64,000 nucleotides of DNA from a virus (taxonomy: Duplodnaviria > Caudoviricetes): the IMG/VR virus record IMGVR_UViG_3300020419_001132; one strand, written 5' to 3'. The position numbers and the translations under genes are program-made. The notes beneath the pieces were generated by a model. The model worked only from the letters and a program-made list of their open reading frames with translations, did not search any database and was not told the origin of the DNA. Positions 1 through 64,000 of this stretch are shown one piece after another; position 1 is the first letter of the stretch, and every line of letters begins with the position of its first letter.

Positions 1-131
1 AAAAAAGGATCTGCATTCTGTCTTTTAATTTCTTCTATTAATAGTTCATGTCCAGAGGTGGCAGGATTTAAACGACCAAATGCAAACGCCGCAGTTTTTT
101 TTGGTGCTTCAAATAACTGCCTTAATCTCAT
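1..131 (-). CDS. Cytidyltransferase/nucleotidyltransferase-family protein, N-terminal part (runs off window)
   Basis: Manual translation MRLRQLFEAPKKTAAFAFGRLNPATSGHELL has the FGRxNPxTxGH motif of HIGH-superfamily cytidyltransferases; its ATG overlaps the upstream TGA (ATGA). Confidence 0.8.
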   Translation of the reverse strand, partial: MRLRQLFEAPKKTAAFAFGRLNPATSGHELLIEEIKRQNADPF

Positions 132-2272
132 GTATATTCACCATTGTTAATTTGTTCTATCTCTTCAGAGTAGATTTTATCGTACAATGCTTGTCTATGA
201 TCCTGTTTAAAAACTTCATCTGGCATTTTAGCAACATTATATTTTTTGCAGTAAGAGTTAATGCCATTGTCTACTAATGGCATAACAATCATTTTAGGAT
301 CAAAAACTTTTCTACCTTTAGTAAGTTCTGCAATTTTACACATTGCTGGATAATACTGTTTTCTGTAAAAGTCTCTATCATTTTTCATATGTACGTGTGT
401 ATCGTCTATAACATCAAAATTAAATTGTTGTTCTAAACCTGCTAGTTCAACTATTCTGTATAAATCTTTCATATCTTTACCATCTCTCAAATCATTTTTT
501 CTTTTTGGATCATATTGGTCACCGTCCCATTTACCACTTTTTGTGTTATATTTGATGTTACCTTTGCTATCCATTACGCCTCCCGGATGTACCATTTCTT
601 TTGACTTTGCAATTTTACCATCTGTGCCTCTATAAGAGTCGTACTCAGCTTCTAATTTTTTGTACTCGGGAGAATCCGTATATTCAAAGCCATCTGTCTT
701 GTCACCAAGTGCGTCCATTTGATCTCTTATTTTTTTCTTCTCTGCACGTAGTTTTTGAGTTTCTTTTGTTGCTCTCATAACTTTTGCAAATCTTGTAGTG
801 CTTCCCCCACCTGAGGTGCTTGTTGTATTGCTAGATCCACCTGTTGTTGTAACATTGCTTGTGCTTGTACTGGTAGACGATGATGTGGTTTTGACATCTG
901 CACCACCTTTTTTCATAGCCGCGATTTTGTCTTTGCTTTTTTGCATTGCAGAGTCCATATCGTCGTCATCATCGCCGTCTAGCATTCTATCAAAGTCGTC
1001 TTTTCCATCAGCATCGCGTTTTGTGTTTGTAAACTTGTCTTGCTTTGCCTGCATTGCATCAGCTTCGTCTTTATCTATTTCAACTTCTTTGCCTGTTTTA
1101 GGGTCAGTTTTGTAATATTTTGTTGTACTTTTTTTATTTTTACCTGAGTATCTTCCTTCAGGTTTTTCAGGCAACCCTGTAACACCTGCTTTAACTAGTT
1201 GTTGTTTTATTCTATTGGTGTTCATTAACCTTGCAAAATATCTGTTGCCTTTTACTGCATCTATCAACGCCTGTAGTTCTTGTAATTCAGGTTGACTCAG
1301 TGCTTCGTGTAATAATTTTCCTAGCATACTTTGAAAGTCAATACCTGCAGTTACAGAACTAGAATCTACTTTTTTCAATAAAGCATTTATACGTTTACTA
1401 ACATCGTTTCGCGACATTTGTTTACCATTAATATTAAAAGTATCGTCCTTGGTTGATGCTTTAGTAGTTGCTGTCTTTGTGCCATCTGGGTCTTGTTGTG
1501 CTGGTGTTGCTCCTGTAGTAGCTGGTGCTGTTTTATCAGGAGGTGATACTTTAGGTGCTTTATCTTTAGGATCAGGTGTTGCTGTCTTTGTGCCATCTGG
1601 GTCTTGTTGTGCTGTTGTGGTTCCTGTTGTATCTGATGCTGTTGGAGTGCCTCCAGGTGCAGTAGTTTGTGTTTGTGCATCAGGTGATACTGGTGCTGTT
1701 TGTTGTCCTGTAGTTGTGTCCTGTCCTGCAGGTGTTGCTCCTGTCGTAGCAGGTGCTGTTTTATCCTGAGGAGATACTTTAGGTGTTTTATCCTGGGGGT
1801 TTTGTTGTACTGGAGCTGGTGTTGTAGTTGCACCGGGCGATACTTTATCTTTTGGATTAGGTGCTGGTGCAGTTGTTTGGTTTGCCTGTGTAGTATTTGC
1901 CTGAGCGTCAGCCGGTCCGTCAACACCTTGAGTTGTATTTCCTGATGGCTGAGCTGGTTGTGCTGGAGCCGTCGGAGCAGGTTCTTGTGCGGGTTCTTTT
2001 TGTACACCTGCACTTTGCATAGCCTTCAATGTTCCTGGGCCTGCATCTCCGTCTACTGCTATTCCTTGTTTTTGTTGAAAAGCTCTAACTGCATTGGCAG
2101 TACCTTTTCCGTAAATTCCATCTTCGCCTCCGGCATTAAAGCCGTTAGCATTTAACCATTTTTGTAATTCTACAACTTCAGGCAGTTTGTTAGCACCATA
2201 CCCGCTTTTTTTCCAAAGGCTTTGTGTAGTGTCTACATTAAGTTCTAAAAGGATTTCTGCCCAAGCTACCAT
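128..2272 (-). CDS. Large protein with N-terminal peptidoglycan-binding domain and T/P/A/Q-rich repeats
   Basis: VVELQKWLNANGF..DGIYGKGTANAVRAFQQKQGIAVDGDAGPGT matches PG_binding_1; followed by low-complexity and charged regions. Confidence 0.75.
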   Translation of the reverse strand: MVAWAEILLELNVDTTQSLWKKSGYGANKLPEVVELQKWLNANGFNAGGEDGIYGKGTANAVRAFQQKQGIAVDGDAGPGTLKAMQSAGVQKEPAQEPAPTAPAQPAQPSGNTTQGVDGPADAQANTTQANQTTAPAPNPKDKVSPGATTTPAPVQQNPQDKTPKVSPQDKTAPATTGATPAGQDTTTGQQTAPVSPDAQTQTTAPGGTPTASDTTGTTTAQQDPDGTKTATPDPKDKAPKVSPPDKTAPATTGATPAQQDPDGTKTATTKASTKDDTFNINGKQMSRNDVSKRINALLKKVDSSSVTAGIDFQSMLGKLLHEALSQPELQELQALIDAVKGNRYFARLMNTNRIKQQLVKAGVTGLPEKPEGRYSGKNKKSTTKYYKTDPKTGKEVEIDKDEADAMQAKQDKFTNTKRDADGKDDFDRMLDGDDDDDMDSAMQKSKDKIAAMKKGGADVKTTSSSTSTSTSNVTTTGGSSNTTSTSGGGSTTRFAKVMRATKETQKLRAEKKKIRDQMDALGDKTDGFEYTDSPEYKKLEAEYDSYRGTDGKIAKSKEMVHPGGVMDSKGNIKYNTKSGKWDGDQYDPKRKNDLRDGKDMKDLYRIVELAGLEQQFNFDVIDDTHVHMKNDRDFYRKQYYPAMCKIAELTKGRKVFDPKMIVMPLVDNGINSYCKKYNVAKMPDEVFKQDHRQALYDKIYSEEIEQINNGEYT
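1467..1792. repeat. Intragenic direct repeats in the 714-aa ORF
   Basis: Exact 37-bp repeat at 1467-1503 and 1578-1614 (encodes QQDPDGTKTAT); imperfect ~59-bp repeat at ~1506-1564 and ~1734-1792. Confidence 0.85.
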
Positions 2273-2835
2273 TTTCTACAACTCCAGTAACGAGCCTTAT
2301 GACGCGGTCCTGGATTAGCACAGTTATGTCTTGCTCTAAAGGAACGTCTACGTGCCGGATTAGACTTTTTAATTTTCACGCCTTTTTGCCCAAAGTTAAC
2401 TTTAACTACATTACCTTTTGGATTCTTTACATAGACTTTAAATTTCTTAACATCTCCAGCCATTGGCTTACCAAGTTTGACTTTACGTCCTTGGTATTCT
2501 GCTTCGTCAATAACATCATCTTCGTTAAACCACATAACACCATATTCTGCAAAAAAATCATCGTCATCATCAAATGTAACTTCGTCTAATTCTTCTGCTT
2601 CGTCTGTTGATACTTCTATATCAAAATCTTCGTATCCTTCAGCAAAAAGGTACTTACTTAACCTTTCAGCATATTCGTCTGATTCTTCGTTAGTTAGTTG
2701 TCTAGCTAAAGGTATTTCTAAAACTCTAGCACCCTGTTCTGATTCTAAAACAGTTAGATTTGGAAAAATAGATTCATCTAGGTTTTCGTTTAAATTATCA
2801 TCTTTTTCAAATACTATTCTTACAAAATGTTCCAT
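2266..2835 (-). CDS. Hypothetical protein, acidic N-half and basic C-terminal domain
   Basis: 189-aa ORF; C-terminal KVNFGQKG..RRSFRARHNC..RYWSC domain recognised as common in T4-like marine phages. Confidence 0.65.
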   Translation of the reverse strand: MEHFVRIVFEKDDNLNENLDESIFPNLTVLESEQGARVLEIPLARQLTNEESDEYAERLSKYLFAEGYEDFDIEVSTDEAEELDEVTFDDDDDFFAEYGVMWFNEDDVIDEAEYQGRKVKLGKPMAGDVKKFKVYVKNPKGNVVKVNFGQKGVKIKKSNPARRRSFRARHNCANPGPRHKARYWSCRKW

Positions 2836-2845
2836 TGCTTCGTCC

Positions 2846-3211
2846 TTAATGATTTAAAACAACACCATTTACAGTTCCGTCTGTATAGGTTACTACTATT
2901 CTTATCCACACATAATTACCTGTAACGTTACGTATTGCACTTGTAGTCTGTGTAGATAAAGTGTTAGTATCTACAGTAAACCAGTCTGCTTCTGCTGGTG
3001 TTGTCGCAAGTGTGCCTTGTATTAGTATTGTTCCACTGAATCCATCAAGATTATATTGTATACTATGTAAACCATCAGATCGTCCATAGTATCCATCACC
3101 TTTTAGTTTATCAGATGTATTCGTCACTGACGTGCTGTCACCCGGATGGGTGAAACTAGTGTTGTTTGTTGAGCTTATTACAAAATTAAATGTTTCACTG
3201 TTTGCTGGCAT
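2846..3211 (-). CDS. Hypothetical late (probably virion) protein
   Basis: 121-aa beta-rich ORF directly behind a late-type promoter. Confidence 0.6.
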   Translation of the reverse strand: MPANSETFNFVISSTNNTSFTHPGDSTSVTNTSDKLKGDGYYGRSDGLHSIQYNLDGFSGTILIQGTLATTPAEADWFTVDTNTLSTQTTSAIRNVTGNYVWIRIVVTYTDGTVNGVVLNH

Positions 3212-3215
3212 ACAA

Positions 3216-3890
3216 TTATTTATCTATATTTTGCCTGCTTACCAATTTGTCTATTCTTGCAAAACTAGTGCCAGCAATCAAATTACACAACATCAGAGTT
3301 GAATCATTTTTAGCATACATATATCGTCCAGCAACATAGCCGTTTTTCTTTATTTCATCATTAGTAGCAGGAGTAATTTTAACTTTATTTTTATTTCTCT
3401 CACACCAGTCACCAAATGAAGCTGGAAGAGGATTATTCCCAAATGTAATCTTATATTCATATGGAAAATCACCATTAACAATCATAGTTTTGTGATTATC
3501 CATTAAAAATTGTGCTAGTTTTGGATCTGGCTCATAAAACTCTGTAATAGATGTAATTTTTTTAGCTATACTTTTAAGCCAAGGTTTGTCATTAGAATAA
3601 ACTTTAACAACATTACCTTCACATCTTAACATATACTCATTTGTATACCTAAAACATTCATTAAAAAAAGTTCTTACATCAGTAAACTCGTCTTGTTTTA
3701 TTTGCTTCTCTTTCATAGTCTTTTTAATCCATAGAGGAAGACCAGATTCGTGAGAACGTTGTAAGTCATCTATAATAGACTTCGCATACCTAAAGTTTTT
3801 ATTTCTAAAGATACTAGCTATAGGATTTCTAAATGACATTCCATAAAGATATTTGTTGTAAAATAGTTTTTTTGTTTCAAACTTTTTCAA
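3216..3890 (-). CDS. Hypothetical protein
   Basis: 224-aa ORF overlapping the clpA stop. Confidence 0.65.
   Translation of the reverse strand: MKKFETKKLFYNKYLYGMSFRNPIASIFRNKNFRYAKSIIDDLQRSHESGLPLWIKKTMKEKQIKQDEFTDVRTFFNECFRYTNEYMLRCEGNVVKVYSNDKPWLKSIAKKITSITEFYEPDPKLAQFLMDNHKTMIVNGDFPYEYKITFGNNPLPASFGDWCERNKNKVKITPATNDEIKKNGYVAGRYMYAKNDSTLMLCNLIAGTSFARIDKLVSRQNIDK
3217..3224 (-). promoter_or_regulatory. T4-late-like promoter GATAAATA
   Basis: 5 nt upstream of ATG 3211, no SD. Confidence 0.6.
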
Positions 3891-6114
3891 TTTTTACCTT
3901 TTCGTAATCAAGTTTTATAGATTTACCTTTAACGACAATTTTACATTCGCCGCCTTCTTTTAATTCTCCAAACAACATTGCCCTTGATAAAGGCTTTTTA
4001 ATATCTCTATCAATTACACGTTGTAAGGGTCTTGCACCCATCTTACTGTCGTATCCTTTATCAACAAGATAATCTAAAGCATCATTGTCAATAGTAATTT
4101 TGATGCCTTTTGCTTCTACCTGTGTACGTAATGTTACTAGGAATTTACCAACAACTTTCATCATTACTTCTTTACTTAATTTTCCAAAAGTTACTACTCC
4201 GTCTAATCTATTTCTAAATTCGGGAGCAAAGTATTGTTTTAGTTCAGTATCTTCATATTTGAAGTCAAAGTCGTCGGAAAATCCTATAGACTCTTTTTCA
4301 GCTTGTTCTGCACCTAGGTTTGTTGTTAGTATGACTATAGTGTTACGTGCATCTGCTTCTTTACCATTACTTCCTGTCACTTTTCCGTTGTCCATTATTT
4401 GTAACAGTATTTGTGACACATCAGGATGTGCTTTTTCTATTTCATCTAATAGTAATACACAATTAGGATTTTCTTGTAGTTTAGTAATTAAGAGTCCGTG
4501 ATTTTCTTCGTAACCTACATATCCTGGAGGACTACCAATAAACTTTGCTACTGCATGTTTTTCTTGATATTCACTCATATCGAAACGTACAAGTTTTGTA
4601 CCTAAGTGTTTTGCAAGTTGTTTTGCAGTTTCGGTTTTACCTGTTCCAGTAGGACCCATAAATATAAAACTTCCAATAGGTTTATCTTCATCTTTCAATC
4701 CTGCTTGTGCTACTAGGATCTTATCAACTAAATCTTCTATTGCTTTATCCTGTCCGTACACACTACCTTTAATATTCTTTTCAAGATTTGCTAGGTTCTC
4801 AGTTTCTTTTTCAGCAACCTGTTCAGCAGGTAAATTTACAAGTTTTGCAAGTTCAAACTGAATATTTTCTTCTCCTACATTTCTCTCAATATCTTTTTCT
4901 TTTAGATTAAACCTACTACAAGCTAAATCAATCAAGTCAATAGCTTTATCAGGAAGTTTCTTATCACTTTGATATTTCACACTTAATTTAATTGCTGAGT
5001 CGATTGCATCTTCTGAAATAACTGTGTTATGAAACTCTTCATAATACTTTTTGATACCATTAAGAATATCCATTGTTATTTCTTGTGACGGCTCGTCGAC
5101 TGTAACCCTTTGGAACCTTCTCATTAATGCTCTATCTTTTTCAAAGTATTTTCTATATTCTTCCCAAGTGGTACTTGCAACAACTTTGATATTACCTTTA
5201 CTAAGTGCAGGTTTAAGCATATTAGCAAGATCGTTTGAGTTAGGTCCGCCACCTGATCCTGCTCCACTAATCATGTGTGCTTCGTCAATAAACATTATAG
5301 TTTTGCCTTTACCTCTAAGTCCAGCTAAAACAAGTTTGAACCTTTCTTCAAAGTCACCTCGATACTTAGAACCAGCTAGTAATGATCCTATGTCTAAGTT
5401 GTAAACATTGTATTCTTTTAAAAACTCTGGCACAGTATCATTGACAATATTCCAAGCTAATCCTTCTGCAATAGCAGTTTTACCAACTCCAGGATCACCT
5501 ACTAATAATACGTTGTTCTTGTTACGTCTACCTAATGCAAGTGCAATACTGTCTAGTTCTTCACTTCTTCCAATCACAGGATCAATTTTATTTTTTTGTA
5601 CTTCCTGATTTAGGTTTGTTGTAAATGCTCGTAAAGCCCGTTGTGCCTGTCCTGACATTTCATCTTCAGCTAGATCGTATTCCATTTCATTGCTGAGATA
5701 ATCATTTAATTTATCTTTTTGAACACCGCCTTTTTCTAAGTAGTAGTTTGCAACAGATTTCTTTTCTGATAATACACTTAATACAACGTCTTGTAAGTCA
5801 ATATGCGATCTTCCGCTGAAAAGAGTTTGTGTAAAAGCTCTGTTTAAAACCCTTTCAACTGATTGTGTTTTTTTAGGCTTATGTTTAGGATCATCTATTT
5901 CAATATCCTTACAACTATTTTTTAAATGATGCTCTAAATTAGTTTTGATAAATTCAACATCTGCACCAAAACCTTTCAACAAATTATATAAAGTTTCGCT
6001 ACACATTATACTGAACAATAAATGTTCAATAGTAACGTATTCGTGCTTTAGGTTTTTTGCATCTTTAATTGCTTTTTCAAATACTAATTTTAAATCTTCA
6101 CTAGGTTCTACCAT
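3877..6114 (-). CDS. clpA: ATP-dependent Clp protease ATPase subunit ClpA
   Basis: Clp N-domain, two AAA+ modules (GDPGVGKT, GPTGTGKT), Walker B motifs FIDEAH and LLDEIEK, IGF loop (ESIGF), MGARPL. Confidence 0.95.
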   Translation of the reverse strand: MVEPSEDLKLVFEKAIKDAKNLKHEYVTIEHLLFSIMCSETLYNLLKGFGADVEFIKTNLEHHLKNSCKDIEIDDPKHKPKKTQSVERVLNRAFTQTLFSGRSHIDLQDVVLSVLSEKKSVANYYLEKGGVQKDKLNDYLSNEMEYDLAEDEMSGQAQRALRAFTTNLNQEVQKNKIDPVIGRSEELDSIALALGRRNKNNVLLVGDPGVGKTAIAEGLAWNIVNDTVPEFLKEYNVYNLDIGSLLAGSKYRGDFEERFKLVLAGLRGKGKTIMFIDEAHMISGAGSGGGPNSNDLANMLKPALSKGNIKVVASTTWEEYRKYFEKDRALMRRFQRVTVDEPSQEITMDILNGIKKYYEEFHNTVISEDAIDSAIKLSVKYQSDKKLPDKAIDLIDLACSRFNLKEKDIERNVGEENIQFELAKLVNLPAEQVAEKETENLANLEKNIKGSVYGQDKAIEDLVDKILVAQAGLKDEDKPIGSFIFMGPTGTGKTETAKQLAKHLGTKLVRFDMSEYQEKHAVAKFIGSPPGYVGYEENHGLLITKLQENPNCVLLLDEIEKAHPDVSQILLQIMDNGKVTGSNGKEADARNTIVILTTNLGAEQAEKESIGFSDDFDFKYEDTELKQYFAPEFRNRLDGVVTFGKLSKEVMMKVVGKFLVTLRTQVEAKGIKITIDNDALDYLVDKGYDSKMGARPLQRVIDRDIKKPLSRAMLFGELKEGGECKIVVKGKSIKLDYEKVKIEKV

Positions 6115-6137
6115 TAACGTGTTCCTTTGTTTTCCAT

Positions 6138-6557
6138 TTATTCGTGTTCTCCACCTGGATCATTTGCATCTAATTTTACCTTTTTACCATTTACCCACAT
6201 GTTCTGCCTTGCTCTTGGTCCACTGTTATAACCACTCTTGAAGGTAAATGACTTTACAGTTTTATTTAAGCTATCAGGCCTTTTATCAGCCTCATTAAAG
6301 ATCATAACTGTAATTGCAGTACCTGATATTAGTGCGACGTGAGCTATAGCACTTATGCCAAATGCAGTTATACTTCCAACCATAATTGAAAATATTCCAC
6401 TCCACATAAATGCTAAAATCGTAAACACCATATGTGCTACCCTTGGATCTAGTTTACGTAATGCTGATCCTTCGATTGTCATAATAGAATTCCAAAAGTC
6501 TTTGATTATTACGTATACCAATACAGGAGGGTATGCTTTATAACTATTTTTATTCAT
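6138..6557 (-). CDS. Hypothetical membrane protein
   Basis: 139 aa with two hydrophobic helices; C-terminal GGEHE. Confidence 0.65.
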   Translation of the reverse strand: MNKNSYKAYPPVLVYVIIKDFWNSIMTIEGSALRKLDPRVAHMVFTILAFMWSGIFSIMVGSITAFGISAIAHVALISGTAITVMIFNEADKRPDSLNKTVKSFTFKSGYNSGPRARQNMWVNGKKVKLDANDPGGEHE

Positions 6558-6581
6558 CTTTCAATCTCCTAACTATTATAC

Positions 6582-6609
6582 ATTATACACATATTTAAAA
6601 AAAATGCAA
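6582..6609 (-). promoter_or_regulatory. sigma70-type promoter TTGCAT-N16-TATAAT
   Basis: Intergenic, upstream of the 139-aa ORF and clpA; a second TATAAT lies 7 nt downstream. Confidence 0.5.
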
Positions 6610-6610
6610 G

Positions 6611-7453
6611 TTATTTGGTAATATCTCTCTTTATGTTCTCTATCAGTTGCAGGTTCTTTTCTGATAATTTAGGTGTTTGGCAACCAATTTCAACGTATAA
6701 GTTGCCTCTTTGCTTTGTACGCATTACAGGTATTCCGTATCCATTTATACTAAATGTAGTTCCAGGATTTGTTCCTGTAGGTATTGTCAAACTAATAGAT
6801 TTACCTTCAGGAGTGTTTATGTCTATCTTGGTTCCTGTTAGTAAATCTAACATGCCTACGGATATTTTTGTATATATGTTATTACCGTCAACACGCCATC
6901 CAGGAGGATATCTTACTCTTATTACAACGGATAAGTCTCCCCTTGGTAAGTTAGGTATAGAGTTATCGCCGTATCCTGTAAATCTAAGGGTGTCTCCATC
7001 TTTCATACCTTCTGGTATTCTTACATCTAGTATCTCATTCTGTCCATTGGGCAATTTAAATGTTATAGTGTTTCCACCGCCTGTAAATACATCTTTAAAG
7101 TCTATTGTATAGTTTAGTCTTATATCTTTATTTTTACGAGGACGTTGTTGTGCAAAACCAAATGGACCTCCTCCAAACATTTGTTCAAACACGTCTCCCA
7201 TGTTTCCTGAATTAAAATGAAACGACTGGCTTTGATTTTGATTTACTTGCTGTGGATCAGCTGTACCAAATTGATCGTACATTTGGCGTTTTTGTGTATC
7301 ACTAAGGACTTGATATGCTTCGTTAATTTGTTTAAACTTCTCAGGATCTCCTCCTTTGTCAGGATGGTACTGCATTGCTTTATTTTTGAATGCTGTTTTA
7401 AGTTCTTTGTCTGAGGAAGATTTTGTTACCCCTAGAAGTTCATAGTAGTCCAT
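6611..7453 (-). CDS. dnaJ: DnaJ-family co-chaperone (class II/CbpA-like, no Zn finger)
   Basis: J-domain with HPD motif (YHPDKGG), G/F-rich linker, DnaJ C-terminal domain. Confidence 0.92.
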   Translation of the reverse strand: MDYYELLGVTKSSSDKELKTAFKNKAMQYHPDKGGDPEKFKQINEAYQVLSDTQKRQMYDQFGTADPQQVNQNQSQSFHFNSGNMGDVFEQMFGGGPFGFAQQRPRKNKDIRLNYTIDFKDVFTGGGNTITFKLPNGQNEILDVRIPEGMKDGDTLRFTGYGDNSIPNLPRGDLSVVIRVRYPPGWRVDGNNIYTKISVGMLDLLTGTKIDINTPEGKSISLTIPTGTNPGTTFSINGYGIPVMRTKQRGNLYVEIGCQTPKLSEKNLQLIENIKRDITK

Positions 7454-7462
7454 ACTACTACT

Positions 7463-7470
7463 TATTTAAA
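7463..7470 (-). promoter_or_regulatory. T4-late-like promoter TTTAAATA
   Basis: 9 nt upstream of dnaJ ATG; contains the upstream stop codon. Confidence 0.45.
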
Positions 7471-7915
7471 CGGTAACTTTGCCTTCGGAGATTAGACGTT
7501 CTCTATTTTTTAAATGCTGTGCATCTATTTCGTCTTTAGATCCACCAAAATATGCAACACCGTAGCCGTCATCAATCATAACTTCAGTAAGTTTTCTTTG
7601 TGCGTCTTTCTCACCATGGTATACTAAAAAGTCTCCTAGTATTCTACCAAACTTACCTCTACTGTCTTCACCTGATTTGTCTATGGTAGTTTTTAAAACT
7701 TGTATTGATCCTACAGGTAGATAACTTTTTACATATTCTTTTGATGCAAGGCCAAACTGCTTTTCTACTAAATCTCTAGTTCTAGATTCAGGAGTATCAA
7801 TGCCCATCATTCTCACACGTTCTTTGTGCATCCATACTCCGAATCCTAAGTCGATATCAACGTCAACTGTATCTCCGTCGACTACTCTTAAAATTTTTGC
7901 CTTATACTCATACAT
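7466..7915 (-). CDS. Staphylococcal nuclease-like (SNase/thermonuclease) protein
   Basis: VVDGDTVDV, RMMGIDTPES and GKFGRILG motifs; start moved to ATG 7915 behind an AAGGA SD. Confidence 0.85.
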   Translation of the reverse strand: MYEYKAKILRVVDGDTVDVDIDLGFGVWMHKERVRMMGIDTPESRTRDLVEKQFGLASKEYVKSYLPVGSIQVLKTTIDKSGEDSRGKFGRILGDFLVYHGEKDAQRKLTEVMIDDGYGVAYFGGSKDEIDAQHLKNRERLISEGKVTV

Positions 7916-7928
7916 TTTATAATCCTTT

Positions 7929-8447
7929 TTAGTTTCTATTTGCGAGAGGATTATCAAGAGCTCTTTGTAACTGTTTCTCCATGTCGTCTTGAAGATCTTT
8001 TATTTTACTTTCTAAAAGTTCTTTTGTAGTAGAGTTTTCTCTTATAAGCATGTCCTTTTGTGCAACATATTGGTTTAACAAGTCATCGCGTTTAGTATCG
8101 AATCTAGTTTCAGCATCGTCTATTAATGTTCTTGTTTTAGTTTCAACTTCATTAATATCATCTTCTACTTTGTCTATAATCTTTTCTAACCGCACTATGT
8201 CGTCACGCAGGCCATTCTTAATATCTCTTGAATAATCTAATGCCTCATCTAACTTTGTATTTATAACATCCATACGTGCATTAACTTGGCCAGTATCTAT
8301 GTTGGCAATGATATCTTTCATGTTTGAATAGTCTTTATAAAATTCAAATCCTGCCCATAGTCCTCCACCTAATGTACCCAAAAGAGGTAATATAAGTAGA
8401 AGCTTCCCTCCACTTAATTTAATTCCTCCATATTCAACTTCTGCCAT
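7929..8447 (-). CDS. Membrane-anchored coiled-coil protein
   Basis: N-terminal hydrophobic helix then heptad-rich charged region; AGGAGG SD. Confidence 0.7.
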   Translation of the reverse strand: MAEVEYGGIKLSGGKLLLILPLLGTLGGGLWAGFEFYKDYSNMKDIIANIDTGQVNARMDVINTKLDEALDYSRDIKNGLRDDIVRLEKIIDKVEDDINEVETKTRTLIDDAETRFDTKRDDLLNQYVAQKDMLIRENSTTKELLESKIKDLQDDMEKQLQRALDNPLANRN

Positions 8448-8456
8448 TTTTTCCTC

Positions 8457-10979
8457 CTATTTTAAGTTGTATTGTAATTCTTCCATTGCACCAAACTTAG
8501 GATCGTTTAAGAACCATCTAGAAAAATAATGATCCACAGTAGGCTTATCTGGATAAAATGCAATCTGTTCTATTTCTTTTTTATTGTAATCAAAACCTGG
8601 CACAAAAGAAATAAGTGCAAGGAGTTGTCGTTGTACTAACATTTGTTGTTCTATAGTTACTGCGTTTTCAATCTTCTTTGTTAATTCGTTGGCCTTTTTA
8701 GCAATTAACATCTTTAATTTATCATTTCTACTAGTGGGTTTTTTCTTAGCTTTTGGCTCTTCTTTAGTTTCCTCTTTTAGCTGTGCGATTTCTTTTTCAA
8801 TGTCATCTTCTTGTTCTTTACTGCCTCCAATTGATCCATCTTTTTCGCCTGGTGTTTTGTTATCTTCTTTAGACTTTTGTTTATCTTCTTTCTTCTCTTC
8901 TTCTTTTTCTTCAATCTCTTCGGACTCTTCTTTTCCTTCTTCAAGTTCTTCTTTAGCCTCATCAGCATTTGGATTGTTAGTTTCTTCTTCTAATGAAGCA
9001 ATCTCTGCTTCTATGTTATCCTCTTGATTAGATTGTCCATTATTAGACTGTGATTCTAAGGAAGCAATTTCTGCTTCTATGTTGTCAGACATTGCCATTG
9101 TGCCATCCATTGATTCTAGTTCTGCAAGTTCTCTTTCTATACTATCTTCCATTGCTGTCAAGTCAGATTGTACAATATCAACTTCTGGAACTTGTACTGT
9201 TTCAGTTGTTGTGTCGACAGTTGGTTGTACAAAATTTTGTACAGTAGGTAATCCTTCAATTTGTAAACCTGTATTAATATCTCCTATTATAATTTCTGTA
9301 TCTAATATTTCTTCAATTGGATCTATATCAGTTCCATCGTCAACAATTTGTATTGGTGATATGTAACCTGCACACGTTTCATCATATTGTGGATCAAAAC
9401 TACATTGTTGGTTAAAATACGCAACATCATAACCTATGCATGTAGTTTCATATAAAGGGTCAATGTTACATTTTGCTTCTTTATAACCTGTACATGTTGC
9501 ATCAAATAATGGATCTAATGCACATTGTTGATTCAAGTAAGCAGTCGCATGTCCTGGACACCCTTTATCATATAAAGGATCCAATGAACATTGTTGGTTA
9601 TAATATGCTTGTGCATATCCTGTACAGCCTGCATCGTATAATGGATCCAAAGTACATTGCTGGTTATAGTAGGCTGTAGCATATCCAGGACATTGTGTGT
9701 CATACAATGGGTTTAGTGAACATTGTTGATTGTAGTAAGCTGTAGCATATCCTGGACATTGTGCATTATATAATGCACTTATTGAACATTGTTGATTAAA
9801 ATATGCAGTAGCATATCCTGGGCATTGCGGATCATGTAATGCACTTATTGAACATTGTTGATTAAAGTATGCAGTAGCATAACCGGGACAGTTCTGGTCA
9901 TGTAATGCACTTATTGAACATTGTTGATTAAAATAGGCTGTTGCATATCCAGGACAGTTTTGGTCATGTAATGCACTGATTGAACATTGTTGATTAAAAT
10001 ATGCAGTAGCATAACCAGTGCAAGAAGTATCATGTAATGGATTTAAAGCACATTGTTGGTTTAAATAAGCAGTTGCATATCCAGGACAATTCTGATCGTG
10101 TAATGCATTTAAAGAGCATTGTTGGTTATAGTATGCTGTTGAGTATCCAGGACATGTTGGGTCATGTAATGGATTTGCTGAACATTGTTGTGTCATATAA
10201 GCCGCCGCATATCCTGTACAAGTAGGATCAAATAACGGGTTTTGAGTACATTGCTGATTAAACAATGCTACTGCATAACCTTGGCATTGCGGATCATATA
10301 ACGGATCGTTATGGCAAGGATTAGCTGAAAAGGTTAATTTTAATTCAGATTGAGCAACATTAAATTCAGGACCATAACGACCAGCCCAGTTTGCACTATC
10401 ACTTCCTTGTGCGAGTATGTTTATATCTGAAAAATATGACGGAGGTAAAAATTGATTAGGAAAAGTTTCCGATCCGGAATGAGTAGTCCAATTGTGAGAA
10501 TGGCCGTAATCATAAGTATATGTTTGATATGTGTTACCGTTGGAGTCTAATATTTCAACAGTGATTTCAAAATCATCTATTCCTGGTTGGTTTGTGTAGA
10601 TATTTGCGTTACCATTTTTAACTCGCCATTTATAAGTAAATCCGTTTACCTGTATACCTGCCTGTGCTAATGCAGTATTAATAGCTATAGTTGTGCTAAT
10701 AATTTCATCTGCACCACCCCAAATAAATCCACTGTCATTAGGTAATCTATTAGGAACAGATTCGTTTCCAACACCTGCTGGATTTCTACTTCCACCCCAC
10801 CAACCAGTACCATAAGTACCAGTCCAGTTCTGAGCACTGGGATCTAGTAAATCACCTGTCGTGGAAGTTTGGGGAGTTGTATTTACAACCTGTGCTGATG
10901 CATTACAGTAAAAGCAAAAGCATAAGAGCACTGCCAATAACGGCGCCAATACCCAAAGTAGCTTGTTTCTTTTGAACAT
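8457..10979 (-). CDS. Secreted protein with 15 tandem Cys-rich 22-aa repeats and an acidic C-terminal region
   Basis: Signal peptide ending ..NASA-Q; repeat NQQCxxxxLxDxxCxGYAxAY; start placed at ATG 10979 (GGAG 10 nt upstream). Confidence 0.8.
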   Translation of the reverse strand: MFKRNKLLWVLAPLLAVLLCFCFYCNASAQVVNTTPQTSTTGDLLDPSAQNWTGTYGTGWWGGSRNPAGVGNESVPNRLPNDSGFIWGGADEIISTTIAINTALAQAGIQVNGFTYKWRVKNGNANIYTNQPGIDDFEITVEILDSNGNTYQTYTYDYGHSHNWTTHSGSETFPNQFLPPSYFSDINILAQGSDSANWAGRYGPEFNVAQSELKLTFSANPCHNDPLYDPQCQGYAVALFNQQCTQNPLFDPTCTGYAAAYMTQQCSANPLHDPTCPGYSTAYYNQQCSLNALHDQNCPGYATAYLNQQCALNPLHDTSCTGYATAYFNQQCSISALHDQNCPGYATAYFNQQCSISALHDQNCPGYATAYFNQQCSISALHDPQCPGYATAYFNQQCSISALYNAQCPGYATAYYNQQCSLNPLYDTQCPGYATAYYNQQCTLDPLYDAGCTGYAQAYYNQQCSLDPLYDKGCPGHATAYLNQQCALDPLFDATCTGYKEAKCNIDPLYETTCIGYDVAYFNQQCSFDPQYDETCAGYISPIQIVDDGTDIDPIEEILDTEIIIGDINTGLQIEGLPTVQNFVQPTVDTTTETVQVPEVDIVQSDLTAMEDSIERELAELESMDGTMAMSDNIEAEIASLESQSNNGQSNQEDNIEAEIASLEEETNNPNADEAKEELEEGKEESEEIEEKEEEKKEDKQKSKEDNKTPGEKDGSIGGSKEQEDDIEKEIAQLKEETKEEPKAKKKPTSRNDKLKMLIAKKANELTKKIENAVTIEQQMLVQRQLLALISFVPGFDYNKKEIEQIAFYPDKPTVDHYFSRWFLNDPKFGAMEELQYNLK
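9360..10330 (-). repeat. 66-bp in-frame tandem repeat array (15 units, one shortened)
   Basis: gaacattgttg anchor at 9784, 9850, 9916 and 9982 (66-bp period); translated unit C-x9-C. Confidence 0.92.
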
Positions 10980-11466
10980 CTTCTTTTGTCTCCAATTCTT
11001 CACGAGGTGGTATTTTTCCTGGATTGGATTGCCATTCGTCAGTAGCTTGTTCGCCTATTTTTCCTAAATAAGGACAAGGAGTTCCTGCCATTTCCATAGC
11101 ATCATAAACTCTCCTATCTTGACATAGTACTGATACTGCCGCAACTTTCATACCCATGTCGTATAAAGTTTTTGATATTTTTAATCTTTCACAGTTTGCA
11201 TCTCTTACAGTTTCACCTGTTGAAATACCTAGTATCTGTGTTTGTACTGCACCAGCCACTCCAACTGTACATAGATCAGACGATGAACTATTTACTGACG
11301 GAGTTATAGCAGATGGAGGAGGAGATATCACTATCGTCCTGCCCTCTGACTTTACATTGGAGTCGCTTTTAGTATTCGTATTTACATTAGTTTCGGCATA
11401 CGCATCTCCTAATGATCCAAAGACCACAGCAAACAACGTTGCTAAAACAATTACCCTAGTATTCAT
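10903..11466 (-). CDS. Exported Cys-containing protein with C-terminal membrane anchor
   Basis: N-terminal signal peptide, 4 Cys (DLC, NCE, LCQ, PCP), C-terminal hydrophobic helix. Confidence 0.75.
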   Translation of the reverse strand: MNTRVIVLATLFAVVFGSLGDAYAETNVNTNTKSDSNVKSEGRTIVISPPPSAITPSVNSSSSDLCTVGVAGAVQTQILGISTGETVRDANCERLKISKTLYDMGMKVAAVSVLCQDRRVYDAMEMAGTPCPYLGKIGEQATDEWQSNPGKIPPREELETKEDVQKKQATLGIGAVIGSALMLLLLL

Positions 11467-11492
11467 ATATAGTTTCCCTCACGTTAGGCAAG

Positions 11493-11500
11493 TATTTATA
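11493..11500 (-). promoter_or_regulatory. T4-late promoter TATAAATA
   Basis: Exact T4 late consensus 26 nt upstream of ATG 11466, GAGGG SD in between. Confidence 0.7.
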
Positions 11501-11539
11501 TTGCAATTTGTACCATTAACCAATTACACACCGGTAAAA

Positions 11540-11581
11540 ATCGTAAGAAATTTTACACCTGCAATCGTCAAAATTTTGACG
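11540..11581. repeat. Intergenic palindrome plus direct-repeat pair
   Basis: Perfect 16-bp palindrome CGTCAAAATTTTGACG (11566-11581); related copy ATCGTAAGAAATTTTAC 24 bp to the left. Confidence 0.7.
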
Positions 11582-11600
11582 GTTTTTTAAAGTTATTTAG

Positions 11601-11957
11601 TTATTTCCTGCTAGAAGTGTATAGTCCAAACCAAGCCGCACCTGCACCTACGACTATACTAATTAGTCCAGATTGTTCAAGTGTAGGATTATCTAGGTTC
11701 ATAAACCATATTACACACTTATATAACAAGATGATGTATGTAGTAATAAATATTCTTGGAAATATTCTCCAAGCATCGACGGCTTTTGCAAGATGAATAA
11801 TTTTAGCAAAAGGATTAGGACCTAGGTCTTTAACACTTGTATCTACTTCTAGGTCTAGCTTAACTTTTTTACTAATGCTTTCATTACTTGCTGGAACTGC
11901 AATCTCAGCATCTGGTGCCGGTGCAGTTTCTAAATCTTCAAGTTTCTTTCTAGGCAT
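11601..11957 (-). CDS. Two-TM membrane protein, holin candidate
   Basis: DAWRIFPR followed by two hydrophobic helices; lies in the lysis cassette. Confidence 0.55.
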   Translation of the reverse strand: MPRKKLEDLETAPAPDAEIAVPASNESISKKVKLDLEVDTSVKDLGPNPFAKIIHLAKAVDAWRIFPRIFITTYIILLYKCVIWFMNLDNPTLEQSGLISIVVGAGAAWFGLYTSSRK

Positions 11958-12414
11958 TTCTTCCCCCTCTTTTTATGTTTTCGATTTCTTCTTTGTTTCT
12001 AGCAATACTATCACTGTTTCTATCTATAGTTGCATCTTGTGCTTTATCTATAAGTTTCTGCATTCTTAAACCTTTTTCTATATCTGAATCTAAATGCAGA
12101 TCCTTATTAATAATTTTTTCTAGCTTTAATGAACCTATACGATCATTAGCAACATATCGCCAAGTATAACCTCTGGATCCATAACATCCAAATACAGTTT
12201 CTCGTAAACCTATTTTTACAATTATAGATTGTTCCCCATCTAGTATTACTTCGTCGCCCTCGTTAAAAGCAGGATTAAATCTAAACTTCAATCCTTGCAT
12301 AAAGTTTGTAGCAAAATCTTTGAACCAAAAAGCGGCACTGATGCTTATTAGGATAGCAATCCAAGGAACCATCATAGTGGCAAAGTCTAATCCCAACTTA
12401 TCAAACGCTTCCAT
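11950..12414 (-). CDS. Truncated MscS-like protein (TM3 + beta domain)
   Basis: FKDFATNFMQGL..AFNEGDEVILDG..IVKIGLRET follows the MscS pattern LQxxLxNxxAG..PFxxGDxIxxxG..VxxIxLRxT. Confidence 0.65.
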   Translation of the reverse strand: MEAFDKLGLDFATMMVPWIAILISISAAFWFKDFATNFMQGLKFRFNPAFNEGDEVILDGEQSIIVKIGLRETVFGCYGSRGYTWRYVANDRIGSLKLEKIINKDLHLDSDIEKGLRMQKLIDKAQDATIDRNSDSIARNKEEIENIKRGGRNA

Positions 12415-12699
12415 CTATTTCTCCAGTTTCTTTATTCTTGCTTCTAATTCATCGATCTTTTTAGTTACATGTGGATACTTTTTACGCCATGCGTCTTTTG
12501 GTTGTTCAAACCAAGTCCACCCCCATCTTTGAACTAAAAAGTCAAGTACTTGATCAAACTTGCCATAACACCAGATTCCAATTCTAGTGTCTTTGATATA
12601 GGTAGAGAATGCTAGTCCTAGTAATGAACCTGCTATTGCGGTGTAAATCCACAGACGGTCACCCGCCATTCTTTCTACCATGTTCCAAATTGTTTCCAT
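12415..12699 (-). CDS. Small membrane protein in lysis cassette
   Basis: One TM helix, basic C-terminus; late promoter 6 nt upstream. Confidence 0.65.
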   Translation of the reverse strand: METIWNMVERMAGDRLWIYTAIAGSLLGLAFSTYIKDTRIGIWCYGKFDQVLDFLVQRWGWTWFEQPKDAWRKKYPHVTKKIDELEARIKKLEK

Positions 12700-12705
12700 C
12701 AATAG

Positions 12706-12713
12706 TATTTATA
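12706..12713 (-). promoter_or_regulatory. T4-late promoter TATAAATA
   Basis: Exact consensus 6 nt upstream of ATG 12699, no SD. Confidence 0.7.
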
Positions 12714-12726
12714 TTGATTTCATTTG

Positions 12727-13125
12727 CTATTTGTCAGTGGTTTCTTCTTGGTCAGGTTTAACTGCTTCTTCGTAATATACAATGATTTCAGTTTGTTGTT
12801 CTATATAACGTCTAAGGTCGGCTATGTTAATTGCAAGGTTTTCATAATCCTTCATAGAAAGAACCACATATGCAAGTTCGCCGTGTTCAGCAGTAAATTC
12901 TTTCACGAAGGATTCGTAGTTATCTTTAGTAACAACGTATACTCTAGTGTCTACTAGATCAATTGGTTTTGGTCGAGCTACTGTCGGTACTGTTGTCTTC
13001 TCTATCTGTGTTACTATTTTCACTTCCGGTTCGCGGAACGACGAGCAACCAGTTAGGAAGAGGAGTATCGCCATCACCGCCAGTAGCGGCTTCCAACTCG
13101 CGCCATAATTTAGCTGTGGCACCAT
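12727..13125 (-). CDS. o-spanin (Rz1-like lipoprotein)
   Basis: Lipobox FLTG-C after a hydrophobic stretch; overlaps the 3' end of the i-spanin gene; exact start uncertain. Confidence 0.75.
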   Translation of the reverse strand: MVPQLNYGASWKPLLAVMAILLFLTGCSSFREPEVKIVTQIEKTTVPTVARPKPIDLVDTRVYVVTKDNYESFVKEFTAEHGELAYVVLSMKDYENLAINIADLRRYIEQQTEIIVYYEEAVKPDQEETTDK

Positions 13126-13447
13126 TCATCCTTCCTTCTAAGTCTTTACTATCTCTTATAGCATCCTGCACTAGATCTAACTCACGTAGTCTATTGCGTA
13201 AGTTATCACCGTACTGTTCTGCTTTTTGTAAGTCTTTTGTTAATTGATCTGATAAGTTGTTTAGTCTAATATTATCTTCTTTAAGTAATGCTAAACTTTT
13301 TTCAGTAGTTTCTACTGCTGTTTCCAGTTTAGCATTATTAAGTCTCATAATTTCAAGATTGGATTGTAATTGTTTTACGTAAAATAGTCCACCACCAGCC
13401 GCGGCCAGAATAATAAACACCAACGCAATTTTTAATCCACTAAACAT
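12959..13447 (-). CDS. i-spanin (Rz-like)
   Basis: N-terminal TM helix plus long coiled coil, immediately after the endolysin. Confidence 0.75.
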   Translation of the reverse strand: MFSGLKIALVFIILAAAGGGLFYVKQLQSNLEIMRLNNAKLETAVETTEKSLALLKEDNIRLNNLSDQLTKDLQKAEQYGDNLRNRLRELDLVQDAIRDSKDLEGRMNGATAKLWRELEAATGGDGDTPLPNWLLVVPRTGSENSNTDREDNSTDSSSTKTN

Positions 13448-13452
13448 AGTTG

Positions 13453-13460
13453 TATTTACC
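13453..13460 (-). promoter_or_regulatory. T4-late-like promoter GGTAAATA
   Basis: 5 nt upstream of ATG 13447; its TAA is the endolysin stop. Confidence 0.55.
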
Positions 13461-14304
13461 CTAACAACTTTCCCAAGGTTTTTGGGCCAACAATACCGTC
13501 AGCAACTAGTCCATTTGAACTTTGCCAATGCTTTACAATTTTTGCAGTACCTGGACCAAAAATTCCATCAGCAGGATCAATATCAAGTTTCTCTTGTACT
13601 TCAGATACTAATGGTCCTCTGGAACCTTGTCTTATTGTTTGATTATACTCTATTTCTGGTTCTTCAAAATCACCACCCAGCACGTCTAATGCATGAATGT
13701 AATGTTTTTTACGATCGTCTAAACCAATTGTTCCACCGTTGATGCGTTTAGTCATACCAACAATATCTTGTGCATCACAATACTTGTTGATATTATTTGT
13801 ATCCCAAAACCAACATGCACTATCTAATGCTCCTGCTTTGGTTCTGACATAGTCTACTGCTTCTTCTGGTGTTTTTTCTACAGCTTTTGCGAATTCTGTG
13901 TAGTTGTACCTTCCTGTGAGCTGAAGTATTCCACCACCCCTAAAACGCCAACCATCGCCAGAGGCAGTATCGCCGTTATCCATCCTACTTGCATAAATGA
14001 CATTAGCAATTTTTTCTGGTTGTCTGTGGTATTCATTTGCATCTCTCCCAGCTCTTCTAAAATACTTGGGGAATATAGAATTTAATGCTTTGGCGCTATA
14101 GTTTAAATTTTCACTTAAGACTCTAAAGCCGCCGGACTCATGTCCACATTGTGCTACAAATCCTGCAACACGTTCTATAGTATTAACTTCCCATAATGGT
14201 AAGATTTCGCACATAGCATTGTACCAATCTCGCCAGTCATCTCTATGGATAAGCTCTTCAGCCATCCACTCTTCAAAATTAAATTTAAAGTGTTCTTTAG
14301 CCAT
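13456..14304 (-). CDS. Endolysin, glycoside hydrolase family 19 with C-terminal PG-binding domain
   Basis: AQCGHESGGF, ENLNYSA, GDGWRFRGGGILQLTGRYNY; C-terminal DGIFGPGT..DGIVGPKT. Confidence 0.92.
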   Translation of the reverse strand: MAKEHFKFNFEEWMAEELIHRDDWRDWYNAMCEILPLWEVNTIERVAGFVAQCGHESGGFRVLSENLNYSAKALNSIFPKYFRRAGRDANEYHRQPEKIANVIYASRMDNGDTASGDGWRFRGGGILQLTGRYNYTEFAKAVEKTPEEAVDYVRTKAGALDSACWFWDTNNINKYCDAQDIVGMTKRINGGTIGLDDRKKHYIHALDVLGGDFEEPEIEYNQTIRQGSRGPLVSEVQEKLDIDPADGIFGPGTAKIVKHWQSSNGLVADGIVGPKTLGKLLG

Positions 14305-14329
14305 TGTTTAGATCCTTTTTTTATAAAAT

Positions 14330-14337
14330 TATTTATT
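14330..14337 (-). promoter_or_regulatory. T4-late-like promoter AATAAATA
   Basis: 25 nt upstream of endolysin ATG, AAGGA SD in between. Confidence 0.55.
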
Positions 14338-15049
14338 GAATACGTTCAACAACTAATGTCTTCCCGGCATTCTCCAGCGTTAATTTGCTACCGTATTTTG
14401 TAATATTGTAATCTCCTACGTACTTTGATAAAAATATTATTTCAGCAAAGTCCCAAGGATTAAAACTTTCAGTAATACTATCTAGTATTTCTTGTTTATT
14501 ACCAAATTTTATAAAATTAAAGTGTAAAGCTTCTGAGTATTTTTTCTTTATTGTAAGTTTATTCTCAAGTAAGTCGATTTGATCTACATAGCTTTTGTTA
14601 AAAAAGTGTTTGTAATTTTCTAAAGTTGTTTCTTCTTTTATTCTCTTGTAATCGTCTGCGTTAGATGGAACACTTTCTAAGTTTTCAAGAGTAGCTTCCT
14701 TACTTTGAAAGTTTTTATAATATCTAAATTTTAAAGAATCTAATCCGCCAATCTTTTTAACACCGTCTAGTATTTCAAAAATATTATTAGCTACACCTTT
14801 ATCTCGCTCCATTTCTACAAATACTTTATATGTGCCATCGCTTTGTTCTCCAGGAGTAACATCAGCATCTAATATAAAACTATAACCACTTTCTAAAAAG
14901 TTAACTAGGTCAACTGCAGGTGCTTTATCACGCATACTAAAACTAACTGTAACTATATCTTGATCTTCGCCCATTTTGCTTGAAAATGAATCAATCTCAA
15001 ATATATCGTATATCATATGTTTTAGATCTTCTTTATGCAATCCGCCCAT
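14333..15049 (-). CDS. Hypothetical protein
   Basis: 238-aa ORF, TAATG-coupled to the upstream gene. Confidence 0.7.
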   Translation of the reverse strand: MGGLHKEDLKHMIYDIFEIDSFSSKMGEDQDIVTVSFSMRDKAPAVDLVNFLESGYSFILDADVTPGEQSDGTYKVFVEMERDKGVANNIFEILDGVKKIGGLDSLKFRYYKNFQSKEATLENLESVPSNADDYKRIKEETTLENYKHFFNKSYVDQIDLLENKLTIKKKYSEALHFNFIKFGNKQEILDSITESFNPWDFAEIIFLSKYVGDYNITKYGSKLTLENAGKTLVVERIQ

Positions 15050-15627
15050 TATACTGCTCCTTCAGGAGGTGCCGCTGGTGCTGGTTCGCCTCCGCCTGGT
15101 ACTGGTGGCGGCGGTGCCGCTCCTCCCATTGCTGTTGCATCAGCAGGTTGAGCTCCTGCTCCGGCTCCTGCATTAGTGTTCTCTTGCGGATCTGCAATCA
15201 TATCTTCCATTTCTTGGTATGAACCAAACATATCTGATATTAATTTTTTAGGCATCATTATTTCTACAATCCAAATTGCTTTTTTATCTAACTTGCCTTT
15301 TTTTGTACCTGGTCTAATGTCGTCTGGCTTTCTAATCTTACGTGGCTCTATCATATGTGTTTTTTGATAGGTAATTTTACAATCATAATCAAGTAAACGT
15401 TTACCGCCCATTGGATCAGGCATCTTAGCTCTGGGCCAAAAGAACTTGCAAGTTACCCAATGCCTGTCAATTTTAGGACCTTCAGCTAATTCGCCATCTT
15501 CCCAGTTGTCGTAGACATACAAGTCTAGTTCATCTAAGACTCTTTCAAAGTCTTTAAGTATACTAAAAGAAGAATTACTTTCGTAAATTCCTTCAACATT
15601 TTTTATAATATCGTAAATATCTTGCAT
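15049..15627 (-). CDS. Hypothetical protein with Pro/Ala/Gly-rich tail
   Basis: 192-aa ORF behind a late-type promoter. Confidence 0.7.
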   Translation of the reverse strand: MQDIYDIIKNVEGIYESNSSFSILKDFERVLDELDLYVYDNWEDGELAEGPKIDRHWVTCKFFWPRAKMPDPMGGKRLLDYDCKITYQKTHMIEPRKIRKPDDIRPGTKKGKLDKKAIWIVEIMMPKKLISDMFGSYQEMEDMIADPQENTNAGAGAGAQPADATAMGGAAPPPPVPGGGEPAPAAPPEGAV

Positions 15628-15630
15628 AGT

Positions 15631-15828
15631 TTATTTACTTCCCATATAACCAGCAATAATACCTATTAATCCTGTTAGGGCCATCTTCATGAGTGTTATT
15701 ACTTCTTCATCTATTGGTCTATTTTCTGCTAAGGCTACATAGTAGTCACCAATAATAATAACGCCTAAGAGTCCTAAAACTCCGCCTGTTAATATAATGA
15801 TTACTAAATCTTTTAAATTTTTAATCAT
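15631..15828 (-). CDS. Small two-TM membrane protein
   Basis: 65 aa with two hydrophobic helices; GGAG SD. Confidence 0.65.
   Translation of the reverse strand: MIKNLKDLVIIILTGGVLGLLGVIIIGDYYVALAENRPIDEEVITLMKMALTGLIGIIAGYMGSK
15632..15639 (-). promoter_or_regulatory. T4-late-like promoter AGTAAATA
   Basis: 4 nt upstream of ATG 15627, no SD. Confidence 0.5.
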
Positions 15829-15852
15829 ATAGATGTCTCCATTGTATACTTT

Positions 15853-15860
15853 TATTTATC
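15853..15860 (-). promoter_or_regulatory. T4-late-like promoter GATAAATA
   Basis: Back-to-back with the phoH promoter. Confidence 0.55.
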
Positions 15861-15894
15861 GTAATATGTATGTTGATAACCTTTGTCTGACAAG

Positions 15895-15902
15895 TATAAA
15901 TA
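15895..15902 (+). promoter_or_regulatory. T4-late promoter TATAAATA for phoH
   Basis: Exact consensus; the predicted +1 (15908) coincides with the first base of a 7-bp stem. Confidence 0.7.
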
Positions 15903-15971
15903 CTTTTGTAGGGCAACTAGCCCGACGTGGCGCAAGTCCTACGTACAAATCCATTGTAAGGAGGACACTTA

Positions 15972-16691
15972 ATGGGTGCAAAACGAGCGTCTCGAAAAGT
16001 GAGACAAAATTCAGTAAACAATGTCGTCGACTTTGACATATATAAAAAGAAAGATCAAGTAAACATCCTTCCAAGAAATAAAAATCAAGAAACATACATG
16101 CTAAAACTGCTTGACCGGGGAAAAGATATAGTCTTCGGAATTGGTCCTGCAGGAACCGGCAAAACACTTATTGCTGTTCAGGTGGCTGTAAAATTGTTTA
16201 AAGAGGGTGTAGTTGATAAGATAATTGTCACAAGGCCAGCAGTTTCTGTTGATGAAGATCTGGGGTTTTTACCAGGAACATTAGAACAGAAGATGGCACC
16301 TTGGACTAGGCCAATATTCGATGTATTAAGAGAATATTTTAATGCACGAGAAATATCAGGCATGATAGATGAAGGCATAATTGAAATATCCCCACTAGCA
16401 TATATGAGAGGCAGAACATTTAAAAGAGCTTTTATTTTAGCAGATGAGATGCAAAATGCAACTCAAAGCCAAATGAAAATGCTTTTAACAAGGATAGGCA
16501 TAGGATCTAAAATGGCAGTTACAGGTGATCTAGCTCAGGCTGATCGTGTAAATGACAATGGTCTTTTAAAATTTGTTGGATTTCTCGACGATAAACAACT
16601 TTCTCGGTTGGACATAGTCCGTTTTGCAAAAGGAGATATAGAAAGACATGAAGCTGTTAGGGAGGTATTAGAAGTTTACGGAGACGTGTAA
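15972..16691 (+). CDS. phoH: PhoH-family ATPase
   Basis: GPAGTGKT, LGFLPG, PLAYMRGRTF, ILADEMQN, GDLAQAD; AGGAGG SD. Confidence 0.95.
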   Translation: MGAKRASRKVRQNSVNNVVDFDIYKKKDQVNILPRNKNQETYMLKLLDRGKDIVFGIGPAGTGKTLIAVQVAVKLFKEGVVDKIIVTRPAVSVDEDLGFLPGTLEQKMAPWTRPIFDVLREYFNAREISGMIDEGIIEISPLAYMRGRTFKRAFILADEMQNATQSQMKMLLTRIGIGSKMAVTGDLAQADRVNDNGLLKFVGFLDDKQLSRLDIVRFAKGDIERHEAVREVLEVYGDV

Positions 16692-16704
16692 CTAACTTCC
16701 TGTT

Positions 16705-16736
16705 TCAACCCCGGCTAACTATTAGTCGGGTGTTGA
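16705..16736. terminator. Hairpin between convergent phoH and thyX
   Basis: CCGGCTAA-cta-TTAGTCGG stem extended by TCAAC/GTTGA; no clear U-tract. Confidence 0.5.
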
Positions 16737-17438
16737 GGCTTCCACATATTCCTTTACTGCTGGAAATATTTTTGCAATAACTTCAGCACATGCATGAGCA
16801 ATTTCCATATGTTCTTTTTGTGTGCCGTGACCGCCACGCAGTTCTATATAATGAATCCAACTTCGTAATGTTCCGTTCATGTAAAGTCTAGTTTTAGTTA
16901 GTCCTTCAGGTAGGACTACACGGGCTTGTTCTTTAGCAATGCCGTTATCTATAGCCCATTGATAGGCTTCTTGTGCTTCTCGTATAACTTTGTTTTGATG
17001 ACTGGCCCAAATCATTCCTAGTCTAATATCTTCCTTATTTTCTGGGTCTAAATCAACACTATTTTGTCTATTTTTTTTATCTTGTAACCTAGCTTCGCGA
17101 TGTACAAACATATCGCCCATTTCTTCTGGGTTTGCATAACGTTGACTAAATTCTTGAAAACTAAAACTTCTATGACGTACAATTTGATGTGCAATATCTC
17201 TGGTTGTGTTAATTTCTAAACAAGCACTTACCATCTCAAACGGTGACCAATGTTTGTGTTTTACTAGATATTTTAATAGTTTTTCGTTTGTTTCCTTGTT
17301 ATTTTGATTGCTAGGGTTACTTACTCTAGCACAATAGGCAACTAAATCTTGACAATCTTTTATAGATTTATCAGTTTCATAATAAGCACTATTTTCGTAT
17401 TCCGATGGTTTACTATATGATATTAAGCGAACGGCCAT
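16722..17438 (-). CDS. thyX: FAD-dependent thymidylate synthase
   Basis: RHRSFSFQEFSQRY ThyX motif; HWSPFE; NGTLRSWIHY. Confidence 0.95.
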   Translation of the reverse strand: MAVRLISYSKPSEYENSAYYETDKSIKDCQDLVAYCARVSNPSNQNNKETNEKLLKYLVKHKHWSPFEMVSACLEINTTRDIAHQIVRHRSFSFQEFSQRYANPEEMGDMFVHREARLQDKKNRQNSVDLDPENKEDIRLGMIWASHQNKVIREAQEAYQWAIDNGIAKEQARVVLPEGLTKTRLYMNGTLRSWIHYIELRGGHGTQKEHMEIAHACAEVIAKIFPAVKEYVEASTPD

Positions 17439-17626
17439 TCTTTTTTCCTTCCTTTTAAGTTTCTAATTCTATCTTCAATAAAATGTATTGCAGTATGTAT
17501 ATGTCCCGTGTCTTGGGGTTGGATTAGTGTTCTGTAATACTCTACTTCTTCTTCTAGTACTTCTAATCTAACTAGGTCATTTATTAATGTTCTGTTTTTG
17601 CTAGTCGCCTTCGCCTGGATTTTCAC
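17423..17626 (-). CDS. Hypothetical protein
   Basis: Short helical ORF (DTGHIHTAI) filling the fdxA-thyX gap; start uncertain. Confidence 0.55.
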
Positions 17627-17939
17627 TAAAGTGTTCCTCTAATTTGTTTGGCACTCCTTGCCATTTTTCTGCATCTTCTGGGGCATCTTTCTTTTCAGTT
17701 ATATTTGGCCATTGTTCTGACCATTTTTTATTAAAGTCAACCCAAAAATCTTTGTCACCTGTAGAATCAGGAAGTATTGCATCTACAGGACATTCTGGTT
17801 CGCATACACCACAATCAATACACTCGTCTGGATGTATAACTAACATGTTTTCTCCCTCGTAGAAACAGTCCACGGGGCATACCTCAACGCAATCCATATG
17901 TTTGCATTTTATACAGTTGTCATTTACTATGTACGTCAC
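17601..17939 (-). CDS. fdxA: 7Fe ferredoxin (FdxA type)
   Basis: [18 protein letters not shown] and [12 protein letters not shown] cluster motifs with the FdxA C-terminal tail. Confidence 0.92.
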
Positions 17940-18855
17940 TCGTTAATCTCGAAAGTCTGATTAATGTTGCGGCCAAATTAATTTCTGGATCCACAACTAA
18001 AGTATGATCTACTAATCCTTGTTTTATAATTAAAACTGCTTGATCCTGTTGTTCATCATCACCAAATAGTTCTATATTATCATACAGCCATCTGTATATA
18101 TCTTCCATCTCTTCTGGACGAACTGTACCACACAAAAGTTTTCTTGCTTTTTGTATTTTTCCTTCTTTGAACAGTTCTACCATATCAAGTTTCCAGTCAG
18201 CTTCTCCAGTATCACCTTCATTTGGTCTAAGCAAACTATTGTCTTGTATATTCATTTGTACAGTATTGATACACTTTCTTAAGTCTGGATAAGTTGCTTT
18301 AACATATGTATCAAGTATATCTAAGTCTGGTGTAATGCCTTCAGTAATAAGTATCTCTGCCACTCTAGCTGTGAACTCAGTTTGATCAATTTTTGCAATG
18401 TGAAAACCTTGACACCTGCTATGGATAGCTGGAATAATACGGTTTGGATAATTACAAGTTAGAACAAATCTAGAAGTTGTATGATACTCCTCCATAACAC
18501 CTCTAAGTGCCGCTTGTGCATTAGGTGATAGATAATCTGCTTCATCTAGCAACACAACCTTAAAGTCTCCGAATGGAATCATTTGTACAAAGTTAACAAT
18601 CCTATCTCTAACGTCATCTACTGAGTTAGTTCTACTGGCATTTATTTCTAGTATATCGTATTCGTTAACTTCTAACTCATTAAACAAAAGTTTTGCTAAT
18701 GTAGTTTTACCTATACCTGCATTCCCACTAAAAAGTAGATGAGGAATAGTTTTATCTTTGATCCAAGTTTTAACTTGTTTTCTTTGTGCTTCATCTCTAA
18801 AGACATATCCATTTACTGTCTTAGGACGATACTTTTCAACCCATAGATCTTTCAT
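17920..18855 (-). CDS. Clamp loader AAA+ subunit (RFC small/T4 gp44-like)
   Basis: [27 protein letters not shown] and IHSRC motifs. Confidence 0.92.
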
Positions 18856-18878
18856 TGTTGCTCCTGCATTTTTATAGT

Positions 18879-18907
18879 ATTATAGCAGTAAAATGTCTGC
18901 TTGTCAA
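18879..18907 (-). promoter_or_regulatory. Perfect sigma70 promoter TTGACA-N17-TATAAT
   Basis: Exact consensus upstream of the clamp loader; the -35 contains the halogenase TGA stop. Confidence 0.85.
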
Positions 18908-20433
18908 TGGAATTTTTGGTAAAAATCAACACTATTTTGGAAACTATCTGTATATTTTCTTTTTTCTTGATGTACTTTGTTTATCTTTATATCTAAATTT
19001 TTAAGCTCTTCTGGCAAACTACTACCCCAAAAATTAGCATTTGAGTCTTTAAACATATTATAAGGAGTCATTTTATGTCCAGCTATCATATATAAAACTG
19101 CACCAAACTCCTCCCAACTCAGTCTATTTTCTATTTCCCAATATGGACAACCCATAAGTTCATAAACTTGTCTTAATAAAGGACTGTCTGTAAAATTTTG
19201 TTGTTGTATGTCTTTCCAATATTGATTGTCATCTCTAGAAGTCATTGCATAGTGTAATGATATAAAATCTGCAAAGTATAAAAATTGTTCTCTACAGTTA
19301 TGATTAAATGCTTGTGCATCAAAATTATTTAAGGTTTCTTTATTATGTGCTATATTTACAAACTGTAATAAAAATTCATGAACACTCATAAGTCCGTTCG
19401 ACTCTAATGGTTCTATAAATGCGCCACTTAATCCAATGCTGATACAATTCTTTACCCACATTCTTTCACTCATACCATTACGCATTCTAATGTGTTTAAA
19501 TTCCATTTCATTTGCAATTGGTCCTAAGTAACTTTTATACTCTTTTAATGCATCTTCGGAGGTAATGTAATCATCACAATAATTATATCCTGTCCCAATC
19601 CTCTCCCATGTTGGTATTTCCCATACCCATCCATAGTCAAGAGCTACACTATTTGTATATAATTTTAATTGTTCTTTTTTGTTTTCGTAAGGCCTAGCAC
19701 CTGCCCATGCACAATTTGTATATGTTTTGTTGTTAAAACCTCTCCAAGGTTCATTTAGTACACCTTCTATTAATACTCTTTTAAACCCTGTACAATCAAA
19801 GAACAGATCTGCCTTTAGACGTCCTTGGTCTGTCCTTATGTATTCTATGTATCCGTTTTCATCTTGATCTGCACCTGTGACATCCGCGACAATATGCTTT
19901 ACACCTTTTGGTTTGCAATATTCGTCACGTAAGTATCCATAAAATTTATGTGTATCAAAATGCCAGGCGGCATCTTTTTCTATACACCATCCATTAGGTA
20001 AGACTATATCTGGTACCTTGTTTTCTTCTATACAGTAATTTATAGGTGAACAGTCGTTTACAAAGTCTTCAAAAGGAACCTGCTTGTGAAATTGATATCC
20101 AAACCAGTTTGATATATTATAATATCGTTCGTCTAGTCTTCCAAAAGGATAATGAAACCCCACCTTATCATTTTTATGAAAGTTTTCAAATCTAATACTT
20201 AATTTATTAGTTGCATTACATTTTGTAAGAAAATCTATATCTGGAATTTCAAGAAAATTTTGCCATCTCCGCATTAATTGTGTAGTGCTTTCGCCTACAC
20301 CTACTACAGGTTGGTTTGCAGATTCTACCACTGTTATCTTTTTATTAGGAAATGCTTTTACTAATGTAGCCGCGGTCATCCAACCTGCACTACCACCTCC
20401 TACTACAATTATGCTATTAAACTTCATATACAT
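18904..20433 (-). CDS. Flavin-dependent (tryptophan halogenase-family) protein
   Basis: GGGSAG FAD motif, VGEST, NATNK (catalytic Lys position), WVWEIP, FIEPLES. Confidence 0.9.
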   Translation of the reverse strand: MYMKFNSIIVVGGGSAGWMTAATLVKAFPNKKITVVESANQPVVGVGESTTQLMRRWQNFLEIPDIDFLTKCNATNKLSIRFENFHKNDKVGFHYPFGRLDERYYNISNWFGYQFHKQVPFEDFVNDCSPINYCIEENKVPDIVLPNGWCIEKDAAWHFDTHKFYGYLRDEYCKPKGVKHIVADVTGADQDENGYIEYIRTDQGRLKADLFFDCTGFKRVLIEGVLNEPWRGFNNKTYTNCAWAGARPYENKKEQLKLYTNSVALDYGWVWEIPTWERIGTGYNYCDDYITSEDALKEYKSYLGPIANEMEFKHIRMRNGMSERMWVKNCISIGLSGAFIEPLESNGLMSVHEFLLQFVNIAHNKETLNNFDAQAFNHNCREQFLYFADFISLHYAMTSRDDNQYWKDIQQQNFTDSPLLRQVYELMGCPYWEIENRLSWEEFGAVLYMIAGHKMTPYNMFKDSNANFWGSSLPEELKNLDIKINKVHQEKRKYTDSFQNSVDFYQKFH

Positions 20434-21022
20434 TTCCTGAAACAGTTATTCTATATTCGTCACTTGTATAAAACGGAAAAACTTGGTGTACCATTTTACT
20501 TGGAAAAAACAAAATTCTACCTTCGTCTTTTTTGTCAACTGCAATGTCGCAGTTTGATATTTCGCCAAATATATTTGTATAGCTAAAACTAAAGTATCCA
20601 GGCCTAGGAGTATTACTATGCTTTACACTATTGTTTTCTAATTCTTTATCTAATGTAAAAGGTACTTGTACAAATATAACAAAGCTATAGCTACCATCAT
20701 GATGATGTGGAGGATTAAATTCATGCTTCTTTTGATAATTAACCCATGTATCTCCAAGTTGCCAATTAGCTCCACTACTAGAAGACTCCCATTGTTTTTC
20801 ATATTCTTTGCTTAAAACTTTAAGAAATGGTTCTAATTTACTTTTACAATCATATAGTTTGTATTCGTGTTCTATATTGCCAGCCAAATCATTATTAGCT
20901 ACTTCTTTAGGAAATACTTTAGTTTCTTCTTTTATAGACTGGAATATGTCTTGAGGAACTATAGAATTAATAAATCCGTAATTAGGAAATGTACCAAACA
21001 TAATATCAGACACCAATATCAC
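20417..21022 (-). CDS. 2OG-Fe(II) oxygenase-like protein
   Basis: WVN..PHHH..SFVIFV..GRILFFPS..H.V jelly-roll motifs; start may be ATG 21001. Confidence 0.8.
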   Translation of the reverse strand: MILVSDIMFGTFPNYGFINSIVPQDIFQSIKEETKVFPKEVANNDLAGNIEHEYKLYDCKSKLEPFLKVLSKEYEKQWESSSSGANWQLGDTWVNYQKKHEFNPPHHHDGSYSFVIFVQVPFTLDKELENNSVKHSNTPRPGYFSFSYTNIFGEISNCDIAVDKKDEGRILFFPSKMVHQVFPFYTSDEYRITVSGNVYEV

Positions 21023-21614
21023 CTAGTGTTCTAACCCCACTAATATTACGCCCGCCATGATCTATGTCTGAATCACTATTGAAACTTACTATTGTTTTTG
21101 TTTTATTGTTTTTGTTTTTTGGTGCTTGATGTATTACAAAGCTAGGAAATGTAATTACATCTCCTTCTTGGATATCTAGTTTTATGATTGTTTTATTATC
21201 CCAAGGACTTACTAGTTGTGTTTTAGGAGCAAGATCTGGTAAGTCTAAATAATATACACTAGTCCATTGACAGTCAGTATGTACATGCCAACCATGAGTT
21301 GATCCTGTTTCATATTGTTGATACCAAATGTTATGTATCTTAAATGTATCATAACCTAAGTTTTTGTAAGTATCTGTAACAACGTTCATCAAGTAAGGTT
21401 TTAAAAATGTTAACCATTTTCTAGCAGGATCATCGTTATCTAATGTAACACCATCTACTGAATAATCGCATCTTGTTATGTCTAAATTGCCCCCAGCATA
21501 TCTAGTACGTTCACCGGGGCTTTCGTCAATTAAAGAAAGGCATTTTTCCTTTATATCTAAATGTTCTGATATCTTGTTTATGGCTATAGGAACTTCTAGC
21601 TTTTGCTTTAACAT
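21006..21614 (-). CDS. 2OG-Fe(II) oxygenase-like protein
   Basis: HGWHVH..TSVYYL..EGDVITFPS..H. Confidence 0.8.
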   Translation of the reverse strand: MLKQKLEVPIAINKISEHLDIKEKCLSLIDESPGERTRYAGGNLDITRCDYSVDGVTLDNDDPARKWLTFLKPYLMNVVTDTYKNLGYDTFKIHNIWYQQYETGSTHGWHVHTDCQWTSVYYLDLPDLAPKTQLVSPWDNKTIIKLDIQEGDVITFPSFVIHQAPKNKNNKTKTIVSFNSDSDIDHGGRNISGVRTLGDIGV

Positions 21615-21626
21615 CAGTTACCCTTT

Positions 21627-22310
21627 CTATTCTCTATCTCCTAAAAGAGCGAGTAGCATTTGAAACAAATTAATAAAGTTTAGATAAAGACTTAAAGCAA
21701 ACTGAATACCGTATTTAGGTTCTCTAGTTTGTAGGAAAATGTTTCTAGCATTTTGTGTGTCCCAAGCAGTCAGTCCTGTAAATATAAACACACCAATAAT
21801 ACTGATAGCAAACATCATTGCTGAACTAGCAAGGAAAATATTTACTACACTTGCAATTATAATACCTATCAGGCCCATTATGAGGAAGTGTCCGAATCCT
21901 GACAAATCCCGTTTAGTAGTATAACCGTAAAGACTTGCACCTGCGAAGGTTGCTGAAGTAATAAAAAATACTTGGGTAATACTATAAGCGGTATATACTG
22001 CAAAAATAGTACTTAAACTAATACCCATTAATGCAACAAATGCATAATAGAATAATCCAAGTTTTTTAATATCCCAATTATGGCTAGTAAAGCTATACCA
22101 CAAGATCATACCGAGTGGTGCAAATACAAAAAGCCACATTAAATTTCCAAGTGAATACAATAGTCCGCTTGAATATGTAAGCCATGCGACTGCTCCGCTA
22201 ATTGCTAAACCACTAGCAGTATGGTTATACATGTTTAACATGAACTGTCTTAAACCTTCATCAAATGCTACGTTTTCTTTTGCACTTGTTGTATAACTTT
22301 GTACTTTCAT
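21627..22310 (-). CDS. Bax inhibitor-1/YccA family membrane protein
   Basis: DEGLRQFM..Y start, 7 TM helices, YGYTTKRDLS, LYLNFINLF. Confidence 0.92.
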   Translation of the reverse strand: MKVQSYTTSAKENVAFDEGLRQFMLNMYNHTASGLAISGAVAWLTYSSGLLYSLGNLMWLFVFAPLGMILWYSFTSHNWDIKKLGLFYYAFVALMGISLSTIFAVYTAYSITQVFFITSATFAGASLYGYTTKRDLSGFGHFLIMGLIGIIIASVVNIFLASSAMMFAISIIGVFIFTGLTAWDTQNARNIFLQTREPKYGIQFALSLYLNFINLFQMLLALLGDRE

Positions 22311-22879
22311 TATTTCTCTCCTCTTAGTAACTCAATTATTTCTTTCCAATTATTTACTCTAATTACATCAGGATTATCATACCATTTATTGTAATCATGA
22401 TTAATTAATATAACTTTGTGTCCTGCATCAAGTCCTGCGTCACAGTTAAGAGGTTTATCTTCTATCCACCAGTGACCTGGTTCATATTCTTTAAGAATAT
22501 CATCCTTGTCTTGACCTTGTCCAATGCATCTAGTTTTAGTTACCGCAGTTCCAAAATGATTATAAAGATTAAGTTTTCTAAGTTCACCTGCATAATAATC
22601 ACTACTTAGACTAGTAATACATTCTAAATTATAATTCATTTTAGCAAGTTCAGGAACATATTCTGTTGCATCTCTTAAAGGACGTAACCATCCTATCCAA
22701 GCAGAGTCATTGAACCTTGTTACTAAAGCATCTGACTCTTCTTTGGTAATTCCGTATCTCGTGTACTGATTATAAACTTCTGGTTGTACAATAGAGTAGT
22801 TAAGTTTTGACATCCAAGAAGTAAATGCATCTTCCCAGTTAAGTAAAACTCCATCTGCGTCTGTTAATATTTTTTGAAT
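22310..22879 (-). CDS. HAD-family 5'(3')-deoxyribonucleotidase-like protein, apparent ATT start
   Basis: Frame extends upstream of ATG 22813 to ILTDADGVLLNW (HAD motif I); WIEDK motif; ATT at 22877-22879 with GGAG 7 nt upstream. Confidence 0.8.
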   Translation of the reverse strand: MQKILTDADGVLLNWEDAFTSWMSKLNYSIVQPEVYNQYTRYGITKEESDALVTRFNDSAWIGWLRPLRDATEYVPELAKMNYNLECITSLSSDYYAGELRKLNLYNHFGTAVTKTRCIGQGQDKDDILKEYEPGHWWIEDKPLNCDAGLDAGHKVILINHDYNKWYDNPDVIRVNNWKEIIELLRGEK

Positions 22880-23283
22880 TAGAGGTCTCCGTCTTTCCTG
22901 TTCTCACTATAGTGTGCATCAAATTCTCCGCCAGGGTAACGGGCTTTTAACTTATTAATATTTTCCTGGATAACGTCATTAGGATCTAAACCCAACGATC
23001 GGCATGAATTAATCCAATACCACATAACATCGCCAAGTTCTCTTTTAATGTGAAACTTTGTGTCGTCATCCAAAGGTTTACCTTGGAATATACATTTTTT
23101 AACGATCTCTGCAAATTCTCCTCCTTCTGAAGCTAAGCCTATGGCTCCTGTTAATAACAGTGACATCTTAACACCAGATTCTTCCTCCAACCTATTCAAT
23201 GTTTCTACTAGGTCTGTTGTACGGCCTGAAGAACCAGATGTTACTTCTTCTACAAAATCTTTGTATTTGTTTAAGTCTATCAT
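22879..23283 (-). CDS. mazG: MazG-like nucleotide pyrophosphohydrolase
   Basis: SEGGEFAEIVKK and ELGDVMWY motifs. Confidence 0.85.
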   Translation of the reverse strand: MIDLNKYKDFVEEVTSGSSGRTTDLVETLNRLEEESGVKMSLLLTGAIGLASEGGEFAEIVKKCIFQGKPLDDDTKFHIKRELGDVMWYWINSCRSLGLDPNDVIQENINKLKARYPGGEFDAHYSENRKDGDL

Positions 23284-23633
23284 GATTCGCTCATACTCAC
23301 ATCACTTGGACGTTCTTGCGAATATGCTAGGACGCAATCTGCGTCTACCATTCGTAGTACTATTTCTTCATCTCCATTATCTATTTTACAACTCCTAGTC
23401 CAACGACCGTGTTCGATTAGAATCCATTCTCCGACAGAATAATCATCTTCATTCCGCGGGCCTTTTGCATACACCTTACCCCATCTAGGATAGATGCCTC
23501 TAGTTGTTGTGTCGTCGTCTAAAACAATTAATCCTGCCTTAGTTTTCTGCTCTCCGAAATGCATATCACTAACCAGAACTCTATCTCTAATAGGGCGTAA
23601 ATCCCCTTTGATTGTATGTAAGTTTATAGCCAT
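23280..23633 (-). CDS. groES: GroES/Cpn10-like co-chaperonin
   Basis: LRPIRDRVLV..TKAGLIV..GKVYAKGP. Confidence 0.8.
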   Translation of the reverse strand: MAINLHTIKGDLRPIRDRVLVSDMHFGEQKTKAGLIVLDDDTTTRGIYPRWGKVYAKGPRNEDDYSVGEWILIEHGRWTRSCKIDNGDEEIVLRMVDADCVLAYSQERPSDVSMSES

Positions 23634-23980
23634 TATTCACCTTTTTTTACAAAGTTACCATCTTCGTCTTCAACCCAATCTTCGTTGTCTTCTGCAACAA
23701 CTAATGGATCTTCAACTGCTTCTTCTGCTCCTGATGCAAGTTCTGCTCTTGACATCATTCCTTCATCAGGAACTCCTGGATTAGAATCATAGTAGTCTTT
23801 AAGAACTTGTTCTCTAGTTCTTACAATTTCACCACCAGGCCCTAATTCATCGCCACGTGCATTTACTTTTGCATTTCCAACAGCAGGAGTAAGCTCATTT
23901 TTTTGACGTAGTAAATCCATATCAACGACTTTACCTTGCATTGATTTGTACTGTTTACGTCCTACTTGTTTCATCGGCAT
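23633..23980 (-). CDS. Hypothetical protein
   Basis: 115-aa ORF (AVGNAKVNARGDELG); GGAGG SD. Confidence 0.7.
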   Translation of the reverse strand: MPMKQVGRKQYKSMQGKVVDMDLLRQKNELTPAVGNAKVNARGDELGPGGEIVRTREQVLKDYYDSNPGVPDEGMMSRAELASGAEEAVEDPLVVAEDNEDWVEDEDGNFVKKGE

Positions 23981-24008
23981 GATATTACCTCCTTTGTTAT
24001 ATATGTAC

Positions 24009-24566
24009 TTATCTCAGGAACTCGTGCCAATCGAGTCCATATTGGATTGGGTTTATTTTATGTATACCTATTAGATATAACACATAACTAGCAACACTAG
24101 ATCCTCTACCCACGCCCCAAACTATATTATTTTTTCTCATAAAATCAACAAGGTATACCATGTATCTTAAAACATCTAACATACCACGTTCAGTAAATGC
24201 ATTAATCTCGTCATCAATCCTTAGACGCTCTGTTGACAATTCTGTTGTGCCATAACTTGTTGTTTGTAGTTCTTCCATTAACTTTGCTTTACACCATTCA
24301 TGTATGTCAAGATTTTTATATTCTTCTGGCATAAACCATTCGCTTTGACATACACCGTCAAATGTTTTTTCGTCTACATCTAATGGAACATATTTTGTAA
24401 GAGTTGGAAGACCTTGCTCTTCCATTGCAGTATTGAATCTGTCTATATCATCACTTGGGTCACATAATACCATGTGACATTTGTCAACATGGCCTGTATA
24501 GATCATATCCATTAAATCACGATTAGAAAATCGTGGTATACCTAATTCATCTGTTTTCATCAGCAT
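24009..24566 (-). CDS. dnaE: Stand-alone fragment of DNA polymerase III alpha (C-family)
   Basis: GVGRGSSVASYVLYLIGIHKINPIQYGLDWHEFLR matches the DnaE GxGRGS..L.FERFL block; the ORF stops before the PDxD catalytic motif. Confidence 0.8.
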   Translation of the reverse strand: MLMKTDELGIPRFSNRDLMDMIYTGHVDKCHMVLCDPSDDIDRFNTAMEEQGLPTLTKYVPLDVDEKTFDGVCQSEWFMPEEYKNLDIHEWCKAKLMEELQTTSYGTTELSTERLRIDDEINAFTERGMLDVLRYMVYLVDFMRKNNIVWGVGRGSSVASYVLYLIGIHKINPIQYGLDWHEFLR

Positions 24567-24572
24567 ATCTTT

Positions 24573-24601
24573 ATATTAACTGATTTTTATCAAGTTGTCA
24601 A
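24573..24601 (-). promoter_or_regulatory. sigma70 promoter TTGACA-N17-TAATAT
   Basis: -10 ends 6 nt before the dnaE-fragment ATG. Confidence 0.65.
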
Positions 24602-24803
24602 GTGTTTTATTGTCTTCTTGTGGATCTTTTTCTGCGGATCTTCTGCGTTCTGCTTCTAGCCTAAGCTCGTCTATTATCATAACCATCTGACTCCTAACTT
24701 GTTCGTTATTTGTCATCCAATATTTTCTATTAAGTGCGTCTAACTTGTTACCTAGTTCAACATCAGATAAAGTTTTGTAGTCCTCTGCTAAGGGGTGGTT
24801 CAT
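24576..24803 (-). CDS. Hypothetical protein
   Basis: Start moved to ATG 24803 (ATGA overlap with the upstream stop); MNHPLAEDYKTLSD.. Confidence 0.65.
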   Translation of the reverse strand: MNHPLAEDYKTLSDVELGNKLDALNRKYWMTNNEQVRSQMVMIIDELRLEAERRRSAEKDPQEDNKTLDNLIKIS

Positions 24804-25366
24804 GTACCAAACGTACCAACAAATTGTGCATATACAATAGTGCCGCCGTCTGATGTCCAAAAGTCAACAATTTTAGGTTGTGTAGATGAAGCAATAGCAA
24901 ATGATCCTGGAAAAGCACTATCTTTTCTAAGTGTTCCTCCACTTGTTGCCCAAGTAACTACCCTTGAAGGACCGTCGCTTGTAACAACCATTCTCAATTT
25001 ACCTAGCTTTCCAGAAGCTGGCCACTGAGCAAGTGTAAGTGTAAGATCTGCACCAACTTGAATAGTTTGGTAACTACCATTTGACCAGTTTACATTTTGT
25101 GGAGCAGAAACATTTCCTATGCCATATGCAACATCAGTTGTGGCTAAAAAGTTAGCTTCTTGTATTGTCTCACCATTAAAGTCGTTAGTTGCATTAAGTT
25201 TAGCAGTATTTGTATCTAAAGATGAAAGGTCAGCCCTTGCTTTTGTTAGTGTAGTTTTAATATTATTAAAATTATCTCTAAAGCCCTGACTGTCGTTATC
25301 CTGACCTGCAACAGGGTATGTTGCGTCGATAGCATTTATCTCAGTTAAACTTGTTGTTATAGCCAT
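24800..25366 (-). CDS. Virion structural (baseplate/fibre-associated) protein
   Basis: YPVAGQDNDSQGFRDNF start, short coiled coil, beta-rich C-terminus; late promoter. Confidence 0.65.
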   Translation of the reverse strand: MAITTSLTEINAIDATYPVAGQDNDSQGFRDNFNNIKTTLTKARADLSSLDTNTAKLNATNDFNGETIQEANFLATTDVAYGIGNVSAPQNVNWSNGSYQTIQVGADLTLTLAQWPASGKLGKLRMVVTSDGPSRVVTWATSGGTLRKDSAFPGSFAIASSTQPKIVDFWTSDGGTIVYAQFVGTFGT

Positions 25367-25382
25367 ATTTCTTTCTCCATAG

Positions 25383-25390
25383 TATTTATA
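25383..25390 (-). promoter_or_regulatory. T4-late promoter TATAAATA
   Basis: Exact consensus 16 nt upstream of ATG 25366 with GGAG SD. Confidence 0.7.
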
Positions 25391-25394
25391 TCAT

Positions 25395-27920
25395 TTAAAC
25401 ATTGTATTCATAGTTATGAAATAGCAAGTATTGTTCGTTAGAATTGCCAGTTGTACTGTCTATCACATATCTATCTATGTCGAAGTCAAACTGGTTAAAT
25501 TTAACATTGGCAGTATTTAAAGCATTTATTATAGTTGTACTATTGCCAGGTTTAACGTAACATAAAGGAACTGCCTTAACATATCCTAAATTTTCTATTG
25601 AACCAGGTTGTGAAGTACGCATCCATAATGGTAAAAAGTTTAATTCAGTCTCTCCTACAGCCCTAATATTATCTCTCATGTTAGTAATATTGCTTATATA
25701 CTTTTTGCCTTCGTTGCCACCATCAACACTTATAGCAAGACTGTCTGCTTTTACAGTATTTTCAGGAACTGGTCTAAATCTAAACGGATCTTCACTTCCT
25801 TGTACGTCTGGCCTAAAAGTAATATCGCCTGACCTTAGTGTAGCACTAATAGGATTTGAAGTTACTTGTACGTCTGCAGTTCTTGTCCCTATTGTAAAAG
25901 CTGGTAACAGTTGAAAGATAACATCTCCGCCTCTGGTACCCATTCTTAGACCAGTAGGTTCTAAGTTTTCTACACTATCAGCATCTAAGTTATACATTGT
26001 TTGATCCACTGTTCTTTCAGTAGGATTAAATGTTGTAAAGTGTTTTCTTGTCTTTTTAATTGCATCTTCTGGGTCTATTACTTCAACATAAATTACTTCG
26101 TATACTTCTGTAGTTGTTCCTGGTGTTTTTGCTACTGCACTTTTTATATCGCCTAGTCTATATGTTTTTCTCTTATGATTTTTTGCTGTAGCGGCTACAT
26201 AATTATTAACGGACTTAGTTTCTATTCCAGCATACACAAGCATCTGCATAGTTTTTTGTATTCCAAATTTAGGATCGTTTGGTCTATATATTAATGAACT
26301 GTCAAACAAGTTATTATCACTAACAATAAGTTCATAATTACTTCTTTGTGTTGTTTTTAGCATTGGCCTTATGTATAAATTACTATAAAGTTTATCATCA
26401 GGATCAGTAACCTGTATTGTAAATTCTCTTGTTATAGCACTATAGCCAAAATGATCTTGTACTTTAACTGTAAATTTAAATTTCCTATCAATAGAAGTTG
26501 TATTACCGTCTAGTTGTAATCCTGCGTTATCAAACACAGTCAATCCTAAATTTCCTACAGATCCAAAACTATTAATCTTTCCTATAATTTCTCCGTCGTA
26601 GCTTAATGCAAGTCCAGGAGGTAAGCTACCACTAGTTAGTGTATATAATAAGTTTGCTCTAGGAACAGTAGAAGTAGCTACTACACTCAATGTGCTAATA
26701 TAGTTACTATTGATTGTTCCTAAGTCTGCTTTTGTAGTCCATGCAAGAACACTATCAATCTCTCCAAGCATACTGACAGTAAACGTTTTATCTTTAAAAC
26801 TAGTTTCAGCTGTTGTCGCCGCCTGCCTAAATGCCCGTATTGTAAATTTGTATTGTTTTGTAACTGCTGGTTGGTATGGTACTTTACCTGCTATTTCTCC
26901 ATTAATTGTATCCAATGCCATTCCTGGCGGTAATGCACTAGTACTTCCATCATCATTTGTGGTTTGTAAAGAATATGATATGACGCCACTTAAACTGTTA
27001 GGGTCTATCACATCTAAAAATAATGTGACATAGTTATTAGCTCTTCTAAACCCAAAGTTCGCCGGAGTTAACCAAATAGGAACCCTAATATGGGAGTTGT
27101 CAGCAGTAAACACGCCATTTGCAACCTGCATGATAGTATTGTCTGCTCTAAGGAAGTCATCTCCTACAACATAAATTCTAAATTTTCTTTTAACAATGGT
27201 ATCACCGTCACTAACAGAAACAATAAATTCGTAAAATCTGTTAAGTTTTTTAGGACTATTTGAAGGTGTAGATGTGTCATAAATTACTGTATCGTAAAAG
27301 AAGCTATCAAAACCGTTATCTGGTCTTATGCCAAAATCAAACGGATAATTTCCATAGTTATTAGTATCATACTTTCCAGATCCTGAGGCATCTTCTAATG
27401 CTAGTATTGGTTCTACAACACCTACAAGTTTACCGTCAGTTGTTAGCTGTATTCCTGGAGGCAATTCTCCATCACCTTCTTGTATGTAATACTCTAAAGT
27501 ATCTCCTGCAGATAAATCAGTATCTGTTGCAACTAATTGAAAGTCTAAAGGAGCACTATCAATAATATAAAATGTGTTATTTGGGCCTACCGGTAATAAG
27601 TCTTCTGCGGTTACCCAGGTAGGTGCATCTGCGCCTGTGACTATTATACTATAAGTTCTATCATCAATAACTCCGTTTTGATTTGCTCTAACAACAAATT
27701 TGTAAACTGTATCTCTTGTTACTTCTAAAGGAGTGCCTACAAGATTTTCGCCACTTAATCTCATGCCTTTGGGTATTGTACCACTTACAAGGCTTATAGT
27801 CATATTATTACTAGCTAAAGGAAGGTATTCACTCTTTATAGGAAGAGCATATGTAGTTGTGACTCTTTCAGATAATGTTGTTAATGTTGTGCCAGATAAT
27901 GATGTCCAAAAAATAGCCAT
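25395..27920 (-). CDS. Baseplate wedge-like protein with putative Ig (He_PIG-like) repeats
   Basis: Repeated LPPGxxL..GxIxG units (IPKGMRL, LPPGIQL, LPPGMAL, LPPGLAL); C-terminal FDIDRYVID. Confidence 0.7.
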   Translation of the reverse strand: MAIFWTSLSGTTLTTLSERVTTTYALPIKSEYLPLASNNMTISLVSGTIPKGMRLSGENLVGTPLEVTRDTVYKFVVRANQNGVIDDRTYSIIVTGADAPTWVTAEDLLPVGPNNTFYIIDSAPLDFQLVATDTDLSAGDTLEYYIQEGDGELPPGIQLTTDGKLVGVVEPILALEDASGSGKYDTNNYGNYPFDFGIRPDNGFDSFFYDTVIYDTSTPSNSPKKLNRFYEFIVSVSDGDTIVKRKFRIYVVGDDFLRADNTIMQVANGVFTADNSHIRVPIWLTPANFGFRRANNYVTLFLDVIDPNSLSGVISYSLQTTNDDGSTSALPPGMALDTINGEIAGKVPYQPAVTKQYKFTIRAFRQAATTAETSFKDKTFTVSMLGEIDSVLAWTTKADLGTINSNYISTLSVVATSTVPRANLLYTLTSGSLPPGLALSYDGEIIGKINSFGSVGNLGLTVFDNAGLQLDGNTTSIDRKFKFTVKVQDHFGYSAITREFTIQVTDPDDKLYSNLYIRPMLKTTQRSNYELIVSDNNLFDSSLIYRPNDPKFGIQKTMQMLVYAGIETKSVNNYVAATAKNHKRKTYRLGDIKSAVAKTPGTTTEVYEVIYVEVIDPEDAIKKTRKHFTTFNPTERTVDQTMYNLDADSVENLEPTGLRMGTRGGDVIFQLLPAFTIGTRTADVQVTSNPISATLRSGDITFRPDVQGSEDPFRFRPVPENTVKADSLAISVDGGNEGKKYISNITNMRDNIRAVGETELNFLPLWMRTSQPGSIENLGYVKAVPLCYVKPGNSTTIINALNTANVKFNQFDFDIDRYVIDSTTGNSNEQYLLFHNYEYNV

Positions 27921-27937
27921 AATAACTCCTTATACTA

Positions 27938-27945
27938 TATTTATA
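27938..27945 (-). promoter_or_regulatory. T4-late promoter TATAAATA
   Basis: Exact consensus 17 nt upstream of ATG 27920 with AAGGAG SD. Confidence 0.7.
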
Positions 27946-27949
27946 GGAA

Positions 27950-28648
27950 TTAGAGACTGCCGCCTTCTATTGAAACTGCTTGTGGAGACGCAAAAGTACC
28001 CATATCATAGTCTGTCGTAAGTATAATAAAATCCATGACATTTGTTGCTGTCAAATCAAGACCACCCATATCAAAGTCTATCAAAGACGAACTAACACTT
28101 CTAATATCGATGCCATAAACTAAACCTTCTAAAGCACCGTTAAAATTAGATGCTGTAATAGTTCCACCATTAGTAACATTGTTTCCGTTAGCATCTAAAT
28201 TTCCGCTTAGAGTAGGTGATGTATCAAGAGCTACTAATCCCGATCCAGTAACATTAATTTTAAGATTGCCACTTTCTACTTTAGTTTGTACATTTGTGCC
28301 ACCCTGTATATTAGCTGACTGTCCACCTCCGGGCAAAATAATACTTCCGTCATCACTTATTAGTATTAACTGTGTAATACCTGAGTCTGCTGTAATACTT
28401 ACAGTATTACCGCCAGGCGTAATGGTTACACCAGCACCTGCCTGTAGTGATTTGAATTGCAATGTATTATCAGATTTTTGTGCAAATAGTCCAGTGCCTG
28501 TTCCAAGATTAGATGCCTGGACATTTACGCTTGTTACTGATGTATTCAATTCTGTAAAGTTATCGTTTACCTTAATGAACGCTTCACGTAGATCATCACC
28601 TGTTCCGTCGTTTGCTATATTTCCTATGTTAATAGCTTGAATAGCCAT
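27950..28648 (-). CDS. Baseplate/short fibre protein with T4 gp9/gp10-like N-terminus
   Basis: INIGNIANDGTGDDLREAFIKVNDNFTEL. Confidence 0.75.
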   Translation of the reverse strand: MAIQAINIGNIANDGTGDDLREAFIKVNDNFTELNTSVTSVNVQASNLGTGTGLFAQKSDNTLQFKSLQAGAGVTITPGGNTVSITADSGITQLILISDDGSIILPGGGQSANIQGGTNVQTKVESGNLKINVTGSGLVALDTSPTLSGNLDANGNNVTNGGTITASNFNGALEGLVYGIDIRSVSSSLIDFDMGGLDLTATNVMDFIILTTDYDMGTFASPQAVSIEGGSL

Positions 28649-28668
28649 CTGCTTGACTCCTTATATTG

Positions 28669-28676
28669 TATTTACC
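28669..28676 (-). promoter_or_regulatory. T4-late-like promoter GGTAAATA
   Basis: 20 nt upstream of ATG 28648 with GGAG SD. Confidence 0.55.
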
Positions 28677-28685
28677 AGCTAAAAT

Positions 28686-30710
28686 TTATTTCTTAATTCT
28701 AATATTAGCATTGTTAATTTGTATGCCCCGGCCTAAAACTCTTCTTTTCCCTTTGCGTGTTCGTCTATCTATATTTCCTTGATAAAGAACTTTTGGATCT
28801 CCACCTTCTAAACTATTATAATCAGTCCAGTTTGAATCATTAGTAGTGGTTGATTCTGTACCAGTGTAAAAGTTTGATGCATCTTGGTTGTCTAAACTTT
28901 TAATCCATTGTTTAATCTGTCTATAAGTCCAATCTCTATTGTGTTCTAATACTGTCGATATAAATCCTGCGGCTACAGGACATGCCGCACTAGTGCCACT
29001 AAAACCTGTATCTTCTCCAACACCTGCTCCTGATCCACTGTTGTAAGTAAAGCCAGGATATGTAGATGGATAGTCACCCTCGGGTGTATATTTTACATTT
29101 GCGGCAAGTGTGCCATCAGCAGGTAGATAACAATCTATACCTTCTCCGCGATCGCTATAACCAACTTTTGCTTCTTTAGATGAATTATAATCATCATCTA
29201 ACGCACCTATATTAATTGTTCTGTAATCTATTGTGCCGTCACCTTTAGTATGTTTTCCACCTTGTTGTGGAAAGCCTCTACGATTGGTTGTTCCGGTAAC
29301 CTCTACACTAAATTCTTGGAACGAGCTTTGTTCTAAAGTGTCTGTATTATTTGTTGCAATATAATTATTAAAGTCTACATGTCCGTCGTTTACTTGTTTT
29401 TGATTACTGTTGCCCGCCGCACATACAAATATTACACCTGAATCTATTAATTCATCTAATGCTGTTGTCATAGAATTGGTTTTCATTTCTGATTTCCAAC
29501 GTCCACTGTCCCCTTGTGAGCCCATGTGACTCAGCCAAGAAATTCCTGTTTCTGCTGTATAAGAAGTTGCAGAACCACCTCTGAAGTGATAATACCATGG
29601 AGGAGATGTTGGAGATTTATTAGCTCTGTATCCCCAACTGTTTGAACTAAGTGTAGGGTTTTTATTTCCGTACTCTGGATTAATTGGCTTCATTACATGG
29701 AAAAGTTTTTGCACATCAAAGCCTGATTCAATACCTGAACCATCTGCACCATATAAATTTAATACCCACTTGTTTGCATTGTATGCCCATCCTTGTGTTC
29801 TACCAAAAGTTAATGCACAACAAGGAGTAGAGTGTCTGCATACTGTGCCTCCGGGAACACTTGTATTATCACCATTACAGTTGCTTCTTGTATAATCTAC
29901 TGTCAAAGAACCTACTGTGCCATATGATTGGAATTTTGTACTTCTATTACTTGCATTTGTCCACCATCCTCTAGCAAAACTTTCTACAGGAACAGTTGTA
30001 CCGTCAAATCTAGTAGTAAGTCTAGATGCTGAATCCGCATTAAAGTAATCTGGATCTATATAATAAGGAGCATCTAATACTATATCTAATAGATCGCATG
30101 TACCATTACCGGGTAATAAATTACCACCTACGTAATCAGCAGGTGCAGGAGCGCCTGTGCAGTTGTTTTGGAACTCTGGATGTCCTATCCAACCTCCACC
30201 ATCATCTGCAACAATTACATCTACATCCTTTCCTGTACCAAGTTGTTGTATTTCTACATCAGCAACAAAATTATCTGCATAACCATTAGCCACCCAAGGG
30301 TCTAATTTTTGCATACATCTCCATATTTGATAACCAGTTCTATTTACATGCGAAACATTTAATGTATTAGATACTTCAAATTCTCTATAAACTTTGACAG
30401 ATCCTGAATATCTATTAAGGAGTTCAGGGCGAGTGGCATATATCTCATCTGGAGGGGGAGCATACGTTTCCGGATACTTCATGTAATCAATGTTGATAAA
30501 TTTTACTCTGGGATCTACTTTTAAGGCTGTTGCTTCATCGTCTGTAAGCAAATATGATCCTCTTGTAGGACTATGTAACTTTTCATCTTCAACTGTAACT
30601 TGTCTACTAGGTACAGAGTCATAGGTATTGCCATCTGCTATTAATTCTGCATGTAATTCAATCCATTGCTCTGAAGTGTGTGTTCCTAGCTGGTAGTACT
30701 TTTCACTCAT
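28686..30710 (-). CDS. Subtilisin-like (S8) serine protease in the tail module
   Basis: Catalytic triad candidates DVIVADDG, HSTPCC, FSGTSAACP; oxyanion motif AAGNSN. Confidence 0.85.
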   Translation of the reverse strand: MSEKYYQLGTHTSEQWIELHAELIADGNTYDSVPSRQVTVEDEKLHSPTRGSYLLTDDEATALKVDPRVKFINIDYMKYPETYAPPPDEIYATRPELLNRYSGSVKVYREFEVSNTLNVSHVNRTGYQIWRCMQKLDPWVANGYADNFVADVEIQQLGTGKDVDVIVADDGGGWIGHPEFQNNCTGAPAPADYVGGNLLPGNGTCDLLDIVLDAPYYIDPDYFNADSASRLTTRFDGTTVPVESFARGWWTNASNRSTKFQSYGTVGSLTVDYTRSNCNGDNTSVPGGTVCRHSTPCCALTFGRTQGWAYNANKWVLNLYGADGSGIESGFDVQKLFHVMKPINPEYGNKNPTLSSNSWGYRANKSPTSPPWYYHFRGGSATSYTAETGISWLSHMGSQGDSGRWKSEMKTNSMTTALDELIDSGVIFVCAAGNSNQKQVNDGHVDFNNYIATNNTDTLEQSSFQEFSVEVTGTTNRRGFPQQGGKHTKGDGTIDYRTINIGALDDDYNSSKEAKVGYSDRGEGIDCYLPADGTLAANVKYTPEGDYPSTYPGFTYNSGSGAGVGEDTGFSGTSAACPVAAGFISTVLEHNRDWTYRQIKQWIKSLDNQDASNFYTGTESTTTNDSNWTDYNSLEGGDPKVLYQGNIDRRTRKGKRRVLGRGIQINNANIRIKK

Positions 30711-30719
30711 AACTTCCCC

Positions 30720-31976
30720 TTAAATCAAATTGGCCCATGAACCGTTTTCATATCCTTGAAACTTGTTATCAGTTGTGTTGTAAATTATGTCTCCATTAGA
30801 GGGTGTAAGAGCATTCCGTTGTGTCGTTGTAACATTCAGCATTTGGAATGGACCAGTTGTTGCTTTTATTCTTGTGCCAGCGTTTAATTCTATTTCGTTG
30901 TCTGAAAAAATTTCAGGAGTTCCTGATCCTGTAGTGTTAAGCGATCCAGCAACATTTAAATTATTGTTGACTACAAGATCATTTTCAACAGTCAAATCAC
31001 TACTCATTGTTATAGCTGGAGTTACTACTATGCCACTACTATCACTAGAATCTATTGTTGTTCCTGTGAATGTAATAGATCCAAGTGATGGAACAGATGG
31101 AATTTCAGAAAAATTTGCAAGTTTATTCCAACTACCACCGTGAGCAAAATACATTGCCCCGTCTGCATGGCTGTGTCCTATTGCGCCATGGTATGTAGTA
31201 GCACTTGGAAATGCGGCTTGATTAGCATAATAAAAAGGAATAACAGCTGATGTTGTAGTAGTTGCACCTCTTGCTAATACAGTTGATAATGTGTCTGATT
31301 CACTTGTAAGATAACTGCTTAAATCTGGTGGTGTAAAAGTAAACACACCTGTTGAATTATCGTATGCTATTGATCCTGAACCACTTGCACTTGCTGGTGA
31401 TCCTACACTTAGGCTATCCAATGCAATACCAGTTCCACTGGTAATTGTAATAGTTTTGGTTGCACCATTGCCAGTAGCAGTAACACCTGCTCCTACAAAA
31501 TTTAAAATTGTGCCGGACGATGTTAAATTTGAACCTTCGTCTTGTATGGTAATTCCAGCGCCGCCGCCTCCACCGCCACCTGTTTGATCGCCTGGTTCAT
31601 ATCTACCTAAACTTGCATTATAAATTAACACTTGATTGTTTGTTGGTGCAGTAGATCCTACATTATCTAAACTTTCTATTGTTGTTTTTAAAGTAGGCTT
31701 ATTGGTAAGGTCAACGTAGCTTCCACTAAACAATGATGGCTTATTAGATAAGCTATTGTAATCACCTGTAAATGCTGTGCTATGAAATGATTGTCCTCCT
31801 ATAGTTGCACTAGAACTATCTATAACTAGACTATTTGCACTTAACGCTCCAGACGCTGTAATATTCACTGCATTAACAACATTATTTCCAGTAAGGTTTA
31901 AATCATCTCCTGAAGGTAATTCCTTTATTTTATTGTTATCTGCTGTATCTATTATTAGAGGATATCTTGTCGCCAT
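30720..31976 (-). CDS. Tail fibre-like protein
   Basis: G/S/T-rich; FTGDYNSLSNKP/FSGSYVDLTNKP repeats; C-terminal GDIIYNTTDNKFQGY. Confidence 0.7.
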   Translation of the reverse strand: MATRYPLIIDTADNNKIKELPSGDDLNLTGNNVVNAVNITASGALSANSLVIDSSSATIGGQSFHSTAFTGDYNSLSNKPSLFSGSYVDLTNKPTLKTTIESLDNVGSTAPTNNQVLIYNASLGRYEPGDQTGGGGGGGAGITIQDEGSNLTSSGTILNFVGAGVTATGNGATKTITITSGTGIALDSLSVGSPASASGSGSIAYDNSTGVFTFTPPDLSSYLTSESDTLSTVLARGATTTTSAVIPFYYANQAAFPSATTYHGAIGHSHADGAMYFAHGGSWNKLANFSEIPSVPSLGSITFTGTTIDSSDSSGIVVTPAITMSSDLTVENDLVVNNNLNVAGSLNTTGSGTPEIFSDNEIELNAGTRIKATTGPFQMLNVTTTQRNALTPSNGDIIYNTTDNKFQGYENGSWANLI

Positions 31977-31995
31977 TTTGTTTTCCTATTTACTA

Positions 31996-32003
31996 TATTT
32001 AGT
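31996..32003 (-). promoter_or_regulatory. T4-late-like promoter ACTAAATA
   Basis: Its TAA is the upstream stop; 19 nt before ATG 31976. Confidence 0.5.
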
Positions 32004-32541
32004 GTAGATCTGCCCAACCTGCTGTACTGTCATTGTTTGCGTCTGCGGCATAACCTTGAAATTTTCCTGTAGTTTTATTATATACTAGTAATCCTTCGGC
32101 TACTGTAAGTGCGTCTATTTGTGCTTGTGTCAACATAGGTGGTTTAAAACTGCTTGGTTCAGTTGGTCCTACTATTTTACCTGCAACACCATCTACTAGT
32201 AATGTACTATCATCTGCAAACAAACTTCCTGTGACATCTGCATCTACTTTAATACTAGCACCGTTAACAAGTAAGTTTCCTGAACTATCTGCTTGAAGTC
32301 TAGCATTACCTAAATATATAAAATCTCTTACATATAAATCAGACCATTTTTTAGTTGATGAACCTAGTGCAAAGCCGCCGTCTGTGGTTGGCACCATGTT
32401 AGAACCTATGCTATCTAAATCTAAAGTAGTAGAAGCATACAGTTCATTAAAGTTATCATTAATTTTATCAAATGCTGTTCTTAAAGGATCGCCATCTCCT
32501 TTGTTTGCACTAGTACCAATGTTTATAAGTTGCTTAGCCAT
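31999..32541 (-). CDS. Baseplate/short fibre protein with gp9/gp10-like N-terminus
   Basis: INIGTSANKGDGDPLRTAFDKINDNFNEL. Confidence 0.75.
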   Translation of the reverse strand: MAKQLINIGTSANKGDGDPLRTAFDKINDNFNELYASTTLDLDSIGSNMVPTTDGGFALGSSTKKWSDLYVRDFIYLGNARLQADSSGNLLVNGASIKVDADVTGSLFADDSTLLVDGVAGKIVGPTEPSSFKPPMLTQAQIDALTVAEGLLVYNKTTGKFQGYAADANNDSTAGWADLH

Positions 32542-35500
32542 TACACTCTCCCTACTAGAACTTCAACAACGCCATATCCGTCGTCATCTTTTGTACCAAT
32601 TGCTTTACCTATAACTGTACCTACCACTGGGTTATTATCTACTATCCCGTGACCTTCTATTGCACTAGTAACAATTATATCACCTTTCTGTACTTTACCT
32701 AGTACCTTACAAGGTACTCTACCTTGAAGTGCTACAGCAACAACATGATCACCTTGTAAGTCGCTGTTCATTAAGTGTGCAGGATGTTCTGAAACAACAC
32801 CTACTACCTTTCTATCGCCTTTGTAAATAGTTGTTGTTACTTCTTGTTCACCACCTAGTACTAATACTGTACCACACTCGTACTCGTTGTCTGCCAAGTA
32901 ATTCTCTGCCAAGTCAGCATATTGTGCTGAAGTTGCTGTTCCACTAAACGTACTTGCATAAACAGTATTCCATTTTAAACTTCCGCCACCTAAGCTTCTT
33001 GTATTATTACCATCAGGTACTAAGTTACCTGTTATTTCAGTAGCAGTAGAATTTGTCTTTAATCTTACTGATCCTCCTGTGACAAATAGTATTGTATCAG
33101 CGGCTGAGTCTGCAAATCCTGTTCCTGCACCTATTGATATACCTGTACCACTAGCATCCTTTTCTCCTGGAGCTTCTATGAATGAACTATATATCCAATC
33201 AACACCTAAGAAGCTGTTACTTCCAAAACTAGATGCTGTTTGGAAATTACTTTCTGCACCAGTAAATCCTGTTTCTCCGATGTCTAAGTTACCAGGCATA
33301 CTTACTGTGATGCTAGAAGTTCCTGATGCTTCTAATATTGTAGCTTGTCCTGGAGTCTTAACCTGTAGTGTTGTACTGCTTAATCCTAAAACTTCATAAG
33401 TAGCATCTCCGCCTAAAATTAATGCTTCTGCTTGTATAGCGCCAGCTTTTATACCTGTACCTGCAGTTTTTCTTAAAACTACTGTGTCACCTGTTGAGGC
33501 ATCACTTAGTGATTTTGCACTATAAGTTGAAGCCGCTGTTCTAAGTAAAACATCTGTTCCACTTGAGTAAGCTGGGAATTCACTATCTCTTATTGCTCCA
33601 CCTTCATCTAATACAGTATCAAATGTTATTGCACTTACAGCACCATCACCTGCTACACTTCTACCCAAAACTCTATCTGTGCCAATGTGTGTTATCTTAC
33701 CAGGATCAATACCATCTGTTGTACCTGTTGCTGTTTGTAATTCTATAAAACCATTTGTAGCATCAAACTCATCTGCTTTAAATGCCGCTAGTCCTAAATC
33801 TGATTGCGAAATTCCACTTGCACTTGCAATAGTTCCTGCCGCAGTCATGTTTAGTTTGCTTTGAGCAATCGCCGCTCCTGCATTTATATCTGCGTTTTCA
33901 ATACTACCAGTTTCGTAATTTAATGAATACTCATTTACTGTAGCTGTTTTATTAACTACTAGGGCAACATCACTTCCTGTTGCTTTTGATACGTGTGTAT
34001 ATTCGTTGTATCCAACACCATTACTACTAAAGATTACATGCTGTGAAACTCCGTTGGTTAATGTTTGTCCATTTGAAAAAGTACCACTTGTAGCACTATA
34101 AATAATCTTTCTTACACTTCCTAATTGAGAATCTGTATAAGAACTTATTGTAACAATAGTTCCAGTATCACTGCCACCTGAAAGAGTATTGTTAATTACA
34201 TCTCCTGCTACAAATCCGCTACCTACAGTAGGTGGTCCTGTATATAATATCTTGTTACCTGTTGCAACAAGCATTTCGTTTGCGCCTGGAGAAGTTGTAT
34301 CAAAGTCTCTTTGGTTATCTATTCTATTATAAGATTCTGTATTGTCATCGACATAGTTCTTATTTGTAGCATCTGTGCCACTTGCAGGATTTGATACGTT
34401 TTGAACAAGGTTTGACCCCATGTCCAAGTTACCTTCCATATCACTTAGTCCATTAAGCGGTAAAAAGCCTGGTCCTATTCTATTTGAACTTCCTGGAATT
34501 TGTGCACCTGATTTAATATTAAATCCTAATGCTCTATTAATATAGTTTCCTATTGCTTTTTCGGTAGGTACTGCTTGACCTGAATCGTCTGCAAACGAAT
34601 CGTCTGCTGAGAATTCGTTAATTGTAACACCTTTCTTAAATCCAAGTGCATTAGCATTTGAAAGTCCTATTTCACCTGCAAAAGTAATATCACCAGTTGC
34701 TTGGTCTACACTAAAGAATTTACCTACACGGAAGAATCCGTTTTGATCTGTACTTACAAAGAAAACCCTACCTTTTCGTCTTTCCCAAACTTGAGATGAT
34801 GTTGCAGTATTTGCATCAGTATAAAATTCAGCCAATGTGTTAACCGGGTCACCTAAGATAACATTTGGATAGTTTGAATCGTTAAATCCTCCTGTACCTA
34901 TTTGTGTAAAGTCGTGTCCTGTGGCTCTAAGTAGGGATATAGAAACTGTAATCTCTCCAGTTGCACCTTGTGCCGCACCTGCTGTCAACGTTCTTGTAGA
35001 AGCCGGAACAACTTCGTGTACTCCGCCACCACTGTAACCAGCTGTATCAATATTGCTTCCTGCTACCTCACCTATGTCAATAAATGCCCACACATTGTCT
35101 GTAATAGCTTGTGTTGGTACACTATTTGCTCCTAATGCACCACTTCCACTTGCAGTAATTGTATTTGTAGTATCAAACGTTCCAACTACATCGTAAAGGT
35201 AATGTGTTGTGCCAGTGGCACTTTTTGCAACCTTTGCTGTAGCACCTGATGTAGCCTGTGTTAATGTTTCGTCTTTGACTATACTTACACTTCCAGTTGT
35301 TTTTAATTCTGCTACTGTATTATAATCTAGTACTCTATGTGTTTTAGCTTTCCAAAGGAATCGCATTCCACCTGCATACCCTGCATCTCCTGGTACCCTT
35401 GCTGGTTGTACTGAAGAGTCTTTTACAATTCTAGCAGTATCTGAGAATGTATCAGTACCGCTATTAATAGTGATTGTTGTTGGAATACTAGAGGCTCCTA

Positions 35501-38500
35501 ATCCACCACTTGTACTACCTTGTAAGATTCCTGTTTTATTGTATGTACCAGTAACTCCAGATAACACAATTAAATCGCTAGTTGAAACTGTGTTTACAAC
35601 AGTACCAGATCCAGTAGATCCAGTTTGTGTAAGCGTTTCTCCTGCAGTAAGTGATATGTTTCCTGTTGTTTTAATGATCACGGTACCTGCTGTACCTGCA
35701 ATGAGTGGACTTATTGCAATTCGTGTATCACCTTGTGTAGAACCATAACCACCTGTCAGGTGTGAAGTTGCAACTTCCATTTGTACAAAATCATATCCTG
35801 CTTCAAATGTACTTAAAATTTTGTTAGAACCTAATGGTTGACTAAAAGCATCAGTATTTTGGAATGAAATACTTCTATATGTTGCACCATCACTTTCATC
35901 AAAGTTAATAGCTGTACTTGGTCTTGTAACCAGTTCTGCTGGACTATTTACATTATCAAATTGATGTTGGAATCTATCTCTATATTCTATGACTGTGTTA
36001 TTACTTACTATTGCTTGTAGTGTACCATAAAAGTTATCAGCTTCTACATCGTCTGCTTTAAGATCTAATTTATAAATTAAGTTGTTGTGTGTTGCTGTAT
36101 TTGTTGAACCAACTATAGATGCAATCTGTAACGTAATGTCATTTGTTGGAGAAGCATTTGTACCACCAAACGCTGTGCCTAATACTTTTATTTGATCACC
36201 TACAGCATAACCTTGACCTTTTGTTGTGACTGTATATGTTGCTGAAGGAGTGCCTGGCAATCCGCCAGTAACTGAAATATCTAATTTCATTCCAGATCCA
36301 CTACCTGTAAGAGTAGTTGTTGCCGCTCCTGTAATTGTGTATGGAGCACTTGGATCAGCAGTTAATGTTCCTGAAGCTGAACCTACGGTCAATGCACCAC
36401 TAATTATTAAATCACTACCTTCGCCAAGTATTCCATCACCGTCTGCGTCACTTAGGTTTGTTACACTTGCCACAACGTAATCTAGTGTTCCTGTAGCGCC
36501 TCCATGATCAATAGTTATTAAACTTTGGGCAGTAGGAGGTCTTTTAAAATCATAAACTGTAATGCTTGGATCATCAAGTGCGTTTTGATATGTACCATCT
36601 ACGTATGCTTTGATAGGCATAACCATATCGTGTGTCAAAGTAACCTGATCTGGAATCTCGTTCGGATCAGCACCTTCTGCTATTAAGCCGAATTTACCGT
36701 ATCCATTTGAACCGTTTAGTGATCTAATTTCAGAACCGTTATTTGCATAGTATGCCGCATGACAGTAGTACGTGAACATACTAACCATTTCAGATAAAGC
36801 ACCGTTGTTAGTAACAAGTCCGTATCCTAAGTCGTTAACTTGTGTAAAGTCGTTACCCAATATACTTCTGTTACCAGCTGTTTGTAAGAATATATCTCTT
36901 GATACTGAACTGTCATCAAATTGTGTTTGATCGTACCCTGTTCCGCTGTTAGAGTTTGCATCTAAATATAGTGTTGCTGTACCTTGTCCTTTATCGTAAT
37001 CAGATATCGCGTTAACTTGGTAACGTCTACCTTCTACATAAAATGGACATGGTAATTGTGGAGGACGTAGTCTTAGTCCTTCTCCTACATCACTTTGGAC
37101 AGTAATCTTAAAGTTGTTTACCTTAGTCAAAACAGTAGTAGGTAAGTTACCTACATATGCATCAACATACATACCGCCTCTAAATGCTTGTTTGTTTAAT
37201 GTTTGTGAAAAACTAGATGCAGTTTGTATGTAAGGTGATTTGACAAGTACTTGTCCTTCAGGGTCAAGAACACACATAAATCCACCGTGTCCTCTACAGG
37301 TAACGTTTCTAATAATAGTTTGATCACCCATCATAAACACGTCTAGTTCATCATTACGTAAAGGTGGATTGTATTCAACATTAAATACGTAACATATATT
37401 ATCAATCAAGTTGCCAACTAATGTACCTGTGCCTGCTTCTGCGGCTCCTAAACTTATATCTGGAGTTTCTTTAGATAATACAGAAGCCTGTCCAGCTGTA
37501 TAAGTTCCACCATAATCAATAGCGTTGGAAGTTGCACTCTTAAATGTGTGAGTATACTGATTTCCTGTCGGAGATGAACCAACGTTAATAGTAAATGTTG
37601 TTCCAGTTGTTGCTGTAATTGTTCTTTGTGTTTGGTATGCAGGATCCTGTGTAGTTACGGAACCTGCAGTTGCACTAACAAATGTATGTGTATCTATGTT
37701 AGTTGACGGAGTTACAGCTAAGACATTTACTTGCACATCACTGTTTGTAACTGCGGTAATAGGCAACTCTGTTCCAAAAGCTGGATCAGCAGTACCTGAA
37801 TTTACACCAGTACCTGTTGCTCTAGGATAAGTCTCTGTTCCTCCTGAACCGTAAGTACAACTAAATGTTAAACTATTCGCCGCTATTCTAATTTTCTCAT
37901 TTATCTTTAAAGAGTGAGCTTTTTTGACACAGTTGGTTGCCGCGGTTATAAATGTATGTGCATATTGCTGTCCTTCTGCAGAAGGACCTACGTTCACTTT
38001 AATTGTTGTTCCTCCTATAGCCATAATAGGAAGTGCTTTATTTGAAGCAGGGTCTGACGGTCTAGGATACGTATGGTTGCCCGGTGCCAGTGTACAGGTA
38101 AATGTTATGCCATTGTCATCAATCATTACATAGTCGCCTACTGAAAATGTATGAGATCCTATATTAATCTCCATATCACCAGTTGTAGGTTCGTATGTTG
38201 CACCAGTTGGTGTAAACTCTTCAGGAGTAAATAATCTTAAATTTAATACGCCCGATGAAGGATTATATGTTGTTCCTGTTGTAGGTGTAAAACTTCTTAT
38301 TTGTGGATAACTTCTTGTAACATTGAAGTCATCTGAGTTACATATGAAACTTAATCCGTTGTTATCAACTTTGACTGTTTGGCCAACTTTAAGATTGTGT
38401 GATCCAATATTAACTTGTAAGTCGCCTGTGCTTGAATTATACTTTGTAGGCATTCTATATTTTGTAACACAGTCTGCTGTAGTTCCGCCTGAGTCAAAAG

Positions 38501-41500
38501 TATGCGGATATACATCAGCTAAATTAGAAGCACCAACATTAACTGTTATTGTATTTGTATCTGCGGCAGATACCCTTATAAATCTATTGTAAACTGGATC
38601 TGTTGTTCTTGGATATGTTTTAACAGCAGTATTACCGTCTTGTGTACAAGTAAATGCAATACCGTTTGTGGCGATAGTAATTAAGTCATCAACAACCAAA
38701 TTATGATTGTTCATTGTTAAAACCATATCTCCTGTGTTACCATTATAGGTAGCTCCAGTCGGTGTATCTGTTCCTATATTATCACCAGCTACTGGTGTAA
38801 ATTGTGCTATACTATCTGTGTAAGTAGGTGCAACCCCACTTAGCAAACTGTTAGCAAGTAAACTAATATTTTGTATAGCATCTTCTGTAGCTGTTTCCTG
38901 TGTTGAGTCGCCTAGTTGAGTAAGGAGTTCGGTATATCCAAGTTCATGATATGACCCTTGTGTTTCTAGAGCTCCTTCTTGTCCACCGTTGGTTAAATCC
39001 TTAATAAGGGCATCAACAATCATTCCTGTGTCTCTACGACACTTTGCTTCGCTGTATACTAGTAACGGAAATCTATCAGCTATAAGTTGTATAGTTTCTT
39101 CAATGATATAATCTCTGTTAGCTTTCATAACAGCCGCGGCAGTTGTATAGTTTCCAACATTAGTTATTGCACTACCAACATTAATTGGTTTTTCAGGTCG
39201 GTACAGATAATGGAAACCGAATTTACCTTGTTCTGTTCCTTCCTGATTTAGGAAAGGAGTACCACCTTTTGCTACTTGTAATCCGTCAAATTCGTTATCT
39301 CTGTAAAAGTAAGTCTGTGCCCATTTACTTTGTGACACTCTTGCTTGTCTTGAATCCTTTTCTGTCTTAGGTTTTATAATTACTCTTCTAAACTCATCAC
39401 CTTTTAATGAAACATTATTGCTAAGTTTGATAGGATAATCTTCTTCATAAATACCTGTTTCTACCCTAATTGTAACTTGCTTATCTTTTACAAAGTTTCC
39501 AAATTCTATATCTTCCTCAGCTTCAAAATCCTTAGGGGACAACAGATGTACTTCAATCATGGTTGGATTAGGTTCTGCCAATCCTGTTACTGGATCTATT
39601 CCAGACTCAGCACTGACATCATTTGTGAAACTAACAATCTGTCCCAGAGCTTCAGAACGTCTACCCCTAACTACCTTACCTGGTAACAAGTCTGTATTGT
39701 TAGGATTAGTTTGATCAACATACGATGAAGAGCCGTTTGTTAAAATAATTTTGTATGTGCTTCCATAAACAATGTCTGCTCCTGCATCAATTCCATTGTT
39801 TATAATAGTTTTAATTAATTCCCATTTATCTGAAATAGCTGTAACTGCACTAGTATCAGCATCAGTTGCTTTTGTTAGTGTACCGCCTGAAGTATATGTA
39901 GCAAAACCTGTACCATCTACGGCGTTTGAAGTAACAAAACCACCTGAAGTCCAAGCACCATAAGCTGTACCGTCTACTGAACTTGTTAATCCTACATCGG
40001 TATAAAGATCAAACTGTGTTGAGTTGGCTACACTTACATAAAACTTAGTTTGATTTAACTGAGTCATTCCATTAACTTCAGTTATTGCTATTGCATTTCC
40101 ATTTGATAAACTGTGTGCCTCTAATGTAGTAATTCTTACAGGATTTGCCTGTGTTGCACCTGAAATTGTTTTTTGATTAAATGCAGTACTATATAGATCT
40201 AATGTACTTGCATCTACCCTTCTTGCTGTATAGCTATTCCCGTTTAAATTAGTCATTCCTCCTACACTATTAATTGTAATAGTATCGTTGGATTCAACAA
40301 AATGTGAAGCTGATGTTGTAATTCTTACAGGATAAGTTTTAGTAGCAGTAGCAAGATTAACTAGGCCATCGTCAAAATATTGTGCTTCATCTACTTGATA
40401 TATCAAACCTGCAATACCACCTGATGTAAATCCTGTGAATGCACTTGTATCGTATGGTAGTGTTAAAGCCGCATCATTATATAATTCAAATGTATCATCT
40501 GATATCTTCTTTATATATTTTTTCTGTCCTTCTATTTCTGTCATGCCGCCAACATTTTTTAGAAGTACAATATTTTTATCCGCCCAACCGTGATTAGCTG
40601 ATGTAGTTACCCTTCCTGGATTAGCTCTAGTAATAGCACTAATGTTCTGCTGTTGTAATAGGTTATTTTGTAGAGTTGCTAAGTGTAATTCTTTTGCAAA
40701 ATTTATAGAGGCTAGTGTTTGTGTTAACTGACTTGTAATTGCAATTCTACCACTTACTGATGAATAATATCTTTCAGCCGCCTGTCTCACTAGATAGTTG
40801 GTGTTTAATCCTCTGTTGATATCAAGTGCAATGGAGTCTGCAATTAATCCAACATCTCTTTCGCAGAGAGCAATGTCATATGCAAAATCAGGATATGTGT
40901 ATTTTAAAAATGCCTGTACTTCTGCAATAATATATCTTCTATTTTTTTCTGTTAAATTTCTAGCTTGTAAGAATACAGGGCTTACAACATCTGCTCTAAT
41001 AACTCTAGCTTCAGCTGTTCCTTGAGTATGTGTTATTTTCTGCATATAACTGCCCGGAGAAACCGGAGCAGATCTCATTAATATGTCAGCTCTCTGTGCC
41101 GCGGCATTTATTGTTTTAAATGCATAAGTGAAGGAAGTTCCTTCTTTACCTGCTGGAACACCAGCCATTGAGTCGTCACCACCCGAGCTAACATGCAATA
41201 CTTCTGGAGAACTATAAGATGTGTTATCTACATAAAATTTAGTTGCCGCCTGCATATCTTCTATGCCGGCAGGCTGTCCTTGTCCAGCTAATTCACCTGG
41301 ATGGTCATGTAGATAAAGTGCGCCAGTCATTGTATCGCCTTGACGTCTTGTTACACTCTTTCTTGGTAAACCGACGCTATCTAAAAAGTTTCCTGATAGA
41401 GTATTATCTAGGTCTGCATCTGTAATTGTATGTGTATCGTCTGCCGCAATAGTTCCGGAGACGTTTATCTTAAATGCTTGTGCATCTGCATCAACGTCAG

Positions 41501-42299
41501 TAATAGCATATGCTTTATTTGCCTCTGTATACAAGTATAATCTTGTAGCTGAAACATATCTTATGTAGTAAGTTGTTCCAGATGTAAGTCCTGTTGGATT
41601 TGTATCTTCTGCAGAGAATTTTATAGCTAGGCCGTTAGCACCAGATTCTAATCCGTGTCCACCTGACACTAATCCTTGTGCTACACTATAATGAGAAGTA
41701 ATTTCTAAAGCATTATCCACATAGGAATTTATAGTCCATGTATAATGTAATTTACCTGTTGGTTCGTCTGCAACTCTTAACGGAAGTCCAGATGTAATAT
41801 ATCTTTGATCAGCATATCCTTTTGTAATAACTAAATCGTCAACAGTAATATTTGAAACACCGTCATGTGCGGCATTTACAGCATCTGCTACTACTGTGCT
41901 GATTCCTGGATTAGCAATACCAAATCCTGCGGCGTTTAACGGTCCACCTAGTGTAGGAGATAAGTCATCTGATACTTTTGTAAATGCACTACTTATAATT
42001 AACTTGCCTGGCACAGCATAGCTAAACGTAATTGTGTCTGTTGCTCCACCACCTAGTGCGGCGTTACTGGCTAATGTTGCCAGTGTAAGTTGTGTTCCTG
42101 CATTGTTTACTAATGCTACTGTGTCAGGAGTAAGTGTATCTGGTGTATCACTTAATGTGCTAAAATTAATTTGTCCTCCTACACCAAAAACTGCGTATAG
42201 TTCAGTAAAGTTTTCATTTACTTTCTTAAAGGATTCTCTAATACTATCACCAGTACCGTCGTTACCCTCAACACCTATGTTAATTCCTTGTTTTGCCAT
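32541..42299 (-). CDS. Giant (3252 aa) tail fibre/baseplate-associated protein
   Basis: gp9/10-like N-terminus; 3 FCCH-like beta repeats; 4 TYxxxTG..H repeats; two helical CxRD units; C-terminal YADLAENY..VALQGRVPCKV chaperone-like domain. Confidence 0.85.
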   Translation of the reverse strand: MAKQGINIGVEGNDGTGDSIRESFKKVNENFTELYAVFGVGGQINFSTLSDTPDTLTPDTVALVNNAGTQLTLATLASNAALGGGATDTITFSYAVPGKLIISSAFTKVSDDLSPTLGGPLNAAGFGIANPGISTVVADAVNAAHDGVSNITVDDLVITKGYADQRYITSGLPLRVADEPTGKLHYTWTINSYVDNALEITSHYSVAQGLVSGGHGLESGANGLAIKFSAEDTNPTGLTSGTTYYIRYVSATRLYLYTEANKAYAITDVDADAQAFKINVSGTIAADDTHTITDADLDNTLSGNFLDSVGLPRKSVTRRQGDTMTGALYLHDHPGELAGQGQPAGIEDMQAATKFYVDNTSYSSPEVLHVSSGGDDSMAGVPAGKEGTSFTYAFKTINAAAQRADILMRSAPVSPGSYMQKITHTQGTAEARVIRADVVSPVFLQARNLTEKNRRYIIAEVQAFLKYTYPDFAYDIALCERDVGLIADSIALDINRGLNTNYLVRQAAERYYSSVSGRIAITSQLTQTLASINFAKELHLATLQNNLLQQQNISAITRANPGRVTTSANHGWADKNIVLLKNVGGMTEIEGQKKYIKKISDDTFELYNDAALTLPYDTSAFTGFTSGGIAGLIYQVDEAQYFDDGLVNLATATKTYPVRITTSASHFVESNDTITINSVGGMTNLNGNSYTARRVDASTLDLYSTAFNQKTISGATQANPVRITTLEAHSLSNGNAIAITEVNGMTQLNQTKFYVSVANSTQFDLYTDVGLTSSVDGTAYGAWTSGGFVTSNAVDGTGFATYTSGGTLTKATDADTSAVTAISDKWELIKTIINNGIDAGADIVYGSTYKIILTNGSSSYVDQTNPNNTDLLPGKVVRGRRSEALGQIVSFTNDVSAESGIDPVTGLAEPNPTMIEVHLLSPKDFEAEEDIEFGNFVKDKQVTIRVETGIYEEDYPIKLSNNVSLKGDEFRRVIIKPKTEKDSRQARVSQSKWAQTYFYRDNEFDGLQVAKGGTPFLNQEGTEQGKFGFHYLYRPEKPINVGSAITNVGNYTTAAAVMKANRDYIIEETIQLIADRFPLLVYSEAKCRRDTGMIVDALIKDLTNGGQEGALETQGSYHELGYTELLTQLGDSTQETATEDAIQNISLLANSLLSGVAPTYTDSIAQFTPVAGDNIGTDTPTGATYNGNTGDMVLTMNNHNLVVDDLITIATNGIAFTCTQDGNTAVKTYPRTTDPVYNRFIRVSAADTNTITVNVGASNLADVYPHTFDSGGTTADCVTKYRMPTKYNSSTGDLQVNIGSHNLKVGQTVKVDNNGLSFICNSDDFNVTRSYPQIRSFTPTTGTTYNPSSGVLNLRLFTPEEFTPTGATYEPTTGDMEINIGSHTFSVGDYVMIDDNGITFTCTLAPGNHTYPRPSDPASNKALPIMAIGGTTIKVNVGPSAEGQQYAHTFITAATNCVKKAHSLKINEKIRIAANSLTFSCTYGSGGTETYPRATGTGVNSGTADPAFGTELPITAVTNSDVQVNVLAVTPSTNIDTHTFVSATAGSVTTQDPAYQTQRTITATTGTTFTINVGSSPTGNQYTHTFKSATSNAIDYGGTYTAGQASVLSKETPDISLGAAEAGTGTLVGNLIDNICYVFNVEYNPPLRNDELDVFMMGDQTIIRNVTCRGHGGFMCVLDPEGQVLVKSPYIQTASSFSQTLNKQAFRGGMYVDAYVGNLPTTVLTKVNNFKITVQSDVGEGLRLRPPQLPCPFYVEGRRYQVNAISDYDKGQGTATLYLDANSNSGTGYDQTQFDDSSVSRDIFLQTAGNRSILGNDFTQVNDLGYGLVTNNGALSEMVSMFTYYCHAAYYANNGSEIRSLNGSNGYGKFGLIAEGADPNEIPDQVTLTHDMVMPIKAYVDGTYQNALDDPSITVYDFKRPPTAQSLITIDHGGATGTLDYVVASVTNLSDADGDGILGEGSDLIISGALTVGSASGTLTADPSAPYTITGAATTTLTGSGSGMKLDISVTGGLPGTPSATYTVTTKGQGYAVGDQIKVLGTAFGGTNASPTNDITLQIASIVGSTNTATHNNLIYKLDLKADDVEADNFYGTLQAIVSNNTVIEYRDRFQHQFDNVNSPAELVTRPSTAINFDESDGATYRSISFQNTDAFSQPLGSNKILSTFEAGYDFVQMEVATSHLTGGYGSTQGDTRIAISPLIAGTAGTVIIKTTGNISLTAGETLTQTGSTGSGTVVNTVSTSDLIVLSGVTGTYNKTGILQGSTSGGLGASSIPTTITINSGTDTFSDTARIVKDSSVQPARVPGDAGYAGGMRFLWKAKTHRVLDYNTVAELKTTGSVSIVKDETLTQATSGATAKVAKSATGTTHYLYDVVGTFDTTNTITASGSGALGANSVPTQAITDNVWAFIDIGEVAGSNIDTAGYSGGGVHEVVPASTRTLTAGAAQGATGEITVSISLLRATGHDFTQIGTGGFNDSNYPNVILGDPVNTLAEFYTDANTATSSQVWERRKGRVFFVSTDQNGFFRVGKFFSVDQATGDITFAGEIGLSNANALGFKKGVTINEFSADDSFADDSGQAVPTEKAIGNYINRALGFNIKSGAQIPGSSNRIGPGFLPLNGLSDMEGNLDMGSNLVQNVSNPASGTDATNKNYVDDNTESYNRIDNQRDFDTTSPGANEMLVATGNKILYTGPPTVGSGFVAGDVINNTLSGGSDTGTIVTISSYTDSQLGSVRKIIYSATSGTFSNGQTLTNGVSQHVIFSSNGVGYNEYTHVSKATGSDVALVVNKTATVNEYSLNYETGSIENADINAGAAIAQSKLNMTAAGTIASASGISQSDLGLAAFKADEFDATNGFIELQTATGTTDGIDPGKITHIGTDRVLGRSVAGDGAVSAITFDTVLDEGGAIRDSEFPAYSSGTDVLLRTAASTYSAKSLSDASTGDTVVLRKTAGTGIKAGAIQAEALILGGDATYEVLGLSSTTLQVKTPGQATILEASGTSSITVSMPGNLDIGETGFTGAESNFQTASSFGSNSFLGVDWIYSSFIEAPGEKDASGTGISIGAGTGFADSAADTILFVTGGSVRLKTNSTATEITGNLVPDGNNTRSLGGGSLKWNTVYASTFSGTATSAQYADLAENYLADNEYECGTVLVLGGEQEVTTTIYKGDRKVVGVVSEHPAHLMNSDLQGDHVVAVALQGRVPCKVLGKVQKGDIIVTSAIEGHGIVDNNPVVGTVIGKAIGTKDDDGYGVVEVLVGRV

Positions 42300-42310
42300 C
42301 TATTGCTCCG

Positions 42311-42661
42311 TTATGCAGGTATCTCTAATTTGTCCATATCAAAATTTACACTAACGCCACACCCACATGAGCTTTTTGCGTTAGGATTTCTAATTTCAAA
42401 GTTAGACCCAAATATTTGTTTTACATAGTCTATTTCTGTCCCAAATAAGAACATCATACTTTGTTGTCCTATTACAAGATTGCCATTTCCTGTATTAATA
42501 AGTTCGTCTCCTGGGTCTGCTTTTTCTGCAAAATCCCACTCGTATTCGAATCCTGCACATCCACCGCCTTTCATATTTAGGCTAACTGCAAATGCGTCTT
42601 TTTCTATGCATAATTCGTTGATTTTGTGTTTTGCGTTCTCTGTAAGTGTTAAAATTGACAT
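42311..42661 (-). CDS. iscA: A-type Fe-S cluster carrier (IscA/HesB)
   Basis: KGGGCAGFEY and SCGCG motifs. Confidence 0.92.
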   Translation of the reverse strand: MSILTLTENAKHKINELCIEKDAFAVSLNMKGGGCAGFEYEWDFAEKADPGDELINTGNGNLVIGQQSMMFLFGTEIDYVKQIFGSNFEIRNPNAKSSCGCGVSVNFDMDKLEIPA

Positions 42662-42680
42662 TCAAACCCCTTTGCTAGTG

Positions 42681-42688
42681 TATTTATA
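42681..42688 (-). promoter_or_regulatory. T4-late promoter TATAAATA
   Basis: Exact consensus upstream of iscA and the tail genes. Confidence 0.7.
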
Positions 42689-42707
42689 TAGAATTTTATA
42701 ATCTTAA

Positions 42708-42715
42708 TGTAAATA
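42708..42715 (+). promoter_or_regulatory. T4-late-like promoter TGTAAATA
   Basis: 5 nt upstream of ATG 42721, no SD. Confidence 0.55.
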
Positions 42716-42720
42716 TAGTT

Positions 42721-43008
42721 ATGTTTATAAATGAATATACAAAGGAGTTTAGATATTCACGCAAATCTAAACTAGGCACCGATCATCCTTATTTTAGGCA
42801 GAAAACAATAGTGGTTTTACGTTGTGATAACTGTAATAATCAGTTTGAAAGGGCTAGAGGTAGTATGAATCCTAATAGGATTAATAATAACTTCTTTCAT
42901 GTATGTTCAGAATGTGATGCAAAAGTTTTTGCACAAAGAAAAGGAATAGAAAAGAAGCAGATATGGAATTTACCTGCTTCTAGTGATTTAGATATTTCTA
43001 AGTTGTGA
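42721..43008 (+). CDS. Small Zn-finger-like protein
   Basis: CDNC..CSEC pair. Confidence 0.7.
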   Translation: MFINEYTKEFRYSRKSKLGTDHPYFRQKTIVVLRCDNCNNQFERARGSMNPNRINNNFFHVCSECDAKVFAQRKGIEKKQIWNLPASSDLDISKL

Positions 43009-43270
43009 CATATGTTGCATCTTTATAGCAACATGCATGATCTGAAGGATTATCTAATGAATGTTTGGCCGCAGTAAATACTGATTCCATCCAGTCTTCT
43101 CTCTCGTAAGGACTTACAGTATCTTTTAGTGATATCTTTACATTAGTGTCATTATCAGTAATCCAAACGTCCCATAAAGAATGTACGTTGTCTCCTACAG
43201 TTCTTTTGTTAACACTTTCTTGTATTAAAACTGTATACTTACCAATTATTTGTACTCCAGATTTGTACAT
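42998..43270 (-). CDS. Hypothetical protein
   Basis: Start moved to ATG 43270 (AAGGGA SD; avoids overlap with the 54-aa gene). Confidence 0.55.
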   Translation of the reverse strand: MYKSGVQIIGKYTVLIQESVNKRTVGDNVHSLWDVWITDNDTNVKISLKDTVSPYEREDWMESVFTAAKHSLDNPSDHACCYKDATYVTT

Positions 43271-43278
43271 TTTATCCC

Positions 43279-43443
43279 TTATTCCGATTTCCAGATAGTC
43301 CATGCGCCGTATGCAATAGCAACACCTGCCGCTATTTTAGCTAATGGAGCCATGAATAAGACTAGTAAACCTAAAATAATGCAAACTGCACCATCCCAAG
43401 TAGTACGTTCTTTTCTTCTAGTTTCAATCCATTTTTTAATCAT
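43279..43443 (-). CDS. Small membrane protein (54 aa, not in ORF track)
   Basis: MIKKWIETRRKERTTWDGAVCIILGLLVLFMAPLAKIAAGVAIAYGAWTIWKSE; AAGGAGG SD. Confidence 0.75.
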   Translation of the reverse strand: MIKKWIETRRKERTTWDGAVCIILGLLVLFMAPLAKIAAGVAIAYGAWTIWKSE

Positions 43444-43550
43444 TTTTTACCTCCTTTAAGACAGACTGTTGGCATAGGATTAATAATTCTTTTTATTCCT
43501 TCCCATACTTTTTTTAATATATATGATATTGTTTCTGTCAAGGTTATCAT
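43440..43550 (-). CDS. Small peptide (36 aa, not in ORF track)
   Basis: MITLTETISYILKKVWEGIKRIINPMPTVCLKGGKK; late promoter 4 nt upstream; ATGA coupling downstream. Confidence 0.55.
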   Translation of the reverse strand: MITLTETISYILKKVWEGIKRIINPMPTVCLKGGKK

Positions 43551-43554
43551 ACAA

Positions 43555-43562
43555 TATTTATA
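43555..43562 (-). promoter_or_regulatory. T4-late promoter TATAAATA
   Basis: Exact consensus; its TAA is the upstream stop. Confidence 0.6.
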
Positions 43563-43845
43563 TAATAAAAAGCTGGATAAAAGCCCAACTATTCATTACT
43601 GTAAACCAGCTCGTTAACACAATAGCACTACTTCTTCTAATATAACAACTAACGACAGCTAATGTGCTTCCAATTAAATACAGGGGAATAAAAAGGTGCG
43701 TAGCTGGATCTAGTATTGTGGCACTTAGAATCGCACTTCCTGCAATTAAAACTATTGCTTCAGTTACCTCGCAGTAAAATGCAACTTTACTGCGTTGATA
43801 ACTTTCTCTAAAATAATCAAAAATTTTGTTGTATAGCTCTTTCAT
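43558..43845 (-). CDS. Hypothetical membrane protein
   Basis: 95 aa, about 3 hydrophobic helices. Confidence 0.65.
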   Translation of the reverse strand: MKELYNKIFDYFRESYQRSKVAFYCEVTEAIVLIAGSAILSATILDPATHLFIPLYLIGSTLAVVSCYIRRSSAIVLTSWFTVMNSWAFIQLFII

Positions 43846-44839
43846 ACAATTCCTTACTAGCTAAGTTTTTAGCTTTACTCTCAACCATAATGTCTGCATG
43901 TTGCCAAAATGACAATGCCCAATCGTTAACGGCTGTATTCCACATATAATCACTATGTGCTCTAAGTTTTTGTTTCTTGTAACCATTCTCTAACAAATGC
44001 TCCATATTAGGCAAATGATCTACTGAATGTGTATCTATGTAATCTTCTCTAGAAACAGAATAGTGTATTACAGGTCTCACGCCACGCCAGCTATCTATTA
44101 TGCGAGAAAATCTATCGTCGGTTGGCTGTATATATTCACCTGTTTTGACCCAGTGATGGTGTATGTCGAGGACCAATGCGAGCTTGTGGCCGAGCTGAAG
44201 GCTAGCTTCGATGCCCCACGAGTTTTCGTCGTTTTCGATCGTAATTGTATTTCTCGCCTCTTGAGATAATCTTGGGTAAGCGTCGATGATACCGGCTGGA
44301 CCTTGGCGACCGGAGATGTGTACGTTGATCTTAAAATCTTGGAATTGCTTGCCGTATCCAAGCCACCTTGCGACATCCACATGATATTCAAACTCCTCTA
44401 TACTTCTATTTACTATATCTGGGTTATCACTAGCAAGGACAGTGAACTGACCAGGGTGCATACTAAGGCGTACATCAAGATTCCTAGCCAACTCGCCGAC
44501 TGGTGCCAAAGACCGTTCACAATATTCACGTACATCAGGTAACCGCCAGAAGTAGCACCAAGTAGGCTCAGTGTAAACAGGTAGTACATCGGAGCCAAGT
44601 CTAACCATTCGTAATTCATTTTGTAATCCTCCTACGTATGTAATAAGATTTTTGTAAGACTCTATGTTGTGGACCATTATATTCCACAGTCGTTCTTCTG
44701 CAACTTCTTTTGTTTGTCTATTCAACCAAGCTACAGTTGTAGAACGTGTGTTCAACGGACGTTGAAGTTCTTCAAGAAGTTTCTTCTTCTGTGTTTGATC
44801 TTGATGCATGTATTTACATGCAAAGCCTATACGTTTCAT
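43817..44839 (-). CDS. uvsE: UV damage endonuclease (UvsE/UVDE family)
   Basis: RIGFAC, RLSMHPGQFTVL, TIENDE, LVLDIHHH and IHYS motifs. Confidence 0.92.
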   Translation of the reverse strand: MKRIGFACKYMHQDQTQKKKLLEELQRPLNTRSTTVAWLNRQTKEVAEERLWNIMVHNIESYKNLITYVGGLQNELRMVRLGSDVLPVYTEPTWCYFWRLPDVREYCERSLAPVGELARNLDVRLSMHPGQFTVLASDNPDIVNRSIEEFEYHVDVARWLGYGKQFQDFKINVHISGRQGPAGIIDAYPRLSQEARNTITIENDENSWGIEASLQLGHKLALVLDIHHHWVKTGEYIQPTDDRFSRIIDSWRGVRPVIHYSVSREDYIDTHSVDHLPNMEHLLENGYKKQKLRAHSDYMWNTAVNDWALSFWQHADIMVESKAKNLASKELYERAIQQNF

Positions 44840-44845
44840 TGTTTA

Positions 44846-44874
44846 AGTATACTATATTTTATGCCATCTGTCAA
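44846..44874 (-). promoter_or_regulatory. sigma70 promoter TTGACA-N17-TATACT
   Basis: -10 ends 6 nt before the uvsE ATG. Confidence 0.75.
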
Positions 44875-45691
44875 CTATAAATGGGTCTTCGCAGTTATGA
44901 GGATTTGGATCTCCGTGAAATGCAACTATACAACATTCTGGTGGAGCATGAGCATCTTGTTCTATTGTTGCAAGTTTTCTATTTCCCCTATGTCCTCCAG
45001 GAGCATATGCCCTGTCATTCCTTACTTCCCACTTCCAGCTTCTAATCCAATCATCGGGCCAGTAAGTTGCTTGTCCTTGTGTTTCATTCCAGAGATAATC
45101 TTGGTCTCCAAAGTTTTGCCCCATAATAGTATGTGAATCTCTTTTAAACTTCACCCACAAGTGATCTAACGATCCTTTTTCAAACCTTATCAAACTGCTA
45201 TTATACTTTTCCCAACCAGGCCTCATAGAACGTGTAAAGTCTCTTAGAACACAATACTGTTTTGGATAAAATGTAAATAGTTTGTCCATGTTATCACAAA
45301 CAACCATATCCAAGTCTACATATAATATAGTACCATCTATTGGTAAATCTTTGCTAAAAATATAAGGCTTATACCACCAACCTGCAACCTTGTCCATTCC
45401 TCTTGGTAAATCTATAATTTTTATTTCTCTATCTAATCCTACTGCATTTTCTGTGATACAGTAGAAGTTAAAAGGTAACGTTAAATTGTTCGTTACCATT
45501 TTGAACATCTTGTTTACATATTCAGGTCCATACTTAGTTCCGTGTTTTAGAACAAGTATGTTATTCTTTTTTAATTCGGGATCGCTCTTAAGAAATTTTC
45601 TTGCAAGTTTCGCAAGTTTATTTTCACGTTTTTGTTTTCTAATTTCACGTATTTCTTGTTTTGTATATAGAGATTTGTCTAACTTCGCCAC
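44852..45691 (-). CDS. Glycosyltransferase-like protein (GT-A fold)
   Basis: KYGPEYVN start, LYVDLD DxD motif, GDQDYL, VAFHGDPNP; GTG start with AAGGA SD. Confidence 0.75.
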   Translation of the reverse strand: MAKLDKSLYTKQEIREIRKQKRENKLAKLARKFLKSDPELKKNNILVLKHGTKYGPEYVNKMFKMVTNNLTLPFNFYCITENAVGLDREIKIIDLPRGMDKVAGWWYKPYIFSKDLPIDGTILYVDLDMVVCDNMDKLFTFYPKQYCVLRDFTRSMRPGWEKYNSSLIRFEKGSLDHLWVKFKRDSHTIMGQNFGDQDYLWNETQGQATYWPDDWIRSWKWEVRNDRAYAPGGHRGNRKLATIEQDAHAPPECCIVAFHGDPNPHNCEDPFIVDRWHKI

Positions 45692-45706
45692 ATGATTAAT
45701 CCTTGG

Positions 45707-46021
45707 TTATTTTACATATCCTGTTGGTTGCTTTTTTAGTTTCCTTACTAGCATTGGTAAGTATACACCTATTGCAACAGTTCCCCAATATAAACCTAAT
45801 AGCACAGAATACAATTTCCAATTTTCAAAATCTAAATAATAACCTAGTGCAATAAAACCAATCCATGTCCAGTCTGTAAATCCATGTATACGTTTTATCT
45901 TTTCCCGGCCAAATCTATCATGCAGTTGTTTTCTTTTTTGTGCAAACCAAGGACTAACATGACGCATTATCACAAAGCCTTCGTTGAAAAACATTATGGT
46001 AAATCCTACCCAAAACATCAT
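45707..46021 (-). CDS. Hypothetical membrane protein
   Basis: Start moved to ATG 46021 (TAATG coupling to queD). Confidence 0.65.
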   Translation of the reverse strand: MMFWVGFTIMFFNEGFVIMRHVSPWFAQKRKQLHDRFGREKIKRIHGFTDWTWIGFIALGYYLDFENWKLYSVLLGLYWGTVAIGVYLPMLVRKLKKQPTGYVK

Positions 46022-46470
46022 TAATTCTCGTATATAGCTGAGTTGGCACCGTGTTCTGCACACTCTACTTTTACACAATAACAACGGTTGTCTGTCGCTT
46101 CACGTATCAGTTTATCTGCAAATCGCCATGCATGTTCTGCAAACTTTTCTGCACCTACTCCATCAAACTCTCTTACTTCACATAAGTCTTTGTCTTGTAG
46201 GTCATAAAAGTCTTGCTTGTGTGGATCATTAATATCGACACACGTTTTATGATCAAATGAATCTTCTAACCAAGCCTTCAAAGGCTTCAAGCCTCCAAAG
46301 TCTACGGCCCAGTTTTTGTTGTCTAGTTCATTACAACCAAACGTAAATTTAAATTGTAAACTGTATCCATGTAATAAATGACAGTGAGAATGATCAGCAT
46401 TAGGTTGTCTAAATACTGCACTTAAACCTATGTTATGTCCATAAGTTTTTGTAGAATAATATTTCGGCAT
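46021..46470 (-). CDS. queD: 6-carboxytetrahydropterin synthase (QueD/PTPS family)
   Basis: HSHCHLLHGY Zn motif, VDFGGLK, FDHK, E active-site positions. Confidence 0.88.
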   Translation of the reverse strand: MPKYYSTKTYGHNIGLSAVFRQPNADHSHCHLLHGYSLQFKFTFGCNELDNKNWAVDFGGLKPLKAWLEDSFDHKTCVDINDPHKQDFYDLQDKDLCEVREFDGVGAEKFAEHAWRFADKLIREATDNRCYCVKVECAEHGANSAIYEN

Positions 46471-46491
46471 AGTAACTCCTTTATTAGTATG

Positions 46492-46520
46492 ATTATATTA
46501 TAAAACGTCTAGATTGTCAA
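46492..46520 (-). promoter_or_regulatory. Perfect sigma70 promoter TTGACA-N17-TATAAT
   Basis: Exact consensus upstream of queD. Confidence 0.85.
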
Positions 46521-47070
46521 GAAAAACATTAGGGTATTTCCAAGAATCTGGCAAAATCCATTGTCTATTTTGATATACAGTAAACTTATTTAAAGGAAAG
46601 TACTCAAATACCTTACTAATCTGGTGTATCCAATAGCTTGGATCAACAGCATGTTTATCTGAATTGTCATAATGTGTAGTGCTTTTGTAAACGTTGTTTA
46701 CTGTACCTGTTGTGCTGAAAAGATCAAATCCTATCAATTTTACTTTTTTTGATAAAGTAGCGGCAAGTAAAACTGCATAAGGTCCACTACCCCATTGGAA
46801 GGGTTCATCCTTTCTTTCTTCTGGTTGGTATGGAACTGTAGGTACAAGCTCTACATTTTTGTGTGCAGAAAACTGTCCTATCCAATCTTTCCTTGTGTAT
46901 ATTGTGTTTGTGAATTTACTTTCTAATGCTTCCTGCACCATACGTCTATCCACACATACCAAATGATCAACTTCGTAATCCCTACGGATAGCATTACAAC
47001 CTATTTTACAAATATCAATTTTGTCTAAGTCAATTTGAAGTCGACTTTCACCATTTCCAATTACAAGCAT
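46498..47070 (-). CDS. DUF115/MptE-like (sialyltransferase-like fold) protein
   Basis: LVIGNGES, GCNA, LVCVD, GSG..A, LIGFDL motifs. Confidence 0.7.
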   Translation of the reverse strand: MLVIGNGESRLQIDLDKIDICKIGCNAIRRDYEVDHLVCVDRRMVQEALESKFTNTIYTRKDWIGQFSAHKNVELVPTVPYQPEERKDEPFQWGSGPYAVLLAATLSKKVKLIGFDLFSTTGTVNNVYKSTTHYDNSDKHAVDPSYWIHQISKVFEYFPLNKFTVYQNRQWILPDSWKYPNVFLDNLDVL

Positions 47071-47074
47071 AGTG

Positions 47075-47082
47075 TATTTAAT
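47075..47082 (-). promoter_or_regulatory. T4-late-like promoter ATTAAATA
   Basis: 4 nt before ATG 47070, no SD; its TAA is the upstream stop. Confidence 0.5.
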
Positions 47083-47407
47083 TCTCAGCTAGTGCTTTTC
47101 TTAATGCTCTATCTAATTCCTCATCCACTTGTTGCATTTCTTGTTCTACAGTACTAACTTTAGGTTTAAGTTTATTTCTAATATCGCTTATATCTTCTTT
47201 TGGCTGTACTTTTGTTACAGGTGCATTACTTACTACATTTTTTATTACTGTTTCTTCGTATCCTACTCTATCCTTTAGCATTTCAAGTCGTGCTTTTATG
47301 TTTAGGCACTTAGTTTCACTATCAGATAGAAACTGAAATTCATTACTTAATGTTTCTAGTCGATCTAGCACTTTTCTTTCCTGGAGGTAGATGTTGTCGC
47401 AGTTCAA
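47078..47407 (-). CDS. Hypothetical coiled-coil protein
   Basis: ORF fills the gap; start uncertain. Confidence 0.5.
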   Translation of the reverse strand: MNCDNIYLQERKVLDRLETLSNEFQFLSDSETKCLNIKARLEMLKDRVGYEETVIKNVVSNAPVTKVQPKEDISDIRNKLKPKVSTVEQEMQQVDEELDRALRKALAEN

Positions 47408-47672
47408 CTCTTACGTCAGATAGTTCATCTGCTATCTCTTCGTACCTTTTTAAGTTTCTATCAAACATCCCCATTAAATGTCTTATAGTATCCATGGCCC
47501 ACCACCACCAACCTATAGCAAAGGTTGATAATATAGTCAACGTAGTACATATCAGTATATTTGCCCATGAATCTAACCCTATTGTTATTATAAGCAATGA
47601 AGCCATAAGATATACCATAGGTACTATTCGAGCAAGCCATTGCCATGTAGTTATTTCTTTATTTTTGTTCAA
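47343..47672 (-). CDS. Two-TM membrane protein with coiled-coil tail
   Basis: Two hydrophobic helices; TTG start at 47672 overlapping the upstream TGA is preferred to the ORF-track start 47768. Confidence 0.6.
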   Translation of the reverse strand: MNKNKEITTWQWLARIVPMVYLMASLLIITIGLDSWANILICTTLTILSTFAIGWWWWAMDTIRHLMGMFDRNLKRYEEIADELSDVRVELRQHLPPGKKSARSTRNIK

Positions 47673-48766
47673 GCCTGGATTAATCCGAAAGATTTCCATT
47701 CGCCGGGAGATCCCGGTCTTGTACATATCCAACCAACGTAACCACTTGGTTTTGGATCGTTGTTCCATATTACATCTCCTTTCACATAGGAGCCTGTTGT
47801 TGGAGAGCCTGGCCCGACTTCAAATTTCTTATTTTGAATTCTTACTGGACCTGCTGTTGTAATATCAACATCATTTGAAAAGTTCTTTACACCAACTCCT
47901 AGCTTACCGTCAATAGTTGTTTTGCTATTTAAGGATATTTCTCCACTGGCACCAATTTCTATTCTGGCCTTGTCATCAGTGATTATTTCTAAACTACTGG
48001 TTGTCCAAGTGCCCACTTTAAACTTTTTATCAATTGTGTCGTCTATTACAAATTCGTGATCTATACTTTTTAAACTAAGCATAGCATTTGGACTATCAGT
48101 CCCTATACCTAGCCTTTGAGAATCGCTATCCCAAAATATAAAGTGATCTATATTAATATTGCCTTCTGTATTTAGATCTTGCACAGTACCTAATTTTTTT
48201 AGACTACTGTTTACTACAGAACTTCCAAGAGTAGTAAGTGTCATTACAGGTATTTTATCTATCCTGTATACCTTTTCTCTGTCTAAATCGATATCCTCAC
48301 TACTCCATAGTCTGTTTGTTTCTTCTTGGAAAACAAATTGTTTAGTGTAATCTTTTCCTGACCACATTAAACCTTTACCGTGTAGTGAATCATTTTCAGC
48401 CTTAAATTCTAATGAAGAAGTTCTTTCATTTCTAACATCAGCTGTTACTTCATCAACCTGCAACTTTGTTGCATGGACTAATCCGTGTACTGTAAGATCT
48501 CCTTGTACTGTTACTGGTTTTGTTAAGATATTAGTATGTATCTTATCAACAGTTATACCGTCATTATGAATAGTTAATTTAGTACTCTTTGCTTCATCTG
48601 TTACACCAACTGATTTGAAGTTGGTAATCATTCCGCCGTTGATCTTATTACCGCTTAATTCACGGTCAAGTATCGCAGGAGTAGGAGCAGGACTACTTGC
48701 TAATTCATCTACTGCACTAGCAAGTGAATCTAAACCGGATTTTATTGTTTTGATATCGATGTTCAT
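47669..48766 (-). CDS. Late beta-rich fibre-like virion protein
   Basis: RLGIGTDSP and GKLGVGV fibre motifs; C-terminal GDVIWN..GYVGWIC..G.WKSFG; late promoter. Confidence 0.7.
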   Translation of the reverse strand: MNIDIKTIKSGLDSLASAVDELASSPAPTPAILDRELSGNKINGGMITNFKSVGVTDEAKSTKLTIHNDGITVDKIHTNILTKPVTVQGDLTVHGLVHATKLQVDEVTADVRNERTSSLEFKAENDSLHGKGLMWSGKDYTKQFVFQEETNRLWSSEDIDLDREKVYRIDKIPVMTLTTLGSSVVNSSLKKLGTVQDLNTEGNINIDHFIFWDSDSQRLGIGTDSPNAMLSLKSIDHEFVIDDTIDKKFKVGTWTTSSLEIITDDKARIEIGASGEISLNSKTTIDGKLGVGVKNFSNDVDITTAGPVRIQNKKFEVGPGSPTTGSYVKGDVIWNNDPKPSGYVGWICTRPGSPGEWKSFGLIQA

Positions 48767-48771
48767 GCAAG

Positions 48772-48779
48772 TATTTATC
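48772..48779 (-). promoter_or_regulatory. T4-late-like promoter GATAAATA
   Basis: 5 nt before ATG 48766, no SD. Confidence 0.6.
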
Positions 48780-50064
48780 AGTTTACCTTGAGTAGTATCG
48801 TATCCGGATTACATCGACCGTTTAGTTTTGTTTCCGTGGTTTTAATTTCATCTAAGAATGTACGAAGTTTTACTTTGCCACAATCCTTAAATTGTCGTAA
48901 TTGTTCTTCAGGCTTACGTAATGTTTTTTGCATACTAGCTTGTTCATCAAATCCTATGATGGTAGTACCTTTTACACTAAGTCCTGTACCGTCACGTTGT
49001 TGTCCTTGGGGATCAATGTTCTTTGCAATATATTTGCCTATTTTTCTATTCTTTTTATTGAATACCCATAATTCGTTAGCTTTAATAATATCTTCCGGTG
49101 TTATACTTGCAACCTTAAACTTTTCATCTGCTTTACAGTATTTTAATTTTTCAACTAATTTACTTGCACTCTTTGGCTTAGACTTTCTAGGTTTACGGTT
49201 TGCTTTTGCACTATCAATGACAAAGTCTAATGCCTGTTCTAAATTCTCAATAGCAGTGATGTATTTTTTAACATCAGCTTTTGATAAATGGGCATATCCT
49301 TCTTTCAGTTGCTCCCAGTCGTCTGCTTCTTTCTCACTCATTTTCTTAAGCTGGCCAGCAGTAGGAATTACTAAAAGGGCTTTAAAGTCGTTAAGCTCTC
49401 CGTCATAAAATGTTTTCAGTTTTCTAGCATGAGCTTGTGAAACATTCATTTTTTGGAAGTGTGTTTTAAAATCGAATCCTTTTGGATCAAAAGATTCCTT
49501 ATCTGTACAAAATCCTTCTAACCATTCTTCTATTGCTTCGGATTGTATATATGCCTGCTCTCTAATTCTTTCTTGAATACTTAGAGGAGGAGCAATCTTT
49601 GCTTTCTTCTGTTCTATTTCTTTTCTATCTTTAAGTACAGTTTTGCCTTCTGCAATACCTAATTCAATTCTTTTTACTATAAATTCTGTCTTGGGTTTTG
49701 TTTCACCCATAGTTCCTGGAAGTGTTAACCAATAGTCTGCTTCGCGTTTATCCCAATCAGGCCAACCGTCAAGCAACATTCTACAACAAATAGCCGCAGT
49801 TCCGCTTATTGTATAGTTAGGAGCGGCCTTAGCAAATTTTATTTGCTCTTTTGTATATTTGTTTTTCTCCATCCATTCAAATACAGCCGGCATAAGGTCT
49901 GGAGTTTTATAGTTGTCGTACCACCATGCATGACATGCGGTGCTTCTTCGATGAAGTTCTTCACCAGTCCAATTTTGTATGTCTTCGTTGCTGGGTGCTA
50001 CTAAACCTTTTATGCCACGTCTTTGTGTGGATCGGGCAACCTTTTTCTTGCGTTTTATAGCCAT
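48778..50064 (-). CDS. Hypothetical basic protein
   Basis: 428-aa ORF with AGGA SD; C-terminal VKGTTIIGFD..KTLRKP domain. Confidence 0.75.
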   Translation of the reverse strand: MAIKRKKKVARSTQRRGIKGLVAPSNEDIQNWTGEELHRRSTACHAWWYDNYKTPDLMPAVFEWMEKNKYTKEQIKFAKAAPNYTISGTAAICCRMLLDGWPDWDKREADYWLTLPGTMGETKPKTEFIVKRIELGIAEGKTVLKDRKEIEQKKAKIAPPLSIQERIREQAYIQSEAIEEWLEGFCTDKESFDPKGFDFKTHFQKMNVSQAHARKLKTFYDGELNDFKALLVIPTAGQLKKMSEKEADDWEQLKEGYAHLSKADVKKYITAIENLEQALDFVIDSAKANRKPRKSKPKSASKLVEKLKYCKADEKFKVASITPEDIIKANELWVFNKKNRKIGKYIAKNIDPQGQQRDGTGLSVKGTTIIGFDEQASMQKTLRKPEEQLRQFKDCGKVKLRTFLDEIKTTETKLNGRCNPDTILLKVN

Positions 50065-50097
50065 TTGTTTTTCCTATAATTTTATTTGTATATATGT

Positions 50098-50292
50098 TTA
50101 TGTATCTCTCTTTATACATTCAATACTATTGAAATTTGACTTCTTTTGCTTACCTTTGATAATCACGTTCGGTGGGTTTGCATCTTCAAACTTTTGTTTT
50201 GCAATACTGCAAGTAAAGTAACTACCCATCTTCATTTCCATTTGCATATCAGGCATGCCCGAAACAGACAATACTAATACTAGCCAATACAA
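50098..50292 (-). CDS. Small hypothetical protein
   Basis: TTG start with AAGGAG SD; hydrophobic N-terminus, two Cys. Confidence 0.6.
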   Translation of the reverse strand: MYWLVLVLSVSGMPDMQMEMKMGSYFTCSIAKQKFEDANPPNVIIKGKQKKSNFNSIECIKRDT

Positions 50293-50326
50293 TTTCTTTC
50301 TCCTTGTTATTGTTTTTGTTGCTGGG

Positions 50327-51667
50327 TTATGCTTTCTCTCCGTTATACTCTCGGAAAGTTTTGAACCTTGGAAATCTTAGACTGTAAGTATCTGAGTCTT
50401 GTGATTTGGTTCGAGCATCTGCTCTAATTTCAATTAACTGACCAACGAGATTATCACGTTCATTCCAGAACTGATCACGTTGAGCGTCAGTGAAGCCACT
50501 GCCACAGTTAAGGTGATAAGTGTATCCATCATCTTCTCCTTCTACAATTACGGCACCTAGTCGGCCTTCATTACGGCCTGTGCCTTCCTCAACCGCAACT
50601 ACTTTTAATGTTACTTCTATAAATGGTTTTGCTTTTAACCAACTATGTGTTCTTTTACATTCATAAGGTGCATTAGGATCCTTTATCATAACACCTTCAT
50701 ATCCACCGTCTACAGCCGCTTTATTAAGCTCTACAAAGCGATCTTGACCTTCTTGGGTATCTAAGTTCACATCTTCCCAGTCTAGTGTTTGAACGTGCTT
50801 TAAGACGTCTTTATTTTGTTCTACCCAAGCCTTGACTGCTTGGCTTCTAAATGCTTGTGTTTTGTCCCATATGCCTTTTTGAAAATCGGATAAAGGACAC
50901 ATATCAAATAAATGCAATACTGCATCATCTGATTGCTTACCATCTTTTCTGTGTACCTGTTTCATCAAGTCTTGAAAATTAGCACTCATTACTTCACCGT
51001 CTAATACCAAGTCATACGGTGCAGGATTTGTTTTAAGTACTTCTTCAATTTCTGCTATAATGTGTCCAAAGTTATGAAACTGTTTACCATTACGACTAAA
51101 CATTTCTACCCTGCTAAATTTACCGTGACTAGTATCTCCTTGTATAACAGTAATAACTCTTACACCATCTAATTTAACTTCTACTTGCTTGTTACCAATC
51201 ATTTTCTTTTCATGATTAGCTGAGTCGTGTGCTAAAGGGCAAGTAAATACTGGAATAGCATATTGTGGGAATTTCTTAGCAATTTTATTTACAGTCTTTT
51301 CACTTACACCGCAACGCAGGTCTTTTATCAGTACACGTCTATAAAATGTATTCCATTGTTCTGTAGTAGCAACTCCCATTGCAAGTTCTATTGCATCACG
51401 TGCGGCATGTCCTGTAAGTTCTCTATCAATAAGTTGATTAGCAAGTGTTTTAAAATTGTCCCATGACAATCCTTGTCCTGTTAAAACATCGCTTCTTTCT
51501 GGTACTTGCTTTACTCCAAAAGTAACAAGTGGATCCAGTGCCATCTTGACACCTTCAAAGAATTCATCTAATCCCTCAGTCATAGCTTGTTCTATAATTG
51601 CCTCTTTTGCAAGTCTAGAATTGTCAGCTTCGAGTTGTAAAATAATTTCTTGTGGTTGTGTTCTCAT
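50327..51667 (-). CDS. ATP-dependent DNA ligase
   Basis: EVKLDGVR (motif I), LDGEV, YEGVMIKD, WLKAKP, RFPRF; start moved to ATG 51667 because a promoter lies at 51704-51732. Confidence 0.93.
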   Translation of the reverse strand: MRTQPQEIILQLEADNSRLAKEAIIEQAMTEGLDEFFEGVKMALDPLVTFGVKQVPERSDVLTGQGLSWDNFKTLANQLIDRELTGHAARDAIELAMGVATTEQWNTFYRRVLIKDLRCGVSEKTVNKIAKKFPQYAIPVFTCPLAHDSANHEKKMIGNKQVEVKLDGVRVITVIQGDTSHGKFSRVEMFSRNGKQFHNFGHIIAEIEEVLKTNPAPYDLVLDGEVMSANFQDLMKQVHRKDGKQSDDAVLHLFDMCPLSDFQKGIWDKTQAFRSQAVKAWVEQNKDVLKHVQTLDWEDVNLDTQEGQDRFVELNKAAVDGGYEGVMIKDPNAPYECKRTHSWLKAKPFIEVTLKVVAVEEGTGRNEGRLGAVIVEGEDDGYTYHLNCGSGFTDAQRDQFWNERDNLVGQLIEIRADARTKSQDSDTYSLRFPRFKTFREYNGEKA

Positions 51668-51703
51668 ATCTTTGCCTTTGTGCCTAAAATTAATTATACA
51701 CTT

Positions 51704-51732
51704 ACTATACACTCTTTAAATAAAGAAGTCAA
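51704..51732 (-). promoter_or_regulatory. sigma70 promoter TTGACT-N17-TATAGT
   Basis: Upstream of ligase; the -35 contains the upstream TGA stop. Confidence 0.7.
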
Positions 51733-52451
51733 GTATTTTGGCAAATATATTGGAAAGCTCTGTCTGCAAAGACTTTATGAGATTGTTCTCCTGGATGTGA
51801 ATTGTCTAAAGCAAAATCTTGCATTGTTTTTGATATATCAACTATTCCACTAACTTTAATTGGTACATAATTTATAGAATCCAAGTCGTGTTTTTTCATA
51901 AAATTTCTTTCGTGATAGCTTTTACCACAAGAAAAATAATATGCTGTAATATTTTTATGTTTTAAAAAAAGGTATACATAGTTTGTTAGAGTTATCCAAT
52001 CAAGATGAATATGTGCTTCTTCTGCAAAAAAACTTACCCAAACTTTATCAAGGGCAGTTGATTTAGGTTTCCTATTAGCAAAAATTTGTTCTATTACCCA
52101 TTCACCATATTTTTCATTTGGATTGTAAGGTGCATTAGTCCCCAAGCCGGATTCGGCTTCAGGCTCATATTTAATAAGACAACTTCTAGGAATAGGGGGA
52201 AACATTACTACAACCATATCGCCCTTTCGATATTTTGTTGTTTGTATCTTATGTACTACTTCTCTCATACTAGCACCAGGATTACTTAGATTTAAACAAA
52301 CTCTGTTTAGATCATTACTTAATAATTGAGGCCAGGCAAACTTAGAAGGTTGCTCTCCTGCACCCATACCTATTGCACAATCTCGTAATCCGTGTCCGTA
52401 TGTATTACTGCATCCAAAGGCTATTAGGCGTCTTTTTTTAGGTTTCTTCAT
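51729..52451 (-). CDS. SGNH/GDSL-like hydrolase
   Basis: AFGCSNTYG, NLSNPGAS and DNSHPG motifs. Confidence 0.75.
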   Translation of the reverse strand: MKKPKKRRLIAFGCSNTYGHGLRDCAIGMGAGEQPSKFAWPQLLSNDLNRVCLNLSNPGASMREVVHKIQTTKYRKGDMVVVMFPPIPRSCLIKYEPEAESGLGTNAPYNPNEKYGEWVIEQIFANRKPKSTALDKVWVSFFAEEAHIHLDWITLTNYVYLFLKHKNITAYYFSCGKSYHERNFMKKHDLDSINYVPIKVSGIVDISKTMQDFALDNSHPGEQSHKVFADRAFQYICQNT

Positions 52452-52456
52452 GTCAA

Positions 52457-52464
52457 TATTTATA
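52457..52464 (-). promoter_or_regulatory. T4-late promoter TATAAATA
   Basis: Exact consensus 5 nt before ATG 52451, no SD. Confidence 0.7.
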
Positions 52465-52505
52465 ACGGGTATGTTCAGTATGCATAGCTATTTGATATAG
52501 CACAG

Positions 52506-52513
52506 TATAAATA
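52506..52513 (+). promoter_or_regulatory. T4-late promoter TATAAATA
   Basis: Exact consensus heading the plus-strand small-protein operon. Confidence 0.7.
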
Positions 52514-52518
52514 CAGAT

Positions 52519-52624
52519 GAGCTAGTTCAGCTCAGGCACCTGGGAAAGACCAAGTGACGTCGGAAATAGACCGAGGTATTGCTCCCCTTAAGCATCCAAA
52601 ACTTAATAGAAACAGGAGAACACT
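52519..52624 (+). ncRNA. Candidate structured 5' leader (four hairpins)
   Basis: Stems GAGCT/AGCTC, CACCTGG/CCAAGTG, TCGG/CCGA and TGCT/AGCA; begins at the predicted +1. Confidence 0.45.
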
Positions 52625-52828
52625 ATGGAAAATGTGTATAAAGTCCTACGATTTTTGTTTGGATCAATTGATAACTCATCCAAACACGAAAGCTATCGTA
52701 TATGGGCTAAGACAGAGTATGGTAATGATTGGCGTTTTGTTTATCAACACCTACTCGAACATAACGGCCAGCCGCCGAAAAAGCAAGACTATCAAAATGT
52801 AAATGAAAACTTAAAAGGATGGGTATAA
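52625..52828 (+). CDS. Small hypothetical protein
   Basis: AGGAG SD; WAKTEYGNDW motif. Confidence 0.7.
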   Translation: MENVYKVLRFLFGSIDNSSKHESYRIWAKTEYGNDWRFVYQHLLEHNGQPPKKQDYQNVNENLKGWV

Positions 52829-52832
52829 AATT

Positions 52833-53018
52833 ATGACTACACAAATATTAACAACCTACTATTGTAGAATATGCGATAGTATTTCAAACGGACTTAAAAC
52901 TATCGGAAATGGCTGTATAAGTTTTTTCGAAACTGCAGGGACTGCAAGAGCGGCCGCTGAACTTACTCGTATGGGTATGCACAAAGAAGCTAAATCACTT
53001 ATGACAGGAAAAAAATGA
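52833..53018 (+). CDS. Small hypothetical protein (weakly DUF1127-like)
   Basis: AAGGA SD; ARAAAELTRMG. Confidence 0.65.
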   Translation: MTTQILTTYYCRICDSISNGLKTIGNGCISFFETAGTARAAAELTRMGMHKEAKSLMTGKK

Positions 53019-53161
53019 ATACATTAGCTAAAATATGGAAATACATAAGGCCTAAAACACATCAAGAAATGATCTATGATTACTTGGCATCGTCTGCAAA
53101 TCTAGTAGAACTTGAAAGAAGACAACAAGCAATAATTAACGGTAAAGTAAATATTTGGTAA
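53015..53161 (+). CDS. Small protein, DUF3563-like (48 aa, not in ORF track)
   Basis: MNTLAKIWKYIRPKTHQEMIYDYLASSANLVELERRQQAIINGKVNIW; YLxxSxxxxxLERR pattern; ATGA coupling. Confidence 0.7.
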   Translation: MNTLAKIWKYIRPKTHQEMIYDYLASSANLVELERRQQAIINGKVNIW

Positions 53162-53162
53162 C

Positions 53163-53237
53163 TGGCACAGGTGGAAGGAATCGAACCCTCTCTTTCAGGT
53201 TTGGAATCTGACGTGCAACCATTAACACTTCACCCAT
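53163..53237 (-). tRNA. trnW: tRNA-Trp (CCA), 3' CCA encoded
   Basis: 75-nt cloverleaf: D arm GTGT/GCAC, anticodon loop TT-CCA-AA, T arm GAGGG-TTCGATT-CCTTC, ends GCCA. Confidence 0.9.
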
Positions 53238-53255
53238 AGAACTTATTGTCTATAT

Positions 53256-53284
53256 AATGTAACACAAGTATTCTTATGTGTCAA
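53256..53284 (-). promoter_or_regulatory. sigma70 promoter TTGACA-N17-TACATT
   Basis: Directly upstream of the tRNA. Confidence 0.65.
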
Positions 53285-53298
53285 GTCTAAATTTTAAA

Positions 53299-53490
53299 TT
53301 ATTGTAGTTTATTACAGACATACTTATTGCCAAGAGGAGACTCTATAGCAATGTATGGTAATTCTTCATTAGGAGCCCGACATTCAATCGAGTTCCAACT
53401 ATATCCCTGTGTAAGTTGTTCGTTCATTGTGTCAATGAACTCTCTGTTATCATACGACCATAGGGCCGCAAAAAGTGTTAAAAATACCAT
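53299..53490 (-). CDS. Small exported hypothetical protein
   Basis: Hydrophobic N-terminus, two Cys; GAGG SD. Confidence 0.6.
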   Translation of the reverse strand: MVFLTLFAALWSYDNREFIDTMNEQLTQGYSWNSIECRAPNEELPYIAIESPLGNKYVCNKLQ

Positions 53491-53514
53491 TTACTTTACC
53501 TCTCTTAAAAACGG

Positions 53515-53970
53515 TTAGTTACAAAAATTTTTCACTAGCTCTAAGGGAGAATCTCCCTTGTGCCAGTATGAAAATGCCTCTGCTTCAATTTGATGATCGT
53601 GTTTATCATATCGACTAGAAACATATTCCGGAACGTACATATTTACTTGAAAAGTCTTTAATTCTGCATTATGAAATCCAGCATGACAATCTTGTGCAAG
53701 GTGTACAGCCTCGTGCATTAGAACTTTTCTGTAAACATCTTTATGTCTATTTTTTGGCCAGTTTTTCTGGATATTATCTACACAAAGTTCTAATCTATTA
53801 GCAGATGGTCTATACCATCCGTCGGAATCTGGTGAACGTTCGCAACCGTATGAATTAATTACTACAGGAACATACTTTTGTAGTTCGGTTGCAAGATCTT
53901 GGTATGCAAGTGCAGGATGACATCCGGCAATTGATATAAGCATAATAGTTGCGAACATTCTTGAAATCAT
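53515..53970 (-). CDS. Exported HEXXH metallopeptidase-like protein
   Basis: Signal peptide; VLMHEAVHLAQ and a downstream EAEA. Confidence 0.75.
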   Translation of the reverse strand: MISRMFATIMLISIAGCHPALAYQDLATELQKYVPVVINSYGCERSPDSDGWYRPSANRLELCVDNIQKNWPKNRHKDVYRKVLMHEAVHLAQDCHAGFHNAELKTFQVNMYVPEYVSSRYDKHDHQIEAEAFSYWHKGDSPLELVKNFCN

Positions 53971-54386
53971 TTTTGGAACCTTACGTTATAGGTTTTTCCT
54001 TCGTAAAGAAAACTTACGATACTATGACTGTATACTTCTTTTGTAGTGTCATTAAACCTTTGTTCAAGTCGACACACTCTTTTTGTGCCTCCTGTCGCTT
54101 GACTGTTGTTATGCCCAAGCATACCACCAATCACGGCACCTAATGCTCCACCGTTTTTTACATCACCTACATTGTTGCCTATAATGCCTCCTATGATAGC
54201 ACCTTTCAATGTATCTCCAGTTTTATCACCTGAAACATTTTCGTTATAACATACTTCTACATTGTATGCATCTCTTTCAATCACTGTCTTATAATGATCA
54301 CTTACGTTTATATCGGCATTAGCCACTCCGGCAAATCCACAAAATGAACTTGCCACAATAGCTAAAGTTAAATTAAGTTTTTTCAA
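53967..54386 (-). CDS. Exported glycine-zipper protein
   Basis: Signal peptide; GAIIGGIIG..GALGAVIGGMLG. Confidence 0.75.
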   Translation of the reverse strand: MKKLNLTLAIVASSFCGFAGVANADINVSDHYKTVIERDAYNVEVCYNENVSGDKTGDTLKGAIIGGIIGNNVGDVKNGGALGAVIGGMLGHNNSQATGGTKRVCRLEQRFNDTTKEVYSHSIVSFLYEGKTYNVRFQK

Positions 54387-54678
54387 CTTCTTCTCCTCTA
54401 GTTACTTTGGTTACTCTGTCATATTTAAATGACCGCCAGCCGTTGGCGTTAATATCCCAAACTGTGACATTACCTTCTGGAGGCTCTTTGTCCGTTTTTG
54501 GTCTATGGGATTCTGGAATTAGTTTAAAATCCTTTGTACAAGTCATTACCCTTTCATCACCGTTTAGTTTGTTAAACGTAATTACAAGGGTACTTTCTCG
54601 TAATTGCTTATTTAAATCTTCTTTAGTCGGGATGCCTTTTAGTTCAGCGACCTTCGACGATACTATCTGCAAGTCCAT
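54373..54678 (-). CDS. WYL-like/DUF2693 SH3-fold protein
   Basis: [29 protein letters not shown]. Confidence 0.75.
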
Positions 54679-55228
54679 ATCCTATTGCCTCTTTTGCACT
54701 CATGTAAAAATCTCTATCCATATCTTTGGCAACCGTATCTCTTGGCTGTCCTGTATGTTTTACGTATATGTCAGTCAATGTTTCTTTCCAATATTGTAAC
54801 TCTTTATATTGTATTTCAACATCACTAGCCATACCTTGTGTTCCGCCACTTGGTTGATGAATCATATGTCTAGCATGTGGGAGAACTTTTCTTTTTCCAG
54901 GCTCACCAGCCATTGCTAAGAAACTACCCATGCTGGCCGCAATACCCATTACTGTTGTATGCACTGGCGGTTTAATAAAACTCATGGTATCATATATACT
55001 CATACCAGCAGTAACACTTCCGCCTGGACTATTAATATAAAAGTTTATAGGCTTTTCTTTGTTCTGTGATTGTAAGAATAACATCTGTGCTACGATTAAA
55101 CTTGCACTTGTGCTATTGACATCTGTATCAAGCATAATAATTCTGTCTTTAAGTAATCGACTATAGATGTCATAAGACCTTTCGCCTCGACTTTCTTTTT
55201 CAATTACTACTGGAACTAAATTAGGCAT
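54644..55228 (-). CDS. clpP: ATP-dependent Clp protease proteolytic subunit
   Basis: [25 protein letters not shown] (Ser), MIHQP (His), DRDFYM (Asp). Confidence 0.96.
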
Positions 55229-55458
55229 TATCTTTGTCTCCCCATGTTAACTTCATAAGTCTTTGGACCTTTGCTAATAAACTCCATTCCAATCTTATTT
55301 CCAACGTACATTCCTTTTCCGTTATAATCTAATTGTATTTTATTACCTGCAACTGCAACAATTAATCTATCTTCATTTTTAAATTGCATTACTTCAGCTA
55401 ATACAGTATTGTCATTATCATTACAAGTAACGTCACATTTGTCTTCATATCTTATCAT
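55228..55458 (-). CDS. Hypothetical protein
   Basis: 76-aa ORF translationally coupled on both sides. Confidence 0.65.
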
Positions 55459-56141
55459 ACTTTATATACCTTTACATAATTTAATTGTGTTTCGTTTACG
55501 TCAAACAATTTATTCTTGACGTGCTTTTTTACTTTGGCTTTAATTCTTCTTCGCTCTCCTGATGGAATTTTATACTTGGTCCAAAAAGAAATAATGTTCC
55601 CCATTATATCAGCAGTATATACAAATTTATCATAGTCTTGTATAAAAGATTCGTTTATAACATGGCATACACCGTCTACAGGGTCACCAACTTCACCTAT
55701 ATAATTGCTATTCCTATACACAGTTCGTAGTGTTTTTTTAAAGGAATTTTCTTTTGTTTCACGTAAAACTAGTTCAGGAACATATGCTAGTATTCCTAGT
55801 TTGTTTGAAGCTACATCATCTGATAGAATTGCTTCAATAGTATCTTGCTGAAATTGACTGAGACTGTCGCCTAATATACCAAGTGTATATCTACGAAAAT
55901 GTTTTAATGCATCGTCTACATCTGCATAATCTTGTTCAGTTATAACTAGTGGCTTCCAATCCTCAGGACGGAAATCATTTATTAGTTGAAACTTAACTAG
56001 ATCCTTGTTTGCAAATACAGTATCATTTGTTGGTTCTGAAAACCTAAATGTGTCTTTTAAATACCCTTTGTTCTTTTTGTAAGCCGCATAAGCTACAGCC
56101 AAAACCTCTTGGGTTTTCCAAGTTCTTTCTTTAACCGTCAT
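55455..56141 (-). CDS. Hypothetical protein with possible C-terminal OB-like domain
   Basis: 228-aa ORF; C-terminal KAKVKKH..ETQLNYVK. Confidence 0.65.
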   Translation of the reverse strand: MTVKERTWKTQEVLAVAYAAYKKNKGYLKDTFRFSEPTNDTVFANKDLVKFQLINDFRPEDWKPLVITEQDYADVDDALKHFRRYTLGILGDSLSQFQQDTIEAILSDDVASNKLGILAYVPELVLRETKENSFKKTLRTVYRNSNYIGEVGDPVDGVCHVINESFIQDYDKFVYTADIMGNIISFWTKYKIPSGERRRIKAKVKKHVKNKLFDVNETQLNYVKVYKV

Positions 56142-56598
56142 GTGTCCACCTTTGTTCGCCTAATTTATTTGCCTCTGCCCACTGAATGAAAAGTCCAACC
56201 TCTCTTCCGTGTGCCTCTATTTCCCAAGGTTGATCCCAGTATTTTGGATCTGAATTTAACCACTTACCTTGCCATCTATGTTTATTACGTCTAACACTTT
56301 CATACAGTTCACCTCTTGCAAACTGTTTAACGTGCACCATCTCATGTGCAACAGTTTCTAGCAATCTACGTAACTTTTGTTGTTTATTGATATCTACATC
56401 AAACTCTCTTGGGCGATGCAAATCAGCATAGTCACTTGGTATAGCATAACCTAATGAGTCATCCTTACCAAAGTTACGTAGATTAATGTTTACCTCAACA
56501 TTGTACATCTTCGGCATTAGTTTCTTTTGACAAAATTTAACCATACTTCTAACTAGCTCTTTTTGTCTTTTTGAACCGCCTTTTATGTGTACTTGCAT
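56131..56598 (-). CDS. HEXXH metallopeptidase-like protein
   Basis: TVAHEMVHVKQ and QPWEIEA; start moved to ATG 56598 (GGAG SD). Confidence 0.75.
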   Translation of the reverse strand: MQVHIKGGSKRQKELVRSMVKFCQKKLMPKMYNVEVNINLRNFGKDDSLGYAIPSDYADLHRPREFDVDINKQQKLRRLLETVAHEMVHVKQFARGELYESVRRNKHRWQGKWLNSDPKYWDQPWEIEAHGREVGLFIQWAEANKLGEQRWTHDG

Positions 56599-56626
56599 AC
56601 TCTCCACCTTTTGCAATAATAATACT

Positions 56627-56654
56627 ATTATAACAAACTGTGTGCAAAAGTCAA
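56627..56654 (-). promoter_or_regulatory. sigma70 promoter TTGACT-N16-TATAAT
   Basis: Intergenic, heads the peptidase-clpP block. Confidence 0.6.
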
Positions 56655-56663
56655 GTGTTTTGG

Positions 56664-56861
56664 TTAACTACTTTCAAACATTCCTATTAAATTGGGTCCA
56701 AAAGCACTAGCCGCCCAGCCTAAAGCACAAATCATTACTACTCCAAGCACCAACCATTTCATTTTGAAATCGTCAACTGTCATTTTCAGTCCAATTAATT
56801 CATTGCCTAAAATTCTTATTGCAATTTCCAGTTTTCCTTGATCATCTGGTGTACTTGGCAT
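56664..56861 (-). CDS. Small membrane protein
   Basis: LEIAIRILGNEL then one TM helix. Confidence 0.65.
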   Translation of the reverse strand: MPSTPDDQGKLEIAIRILGNELIGLKMTVDDFKMKWLVLGVVMICALGWAASAFGPNLIGMFESS

Positions 56862-57287
56862 TTAAATCTCCTTTAATAATGTTTTTAGTTTCTTTTTAGA
56901 TTTACCACGTACTTTTGCTTTATTCATTGCATCTAAGTTAGATGTATCATCTCCAACTATGACAATAGCAATCATTCCCATACTTGCATGAGGTGTGCAT
57001 TGATACAAGTACATGCCTGGAGTATCAAATGTAATCGATACCTCTTTGTTGTTCTTGCTTTTCTTTGGTAATTCCCAACCATCTGGACCCATTATAAAAT
57101 GAACGTTGTGTCCTTTTGATTTAGGATTCCAAGTAACTGTATCACCTATATCAATACGGGTTACATCTTCACTGTAAACCATTTTGGCTCCGTCATCACG
57201 TTTGTTTAGCATATCGATCGTCATATCCTCTGCCAGTGCTGGTGTAGCCAGTGCAAGGATCAGACCTAGTGTTGTAATTAATCTCAT
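56862..57287 (-). CDS. Pseudoazurin (type I copper protein)
   Basis: Signal peptide; ligands His (GHNV), Cys-x2-His-x4-Met (CTPHASMGM). Confidence 0.9.
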   Translation of the reverse strand: MRLITTLGLILALATPALAEDMTIDMLNKRDDGAKMVYSEDVTRIDIGDTVTWNPKSKGHNVHFIMGPDGWELPKKSKNNKEVSITFDTPGMYLYQCTPHASMGMIAIVIVGDDTSNLDAMNKAKVRGKSKKKLKTLLKEI

Positions 57288-57502
57288 TTTTTATCCTTTA
57301 CATTAAGATTAGATGGAGAATACTGTTCTCCATTGTATTGCGATCCAGTTTTATTAGGACCAACTTCGACGCCACTGTTGCAACCAACAACAACGACCAT
57401 TAAAAAGATAACACTATACATAGTGACTCTTTTCGTCCATAGCAAAAATTGTTCAAAAGTTCGTTCTGCTTCTGATTGTGCTTCTGCTCTTGGGTTATTC
57501 AT
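57284..57502 (-). CDS. Small membrane protein resembling aa3-type cytochrome c oxidase subunit IV
   Basis: AERTFEQFLLWTKRVTMYSVIFLMVV resembles the E(K/R)T(F/Y)xxFxxxxK + TM pattern; start moved to ATG 57502. Confidence 0.5.
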   Translation of the reverse strand: MNNPRAEAQSEAERTFEQFLLWTKRVTMYSVIFLMVVVVGCNSGVEVGPNKTGSQYNGEQYSPSNLNVKDKK

Positions 57503-57692
57503 TTTCTTGTCCTTCGACGCTTTCAATAATAATAGTTCCTTGATCGCCTACTTTTATTTTTACTGGTGTTCCTACGGTCCATCCTTGTTTTTCCATTAGC
57601 TCATTAGGTATTTTCATTATAACCTTATCCTTGTCATTAGGATCCGTTTGAAAAACTTCATTGTGACTTAAAACTAATTTATTTTCCTTCAT
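57495..57692 (-). CDS. AbrB/MazE-like swapped-hairpin protein
   Basis: IMKIPNELMEKQGWTVGTPVKIKV..TIII. Confidence 0.7.
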   Translation of the reverse strand: MKENKLVLSHNEVFQTDPNDKDKVIMKIPNELMEKQGWTVGTPVKIKVGDQGTIIIESVEGQENE

Positions 57693-58229
57693 TTAAAACT
57701 CCATGTCTGCGGCAACAATAAACCTATCATCTTCAGACTGTAAAACACCAGGACGATGCCAAATTTTTCCTGGATAAATCATCCATTGACCTGTTTTCCA
57801 CTCTGCAAAGTATTTACTGTTATTAACACCTTCTGGTGCTAGTTCTGTACCTGCTTTTTCTTTATCTTTTACATCATCTGGTAGATGCAAGTAATAAACT
57901 CCACTTACAGTAATTGTTGCATCGTTATGATTATGGTGGTGCCATAATGTGTCACGATCTTCAGGATATTTTAGTGAAGTCATATAACTCCAAGACTGTA
58001 TCTGTTTAATTTGCACTTCACGTTTTAGATATGCAAAGCAAGACCAAATAAAACTCATTTTTAAGTTTATAAAATCTTCTGTTGCAGTTCCAAAAACATT
58101 CCAATTGGTTTGGTACTTAGGACTATTTTCCCAAAAACGTCCTGCATCGATACCATCTTTGATTTCTGCTCGAATACGTTGTCGGGAGTCATTTCCTATC
58201 AACATATTCCAGTCAAAGTATTCATGCAT
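57693..58229 (-). CDS. 2OG-Fe(II) oxygenase-like protein
   Basis: WHHH..VSGVYYL..GTE..IYPGKIWH..RFIVA. Confidence 0.75.
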   Translation of the reverse strand: MHEYFDWNMLIGNDSRQRIRAEIKDGIDAGRFWENSPKYQTNWNVFGTATEDFINLKMSFIWSCFAYLKREVQIKQIQSWSYMTSLKYPEDRDTLWHHHNHNDATITVSGVYYLHLPDDVKDKEKAGTELAPEGVNNSKYFAEWKTGQWMIYPGKIWHRPGVLQSEDDRFIVAADMEF

Positions 58230-58306
58230 TTATTAACTTACACCCTTGTTTAATGTTATATTTAATCCAATCAAAACAGTACATTGTATTTCTTGAACTT
58301 TAATAT

Positions 58307-58335
58307 ATAGTAGCACAACTGATTAGGCTTGTCAA
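58307..58335 (-). promoter_or_regulatory. sigma70 promoter TTGACA-N17-TACTAT
   Basis: Intergenic; back-to-back with a plus-strand late motif. Confidence 0.65.
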
Positions 58336-58342
58336 CTAAATA
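58335..58342 (+). promoter_or_regulatory. T4-late-like promoter ACTAAATA
   Basis: 23 nt upstream of TTG 58366 with AAAGGA SD. Confidence 0.5.
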
Positions 58343-58365
58343 TTTGAATACAAAGGAAAAAACTT

Positions 58366-58725
58366 TTGGAACTATTACTACTCCTTTTACTTAAACATGC
58401 ATTTGCAGATTTATTTTTACAATCATTTCATAAAGGAATAAACAAAGAGCATTACATAGGTAACGGACATAGGCACTATTTAGAACATGGAATGCTTACT
58501 ATTATAGTCCTCTTTCTTTTCGTATCGCCTGAATTCGCTTTTTTAGCTGGTGCGATAGATTATCTTGCTCACTGGCATATTGACTTTCTGAAACATCGGA
58601 TAATATCATATTACGAAGTGATCCGGGATGGTAAGGTTTTTTGGGCGATACAGGCAATTGATCAGGCTTTACACTACTGTACCTATTATGCAATTCTTGT
58701 CTTGCTTTTGCTATTCTTTCCCTAA
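58366..58725 (+). CDS. DUF3307-like membrane protein
   Basis: HAFADLFLQ, HG, HWHID and DQALH motifs. Confidence 0.8.
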   Translation: MELLLLLLLKHAFADLFLQSFHKGINKEHYIGNGHRHYLEHGMLTIIVLFLFVSPEFAFLAGAIDYLAHWHIDFLKHRIISYYEVIRDGKVFWAIQAIDQALHYCTYYAILVLLLLFFP

Positions 58726-58728
58726 GAT

Positions 58729-58995
58729 TCATTTTTTAGGCTGTTCTTCTTTTTTAATTTCATTTTCAAACTTTTTATCTTTTGCATCATCTTTCCATCT
58801 AGGTTGTTCTCTTTGATCTAGTTGTGCTTTAAATTTTTTTATTACTGACTTGTTGTTTCCTGATCGCGTAATAAACATCTTAATAGCAATATATCCATCT
58901 CCTTTAAATATTAATTTTCCATTATCATATAGAATAGCTCTTGACGAGTTGGTCAAGTCAAGTTCTATATTTTGAAATGTATATCGCACTCCCAT
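58729..58995 (-). CDS. Hypothetical protein
   Basis: Start moved to ATG 58995 to avoid overlap. Confidence 0.55.
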   Translation of the reverse strand: MGVRYTFQNIELDLTNSSRAILYDNGKLIFKGDGYIAIKMFITRSGNNKSVIKKFKAQLDQREQPRWKDDAKDKKFENEIKKEEQPKK

Positions 58996-59003
58996 AAAAA
59001 TAT

Positions 59004-59240
59004 TTAGTAATCGTACAGTAAAGTATTCTCTGAATTCACATATACTGGTTTGCAATAAGCAGTAACTCTATCTTTTGGATCTACAAGCGAAGAATAAGAA
59101 TAGTTTCCATACTGTCGAGGAAGTTTTTTTGCATAATATTGGCATACATTAATACTTCTAAAGATCATAGGATTAGGTTGTTGCTTACGGAATTCTCCTG
59201 TGCCAAGAATTACAACAAGCATGAACGCATGAGTCATCAT
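59004..59240 (-). CDS. Small hypothetical protein
   Basis: Hydrophobic start, two Cys (VCQYY, AYCKP). Confidence 0.6.
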   Translation of the reverse strand: MMTHAFMLVVILGTGEFRKQQPNPMIFRSINVCQYYAKKLPRQYGNYSYSSLVDPKDRVTAYCKPVYVNSENTLLYDY

Positions 59241-59422
59241 TTATCTAACTTATTATATACAAGATCGTCATTAAATTTTACAATCAAATATAATATCCCT
59301 AGTGCTAACCAAACCCAGTTGTGCCAAGACCATGGTAAAAACATATGATACCAAAATTCATAATTGAACGGGTGCATGGTACTATAGTCTGTTAATCCTG
59401 TATCATAGTAATGTATATCCAT
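59237..59422 (-). CDS. Small aromatic-rich membrane protein
   Basis: 61 aa, one TM helix, ATGA coupling. Confidence 0.55.
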   Translation of the reverse strand: MDIHYYDTGLTDYSTMHPFNYEFWYHMFLPWSWHNWVWLALGILYLIVKFNDDLVYNKLDK

Positions 59423-59424
59423 TT

Positions 59425-59715
59425 TTACCTCTTATCACAATAAACCATCTTAGGGCACATATTATGTTCTCCTACAGTTACAACATCATGAACATCTGAC
59501 TTAGGATGATCATATATACATTGCCAAGCCTGTGCGTCTTCATTGCGTTCGACTTTAACAAATCTACAAGGTATTTTACGTTCGTTTAATTTACCGTGGA
59601 TTTTACCCTTGCCTGTTGGTACAGGAGTTCCTCTCTGTTCTTCTTCTTTACACCCAACTAGAGGAAGGATTAAAATAGAAATTAATAAAATTAATCGTAA
59701 CTTACCAATTTCCAT
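59425..59715 (-). CDS. Lipoprotein
   Basis: Lipobox LVG-C; four further Cys. Confidence 0.65.
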   Translation of the reverse strand: MEIGKLRLILLISILILPLVGCKEEEQRGTPVPTGKGKIHGKLNERKIPCRFVKVERNEDAQAWQCIYDHPKSDVHDVVTVGEHNMCPKMVYCDKR

Positions 59716-60184
59716 GTTTTAGACCATATAAGTATATTAGAAAACCTATAAAACCTAAGATAGCTCCTACAGCAAGTATAATTGCAATAATTTCAAGTAC
59801 CTTTCTTCGGTATTCTTCTTGATCATAAATTGCCTGCTGTCTTTTCTTTCTAATGTCGCCTTCTGTTTTTAGGAGTTCGTCCCAAGCTGACATTCCTCTT
59901 GTCATAGTAATGATTTGCTTCAACTGATCACGCATGTCTTCAGCTTTTTTCTTAGCCATAAAAGCCGCCATTGCTTCCTCTTCAACAGAACCTGACTGAA
60001 AAAGTTTTTTGAATAACGGAGGCTTTTTTGAATACTCTTCAGACTTTTTAATATCTGAAACAGCACCCATCCAACGCCCTAAATCTCCAGCCATAGATTC
60101 TATTTCTCGGCCAGCTGAAAATCCTTGCTTGATCGTGTTGAAGGCCGCCGTTGCGGTGGCCACTGCCGTGATTGGATCAATCAT
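59702..60184 (-). CDS. Hypothetical protein with C-terminal TM anchor
   Basis: MIDPITAVATA start, coiled coil, C-terminal hydrophobic helix; GAGGG SD. Confidence 0.7.
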   Translation of the reverse strand: MIDPITAVATATAAFNTIKQGFSAGREIESMAGDLGRWMGAVSDIKKSEEYSKKPPLFKKLFQSGSVEEEAMAAFMAKKKAEDMRDQLKQIITMTRGMSAWDELLKTEGDIRKKRQQAIYDQEEYRRKVLEIIAIILAVGAILGFIGFLIYLYGLKHGNW

Positions 60185-60217
60185 ATGATTATAGCCCTCA
60201 TTGCTCTGCTACAATGG

Positions 60218-60225
60218 TATTTACG
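60218..60225 (-). promoter_or_regulatory. T4-late-like promoter CGTAAATA
   Basis: Intergenic, upstream of ATG 60184. Confidence 0.5.
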
Positions 60226-60254
60226 TAATCAGATAATAGGATTAAAGTAGTAGT

Positions 60255-61259
60255 TTATATGGCAAATTCCATCTGTGGATGGACTGTTTGTTCTGAACCG
60301 TATAGTTGTACTGCTTGAGTTTTCAGTACACCACTTACATCTACTGCTTCATTAAAGAACAAGCTATGTGCCTTAGGCCCATCTAACAATAACATTGCAT
60401 CAAAGTTACTCATTCTTTTGTAGTTTGTAAACGATAATAGACCCCACTCATGTCTAATTTGATTAGCATCACCGGATATGATTGCATTTTTCAACTGAGC
60501 TACTTCGCCCTTTTCCATATAAGCAAAGGCACCTGAAATAATAGCTTCTGCAAGTCCTGGTAAATTCTTAGGGTCTATTGTGCCTCTAATGTCTCTTACA
60601 AATTTGATAGCAGTTACAGATTTGACAGTATCAGTATCAAAGCCTGCCTGTTTAAATGCGGCTTCTACTGCTCTTTGATTAAACTTGGCTTTTCTTGCGT
60701 CTTGGAATCTACCTCCTGAGCTTTGTTTAGCTTTTACTTCAGTCATGACTCCGTCTATTACAAGGTCGCCAGCAAACTCTGCAGATCTGCCTGCAAATTG
60801 TATAGTAGGACTTAATACTGCTAGAGCAAATTCTCCTGCTCCTATGCCTTGGGGTGTGTAGGTGTAAATATTTGAAAACACTCTTTTTACAAATGCATCT
60901 CCCATTAGCCATTCGTCGAATGAATGCACTTGGTTAGGTGTTCTAAGTTTTTCACTGTCAATATATCCGCCCTCAAAGTTGTTAAGAAAGTTTTCCTTTT
61001 CAACATAGGTGCCCTGTGTATTCATTATGTATCCTGCAAACACCTGTAGCTTTGATTTTGCATCTTGGTCTTGTGATAGTGTTGCGGCAATACGTTCGTC
61101 TAATGTAGATTTTTCTAATGCTTGGTATATTCTGTCAAGCATTTCTCTATCTTTTTCTGTTGCTAACCTCTTTACGATGATATCTTTTAATTGATCATCA
61201 GAAATATTAGGATCATATTCTAAAAGAGTTGCATTAGGTGTGAATTCACTGTATCGCAT
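60255..61259 (-). CDS. Late protein with possible PD-(D/E)XK nuclease domain
   Basis: GAGEFAL..GDLVIDG..EVK arrangement; MRYSEF..LLE leader. Confidence 0.55.
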   Translation of the reverse strand: MRYSEFTPNATLLEYDPNISDDQLKDIIVKRLATEKDREMLDRIYQALEKSTLDERIAATLSQDQDAKSKLQVFAGYIMNTQGTYVEKENFLNNFEGGYIDSEKLRTPNQVHSFDEWLMGDAFVKRVFSNIYTYTPQGIGAGEFALAVLSPTIQFAGRSAEFAGDLVIDGVMTEVKAKQSSGGRFQDARKAKFNQRAVEAAFKQAGFDTDTVKSVTAIKFVRDIRGTIDPKNLPGLAEAIISGAFAYMEKGEVAQLKNAIISGDANQIRHEWGLLSFTNYKRMSNFDAMLLLDGPKAHSLFFNEAVDVSGVLKTQAVQLYGSEQTVHPQMEFAI

Positions 61260-61264
61260 AAAAG

Positions 61265-61272
61265 TATTTATG
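61265..61272 (-). promoter_or_regulatory. T4-late-like promoter CATAAATA
   Basis: 5 nt before ATG 61259; its TAA is the pcyX stop. Confidence 0.6.

Positions 61273-64000: not shown

Follow-up and report, generated by a model that had tools for sequence, protein, structure and literature searches.

Three tightly packed genes (A, B, and C), all on the minus strand behind one TATAAATA motif, are tentatively read here as a late, exported, and conserved module of aquatic phages that serves as a host-envelope accessory of the lysis programme, separate from the spanin (a probability of roughly one in three). The genes lie in a stretch of 64,000 nucleotides (the window) from the IMG/VR record IMGVR_UViG_3300020419_001132 (Caudoviricetes), which derives from a marine T4-like phage. 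Near-identical copies of this stretch are found in marine metagenomes from at least 10 studies (2014–2025). An earlier note on this DNA had described one exact TATAAATA heading an anchored 187-aa protein with a signal peptide and four Cys, an 840-aa secreted repeat protein, and an N-anchored helical protein, followed by an SNase-like nuclease. All of these features were recovered where the note had placed them, and they are given below together with the neighbouring lysis genes.

7466–7915, minus strand: SNase-type nuclease, 149 aa from the ATG (Pfam SNase, E = 3.9e-9; phrog_452)
7929–8447, minus strand: gene C, 172 aa, N-terminal membrane anchor and long charged helices
8457–10979, minus strand: gene B, 840 aa, exported, ATG at 10979
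8460–8699, minus strand: conserved C-terminal segment of B (residues 761–840), with a basic helix, LLALISFVPGF, RWFLNDP, and a terminal LQY
8700–9344, minus strand: acidic tail of B (residues 546–760), 30% Asp+Glu, mostly disordered
9345–10331, minus strand: repeat region of B (residues 217–545), 15 C-x9-C units
10332–10892, minus strand: head of B (residues 30–216), predicted beta-sandwich of the carbohydrate-binding-module (CBM) or galactose-binding-like type
10903–11466, minus strand: gene A, 187 aa, signal peptide, four-Cys core, C-terminal membrane tail
11493–11500, minus strand: T4-type late-promoter-like TATAAATA, 26 nt upstream of the gene A ATG
11601–14304, minus strand: whole canonical lysis cassette, ending 134 nt before A
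11601–11957, 11950–12414, and 12415–12702, minus strand: three small membrane proteins of the cassette
12727–13125, minus strand: lipoprotein o-spanin, overlapping the i-spanin (lipobox LTGC; phrog_812)
12959–13447, minus strand: Rz-like i-spanin (phrog_739/89)
13456–14304, minus strand: GH19 + PG_binding_1 endolysin (profile matches including phrog_181)

The layout of the module is that of a tight unit, consistent with an accessory role in lysis. In addition to the closely placed motif, the first 77 nt of B lie within the 3′ end of A, and the 9-nt gap between B and C holds the GGAGG ribosome-binding site of gene C. In T4-type late units, the promoter motif is located at about −10 and is recognised by gp55 with gp33 and the clamp. 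The copy of TATAAATA before gene A sits in the largest intergenic gap of the region (11467–11600), and its sequence and position suggest use as a promoter. The number of copies across the window is at the chance level (11 found vs 10.1 expected); their placement is non-random, as seven of the eight minus-strand copies fall in non-coding spacers and six of these seven are 5–26 nt before a gene start. Homologues of gp33, gp59, and gp32 were not found within the 64-kb window, and a gp33-like coactivator (PF16805) is encoded on a related module-bearing contig.

Export or anchor signals, called by hydropathy and the −3/−1 rule, are present on A, B, and C, in line with the envelope targeting proposed for all three proteins and with an accessory role in lysis. 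The SNase-type nuclease lacks a signal peptide and is a neighbour outside the exported set; a gene of this type is found near the module in about eight other loci, with variable position and strand.

The protein encoded by gene A has a hydrophobic N-terminus with predicted cleavage between AYA and E, followed by a linker that is Asn/Thr/Ser-rich and Pro-rich, a core of ~100 aa with four invariant Cys (C66, C92, C115, C131), and a hydrophobic 19-mer at the C-terminus (residues 169–187, hydropathy 2.34). In the AF2 model the core (pLDDT >90) consists of a beta-hairpin (67–88) and four helices. No fold match to this model was found in the PDB, and a search of the AlphaFold DB returned uncharacterised kin only. 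Furthermore, Pfam, NCBIfam, and the PDB contain no relative of A or C, and the view that the gene set was undescribed stands, as no described family fits. The A family is large in public metagenomes (1,169 clusters at 50% identity and >8,000 at 90%), and its members bear long Asn/Thr- or Gly/Asn/Gln-rich low-complexity stretches.

Similar to the unimolecular spanin T1 gp11, A in T4-like phages combines an N-terminal signal with an extreme C-terminal membrane segment and could in principle reach outward from the inner membrane. In contrast to this spanin, the core of A is a predicted helical two-disulfide domain, and the C-terminal segment is present in just 9 of 86 diverse relatives. Assignment of A as a T1 gp11-type spanin was rejected, as it has a type I signal without a lipobox Cys. 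A lipobox-like string is likewise found in none of 118 close relatives and in 6 of 86 distant ones, and its absence from A counts against a role in lysis. The same is true of the stand-alone A domains, without B or C and far from lysis genes, of the Ralstonia phages RSL1 and RSP15 and the Achromobacter phage JWAlpha.

Gene B encodes a protein that begins with MFKRNK and a hydrophobic core, followed by a predicted signal cleavage site between ASA and Q; N-terminal hydrophobic segments are also seen on the B-like proteins of other loci. B has >3,300 homologues, none of which has a Pfam domain or a name. The beta-rich head was modelled by AF2 with a pLDDT of about 80–89, and the resulting model superimposes on known CBM beta-sandwiches. 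The best Foldseek match is to the Fbs sugar-binding domain (E = 6e-7), with sugar-binding-type matches ranging to 1e-4. In VIA comparisons, the head model (residues 37–219) matches Fbs1 (Z 13.0, rmsd 3.3 Å, 152–155 residues), CBM16 (Z 11.1), and the C-terminal lectin-like domains of CBA120 TSP4, K2-2 TSP, and Kp7 gp52 (Z 10.6–11.3). The predicted fold is that of the Fbs1 sugar-binding domain, CBM16/22/61, and tailspike C-terminal domains, but sequence identity is 12–16% with no Pfam family match, and the head differs from these domains in its position, at the N-terminus of an exported chain that continues into a Cys-repeat rod and an acidic tail.

The head is also the most variable part of the module. 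Identity to the head ranges from 97% to undetectable while A keeps 53–77%, and the C-terminal segment of B keeps 54–73% identity at loci whose heads are no longer recognisable. A hypervariable head beside a conserved A and B C-terminus is the pattern expected for a host-specific ligand, and together with the sugar-binding-module fold it favours an accessory that acts on the host envelope during lysis. The same pattern, a hypervariable or exchanged head in an otherwise conserved module, is seen in receptor-binding proteins and raises the possibility of receptor masking, debris shielding, or superinfection exclusion. In that case, the lectin head would bind the variable surface glycan that phages of the host use as receptor, with B acting on nascent periplasmic glycan or on post-lysis envelope fragments while A and C anchor or position it; progeny would then not be lost to the infected cell or its debris, or rival phages would not be admitted. 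The lectin-like domains of tailspikes and tail fibres among the nearest folds, the movement of the module among unrelated phage lineages that share SAR11 as host, and its coexistence with a full lysis cassette are consistent with this explanation, which we regard as possible but unlikely. The T4 exclusion genes imm and sp are early, whereas the module lies behind a late-type promoter motif; there is no encoded route across the outer membrane; the head has no paralogue among the tail genes of the window; and the repeated adjacency to endolysins is left unexplained.

Of the 33 Cys in B, 30 form the 15 C-x9-C pairs, which span residues 222–536 with a period of 22 aa (one unit is shortened to 18 aa) and the consensus AYxNQQC-x-x-NPLYD-x-x-CPGYAT. 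At the DNA level, TRF detects a 66-bp period over 9483–10220. Each unit is modelled as a 12-residue helix and a 10-residue loop, and the Cys spacing and expected periplasmic location suggest that a disulfide closes each loop. The number of units ranges from 1 to 25 among relatives and is 14 in a 92%-identical relative, in agreement with the variable length predicted earlier. The accompanying suggestion of recent expansion fares less well: the protein sequences of the central units are the same or almost the same, but their DNA matches at just 54–59 of 66 nt (83–89%), and the claim is weakened by two protein-identical units that differ at 7 of 66 nt. The C-x9-C spacing resembles that of the twin Cx9C (CHCH) proteins of the mitochondrial intermembrane space. 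In CHCH domains, x9 is helical and two antiparallel helices are cross-linked, whereas x9 in the B model is a loop between successive tandem helices. CHCH was rejected as an assignment for this reason and because the match to Pfam MSS51_C is weak and below the gathering score (19.8 bits vs a cut-off of 27).

Beyond the repeats, the acidic tail holds four copies of the helical motif D(D/N/S)IE(A/K/R)E(I/L)AxL(E/K), including the previously reported duplicate DNIEAEIASLE (residues 632 and 654) and related copies at 612 and 725. At least one copy is present in 115 of 120 B homologues, and 110 of the 120 terminate in [LMF]QY.

The architecture of B might also suit a standard component of the virion, either a fibre or a decoration protein, that A and C would help to assemble, as the lectin-like head resembles tailspike terminal domains, the rod has a variable number of repeats, and the putative promoter is of the late type. 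This explanation is very improbable. Tailed-phage virions assemble in the cytoplasm, whereas A and B carry canonical cleavable signal peptides and C a membrane anchor, and a rod of Cys pairs requires an oxidising compartment. Furthermore, carriers of the module include myo-, podo-, and other types whose tails are unrelated, and in this phage the module lies outside the structural gene blocks. A virion fibre or tailspike lacking a secretion signal was rejected as an identity for B on account of its signal peptide.

Gene C encodes a Cys-free protein with a single, Gly-rich hydrophobic segment near its N-terminus (residues 16–34) and a charged, helical remainder. The juxtamembrane FEFYKDY..MK is conserved, the C-terminal ALDNPLAN is invariant, and every C-like third gene of the cultured pelagiphages encodes a terminal NPL[AGS]x. 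Of 92 loci, 69 have a homologue of C downstream of A, and profile searches with C match only generic amphipathic-helix proteins.

This apparent i-spanin topology (anchor, helical periplasmic part, and conserved C-terminal end) favours a place for the module in lysis, and could also indicate an alternative or second spanin-like system in which C is the i-spanin analogue and A, with B, the outer partner; such a system would span both membranes and, once the wall has been cut, disrupt the outer one. Similar to the two-component spanins (lambda Rz/Rz1; T4 PseT.3/PseT.2), the genes are envelope-targeted, presumably late, and endolysin-adjacent, with Cys that are likely in periplasmic disulfides; the signal and C-terminal membrane segment of A in T4-like phages further recall a unimolecular spanin. 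However, the module contains no outer-membrane lipoprotein (A and B have AYA and ASA cleavage sites), and the very large, lectin-headed third protein has no spanin counterpart. C falls outside all spanin PHROGs whereas two other genes of the window match, and membership of A, B, or C in a spanin family was rejected, as none has a spanin PHROG or Pfam match. Rz-like i- and o-spanins occur together with the module here and in four other loci (L003, L017, L084, L090, in which the spanin genes adjoin it), so that an outer-membrane-fusion role would be redundant; a phage with its own Rz-like pair argues that the module is not simply its spanin. A second spanin-like system is considered doubtful.

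A more distant comparison is with TonB/TolA, in which a distal binding domain likewise extends to the outer layers from an inner-membrane anchor by way of a long charged spacer; in B, this spacer is first acidic and then basic. In contrast to TonB/TolA, anchoring and reaching are divided between two polypeptides (C and B, respectively). Neither sequence nor fold matches, and both an ExbBD/TolQR partner and a TonB C-terminal domain are lacking. One relative bears a 'tonB' annotation in GenBank.

The expectation that the three genes would co-occur in relatives was borne out in many phage lineages. The order A-B-C recurs on one strand at about 65 loci of uncultured phages, represented by Tara and IMG/VR contigs, and in the cultured SAR11 phages Mosig, HTVC023P, HTVC033P, HTVC115P, HTVC202P, and Baldr, with myo-, podo-, and other morphotypes among the pelagiphage carriers; roseophage CRP-810 is another cultured carrier. 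Both this recurrent order and the linkage to lysis genes in unrelated arrangements, including the cassette in the window, support a role in lysis. A GH19 endolysin is immediately 5′ of A in five loci (L032, L033, L037, L067, L075), an endolysin immediately follows C in three (L058, L076, L077), and a peptidase M15 or lysozyme is near the module in HTVC023P, HTVC033P, and a freshwater podovirus. On the other hand, accessory 'cargo' genes of any function tend to cluster near lysis cassettes, which makes adjacency weak evidence for a lysis role, and in HTVC202P and Baldr the module precedes the terminase gene with no recognised endolysin beside it.

In about 14 loci, A and a short B are followed by four more exported proteins and then C. 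One of the four (165 aa) is pilin-like by appearance, which raises the possibility that the phage builds an adhesive or aggregating fibre at the cell surface or in the periplasm. Its filament would consist of B, joined in some relatives by pilin-like and chaperone-like proteins, and A and C would assist its assembly. The rod-like, length-variable repeats of B and the low-complexity stretches of A relatives would fit such a filament, but genes for an usher, a secretin, or another outer-membrane pore are missing, pilin-like genes are absent from the window, and no polymerisation interface is evident, making a fibre improbable.

An accessory of the lysis programme could operate as follows. C would be anchored N-terminally in the inner membrane with its long amphipathic helices projecting into the periplasm, and its invariant NPLA end may be a docking peptide. 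B would be secreted and held at the membrane via its conserved C-terminal segment, while the flexible acidic tail and the disulfide-stapled helical rod carry the lectin-like head outward, where it may recognise a host glycan that differs among host strains. A, the most conserved piece, is proposed to be a small two-disulfide effector or adaptor acting on a conserved envelope target, tethered to the membrane in T4-like phages through its own C-terminal tail. Jointly, the three proteins, which may bind one another, would act on the outer layers during lysis or immediately afterwards, by loosening, detaching, or holding them.

A broader and more speculative proposal, for which the odds are low, is that the module joins holin, endolysin, and spanin as a fourth, previously unrecognised class of function through which phages lyse and leave Gram-negative hosts. 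The machine would be tethered to the inner membrane and would combine a lectin head that can be exchanged, a disulfide rod of adjustable length, and a polyanionic tail. Its target would be a strain-specific envelope glycan, and its effect either to release or destabilise the outer layers that cations stabilise in seawater, or to neutralise debris that bears receptors. The A domain would then represent a new and universal effector in the envelope, which phages of Ralstonia and Achromobacter also use on its own.

These ideas can be tested in the cultured carriers Mosig, HTVC023P, HTVC033P, and CRP-810, and with the stand-alone A of JWAlpha and RSL1, whose hosts are tractable. Cultured phages that infect SAR11, the bacterial group of highest abundance in the sea, carry the module, and a common, conserved, envelope-targeted gene set in which two of three proteins have no known fold points to a gap in the understanding of how ocean phages exit their hosts or interact with host surfaces. 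The exchangeable lectin head could, in addition, mark the host glycan type in uncultured phages.

The module consists of three genes, A, B and C, that encode proteins predicted to be targeted to the envelope, and it lies directly downstream of a complete lysis cassette (11601-14304), from which it is separated by a late-promoter-like motif. The genes of this region are as follows.

13456-14304, minus strand: endolysin with GH19 and PG_binding_1 domains (phrog_181)
12959-13447, minus strand: Rz-like i-spanin (phrog_739/89)
12727-13125, minus strand: overlapped lipoprotein o-spanin with the lipobox LTGC (phrog_812)
Also in the lysis cassette: three small membrane proteins of 95, 154 and 118 aa
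10903-11466, minus strand: A, 187 aa
8457-10979, minus strand: B, 840 aa
7929-8447, minus strand: C, 172 aa
7466-7915, minus strand: SNase-type nuclease without a signal peptide, the next gene after C

Every gene in the region is encoded on the minus strand, with the biggest intergenic space nearby, of 134 nt, at 11467-11600. This gap contains the T4-type late-promoter-like motif TATAAATA at 11493-11500, 26 nt 5' of the ATG of A, with a GAGGG ribosome-binding site in between. The total number of TATAAATA copies in the window is at chance level (11 found, 10.1 expected), but their placement departs from chance, as seven of the eight minus-strand copies fall in non-coding spacers and six of these lie 5-26 nt ahead of a start codon. 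The motif may plausibly be used as a T4-type late promoter. Homologues of T4 gp33, gp59 and gp32 were not found within the window. A perfect 16-nt palindrome, CGTCAAAATTTTGACG, is located at 11566-11581, past the end of the lysis cassette and ahead of the motif, and is not called as a terminator by a consensus scan.

The start codon of B, the ATG at 10979, lies within the final 77 nt of A and is preceded by GGAG; this start, which yields the 840-aa product, is common to homologues such as P0011. B and C are separated by a 9-nt spacer containing GGAGG. The DNA at 10903-10979 encodes, in two reading frames, both the C-terminal membrane tail of A and the signal peptide of B. An A/B overlap is present in 36 of 44 loci, mostly of 62-86 nt (77 nt in the window) and at most about 110 nt, and is only -1 to 11 nt where A has no C-terminal tail (loci L001-L091). 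SNase-type nuclease genes without a signal peptide also occur in other loci (L043, L066, L080, L084, L090, L091 and L092), at most a few kb away from the module, with position and strand varying among loci. Downstream of the nuclease, the window encodes a full DnaJ (J domain and DnaJ_C) and a 745-aa ClpA/ClpB-like double-AAA protein (phrog_4871) at 3877-7453. Elsewhere it contains a tryptophan-halogenase-like gene (18904-20433) and a 3,252-aa ORF (32541-42299).

The N-terminus of A is hydrophobic up to AYA|E and is followed by an Asn/Thr/Ser-rich and then a Pro-rich stretch, while a hydrophobic 19-mer forms the extreme C-terminus. Conservation across the module is highest in the core of A (residues 60-155, approximately), which contains all four Cys of the protein, each of them invariant, as well as a series of invariant polar residues. 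This core is predicted with a pLDDT above 90 to form a beta-hairpin followed by four helices. No PDB relative of A was found by sequence or profile search, and no fold match was found in the PDB (Foldseek best E 0.93; VIA-wide best Z 3.4), a result that does not establish a new fold. Matches to the A model in the AlphaFold DB are uncharacterised kin only. The family is large, with at least 8,000 candidates at 90% clustering and 1,169 clusters at 50% identity. Searches of A, B and C against Pfam, NCBIfam and PHROG returned nothing, sub-threshold matches or families of unknown function only.

B begins with MFKRNK, a hydrophobic core and ASA|Q. Thirty of its 33 Cys make 15 C-x9-C pairs in residues 222-536 with a 22-residue period, one unit being shortened, and the corresponding 66-bp period extends across 9483-10220 (TRF). 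The AlphaFold2 model of B, built with 49 homologues, predicts a beta-sandwich head (residues 38-218, pLDDT mostly 80-89) and a rod in which 14 regular helices of 12 residues alternate with 10-residue loops that contain the x9 stretch (pLDDT 75-85, with lower values for the near-identical units at the centre). These are followed by a disordered, acidic region with short helices (residues 546-750) and two C-terminal helices (residues 751-790). The acidic tail is 30% Asp+Glu. Both copies of DNIEAEIASLE that the earlier note described as a duplication are present in this tail, but they are two of four copies of the helical motif D(D/N/S)IE(A/K/R)E(I/L)AxL(E/K). At least one copy occurs in 115 of 120 B homologues, and 110 of the 120 end in [LMF]QY. 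More than 3,300 homologues of B were found, none of which has a Pfam domain or a name.

The predicted head of B superimposes on sugar-binding beta-sandwiches (Foldseek E 6e-7 to 1e-4). The closest match is the Fbs1 sugar-binding domain (VIA Z 13.0, rmsd 3.3 Å over 152-155 residues); CBM16 scores a Z of about 11, as do the C-terminal domains of the K2-2, CBA120 TSP4 and Kp7 tailspikes/fibres. Of the three proteins, only B yielded a lead in the ESM Atlas, a weak one to DUF642/CBM, and no paralogue of the head was found elsewhere in the window. Despite the tailspike-like fold, a fibre of the virion is a very unlikely role for these envelope-targeted (predicted) proteins.

C contains a single Gly-rich hydrophobic segment (residues 16-34) and no Cys, and the rest of the protein is highly charged. 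It is conserved at both ends, with GG..KL, the anchor and FExYKDY..MK at the N-terminus and an invariant ALDNPLAN at the C-terminus, while the middle is a variable helix that matches generic amphipathic-helix proteins only. Likewise, apolipoproteins and fusion-protein heptads, recovered in PDB sequence and profile searches, are compositional matches only. Every C-type protein in all lineages ends in NPL[AGS]x, and N-P-L also occurs in the disulfide-type loops of the expanded repeats of B (C-S-L-NPL-Y-D-x-x-C, 9345-10331); the two might engage a common docking site. The C proteins of podophages carry a His-rich insert, e.g. SHSHDMPKHSHEVGEHQHDEHGH. Roseobacter phage CRP-810 gp51 (locus L010, 5321-5743) has the C-type layout of GGFKFKG, membrane anchor, coiled coil and the ending NKNPLGR; it contains no lysozyme Pfam domain, so its annotation as a lysozyme is probably a mis-annotation. 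Upstream of gp51, gp53 is annotated as an OmpA family protein but is an A homologue in which no OmpA domain was detected.

The earlier note had treated the three genes as a single module, and their co-occurrence across relatives bears this out. Among 80 IMG/VR loci retrieved with A, a same-strand C homologue lies downstream of A in most of those long enough; counted over all 92 loci analysed, the figure is 69. A 165-kb Tara Oceans contig has an identical gene order with a B that is 92% identical, and on other T4-like contigs A-B-C follows gp32 or a T4-type spanin and lipase. DNA and protein searches of GenBank phages with B found nothing; the module was reached in cultured phages via A and C only. 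The triad is present in cultured SAR11 phages of different types, where a secreted protein with 4 Cys comes first, a large secreted one with a beta-head and an acidic region next, and a small helical protein that is anchored and ends in NPL[AGS]x last. The B proteins of cultured phages have no Cys array.

Genes of the triad in cultured phages (A / B / C in Mosig)
Mosig: 00202 / 00201 / 00200
HTVC115P: gp54 / gp53 / ... / gp49
HTVC202P: gp24-26
HTVC023P: gp45 / 46 / 48
HTVC033P: gp46-44
Baldr: 001 / 003 / 004

Two layouts were observed. About 45 loci have A-B-C, and about 14 have A, a short B with a single C-x9-C unit (CFDPQSDPTCPGY), four further exported proteins and C; A, B and C therefore constitute a conserved core. 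Pilin-like genes in the longer layout would suit another rival explanation, in which the proteins build a periplasmic or surface fibre, but the window contains no pilin-like genes. The module is distinct from the curli cluster that has been described in pelagimyophages.

In a scan of 185,579 species genomes, A was found in no isolate genome and in 22 metagenome-assembled or single-cell genomes only; these probably reflect phage contigs that ended up in cellular bins. DNA nearly identical to 7400-12000 is present in marine metagenome runs from at least 10 studies (2014-2025), showing that the phage is common. In one metatranscriptome library, A, B and C are covered by contigs with a likeness of at least 99%, a presence that is not proof of transcription. 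The assembled contigs break inside the central repeats (about 9800-9985). Since only assembled contigs were used, they provide neither transcript ends nor reliable repeat-number variants, and a low-support joint from 9543 to 9852 was disregarded.

Among the 120 closest homologues of B, the repeat number ranges from 5 to 25 and tracks protein length (r = 0.93); the short B has one unit and the B of cultured pelagiphages has none. The earlier note took the near-identical central repeats as a sign of recent expansion and variable length. Copy number does differ between close relatives, a 92%-identical relative having 14 units compared to 15 in the window. The array is not a fresh duplication, however, because the central units, identical or nearly so as protein, are only 54-59/66 nt identical as DNA.

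Across loci, identity is 53-77% for A and, in those loci where it can be detected, 30-73% for the C-terminus of B (T4-like group, 54-73%). The identity of the head falls from 97% to 64, 42 and 26% and then becomes undetectable. Such divergence next to a conserved A and B C-terminus is how a specificity domain behaves. The hypervariable, tailspike-like head also suits the main rival explanation well, namely that the module masks receptors or shields against debris.

The best functional clue is the linkage of the module to lysis genes across orders and lineages. Counted with a small query set and hence as lower bounds, an endolysin gene lies directly 5' of A in at least five other loci and directly 3' of C in at least three, and spanins adjoin the module in at least four. 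Peptidase M15 or lysozyme genes are located near the module in HTVC023P, HTVC033P and a freshwater podovirus. Together with the late-promoter motif, this repeated linkage points to the lysis phase. Other phage types also carry the cassette's 118-aa gene (phrog_10198) and 95-aa gene immediately next to A (L084, L090 and L092; L003, L017 and L063). The module cannot simply be the spanin, since it has no lipoprotein and no match to any spanin family, and canonical spanins coexist with it in the window and in four other loci. A second spanin-like system, acting beside the canonical one, is a further rival that shares the lysis neighbourhood and faces the same differences from spanins.

Caution regarding a lysis-phase role comes from the A domain alone, which is found in Ralstonia phages RSL1, RSP15 and RsoM2USA and Achromobacter phages JWAlpha and JWDelta. 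In all five phages it forms the C-terminus of Gly/Asn/Gln-rich secreted proteins whose genes lie outside lysis cassettes. The proteins of RSL1 (ORF070, locus L115), RSP15 (ORF122, L012) and JWAlpha (gp25, L116) are 300-360 aa long, consist mostly of low-complexity sequence and share the conserved tail DPIVRARLGLPPLK; neither B nor C adjoins their genes.

No description of the module was found in the literature on pelagimyophages, pelagiphages and spanins, HTVC033P or RSL1 ORF070. For two of the three proteins no relative could be recognised, and comparison with each known system reveals a departure in at least one defining feature. Consequently, the module is rated as outside known kinds. A complex prediction with the A core, the B C-terminus and the periplasmic part of C scored 0.00 without controls, which speaks neither for nor against binding. 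The favoured reading, to which we give a probability of roughly one in three, is that A-B-C may be an accessory envelope complex of the lysis phase. In such a complex, C would be anchored in the inner membrane, where B would be held through its conserved C-terminus. B would then reach outward through its acidic tail and its rod, predicted to be stapled by disulfides, so that the lectin-like head at the far end could recognise a strain-variable glycan, while A would serve as a conserved effector or adaptor.

Follow-up and report, generated by a model that had tools for sequence, protein, structure and literature searches.

Whether the DNA between a late promoter and three very small genes of an uncultured phage encodes a conserved, structured RNA, and by what means such an RNA might act on the genes behind it, is the question raised by one locus of the window, the whole 64,000-nt stretch of viral DNA analyzed here. 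A preliminary description, made from the sequence letters, had proposed a riboswitch-like leader, loosely reminiscent of one arm of the c-di-GMP-I riboswitch, that would form an undescribed module of cis-regulatory RNA and small proteins. Comparison with homologous loci, with described RNA families and with related operons is presented below.

Architecture of the Leader and Its Operon

Inspection of the locus revealed that the outline first given for it is sound. The late promoter motif and the four consecutive hairpins are all present in the sequence and in alignments, and three ORFs of the predicted sizes (67, 61 and 48 amino acids) follow them (Table 1). The stop codon of the last ORF lies 1 nt from the 3′ end of a convergent tRNA, identified as tRNA-Trp. 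A CTCC tract that had been suggested to pair with the Shine-Dalgarno (SD) sequence is indeed complementary to it (CUCC at 52582–52585 in the RNA).

Table 1. Coordinates of features at the leader locus of the window
Feature	Position	Strand	Basis
T4-type late promoter motif, TATAAATA	52506–52513	+	Exact match; promoter function inferred
5′ hairpin, GAGCU-AGUUC-AGCUC, 5 bp	52519–52533	+	Covariance model (CM) and MAFFT alignments
Hairpin H1, CAC(C)UGG/CCA(A)GUG, loop GAAAGA	52537–52556	+	Model helix 2
Hairpin H2, UCGG/CCGA, loop AAAUAGA	52560–52574 (with flanks, 52557–52577)	+	Model helix 3
22-mer, GGUAUUGCUCCCCUUAAGCAUC, 3′ hairpin and pyrimidine anti-SD-like loop	52575–52596	+	Near-invariant pattern in IMG/VR
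Fourth hairpin, within the 22-mer, UGCU/AGCA (52580–83 with 52591–94), loop CCCCUUA	52580–52594	+	
A-rich spacer, SD GGAG (52615–52618) and bases to start codon	52597–52624	+	Sequence
P0001, 67-aa WAKTEYGNDW protein, C-terminal tail NENLKGWV	52625–52828	+	ORF
P0002, 61-aa protein of the ..AGxARAAAEL.R.G.H.EAK.LM family, N-terminal CxxC	52833–53018	+	ORF, alignment
P0003, 48-aa protein, weakly DUF3563-like	53015–53161	+	Start overlaps P0002 stop (ATGA)
tRNA-Trp (CCA), 3′ CCA encoded	53163–53237	−	ARAGORN; Rfam tRNA, 42 bits

Across the AT-rich window the motif TATAAATA is not enriched (11 copies versus 10.1 in shuffled sequences). Among 91 homologous leaders, ATAAATA was found 51–169 nt 5′ of the 22-mer in 84. 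Folding of the window leader as a single sequence gave a structure no better than those of shuffled sequences (minimum free energy −24.8 kcal/mol, z = −0.81), and support for the window fold comes from comparison with homologues and not from single-sequence stability. By that comparison, the window carries a minimal two-hairpin type of leader with a rare loop variant.

Distribution of Homologous Leaders

A covariance model, R1, was built from seven short-form leaders taken from 7 other phage contigs, with the window left out. R1 matched the window once, at 52518–52596, with a score of 71.4 bits (E = 1.8e-12), and gave one match per locus in 84 of 85 IMG/VR loci. A directed search of IMG/VR with the 22-mer pattern GGTATTGCTYYCCTYAAGCATC returned at least 118 viral contigs, from which 91 distinct leaders were obtained, each located 15–30 nt 5′ of an SD sequence and a small ORF. 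The upstream regions of P0001 relatives in IMG/VR share the leader motifs, with stems that visibly compensate.

A sample independent of the 22-mer was provided by 80 metagenome loci that were found via the downstream protein alone and represent the best 80 of more than 540. The RNA was present directly upstream in 65 of these 80 loci, ending ∼25–30 nt 5′ of the ORF; the remaining loci were either cut at a contig end or came from a polar subgroup whose leader is of another type. One Tara Oceans contig among the same best 80 encodes a protein 100% identical to P0001 of the window. The family comprises at least 122 distinct leaders, in which 7–21 nt separate the 22-mer from the SD sequence and the ATG follows the 22-mer by 18–33 nt. 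Homologous leaders, collected through the 22-mer and, as proposed at the outset, through the WAKTEYGNDW protein, were conserved in well over 100 contigs and showed abundant compensatory changes, the opposite of a leader without conservation or covariation.

Exactly one copy of the RNA was found per phage record of 155–237 kb, for which CheckV completeness values of 42–67% imply full genomes of ∼350 kb. Among the isolated phages of INPHARED, neither the region nor P0001 nor a long leader had a match at the DNA or protein level, and a search with the ligase gave no pointer to the host. Bacterial genomes yielded only three matches, all in marine metagenome-assembled genome contigs that carry the same phage locus and look like binned phage DNA. 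Judged from these contigs, the RNA family occurs in more than 100 uncultured marine jumbo (∼350 kb) phages with predicted T4-type late promoters, in which it forms, between this promoter and the SD sequence of the first gene, the 5′ leader of a late small-protein operon.

Covariation and Modular Structure

In the model-fitted alignment of the viral loci, 96.8% of cells fell in standard pairs, compared with 28–42% when the pairing partners were slid; 14 pairs showed changes on both sides, and none of 500 shuffled alignments reached the observed covariation score. The metagenome loci behaved similarly, with 96.6% of cells in standard pairs as opposed to 30–44% with slid partners, 19 pairs with changes on both sides and, again, no shuffle of 500 reaching the observed score. 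Although model-fitted alignments are biased toward the model, the slid controls fall far below the observed values, and compensatory changes can be seen in the raw sequences. Three helices covary strongly. Frequent G-U pairs, 37 of them at one pair, for example, assign the fold to RNA of the plus (sense) strand. That the window stretch belongs to a real, conserved and structured RNA family is considered almost certain.

Hairpin H1 showed double-sided changes at 6 of its 7 pairs across the family. In H2, 99% of cells were paired and 4 pairs carried double-sided changes; its flanks, AC(G)...(G)GU, make up the “GACG” unit, and in the covariance model alignment the window has U-A where C-G stands in most members. 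The 5′ hairpin of the window is, on the evidence of the covariance model alignment, the MAFFT alignment and the pair counts of the relatives, the homologue of stem S1 of an H-type pseudoknot. This pseudoknot occupies the 5′ end of the RNA in many relatives, where 97.6% of cells were paired, compared with 22–36% in slid controls. S1 has the form RAGC/GCUY, with a perfect switch from G-C to A-U (10 versus 8 sequences), and S2 has the form CUCA/UGAG with the variants UUCA/UGAA, AUCA/UGAU and CACC/GGUG, the two stems being joined by an A-rich tail. In the window, S1 alone is retained, as a simple hairpin, and neither the A-rich tail nor the second strand of the pseudoknot is present.

The family is built of modules: first a pseudoknot or plain 5′ hairpin, next between one and four hairpins whose loops read NA(N)AGA, then, in some members, an additional hairpin by which H1 becomes a junction and, in all of them, the 22-mer. 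The commonest loops of the array are GAUAGA, AAAAGA, GAAAGA and CAAAGA, each of which follows GAC(R) or CAC. A minimal form of ∼45 nt, consisting of one hairpin and the 22-mer, is found at three loci (L036, L078 and L082). The MAFFT alignment of the long, “type B” leaders was too inconsistent for pair counts, and covariance model alignments were relied on instead.

In long-form leaders (for example L034:897–1009, L067, L110 and L009), the loop of the junction hairpin and a single strand 5–10 nt after it were seen by eye to change together, the co-changing triplets being AUC/GAU, CUC/GAG, ACU/AGU and CGC/GCG. This suggests a further pseudoknot of 3 bp in the long forms.

The Invariant 22-nt Element and Its Pyrimidine Loop

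The 3′ element of 22 nt, GGUAUUGCU..CCU.AAGCAUC, is nearly invariant. In two directed scans of IMG/VR, the two G-C pairs in its stem (G7 and C8) were never found altered, so covariation speaks neither for nor against the 22-mer helix, and the constraint lies on the sequence and not on pairing alone. Variation is confined to the loop, which occurs as UUUCCUC, UUUCCUU, UUCCCUC, AUUCCUC and CCCCUU; the last, the form found in the window, was present in 2 of 122 distinct leaders. A divergent arrangement was seen in one member, L202, in which a GGAUG/CAUCC helix and a CUUUCC loop are kept and the stem differs. Invariance of this kind points to recognition of the 22-mer by a conserved partner.

The SD sequence, AGGAGA or GGAG, has its complement in the pyrimidine loop, which reads UUUCCUC (CUCCCCUU in the window). 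UUUCCU can be matched with AGGAGA over 6 nt in 77 of the 122 leaders, and at least 5 nt can be matched in 108. Given that loop and SD are both nearly constant, and that any pyrimidine loop complements GGAG, these counts are not a covariation test of the pairing. Thermodynamic folds gave the SD sequence no consistent partner, pairing between it and the 22-mer appearing in 15 of 122 minimum free energy structures. The same loop is also complementary to purine-rich loops upstream, such as GGGGAAG with CUUUCCU in 48 leaders; this loop-loop complementarity, like that to the SD sequence, is only modestly above that of shuffled sequences and is confounded by the relatedness of the leaders.

Comparison with Described RNA Families

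At the gathering threshold, a search of the whole window against Rfam 15 returned the tRNA only, as did cmscan of positions 52300–53300 with permissive filters and E values up to 10, a result consistent with an undescribed RNA. For 14 homologous loci, the output consisted of tRNA and an unrelated weak match to CsrC elsewhere. The c-di-GMP-I, preQ1 and glutamine riboswitches and ar14 were absent from the Rfam results for the window, the 14 loci and two isolated leaders. The c-di-GMP-I riboswitch is excluded, there being no match at E values up to 10 in the window and none in the relatives, and the resemblance to its P2 arm that had been noted earlier was not borne out. Of the module initially proposed, the part that stands is the conserved structured RNA tied to small proteins, for which no Rfam family was found; the link to c-di-GMP-I falls away.

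The best sub-threshold Rfam match was freshwater-2 RNA (RF02980), a cis-regulatory candidate from metagenomes that is likewise a hairpin-containing leader, ending AAGGAGAAAA..AUG. It was rejected, as were the other hits below threshold, as noise arising from the RBS: scores of 19.5 and 15.9 bits were obtained in two relatives, compared with a gathering threshold of 49.9, and the match rests on a generic hairpin and ribosome-binding site (RBS), skips two inner segments of the model and is without a counterpart in the window.

Several RNAs resemble the phage leader in topology or position. The 5′ module of the relatives has the topology of preQ1-I-type RNAs (a hairpin, an A-rich tail and a 3′ strand running into the loop) and, like preQ1-I and c-di-GMP-I RNAs, the phage RNA lies in a 5′ untranslated region adjoining the SD sequence. 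It differs from both in giving no covariance model match, in having a pseudoknot that is optional and missing from the window, and in being followed by genes that offer no clue to a ligand. The 5′ H-type pseudoknot of the relatives, near the start of a T4-type transcript, also recalls the T4 gene 32 leader; in the latter the region after the pseudoknot is single-stranded, whereas in the phage RNA it is structured. Arrays of the CsrB/RsmZ type share with the phage RNA short hairpins with a fixed loop that vary in number, but CsrA sites are GGA loops and those of the phage RNA are NA(N)AGA. Protein-binding translational operators share its location directly upstream of the RBS.

The literature searched contained no description of this leader RNA. 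Structured 5′ leaders being a known kind of RNA, the phage leader is apparently a new, undescribed family among them. It is set apart by a modular array of hairpins, an anti-SD hairpin that does not vary, the drive from a late promoter and the partnership with small proteins of the DUF1127 type.

Small Proteins Encoded Downstream of the Leader

The WAKTEYG family to which P0001 belongs comprises 178 representative clusters at E values up to 1e-3, and its alignment contains invariant A, E, Y, D, W and P positions. P0001 matched no Pfam family, and its AF2 model is helical and weak (pLDDT 69). P0002 had been described as weakly DUF1127-like, an assignment that is withdrawn, since it gave no Pfam match at E values up to 1 (DUF1127 is PF06568, cutoff 23.3 bits) and its alignment with phage DUF1127 proteins by hhalign had a probability of 26.5% and covered the N-terminal region only. 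The weak likeness of P0003 to DUF3563 (PF12086), by contrast, was upheld at 15.6 bits (E = 0.016), below the cutoff of 26.9 bits; of the 9 members of its family, 8 matched DUF3563 at E values up to 1, with scores that all stay under the cutoff, the highest being 23.2 bits (E = 4e-06). Look-alike clusters in the Atlas for the protein families of the operon consisted of viral hypothetical proteins only.

In relatives the usual order is a WAKTEYG gene, a true DUF1127 or a DUF3563-like gene, a gene for the AGRARAAAEL.R.G.H.EAK.LM protein and often further tiny proteins, whereas the order in the window is WAKTEYG, the ARAAA protein and the DUF3563-like protein. The operons of the relatives contain 64 ORFs with the DUF1127 motif, with Pfam scores of 37–44 bits against the cutoff of 23.3. 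A tblastn search of the 64-kb window found no DUF1127 domain.

Two short segments recur in operon proteins of different families. A C-terminal tail, N-x-N-L-(K/R)-G-(W/F/S)-(V/I), is common to unrelated proteins (52802–52825 in the window; L006, L025, L031, L034 and others) and is carried by the WAKTEYG protein in the window and by DUF1127 or DUF3563-like proteins elsewhere; it may be a docking, sorting or degradation signal. An N-terminal segment, MTTQ.LTTYYC..C, with a single CxxC, is common to ARAAA- and DUF1127-type proteins (52833–52880 in the window; L028:1489–1892). The small proteins of the operon appear, from such shared segments, to be mosaics of a few modules. At two loci (L023 and L106), the operon continues into a pseudoazurin-like exported protein of 144 amino acids, the fourth ORF after the RNA, and at L082:9400–9670 it continues into a protein resembling the c subunit of ATP synthase.

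Possible Functions of the Leader

The position of the leader is what would place the three ORFs under its control. On the plus strand no terminator-like site was found in the leader or the operon, and a leader without a terminator implies control on translation or stability and not on transcription; taken together with the constant short distance to the SD sequence and the occurrence at one operon per genome, this argues for control in cis. The small hairpins, with identical loops in variable number, fit a protein-binding array better than an aptamer. The interpretation tentatively preferred, to which a probability somewhat short of even is attached, is that the leader is a cis-acting element of translational control and probably bound by protein.

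In this proposal the RNA would act in cis on the initiation of translation, and the one to four short hairpins, with their fixed NA(N)AGA loop and GAC(R) 5′ flank, would be the platform for a trans factor. The factor would most likely be a protein, possibly one of the small proteins encoded in the operon. Its occupancy would decide between two states, one in which the anti-SD sequence is locked in its own hairpin and the SD sequence is free and another in which the two are paired and the RBS is closed. The DUF1127 protein CcaF1, which is Smaug/SAM-like, binds RNA directly, and mutation of the hairpin loop abolishes binding (PMC8034643). This property, in combination with the DUF1127 genes of the relatives, makes operon-encoded proteins plausible ligands. 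The candidacy of DUF1127 itself is weakened by the lack of such a domain in the window, and either a DUF1127 protein would be encoded elsewhere or the ligand would be another protein. A finding that runs against a switch in cis is that distant WAKTEYG homologues work without the RNA.

The same DUF1127 connection lends itself to a different, less probable interpretation, in which cleavage of the late mRNA in the A/U-rich spacer would release the leader, which would act in trans as an sRNA, its anti-SD loop pairing with RBSs of host or phage with help from small RNA-binding proteins of the operon. The leader would then correspond, on the viral side, to the alphaproteobacterial CIN1 locus, which comprises the cuckoo/CcsR/NfeR (ar14) sRNAs and the DUF1127 protein CcaF1 (PMC8034643). 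The CIN1 sRNAs of Sinorhizobium come from the 5′ untranslated region of the DUF1127 gene, and CcaF1 binds them and affects their maturation (PMC8034643). Both systems have a multi-hairpin RNA with a pyrimidine, anti-SD-like loop and a variable number of modules, cotranscribed with small DUF1127 proteins, which on the phage side are those of the relatives, where genuine DUF1127 genes lie right behind the RNA. The conservation of the loop motif even in L202, where the stem differs, also favors this interpretation. The two RNAs have, however, no similarity in sequence or by covariance model, and no match to Rfam ar14 or another sRNA family was obtained. CIN1 RNAs carry CCUCCUCCC in each hairpin loop, whereas the phage RNA has a single UUUCCUC-type loop, the others being purine-rich NA(N)AGA loops. 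The first phage gene encodes a WAKTEYG protein and not DUF1127, which the window operon lacks altogether, and the phage unit follows a T4-type late promoter. Processing of the sRNA is known on the CIN1 side only, the phage leader having neither a terminator nor a known processing site. A scan of the window gave no convincing extended target, and seed pairing leaves the invariance of both stem strands unexplained.

A broader proposal, likewise considered doubtful, is that the leader could be a phage regulatory RNA hub with an array of SD-like purine loops and a 16 S-like anti-SD loop which, together with small RNA-binding proteins of the operon (DUF1127/SAM-like and others), would sense a new signal of late infection or be released to re-program translation and RNA turnover of host or phage. 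If so, it would be the equivalent in viruses of the CcaF1-CcsR “cuckoo” system or else a new class of riboswitch restricted to phages.

Sensing of a metabolite or ion, toward which the preliminary description leaned, is slightly less probable still. In that case a small aptamer would be made up of the 22-mer and the hairpin next to it, possibly held together by contact between loops, and the ligand would free or sequester the SD sequence. An extremely conserved core flanked by covarying stems is what aptamer cores show; the peripheral elements (the pseudoknot and the junction hairpin) are optional, the ∼45-nt minimal form exists, and the pyrimidine loop has its purine-rich complements upstream. 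A count of small hairpins that ranges from one to four is, by contrast, seldom seen in aptamers and is characteristic of arrays that bind proteins; no riboswitch in Rfam was matched, the tiny downstream proteins give no metabolic clue, and the loop-loop complementarity is subject to the reservation stated above.

A constitutive role, in which hairpins stacked from +1 would protect the late mRNA from 5′-end-dependent decay or form a fixed translation enhancer with no switching, has an equally small probability, for although a 5′-terminal hairpin directly follows the promoter in all types, including distant relatives without the rest of the RNA, and A-rich unstructured sequence borders the SD sequence on both sides, a simple stabilizer needs no invariant 22-nt element, fixed loops, pseudoknot or junction, and the RNA occurs once per genome, at one operon, despite the many late transcripts.

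Widespread and strongly covarying RNAs that are tied to one gene set have repeatedly proved to be riboswitches, ribozymes or protein-regulatory RNAs. To our knowledge, phages have so far yielded very few such structured RNAs, and the uncultured jumbo phages that abound in the sea almost none; a role of DUF1127 in RNA binding is only now emerging. With at least 122 distinct sequences, a 22-nt core, a minimal form of ∼45 nt and a fixed partner operon, the family lends itself to direct tests in vitro. Through it one may learn how the timing or tuning of a late “small-protein” program is achieved in giant phages and whether the bacterial partnership of DUF1127 proteins with sRNAs has a viral version.

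Relatives without the RNA and Flanking Genes

Eight WAKTEYG relatives from polar metagenomes (L155, L174, L180, L187, L190–L192 and L199) do not have the RNA. In them, TATAAATA is followed immediately, ∼60 nt before the gene begins, by AAGCAG..CUGCUU and a run of eight U residues. This terminator-like hairpin between promoter and SD sequence is possibly an attenuator, and its presence hints that the leader of the operon is a regulated point. In more distant WAKTEYG genes, sampled in other environments, the leader consists of no more than a motif like a late promoter, a small 5′ hairpin and a spacer rich in ACA, which makes the structured array an addition in one marine lineage.

Just upstream of tRNA-Trp, a sigma-70-like promoter, TTGACA-17-TACATT with a TG element, was noted on the minus strand at 53256–53284. 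The tRNA and the late operon would on this basis be convergent units with no terminator between them.

On the other side of the leader, a second copy of TATAAATA is located on the minus strand within 52451–52464 and ends 5 nt before the ATG (52451) of a divergent gene at 51729–52451 (minus strand) whose product resembles GDSL lipases (Pfam Lipase_GDSL, 24.5 bits). Were this copy to be a late promoter, the mRNA of the lipase-like gene would have no leader or almost none. Two homologous loci, L127 and L128, keep this arrangement of minus-strand motif and lipase-like gene.
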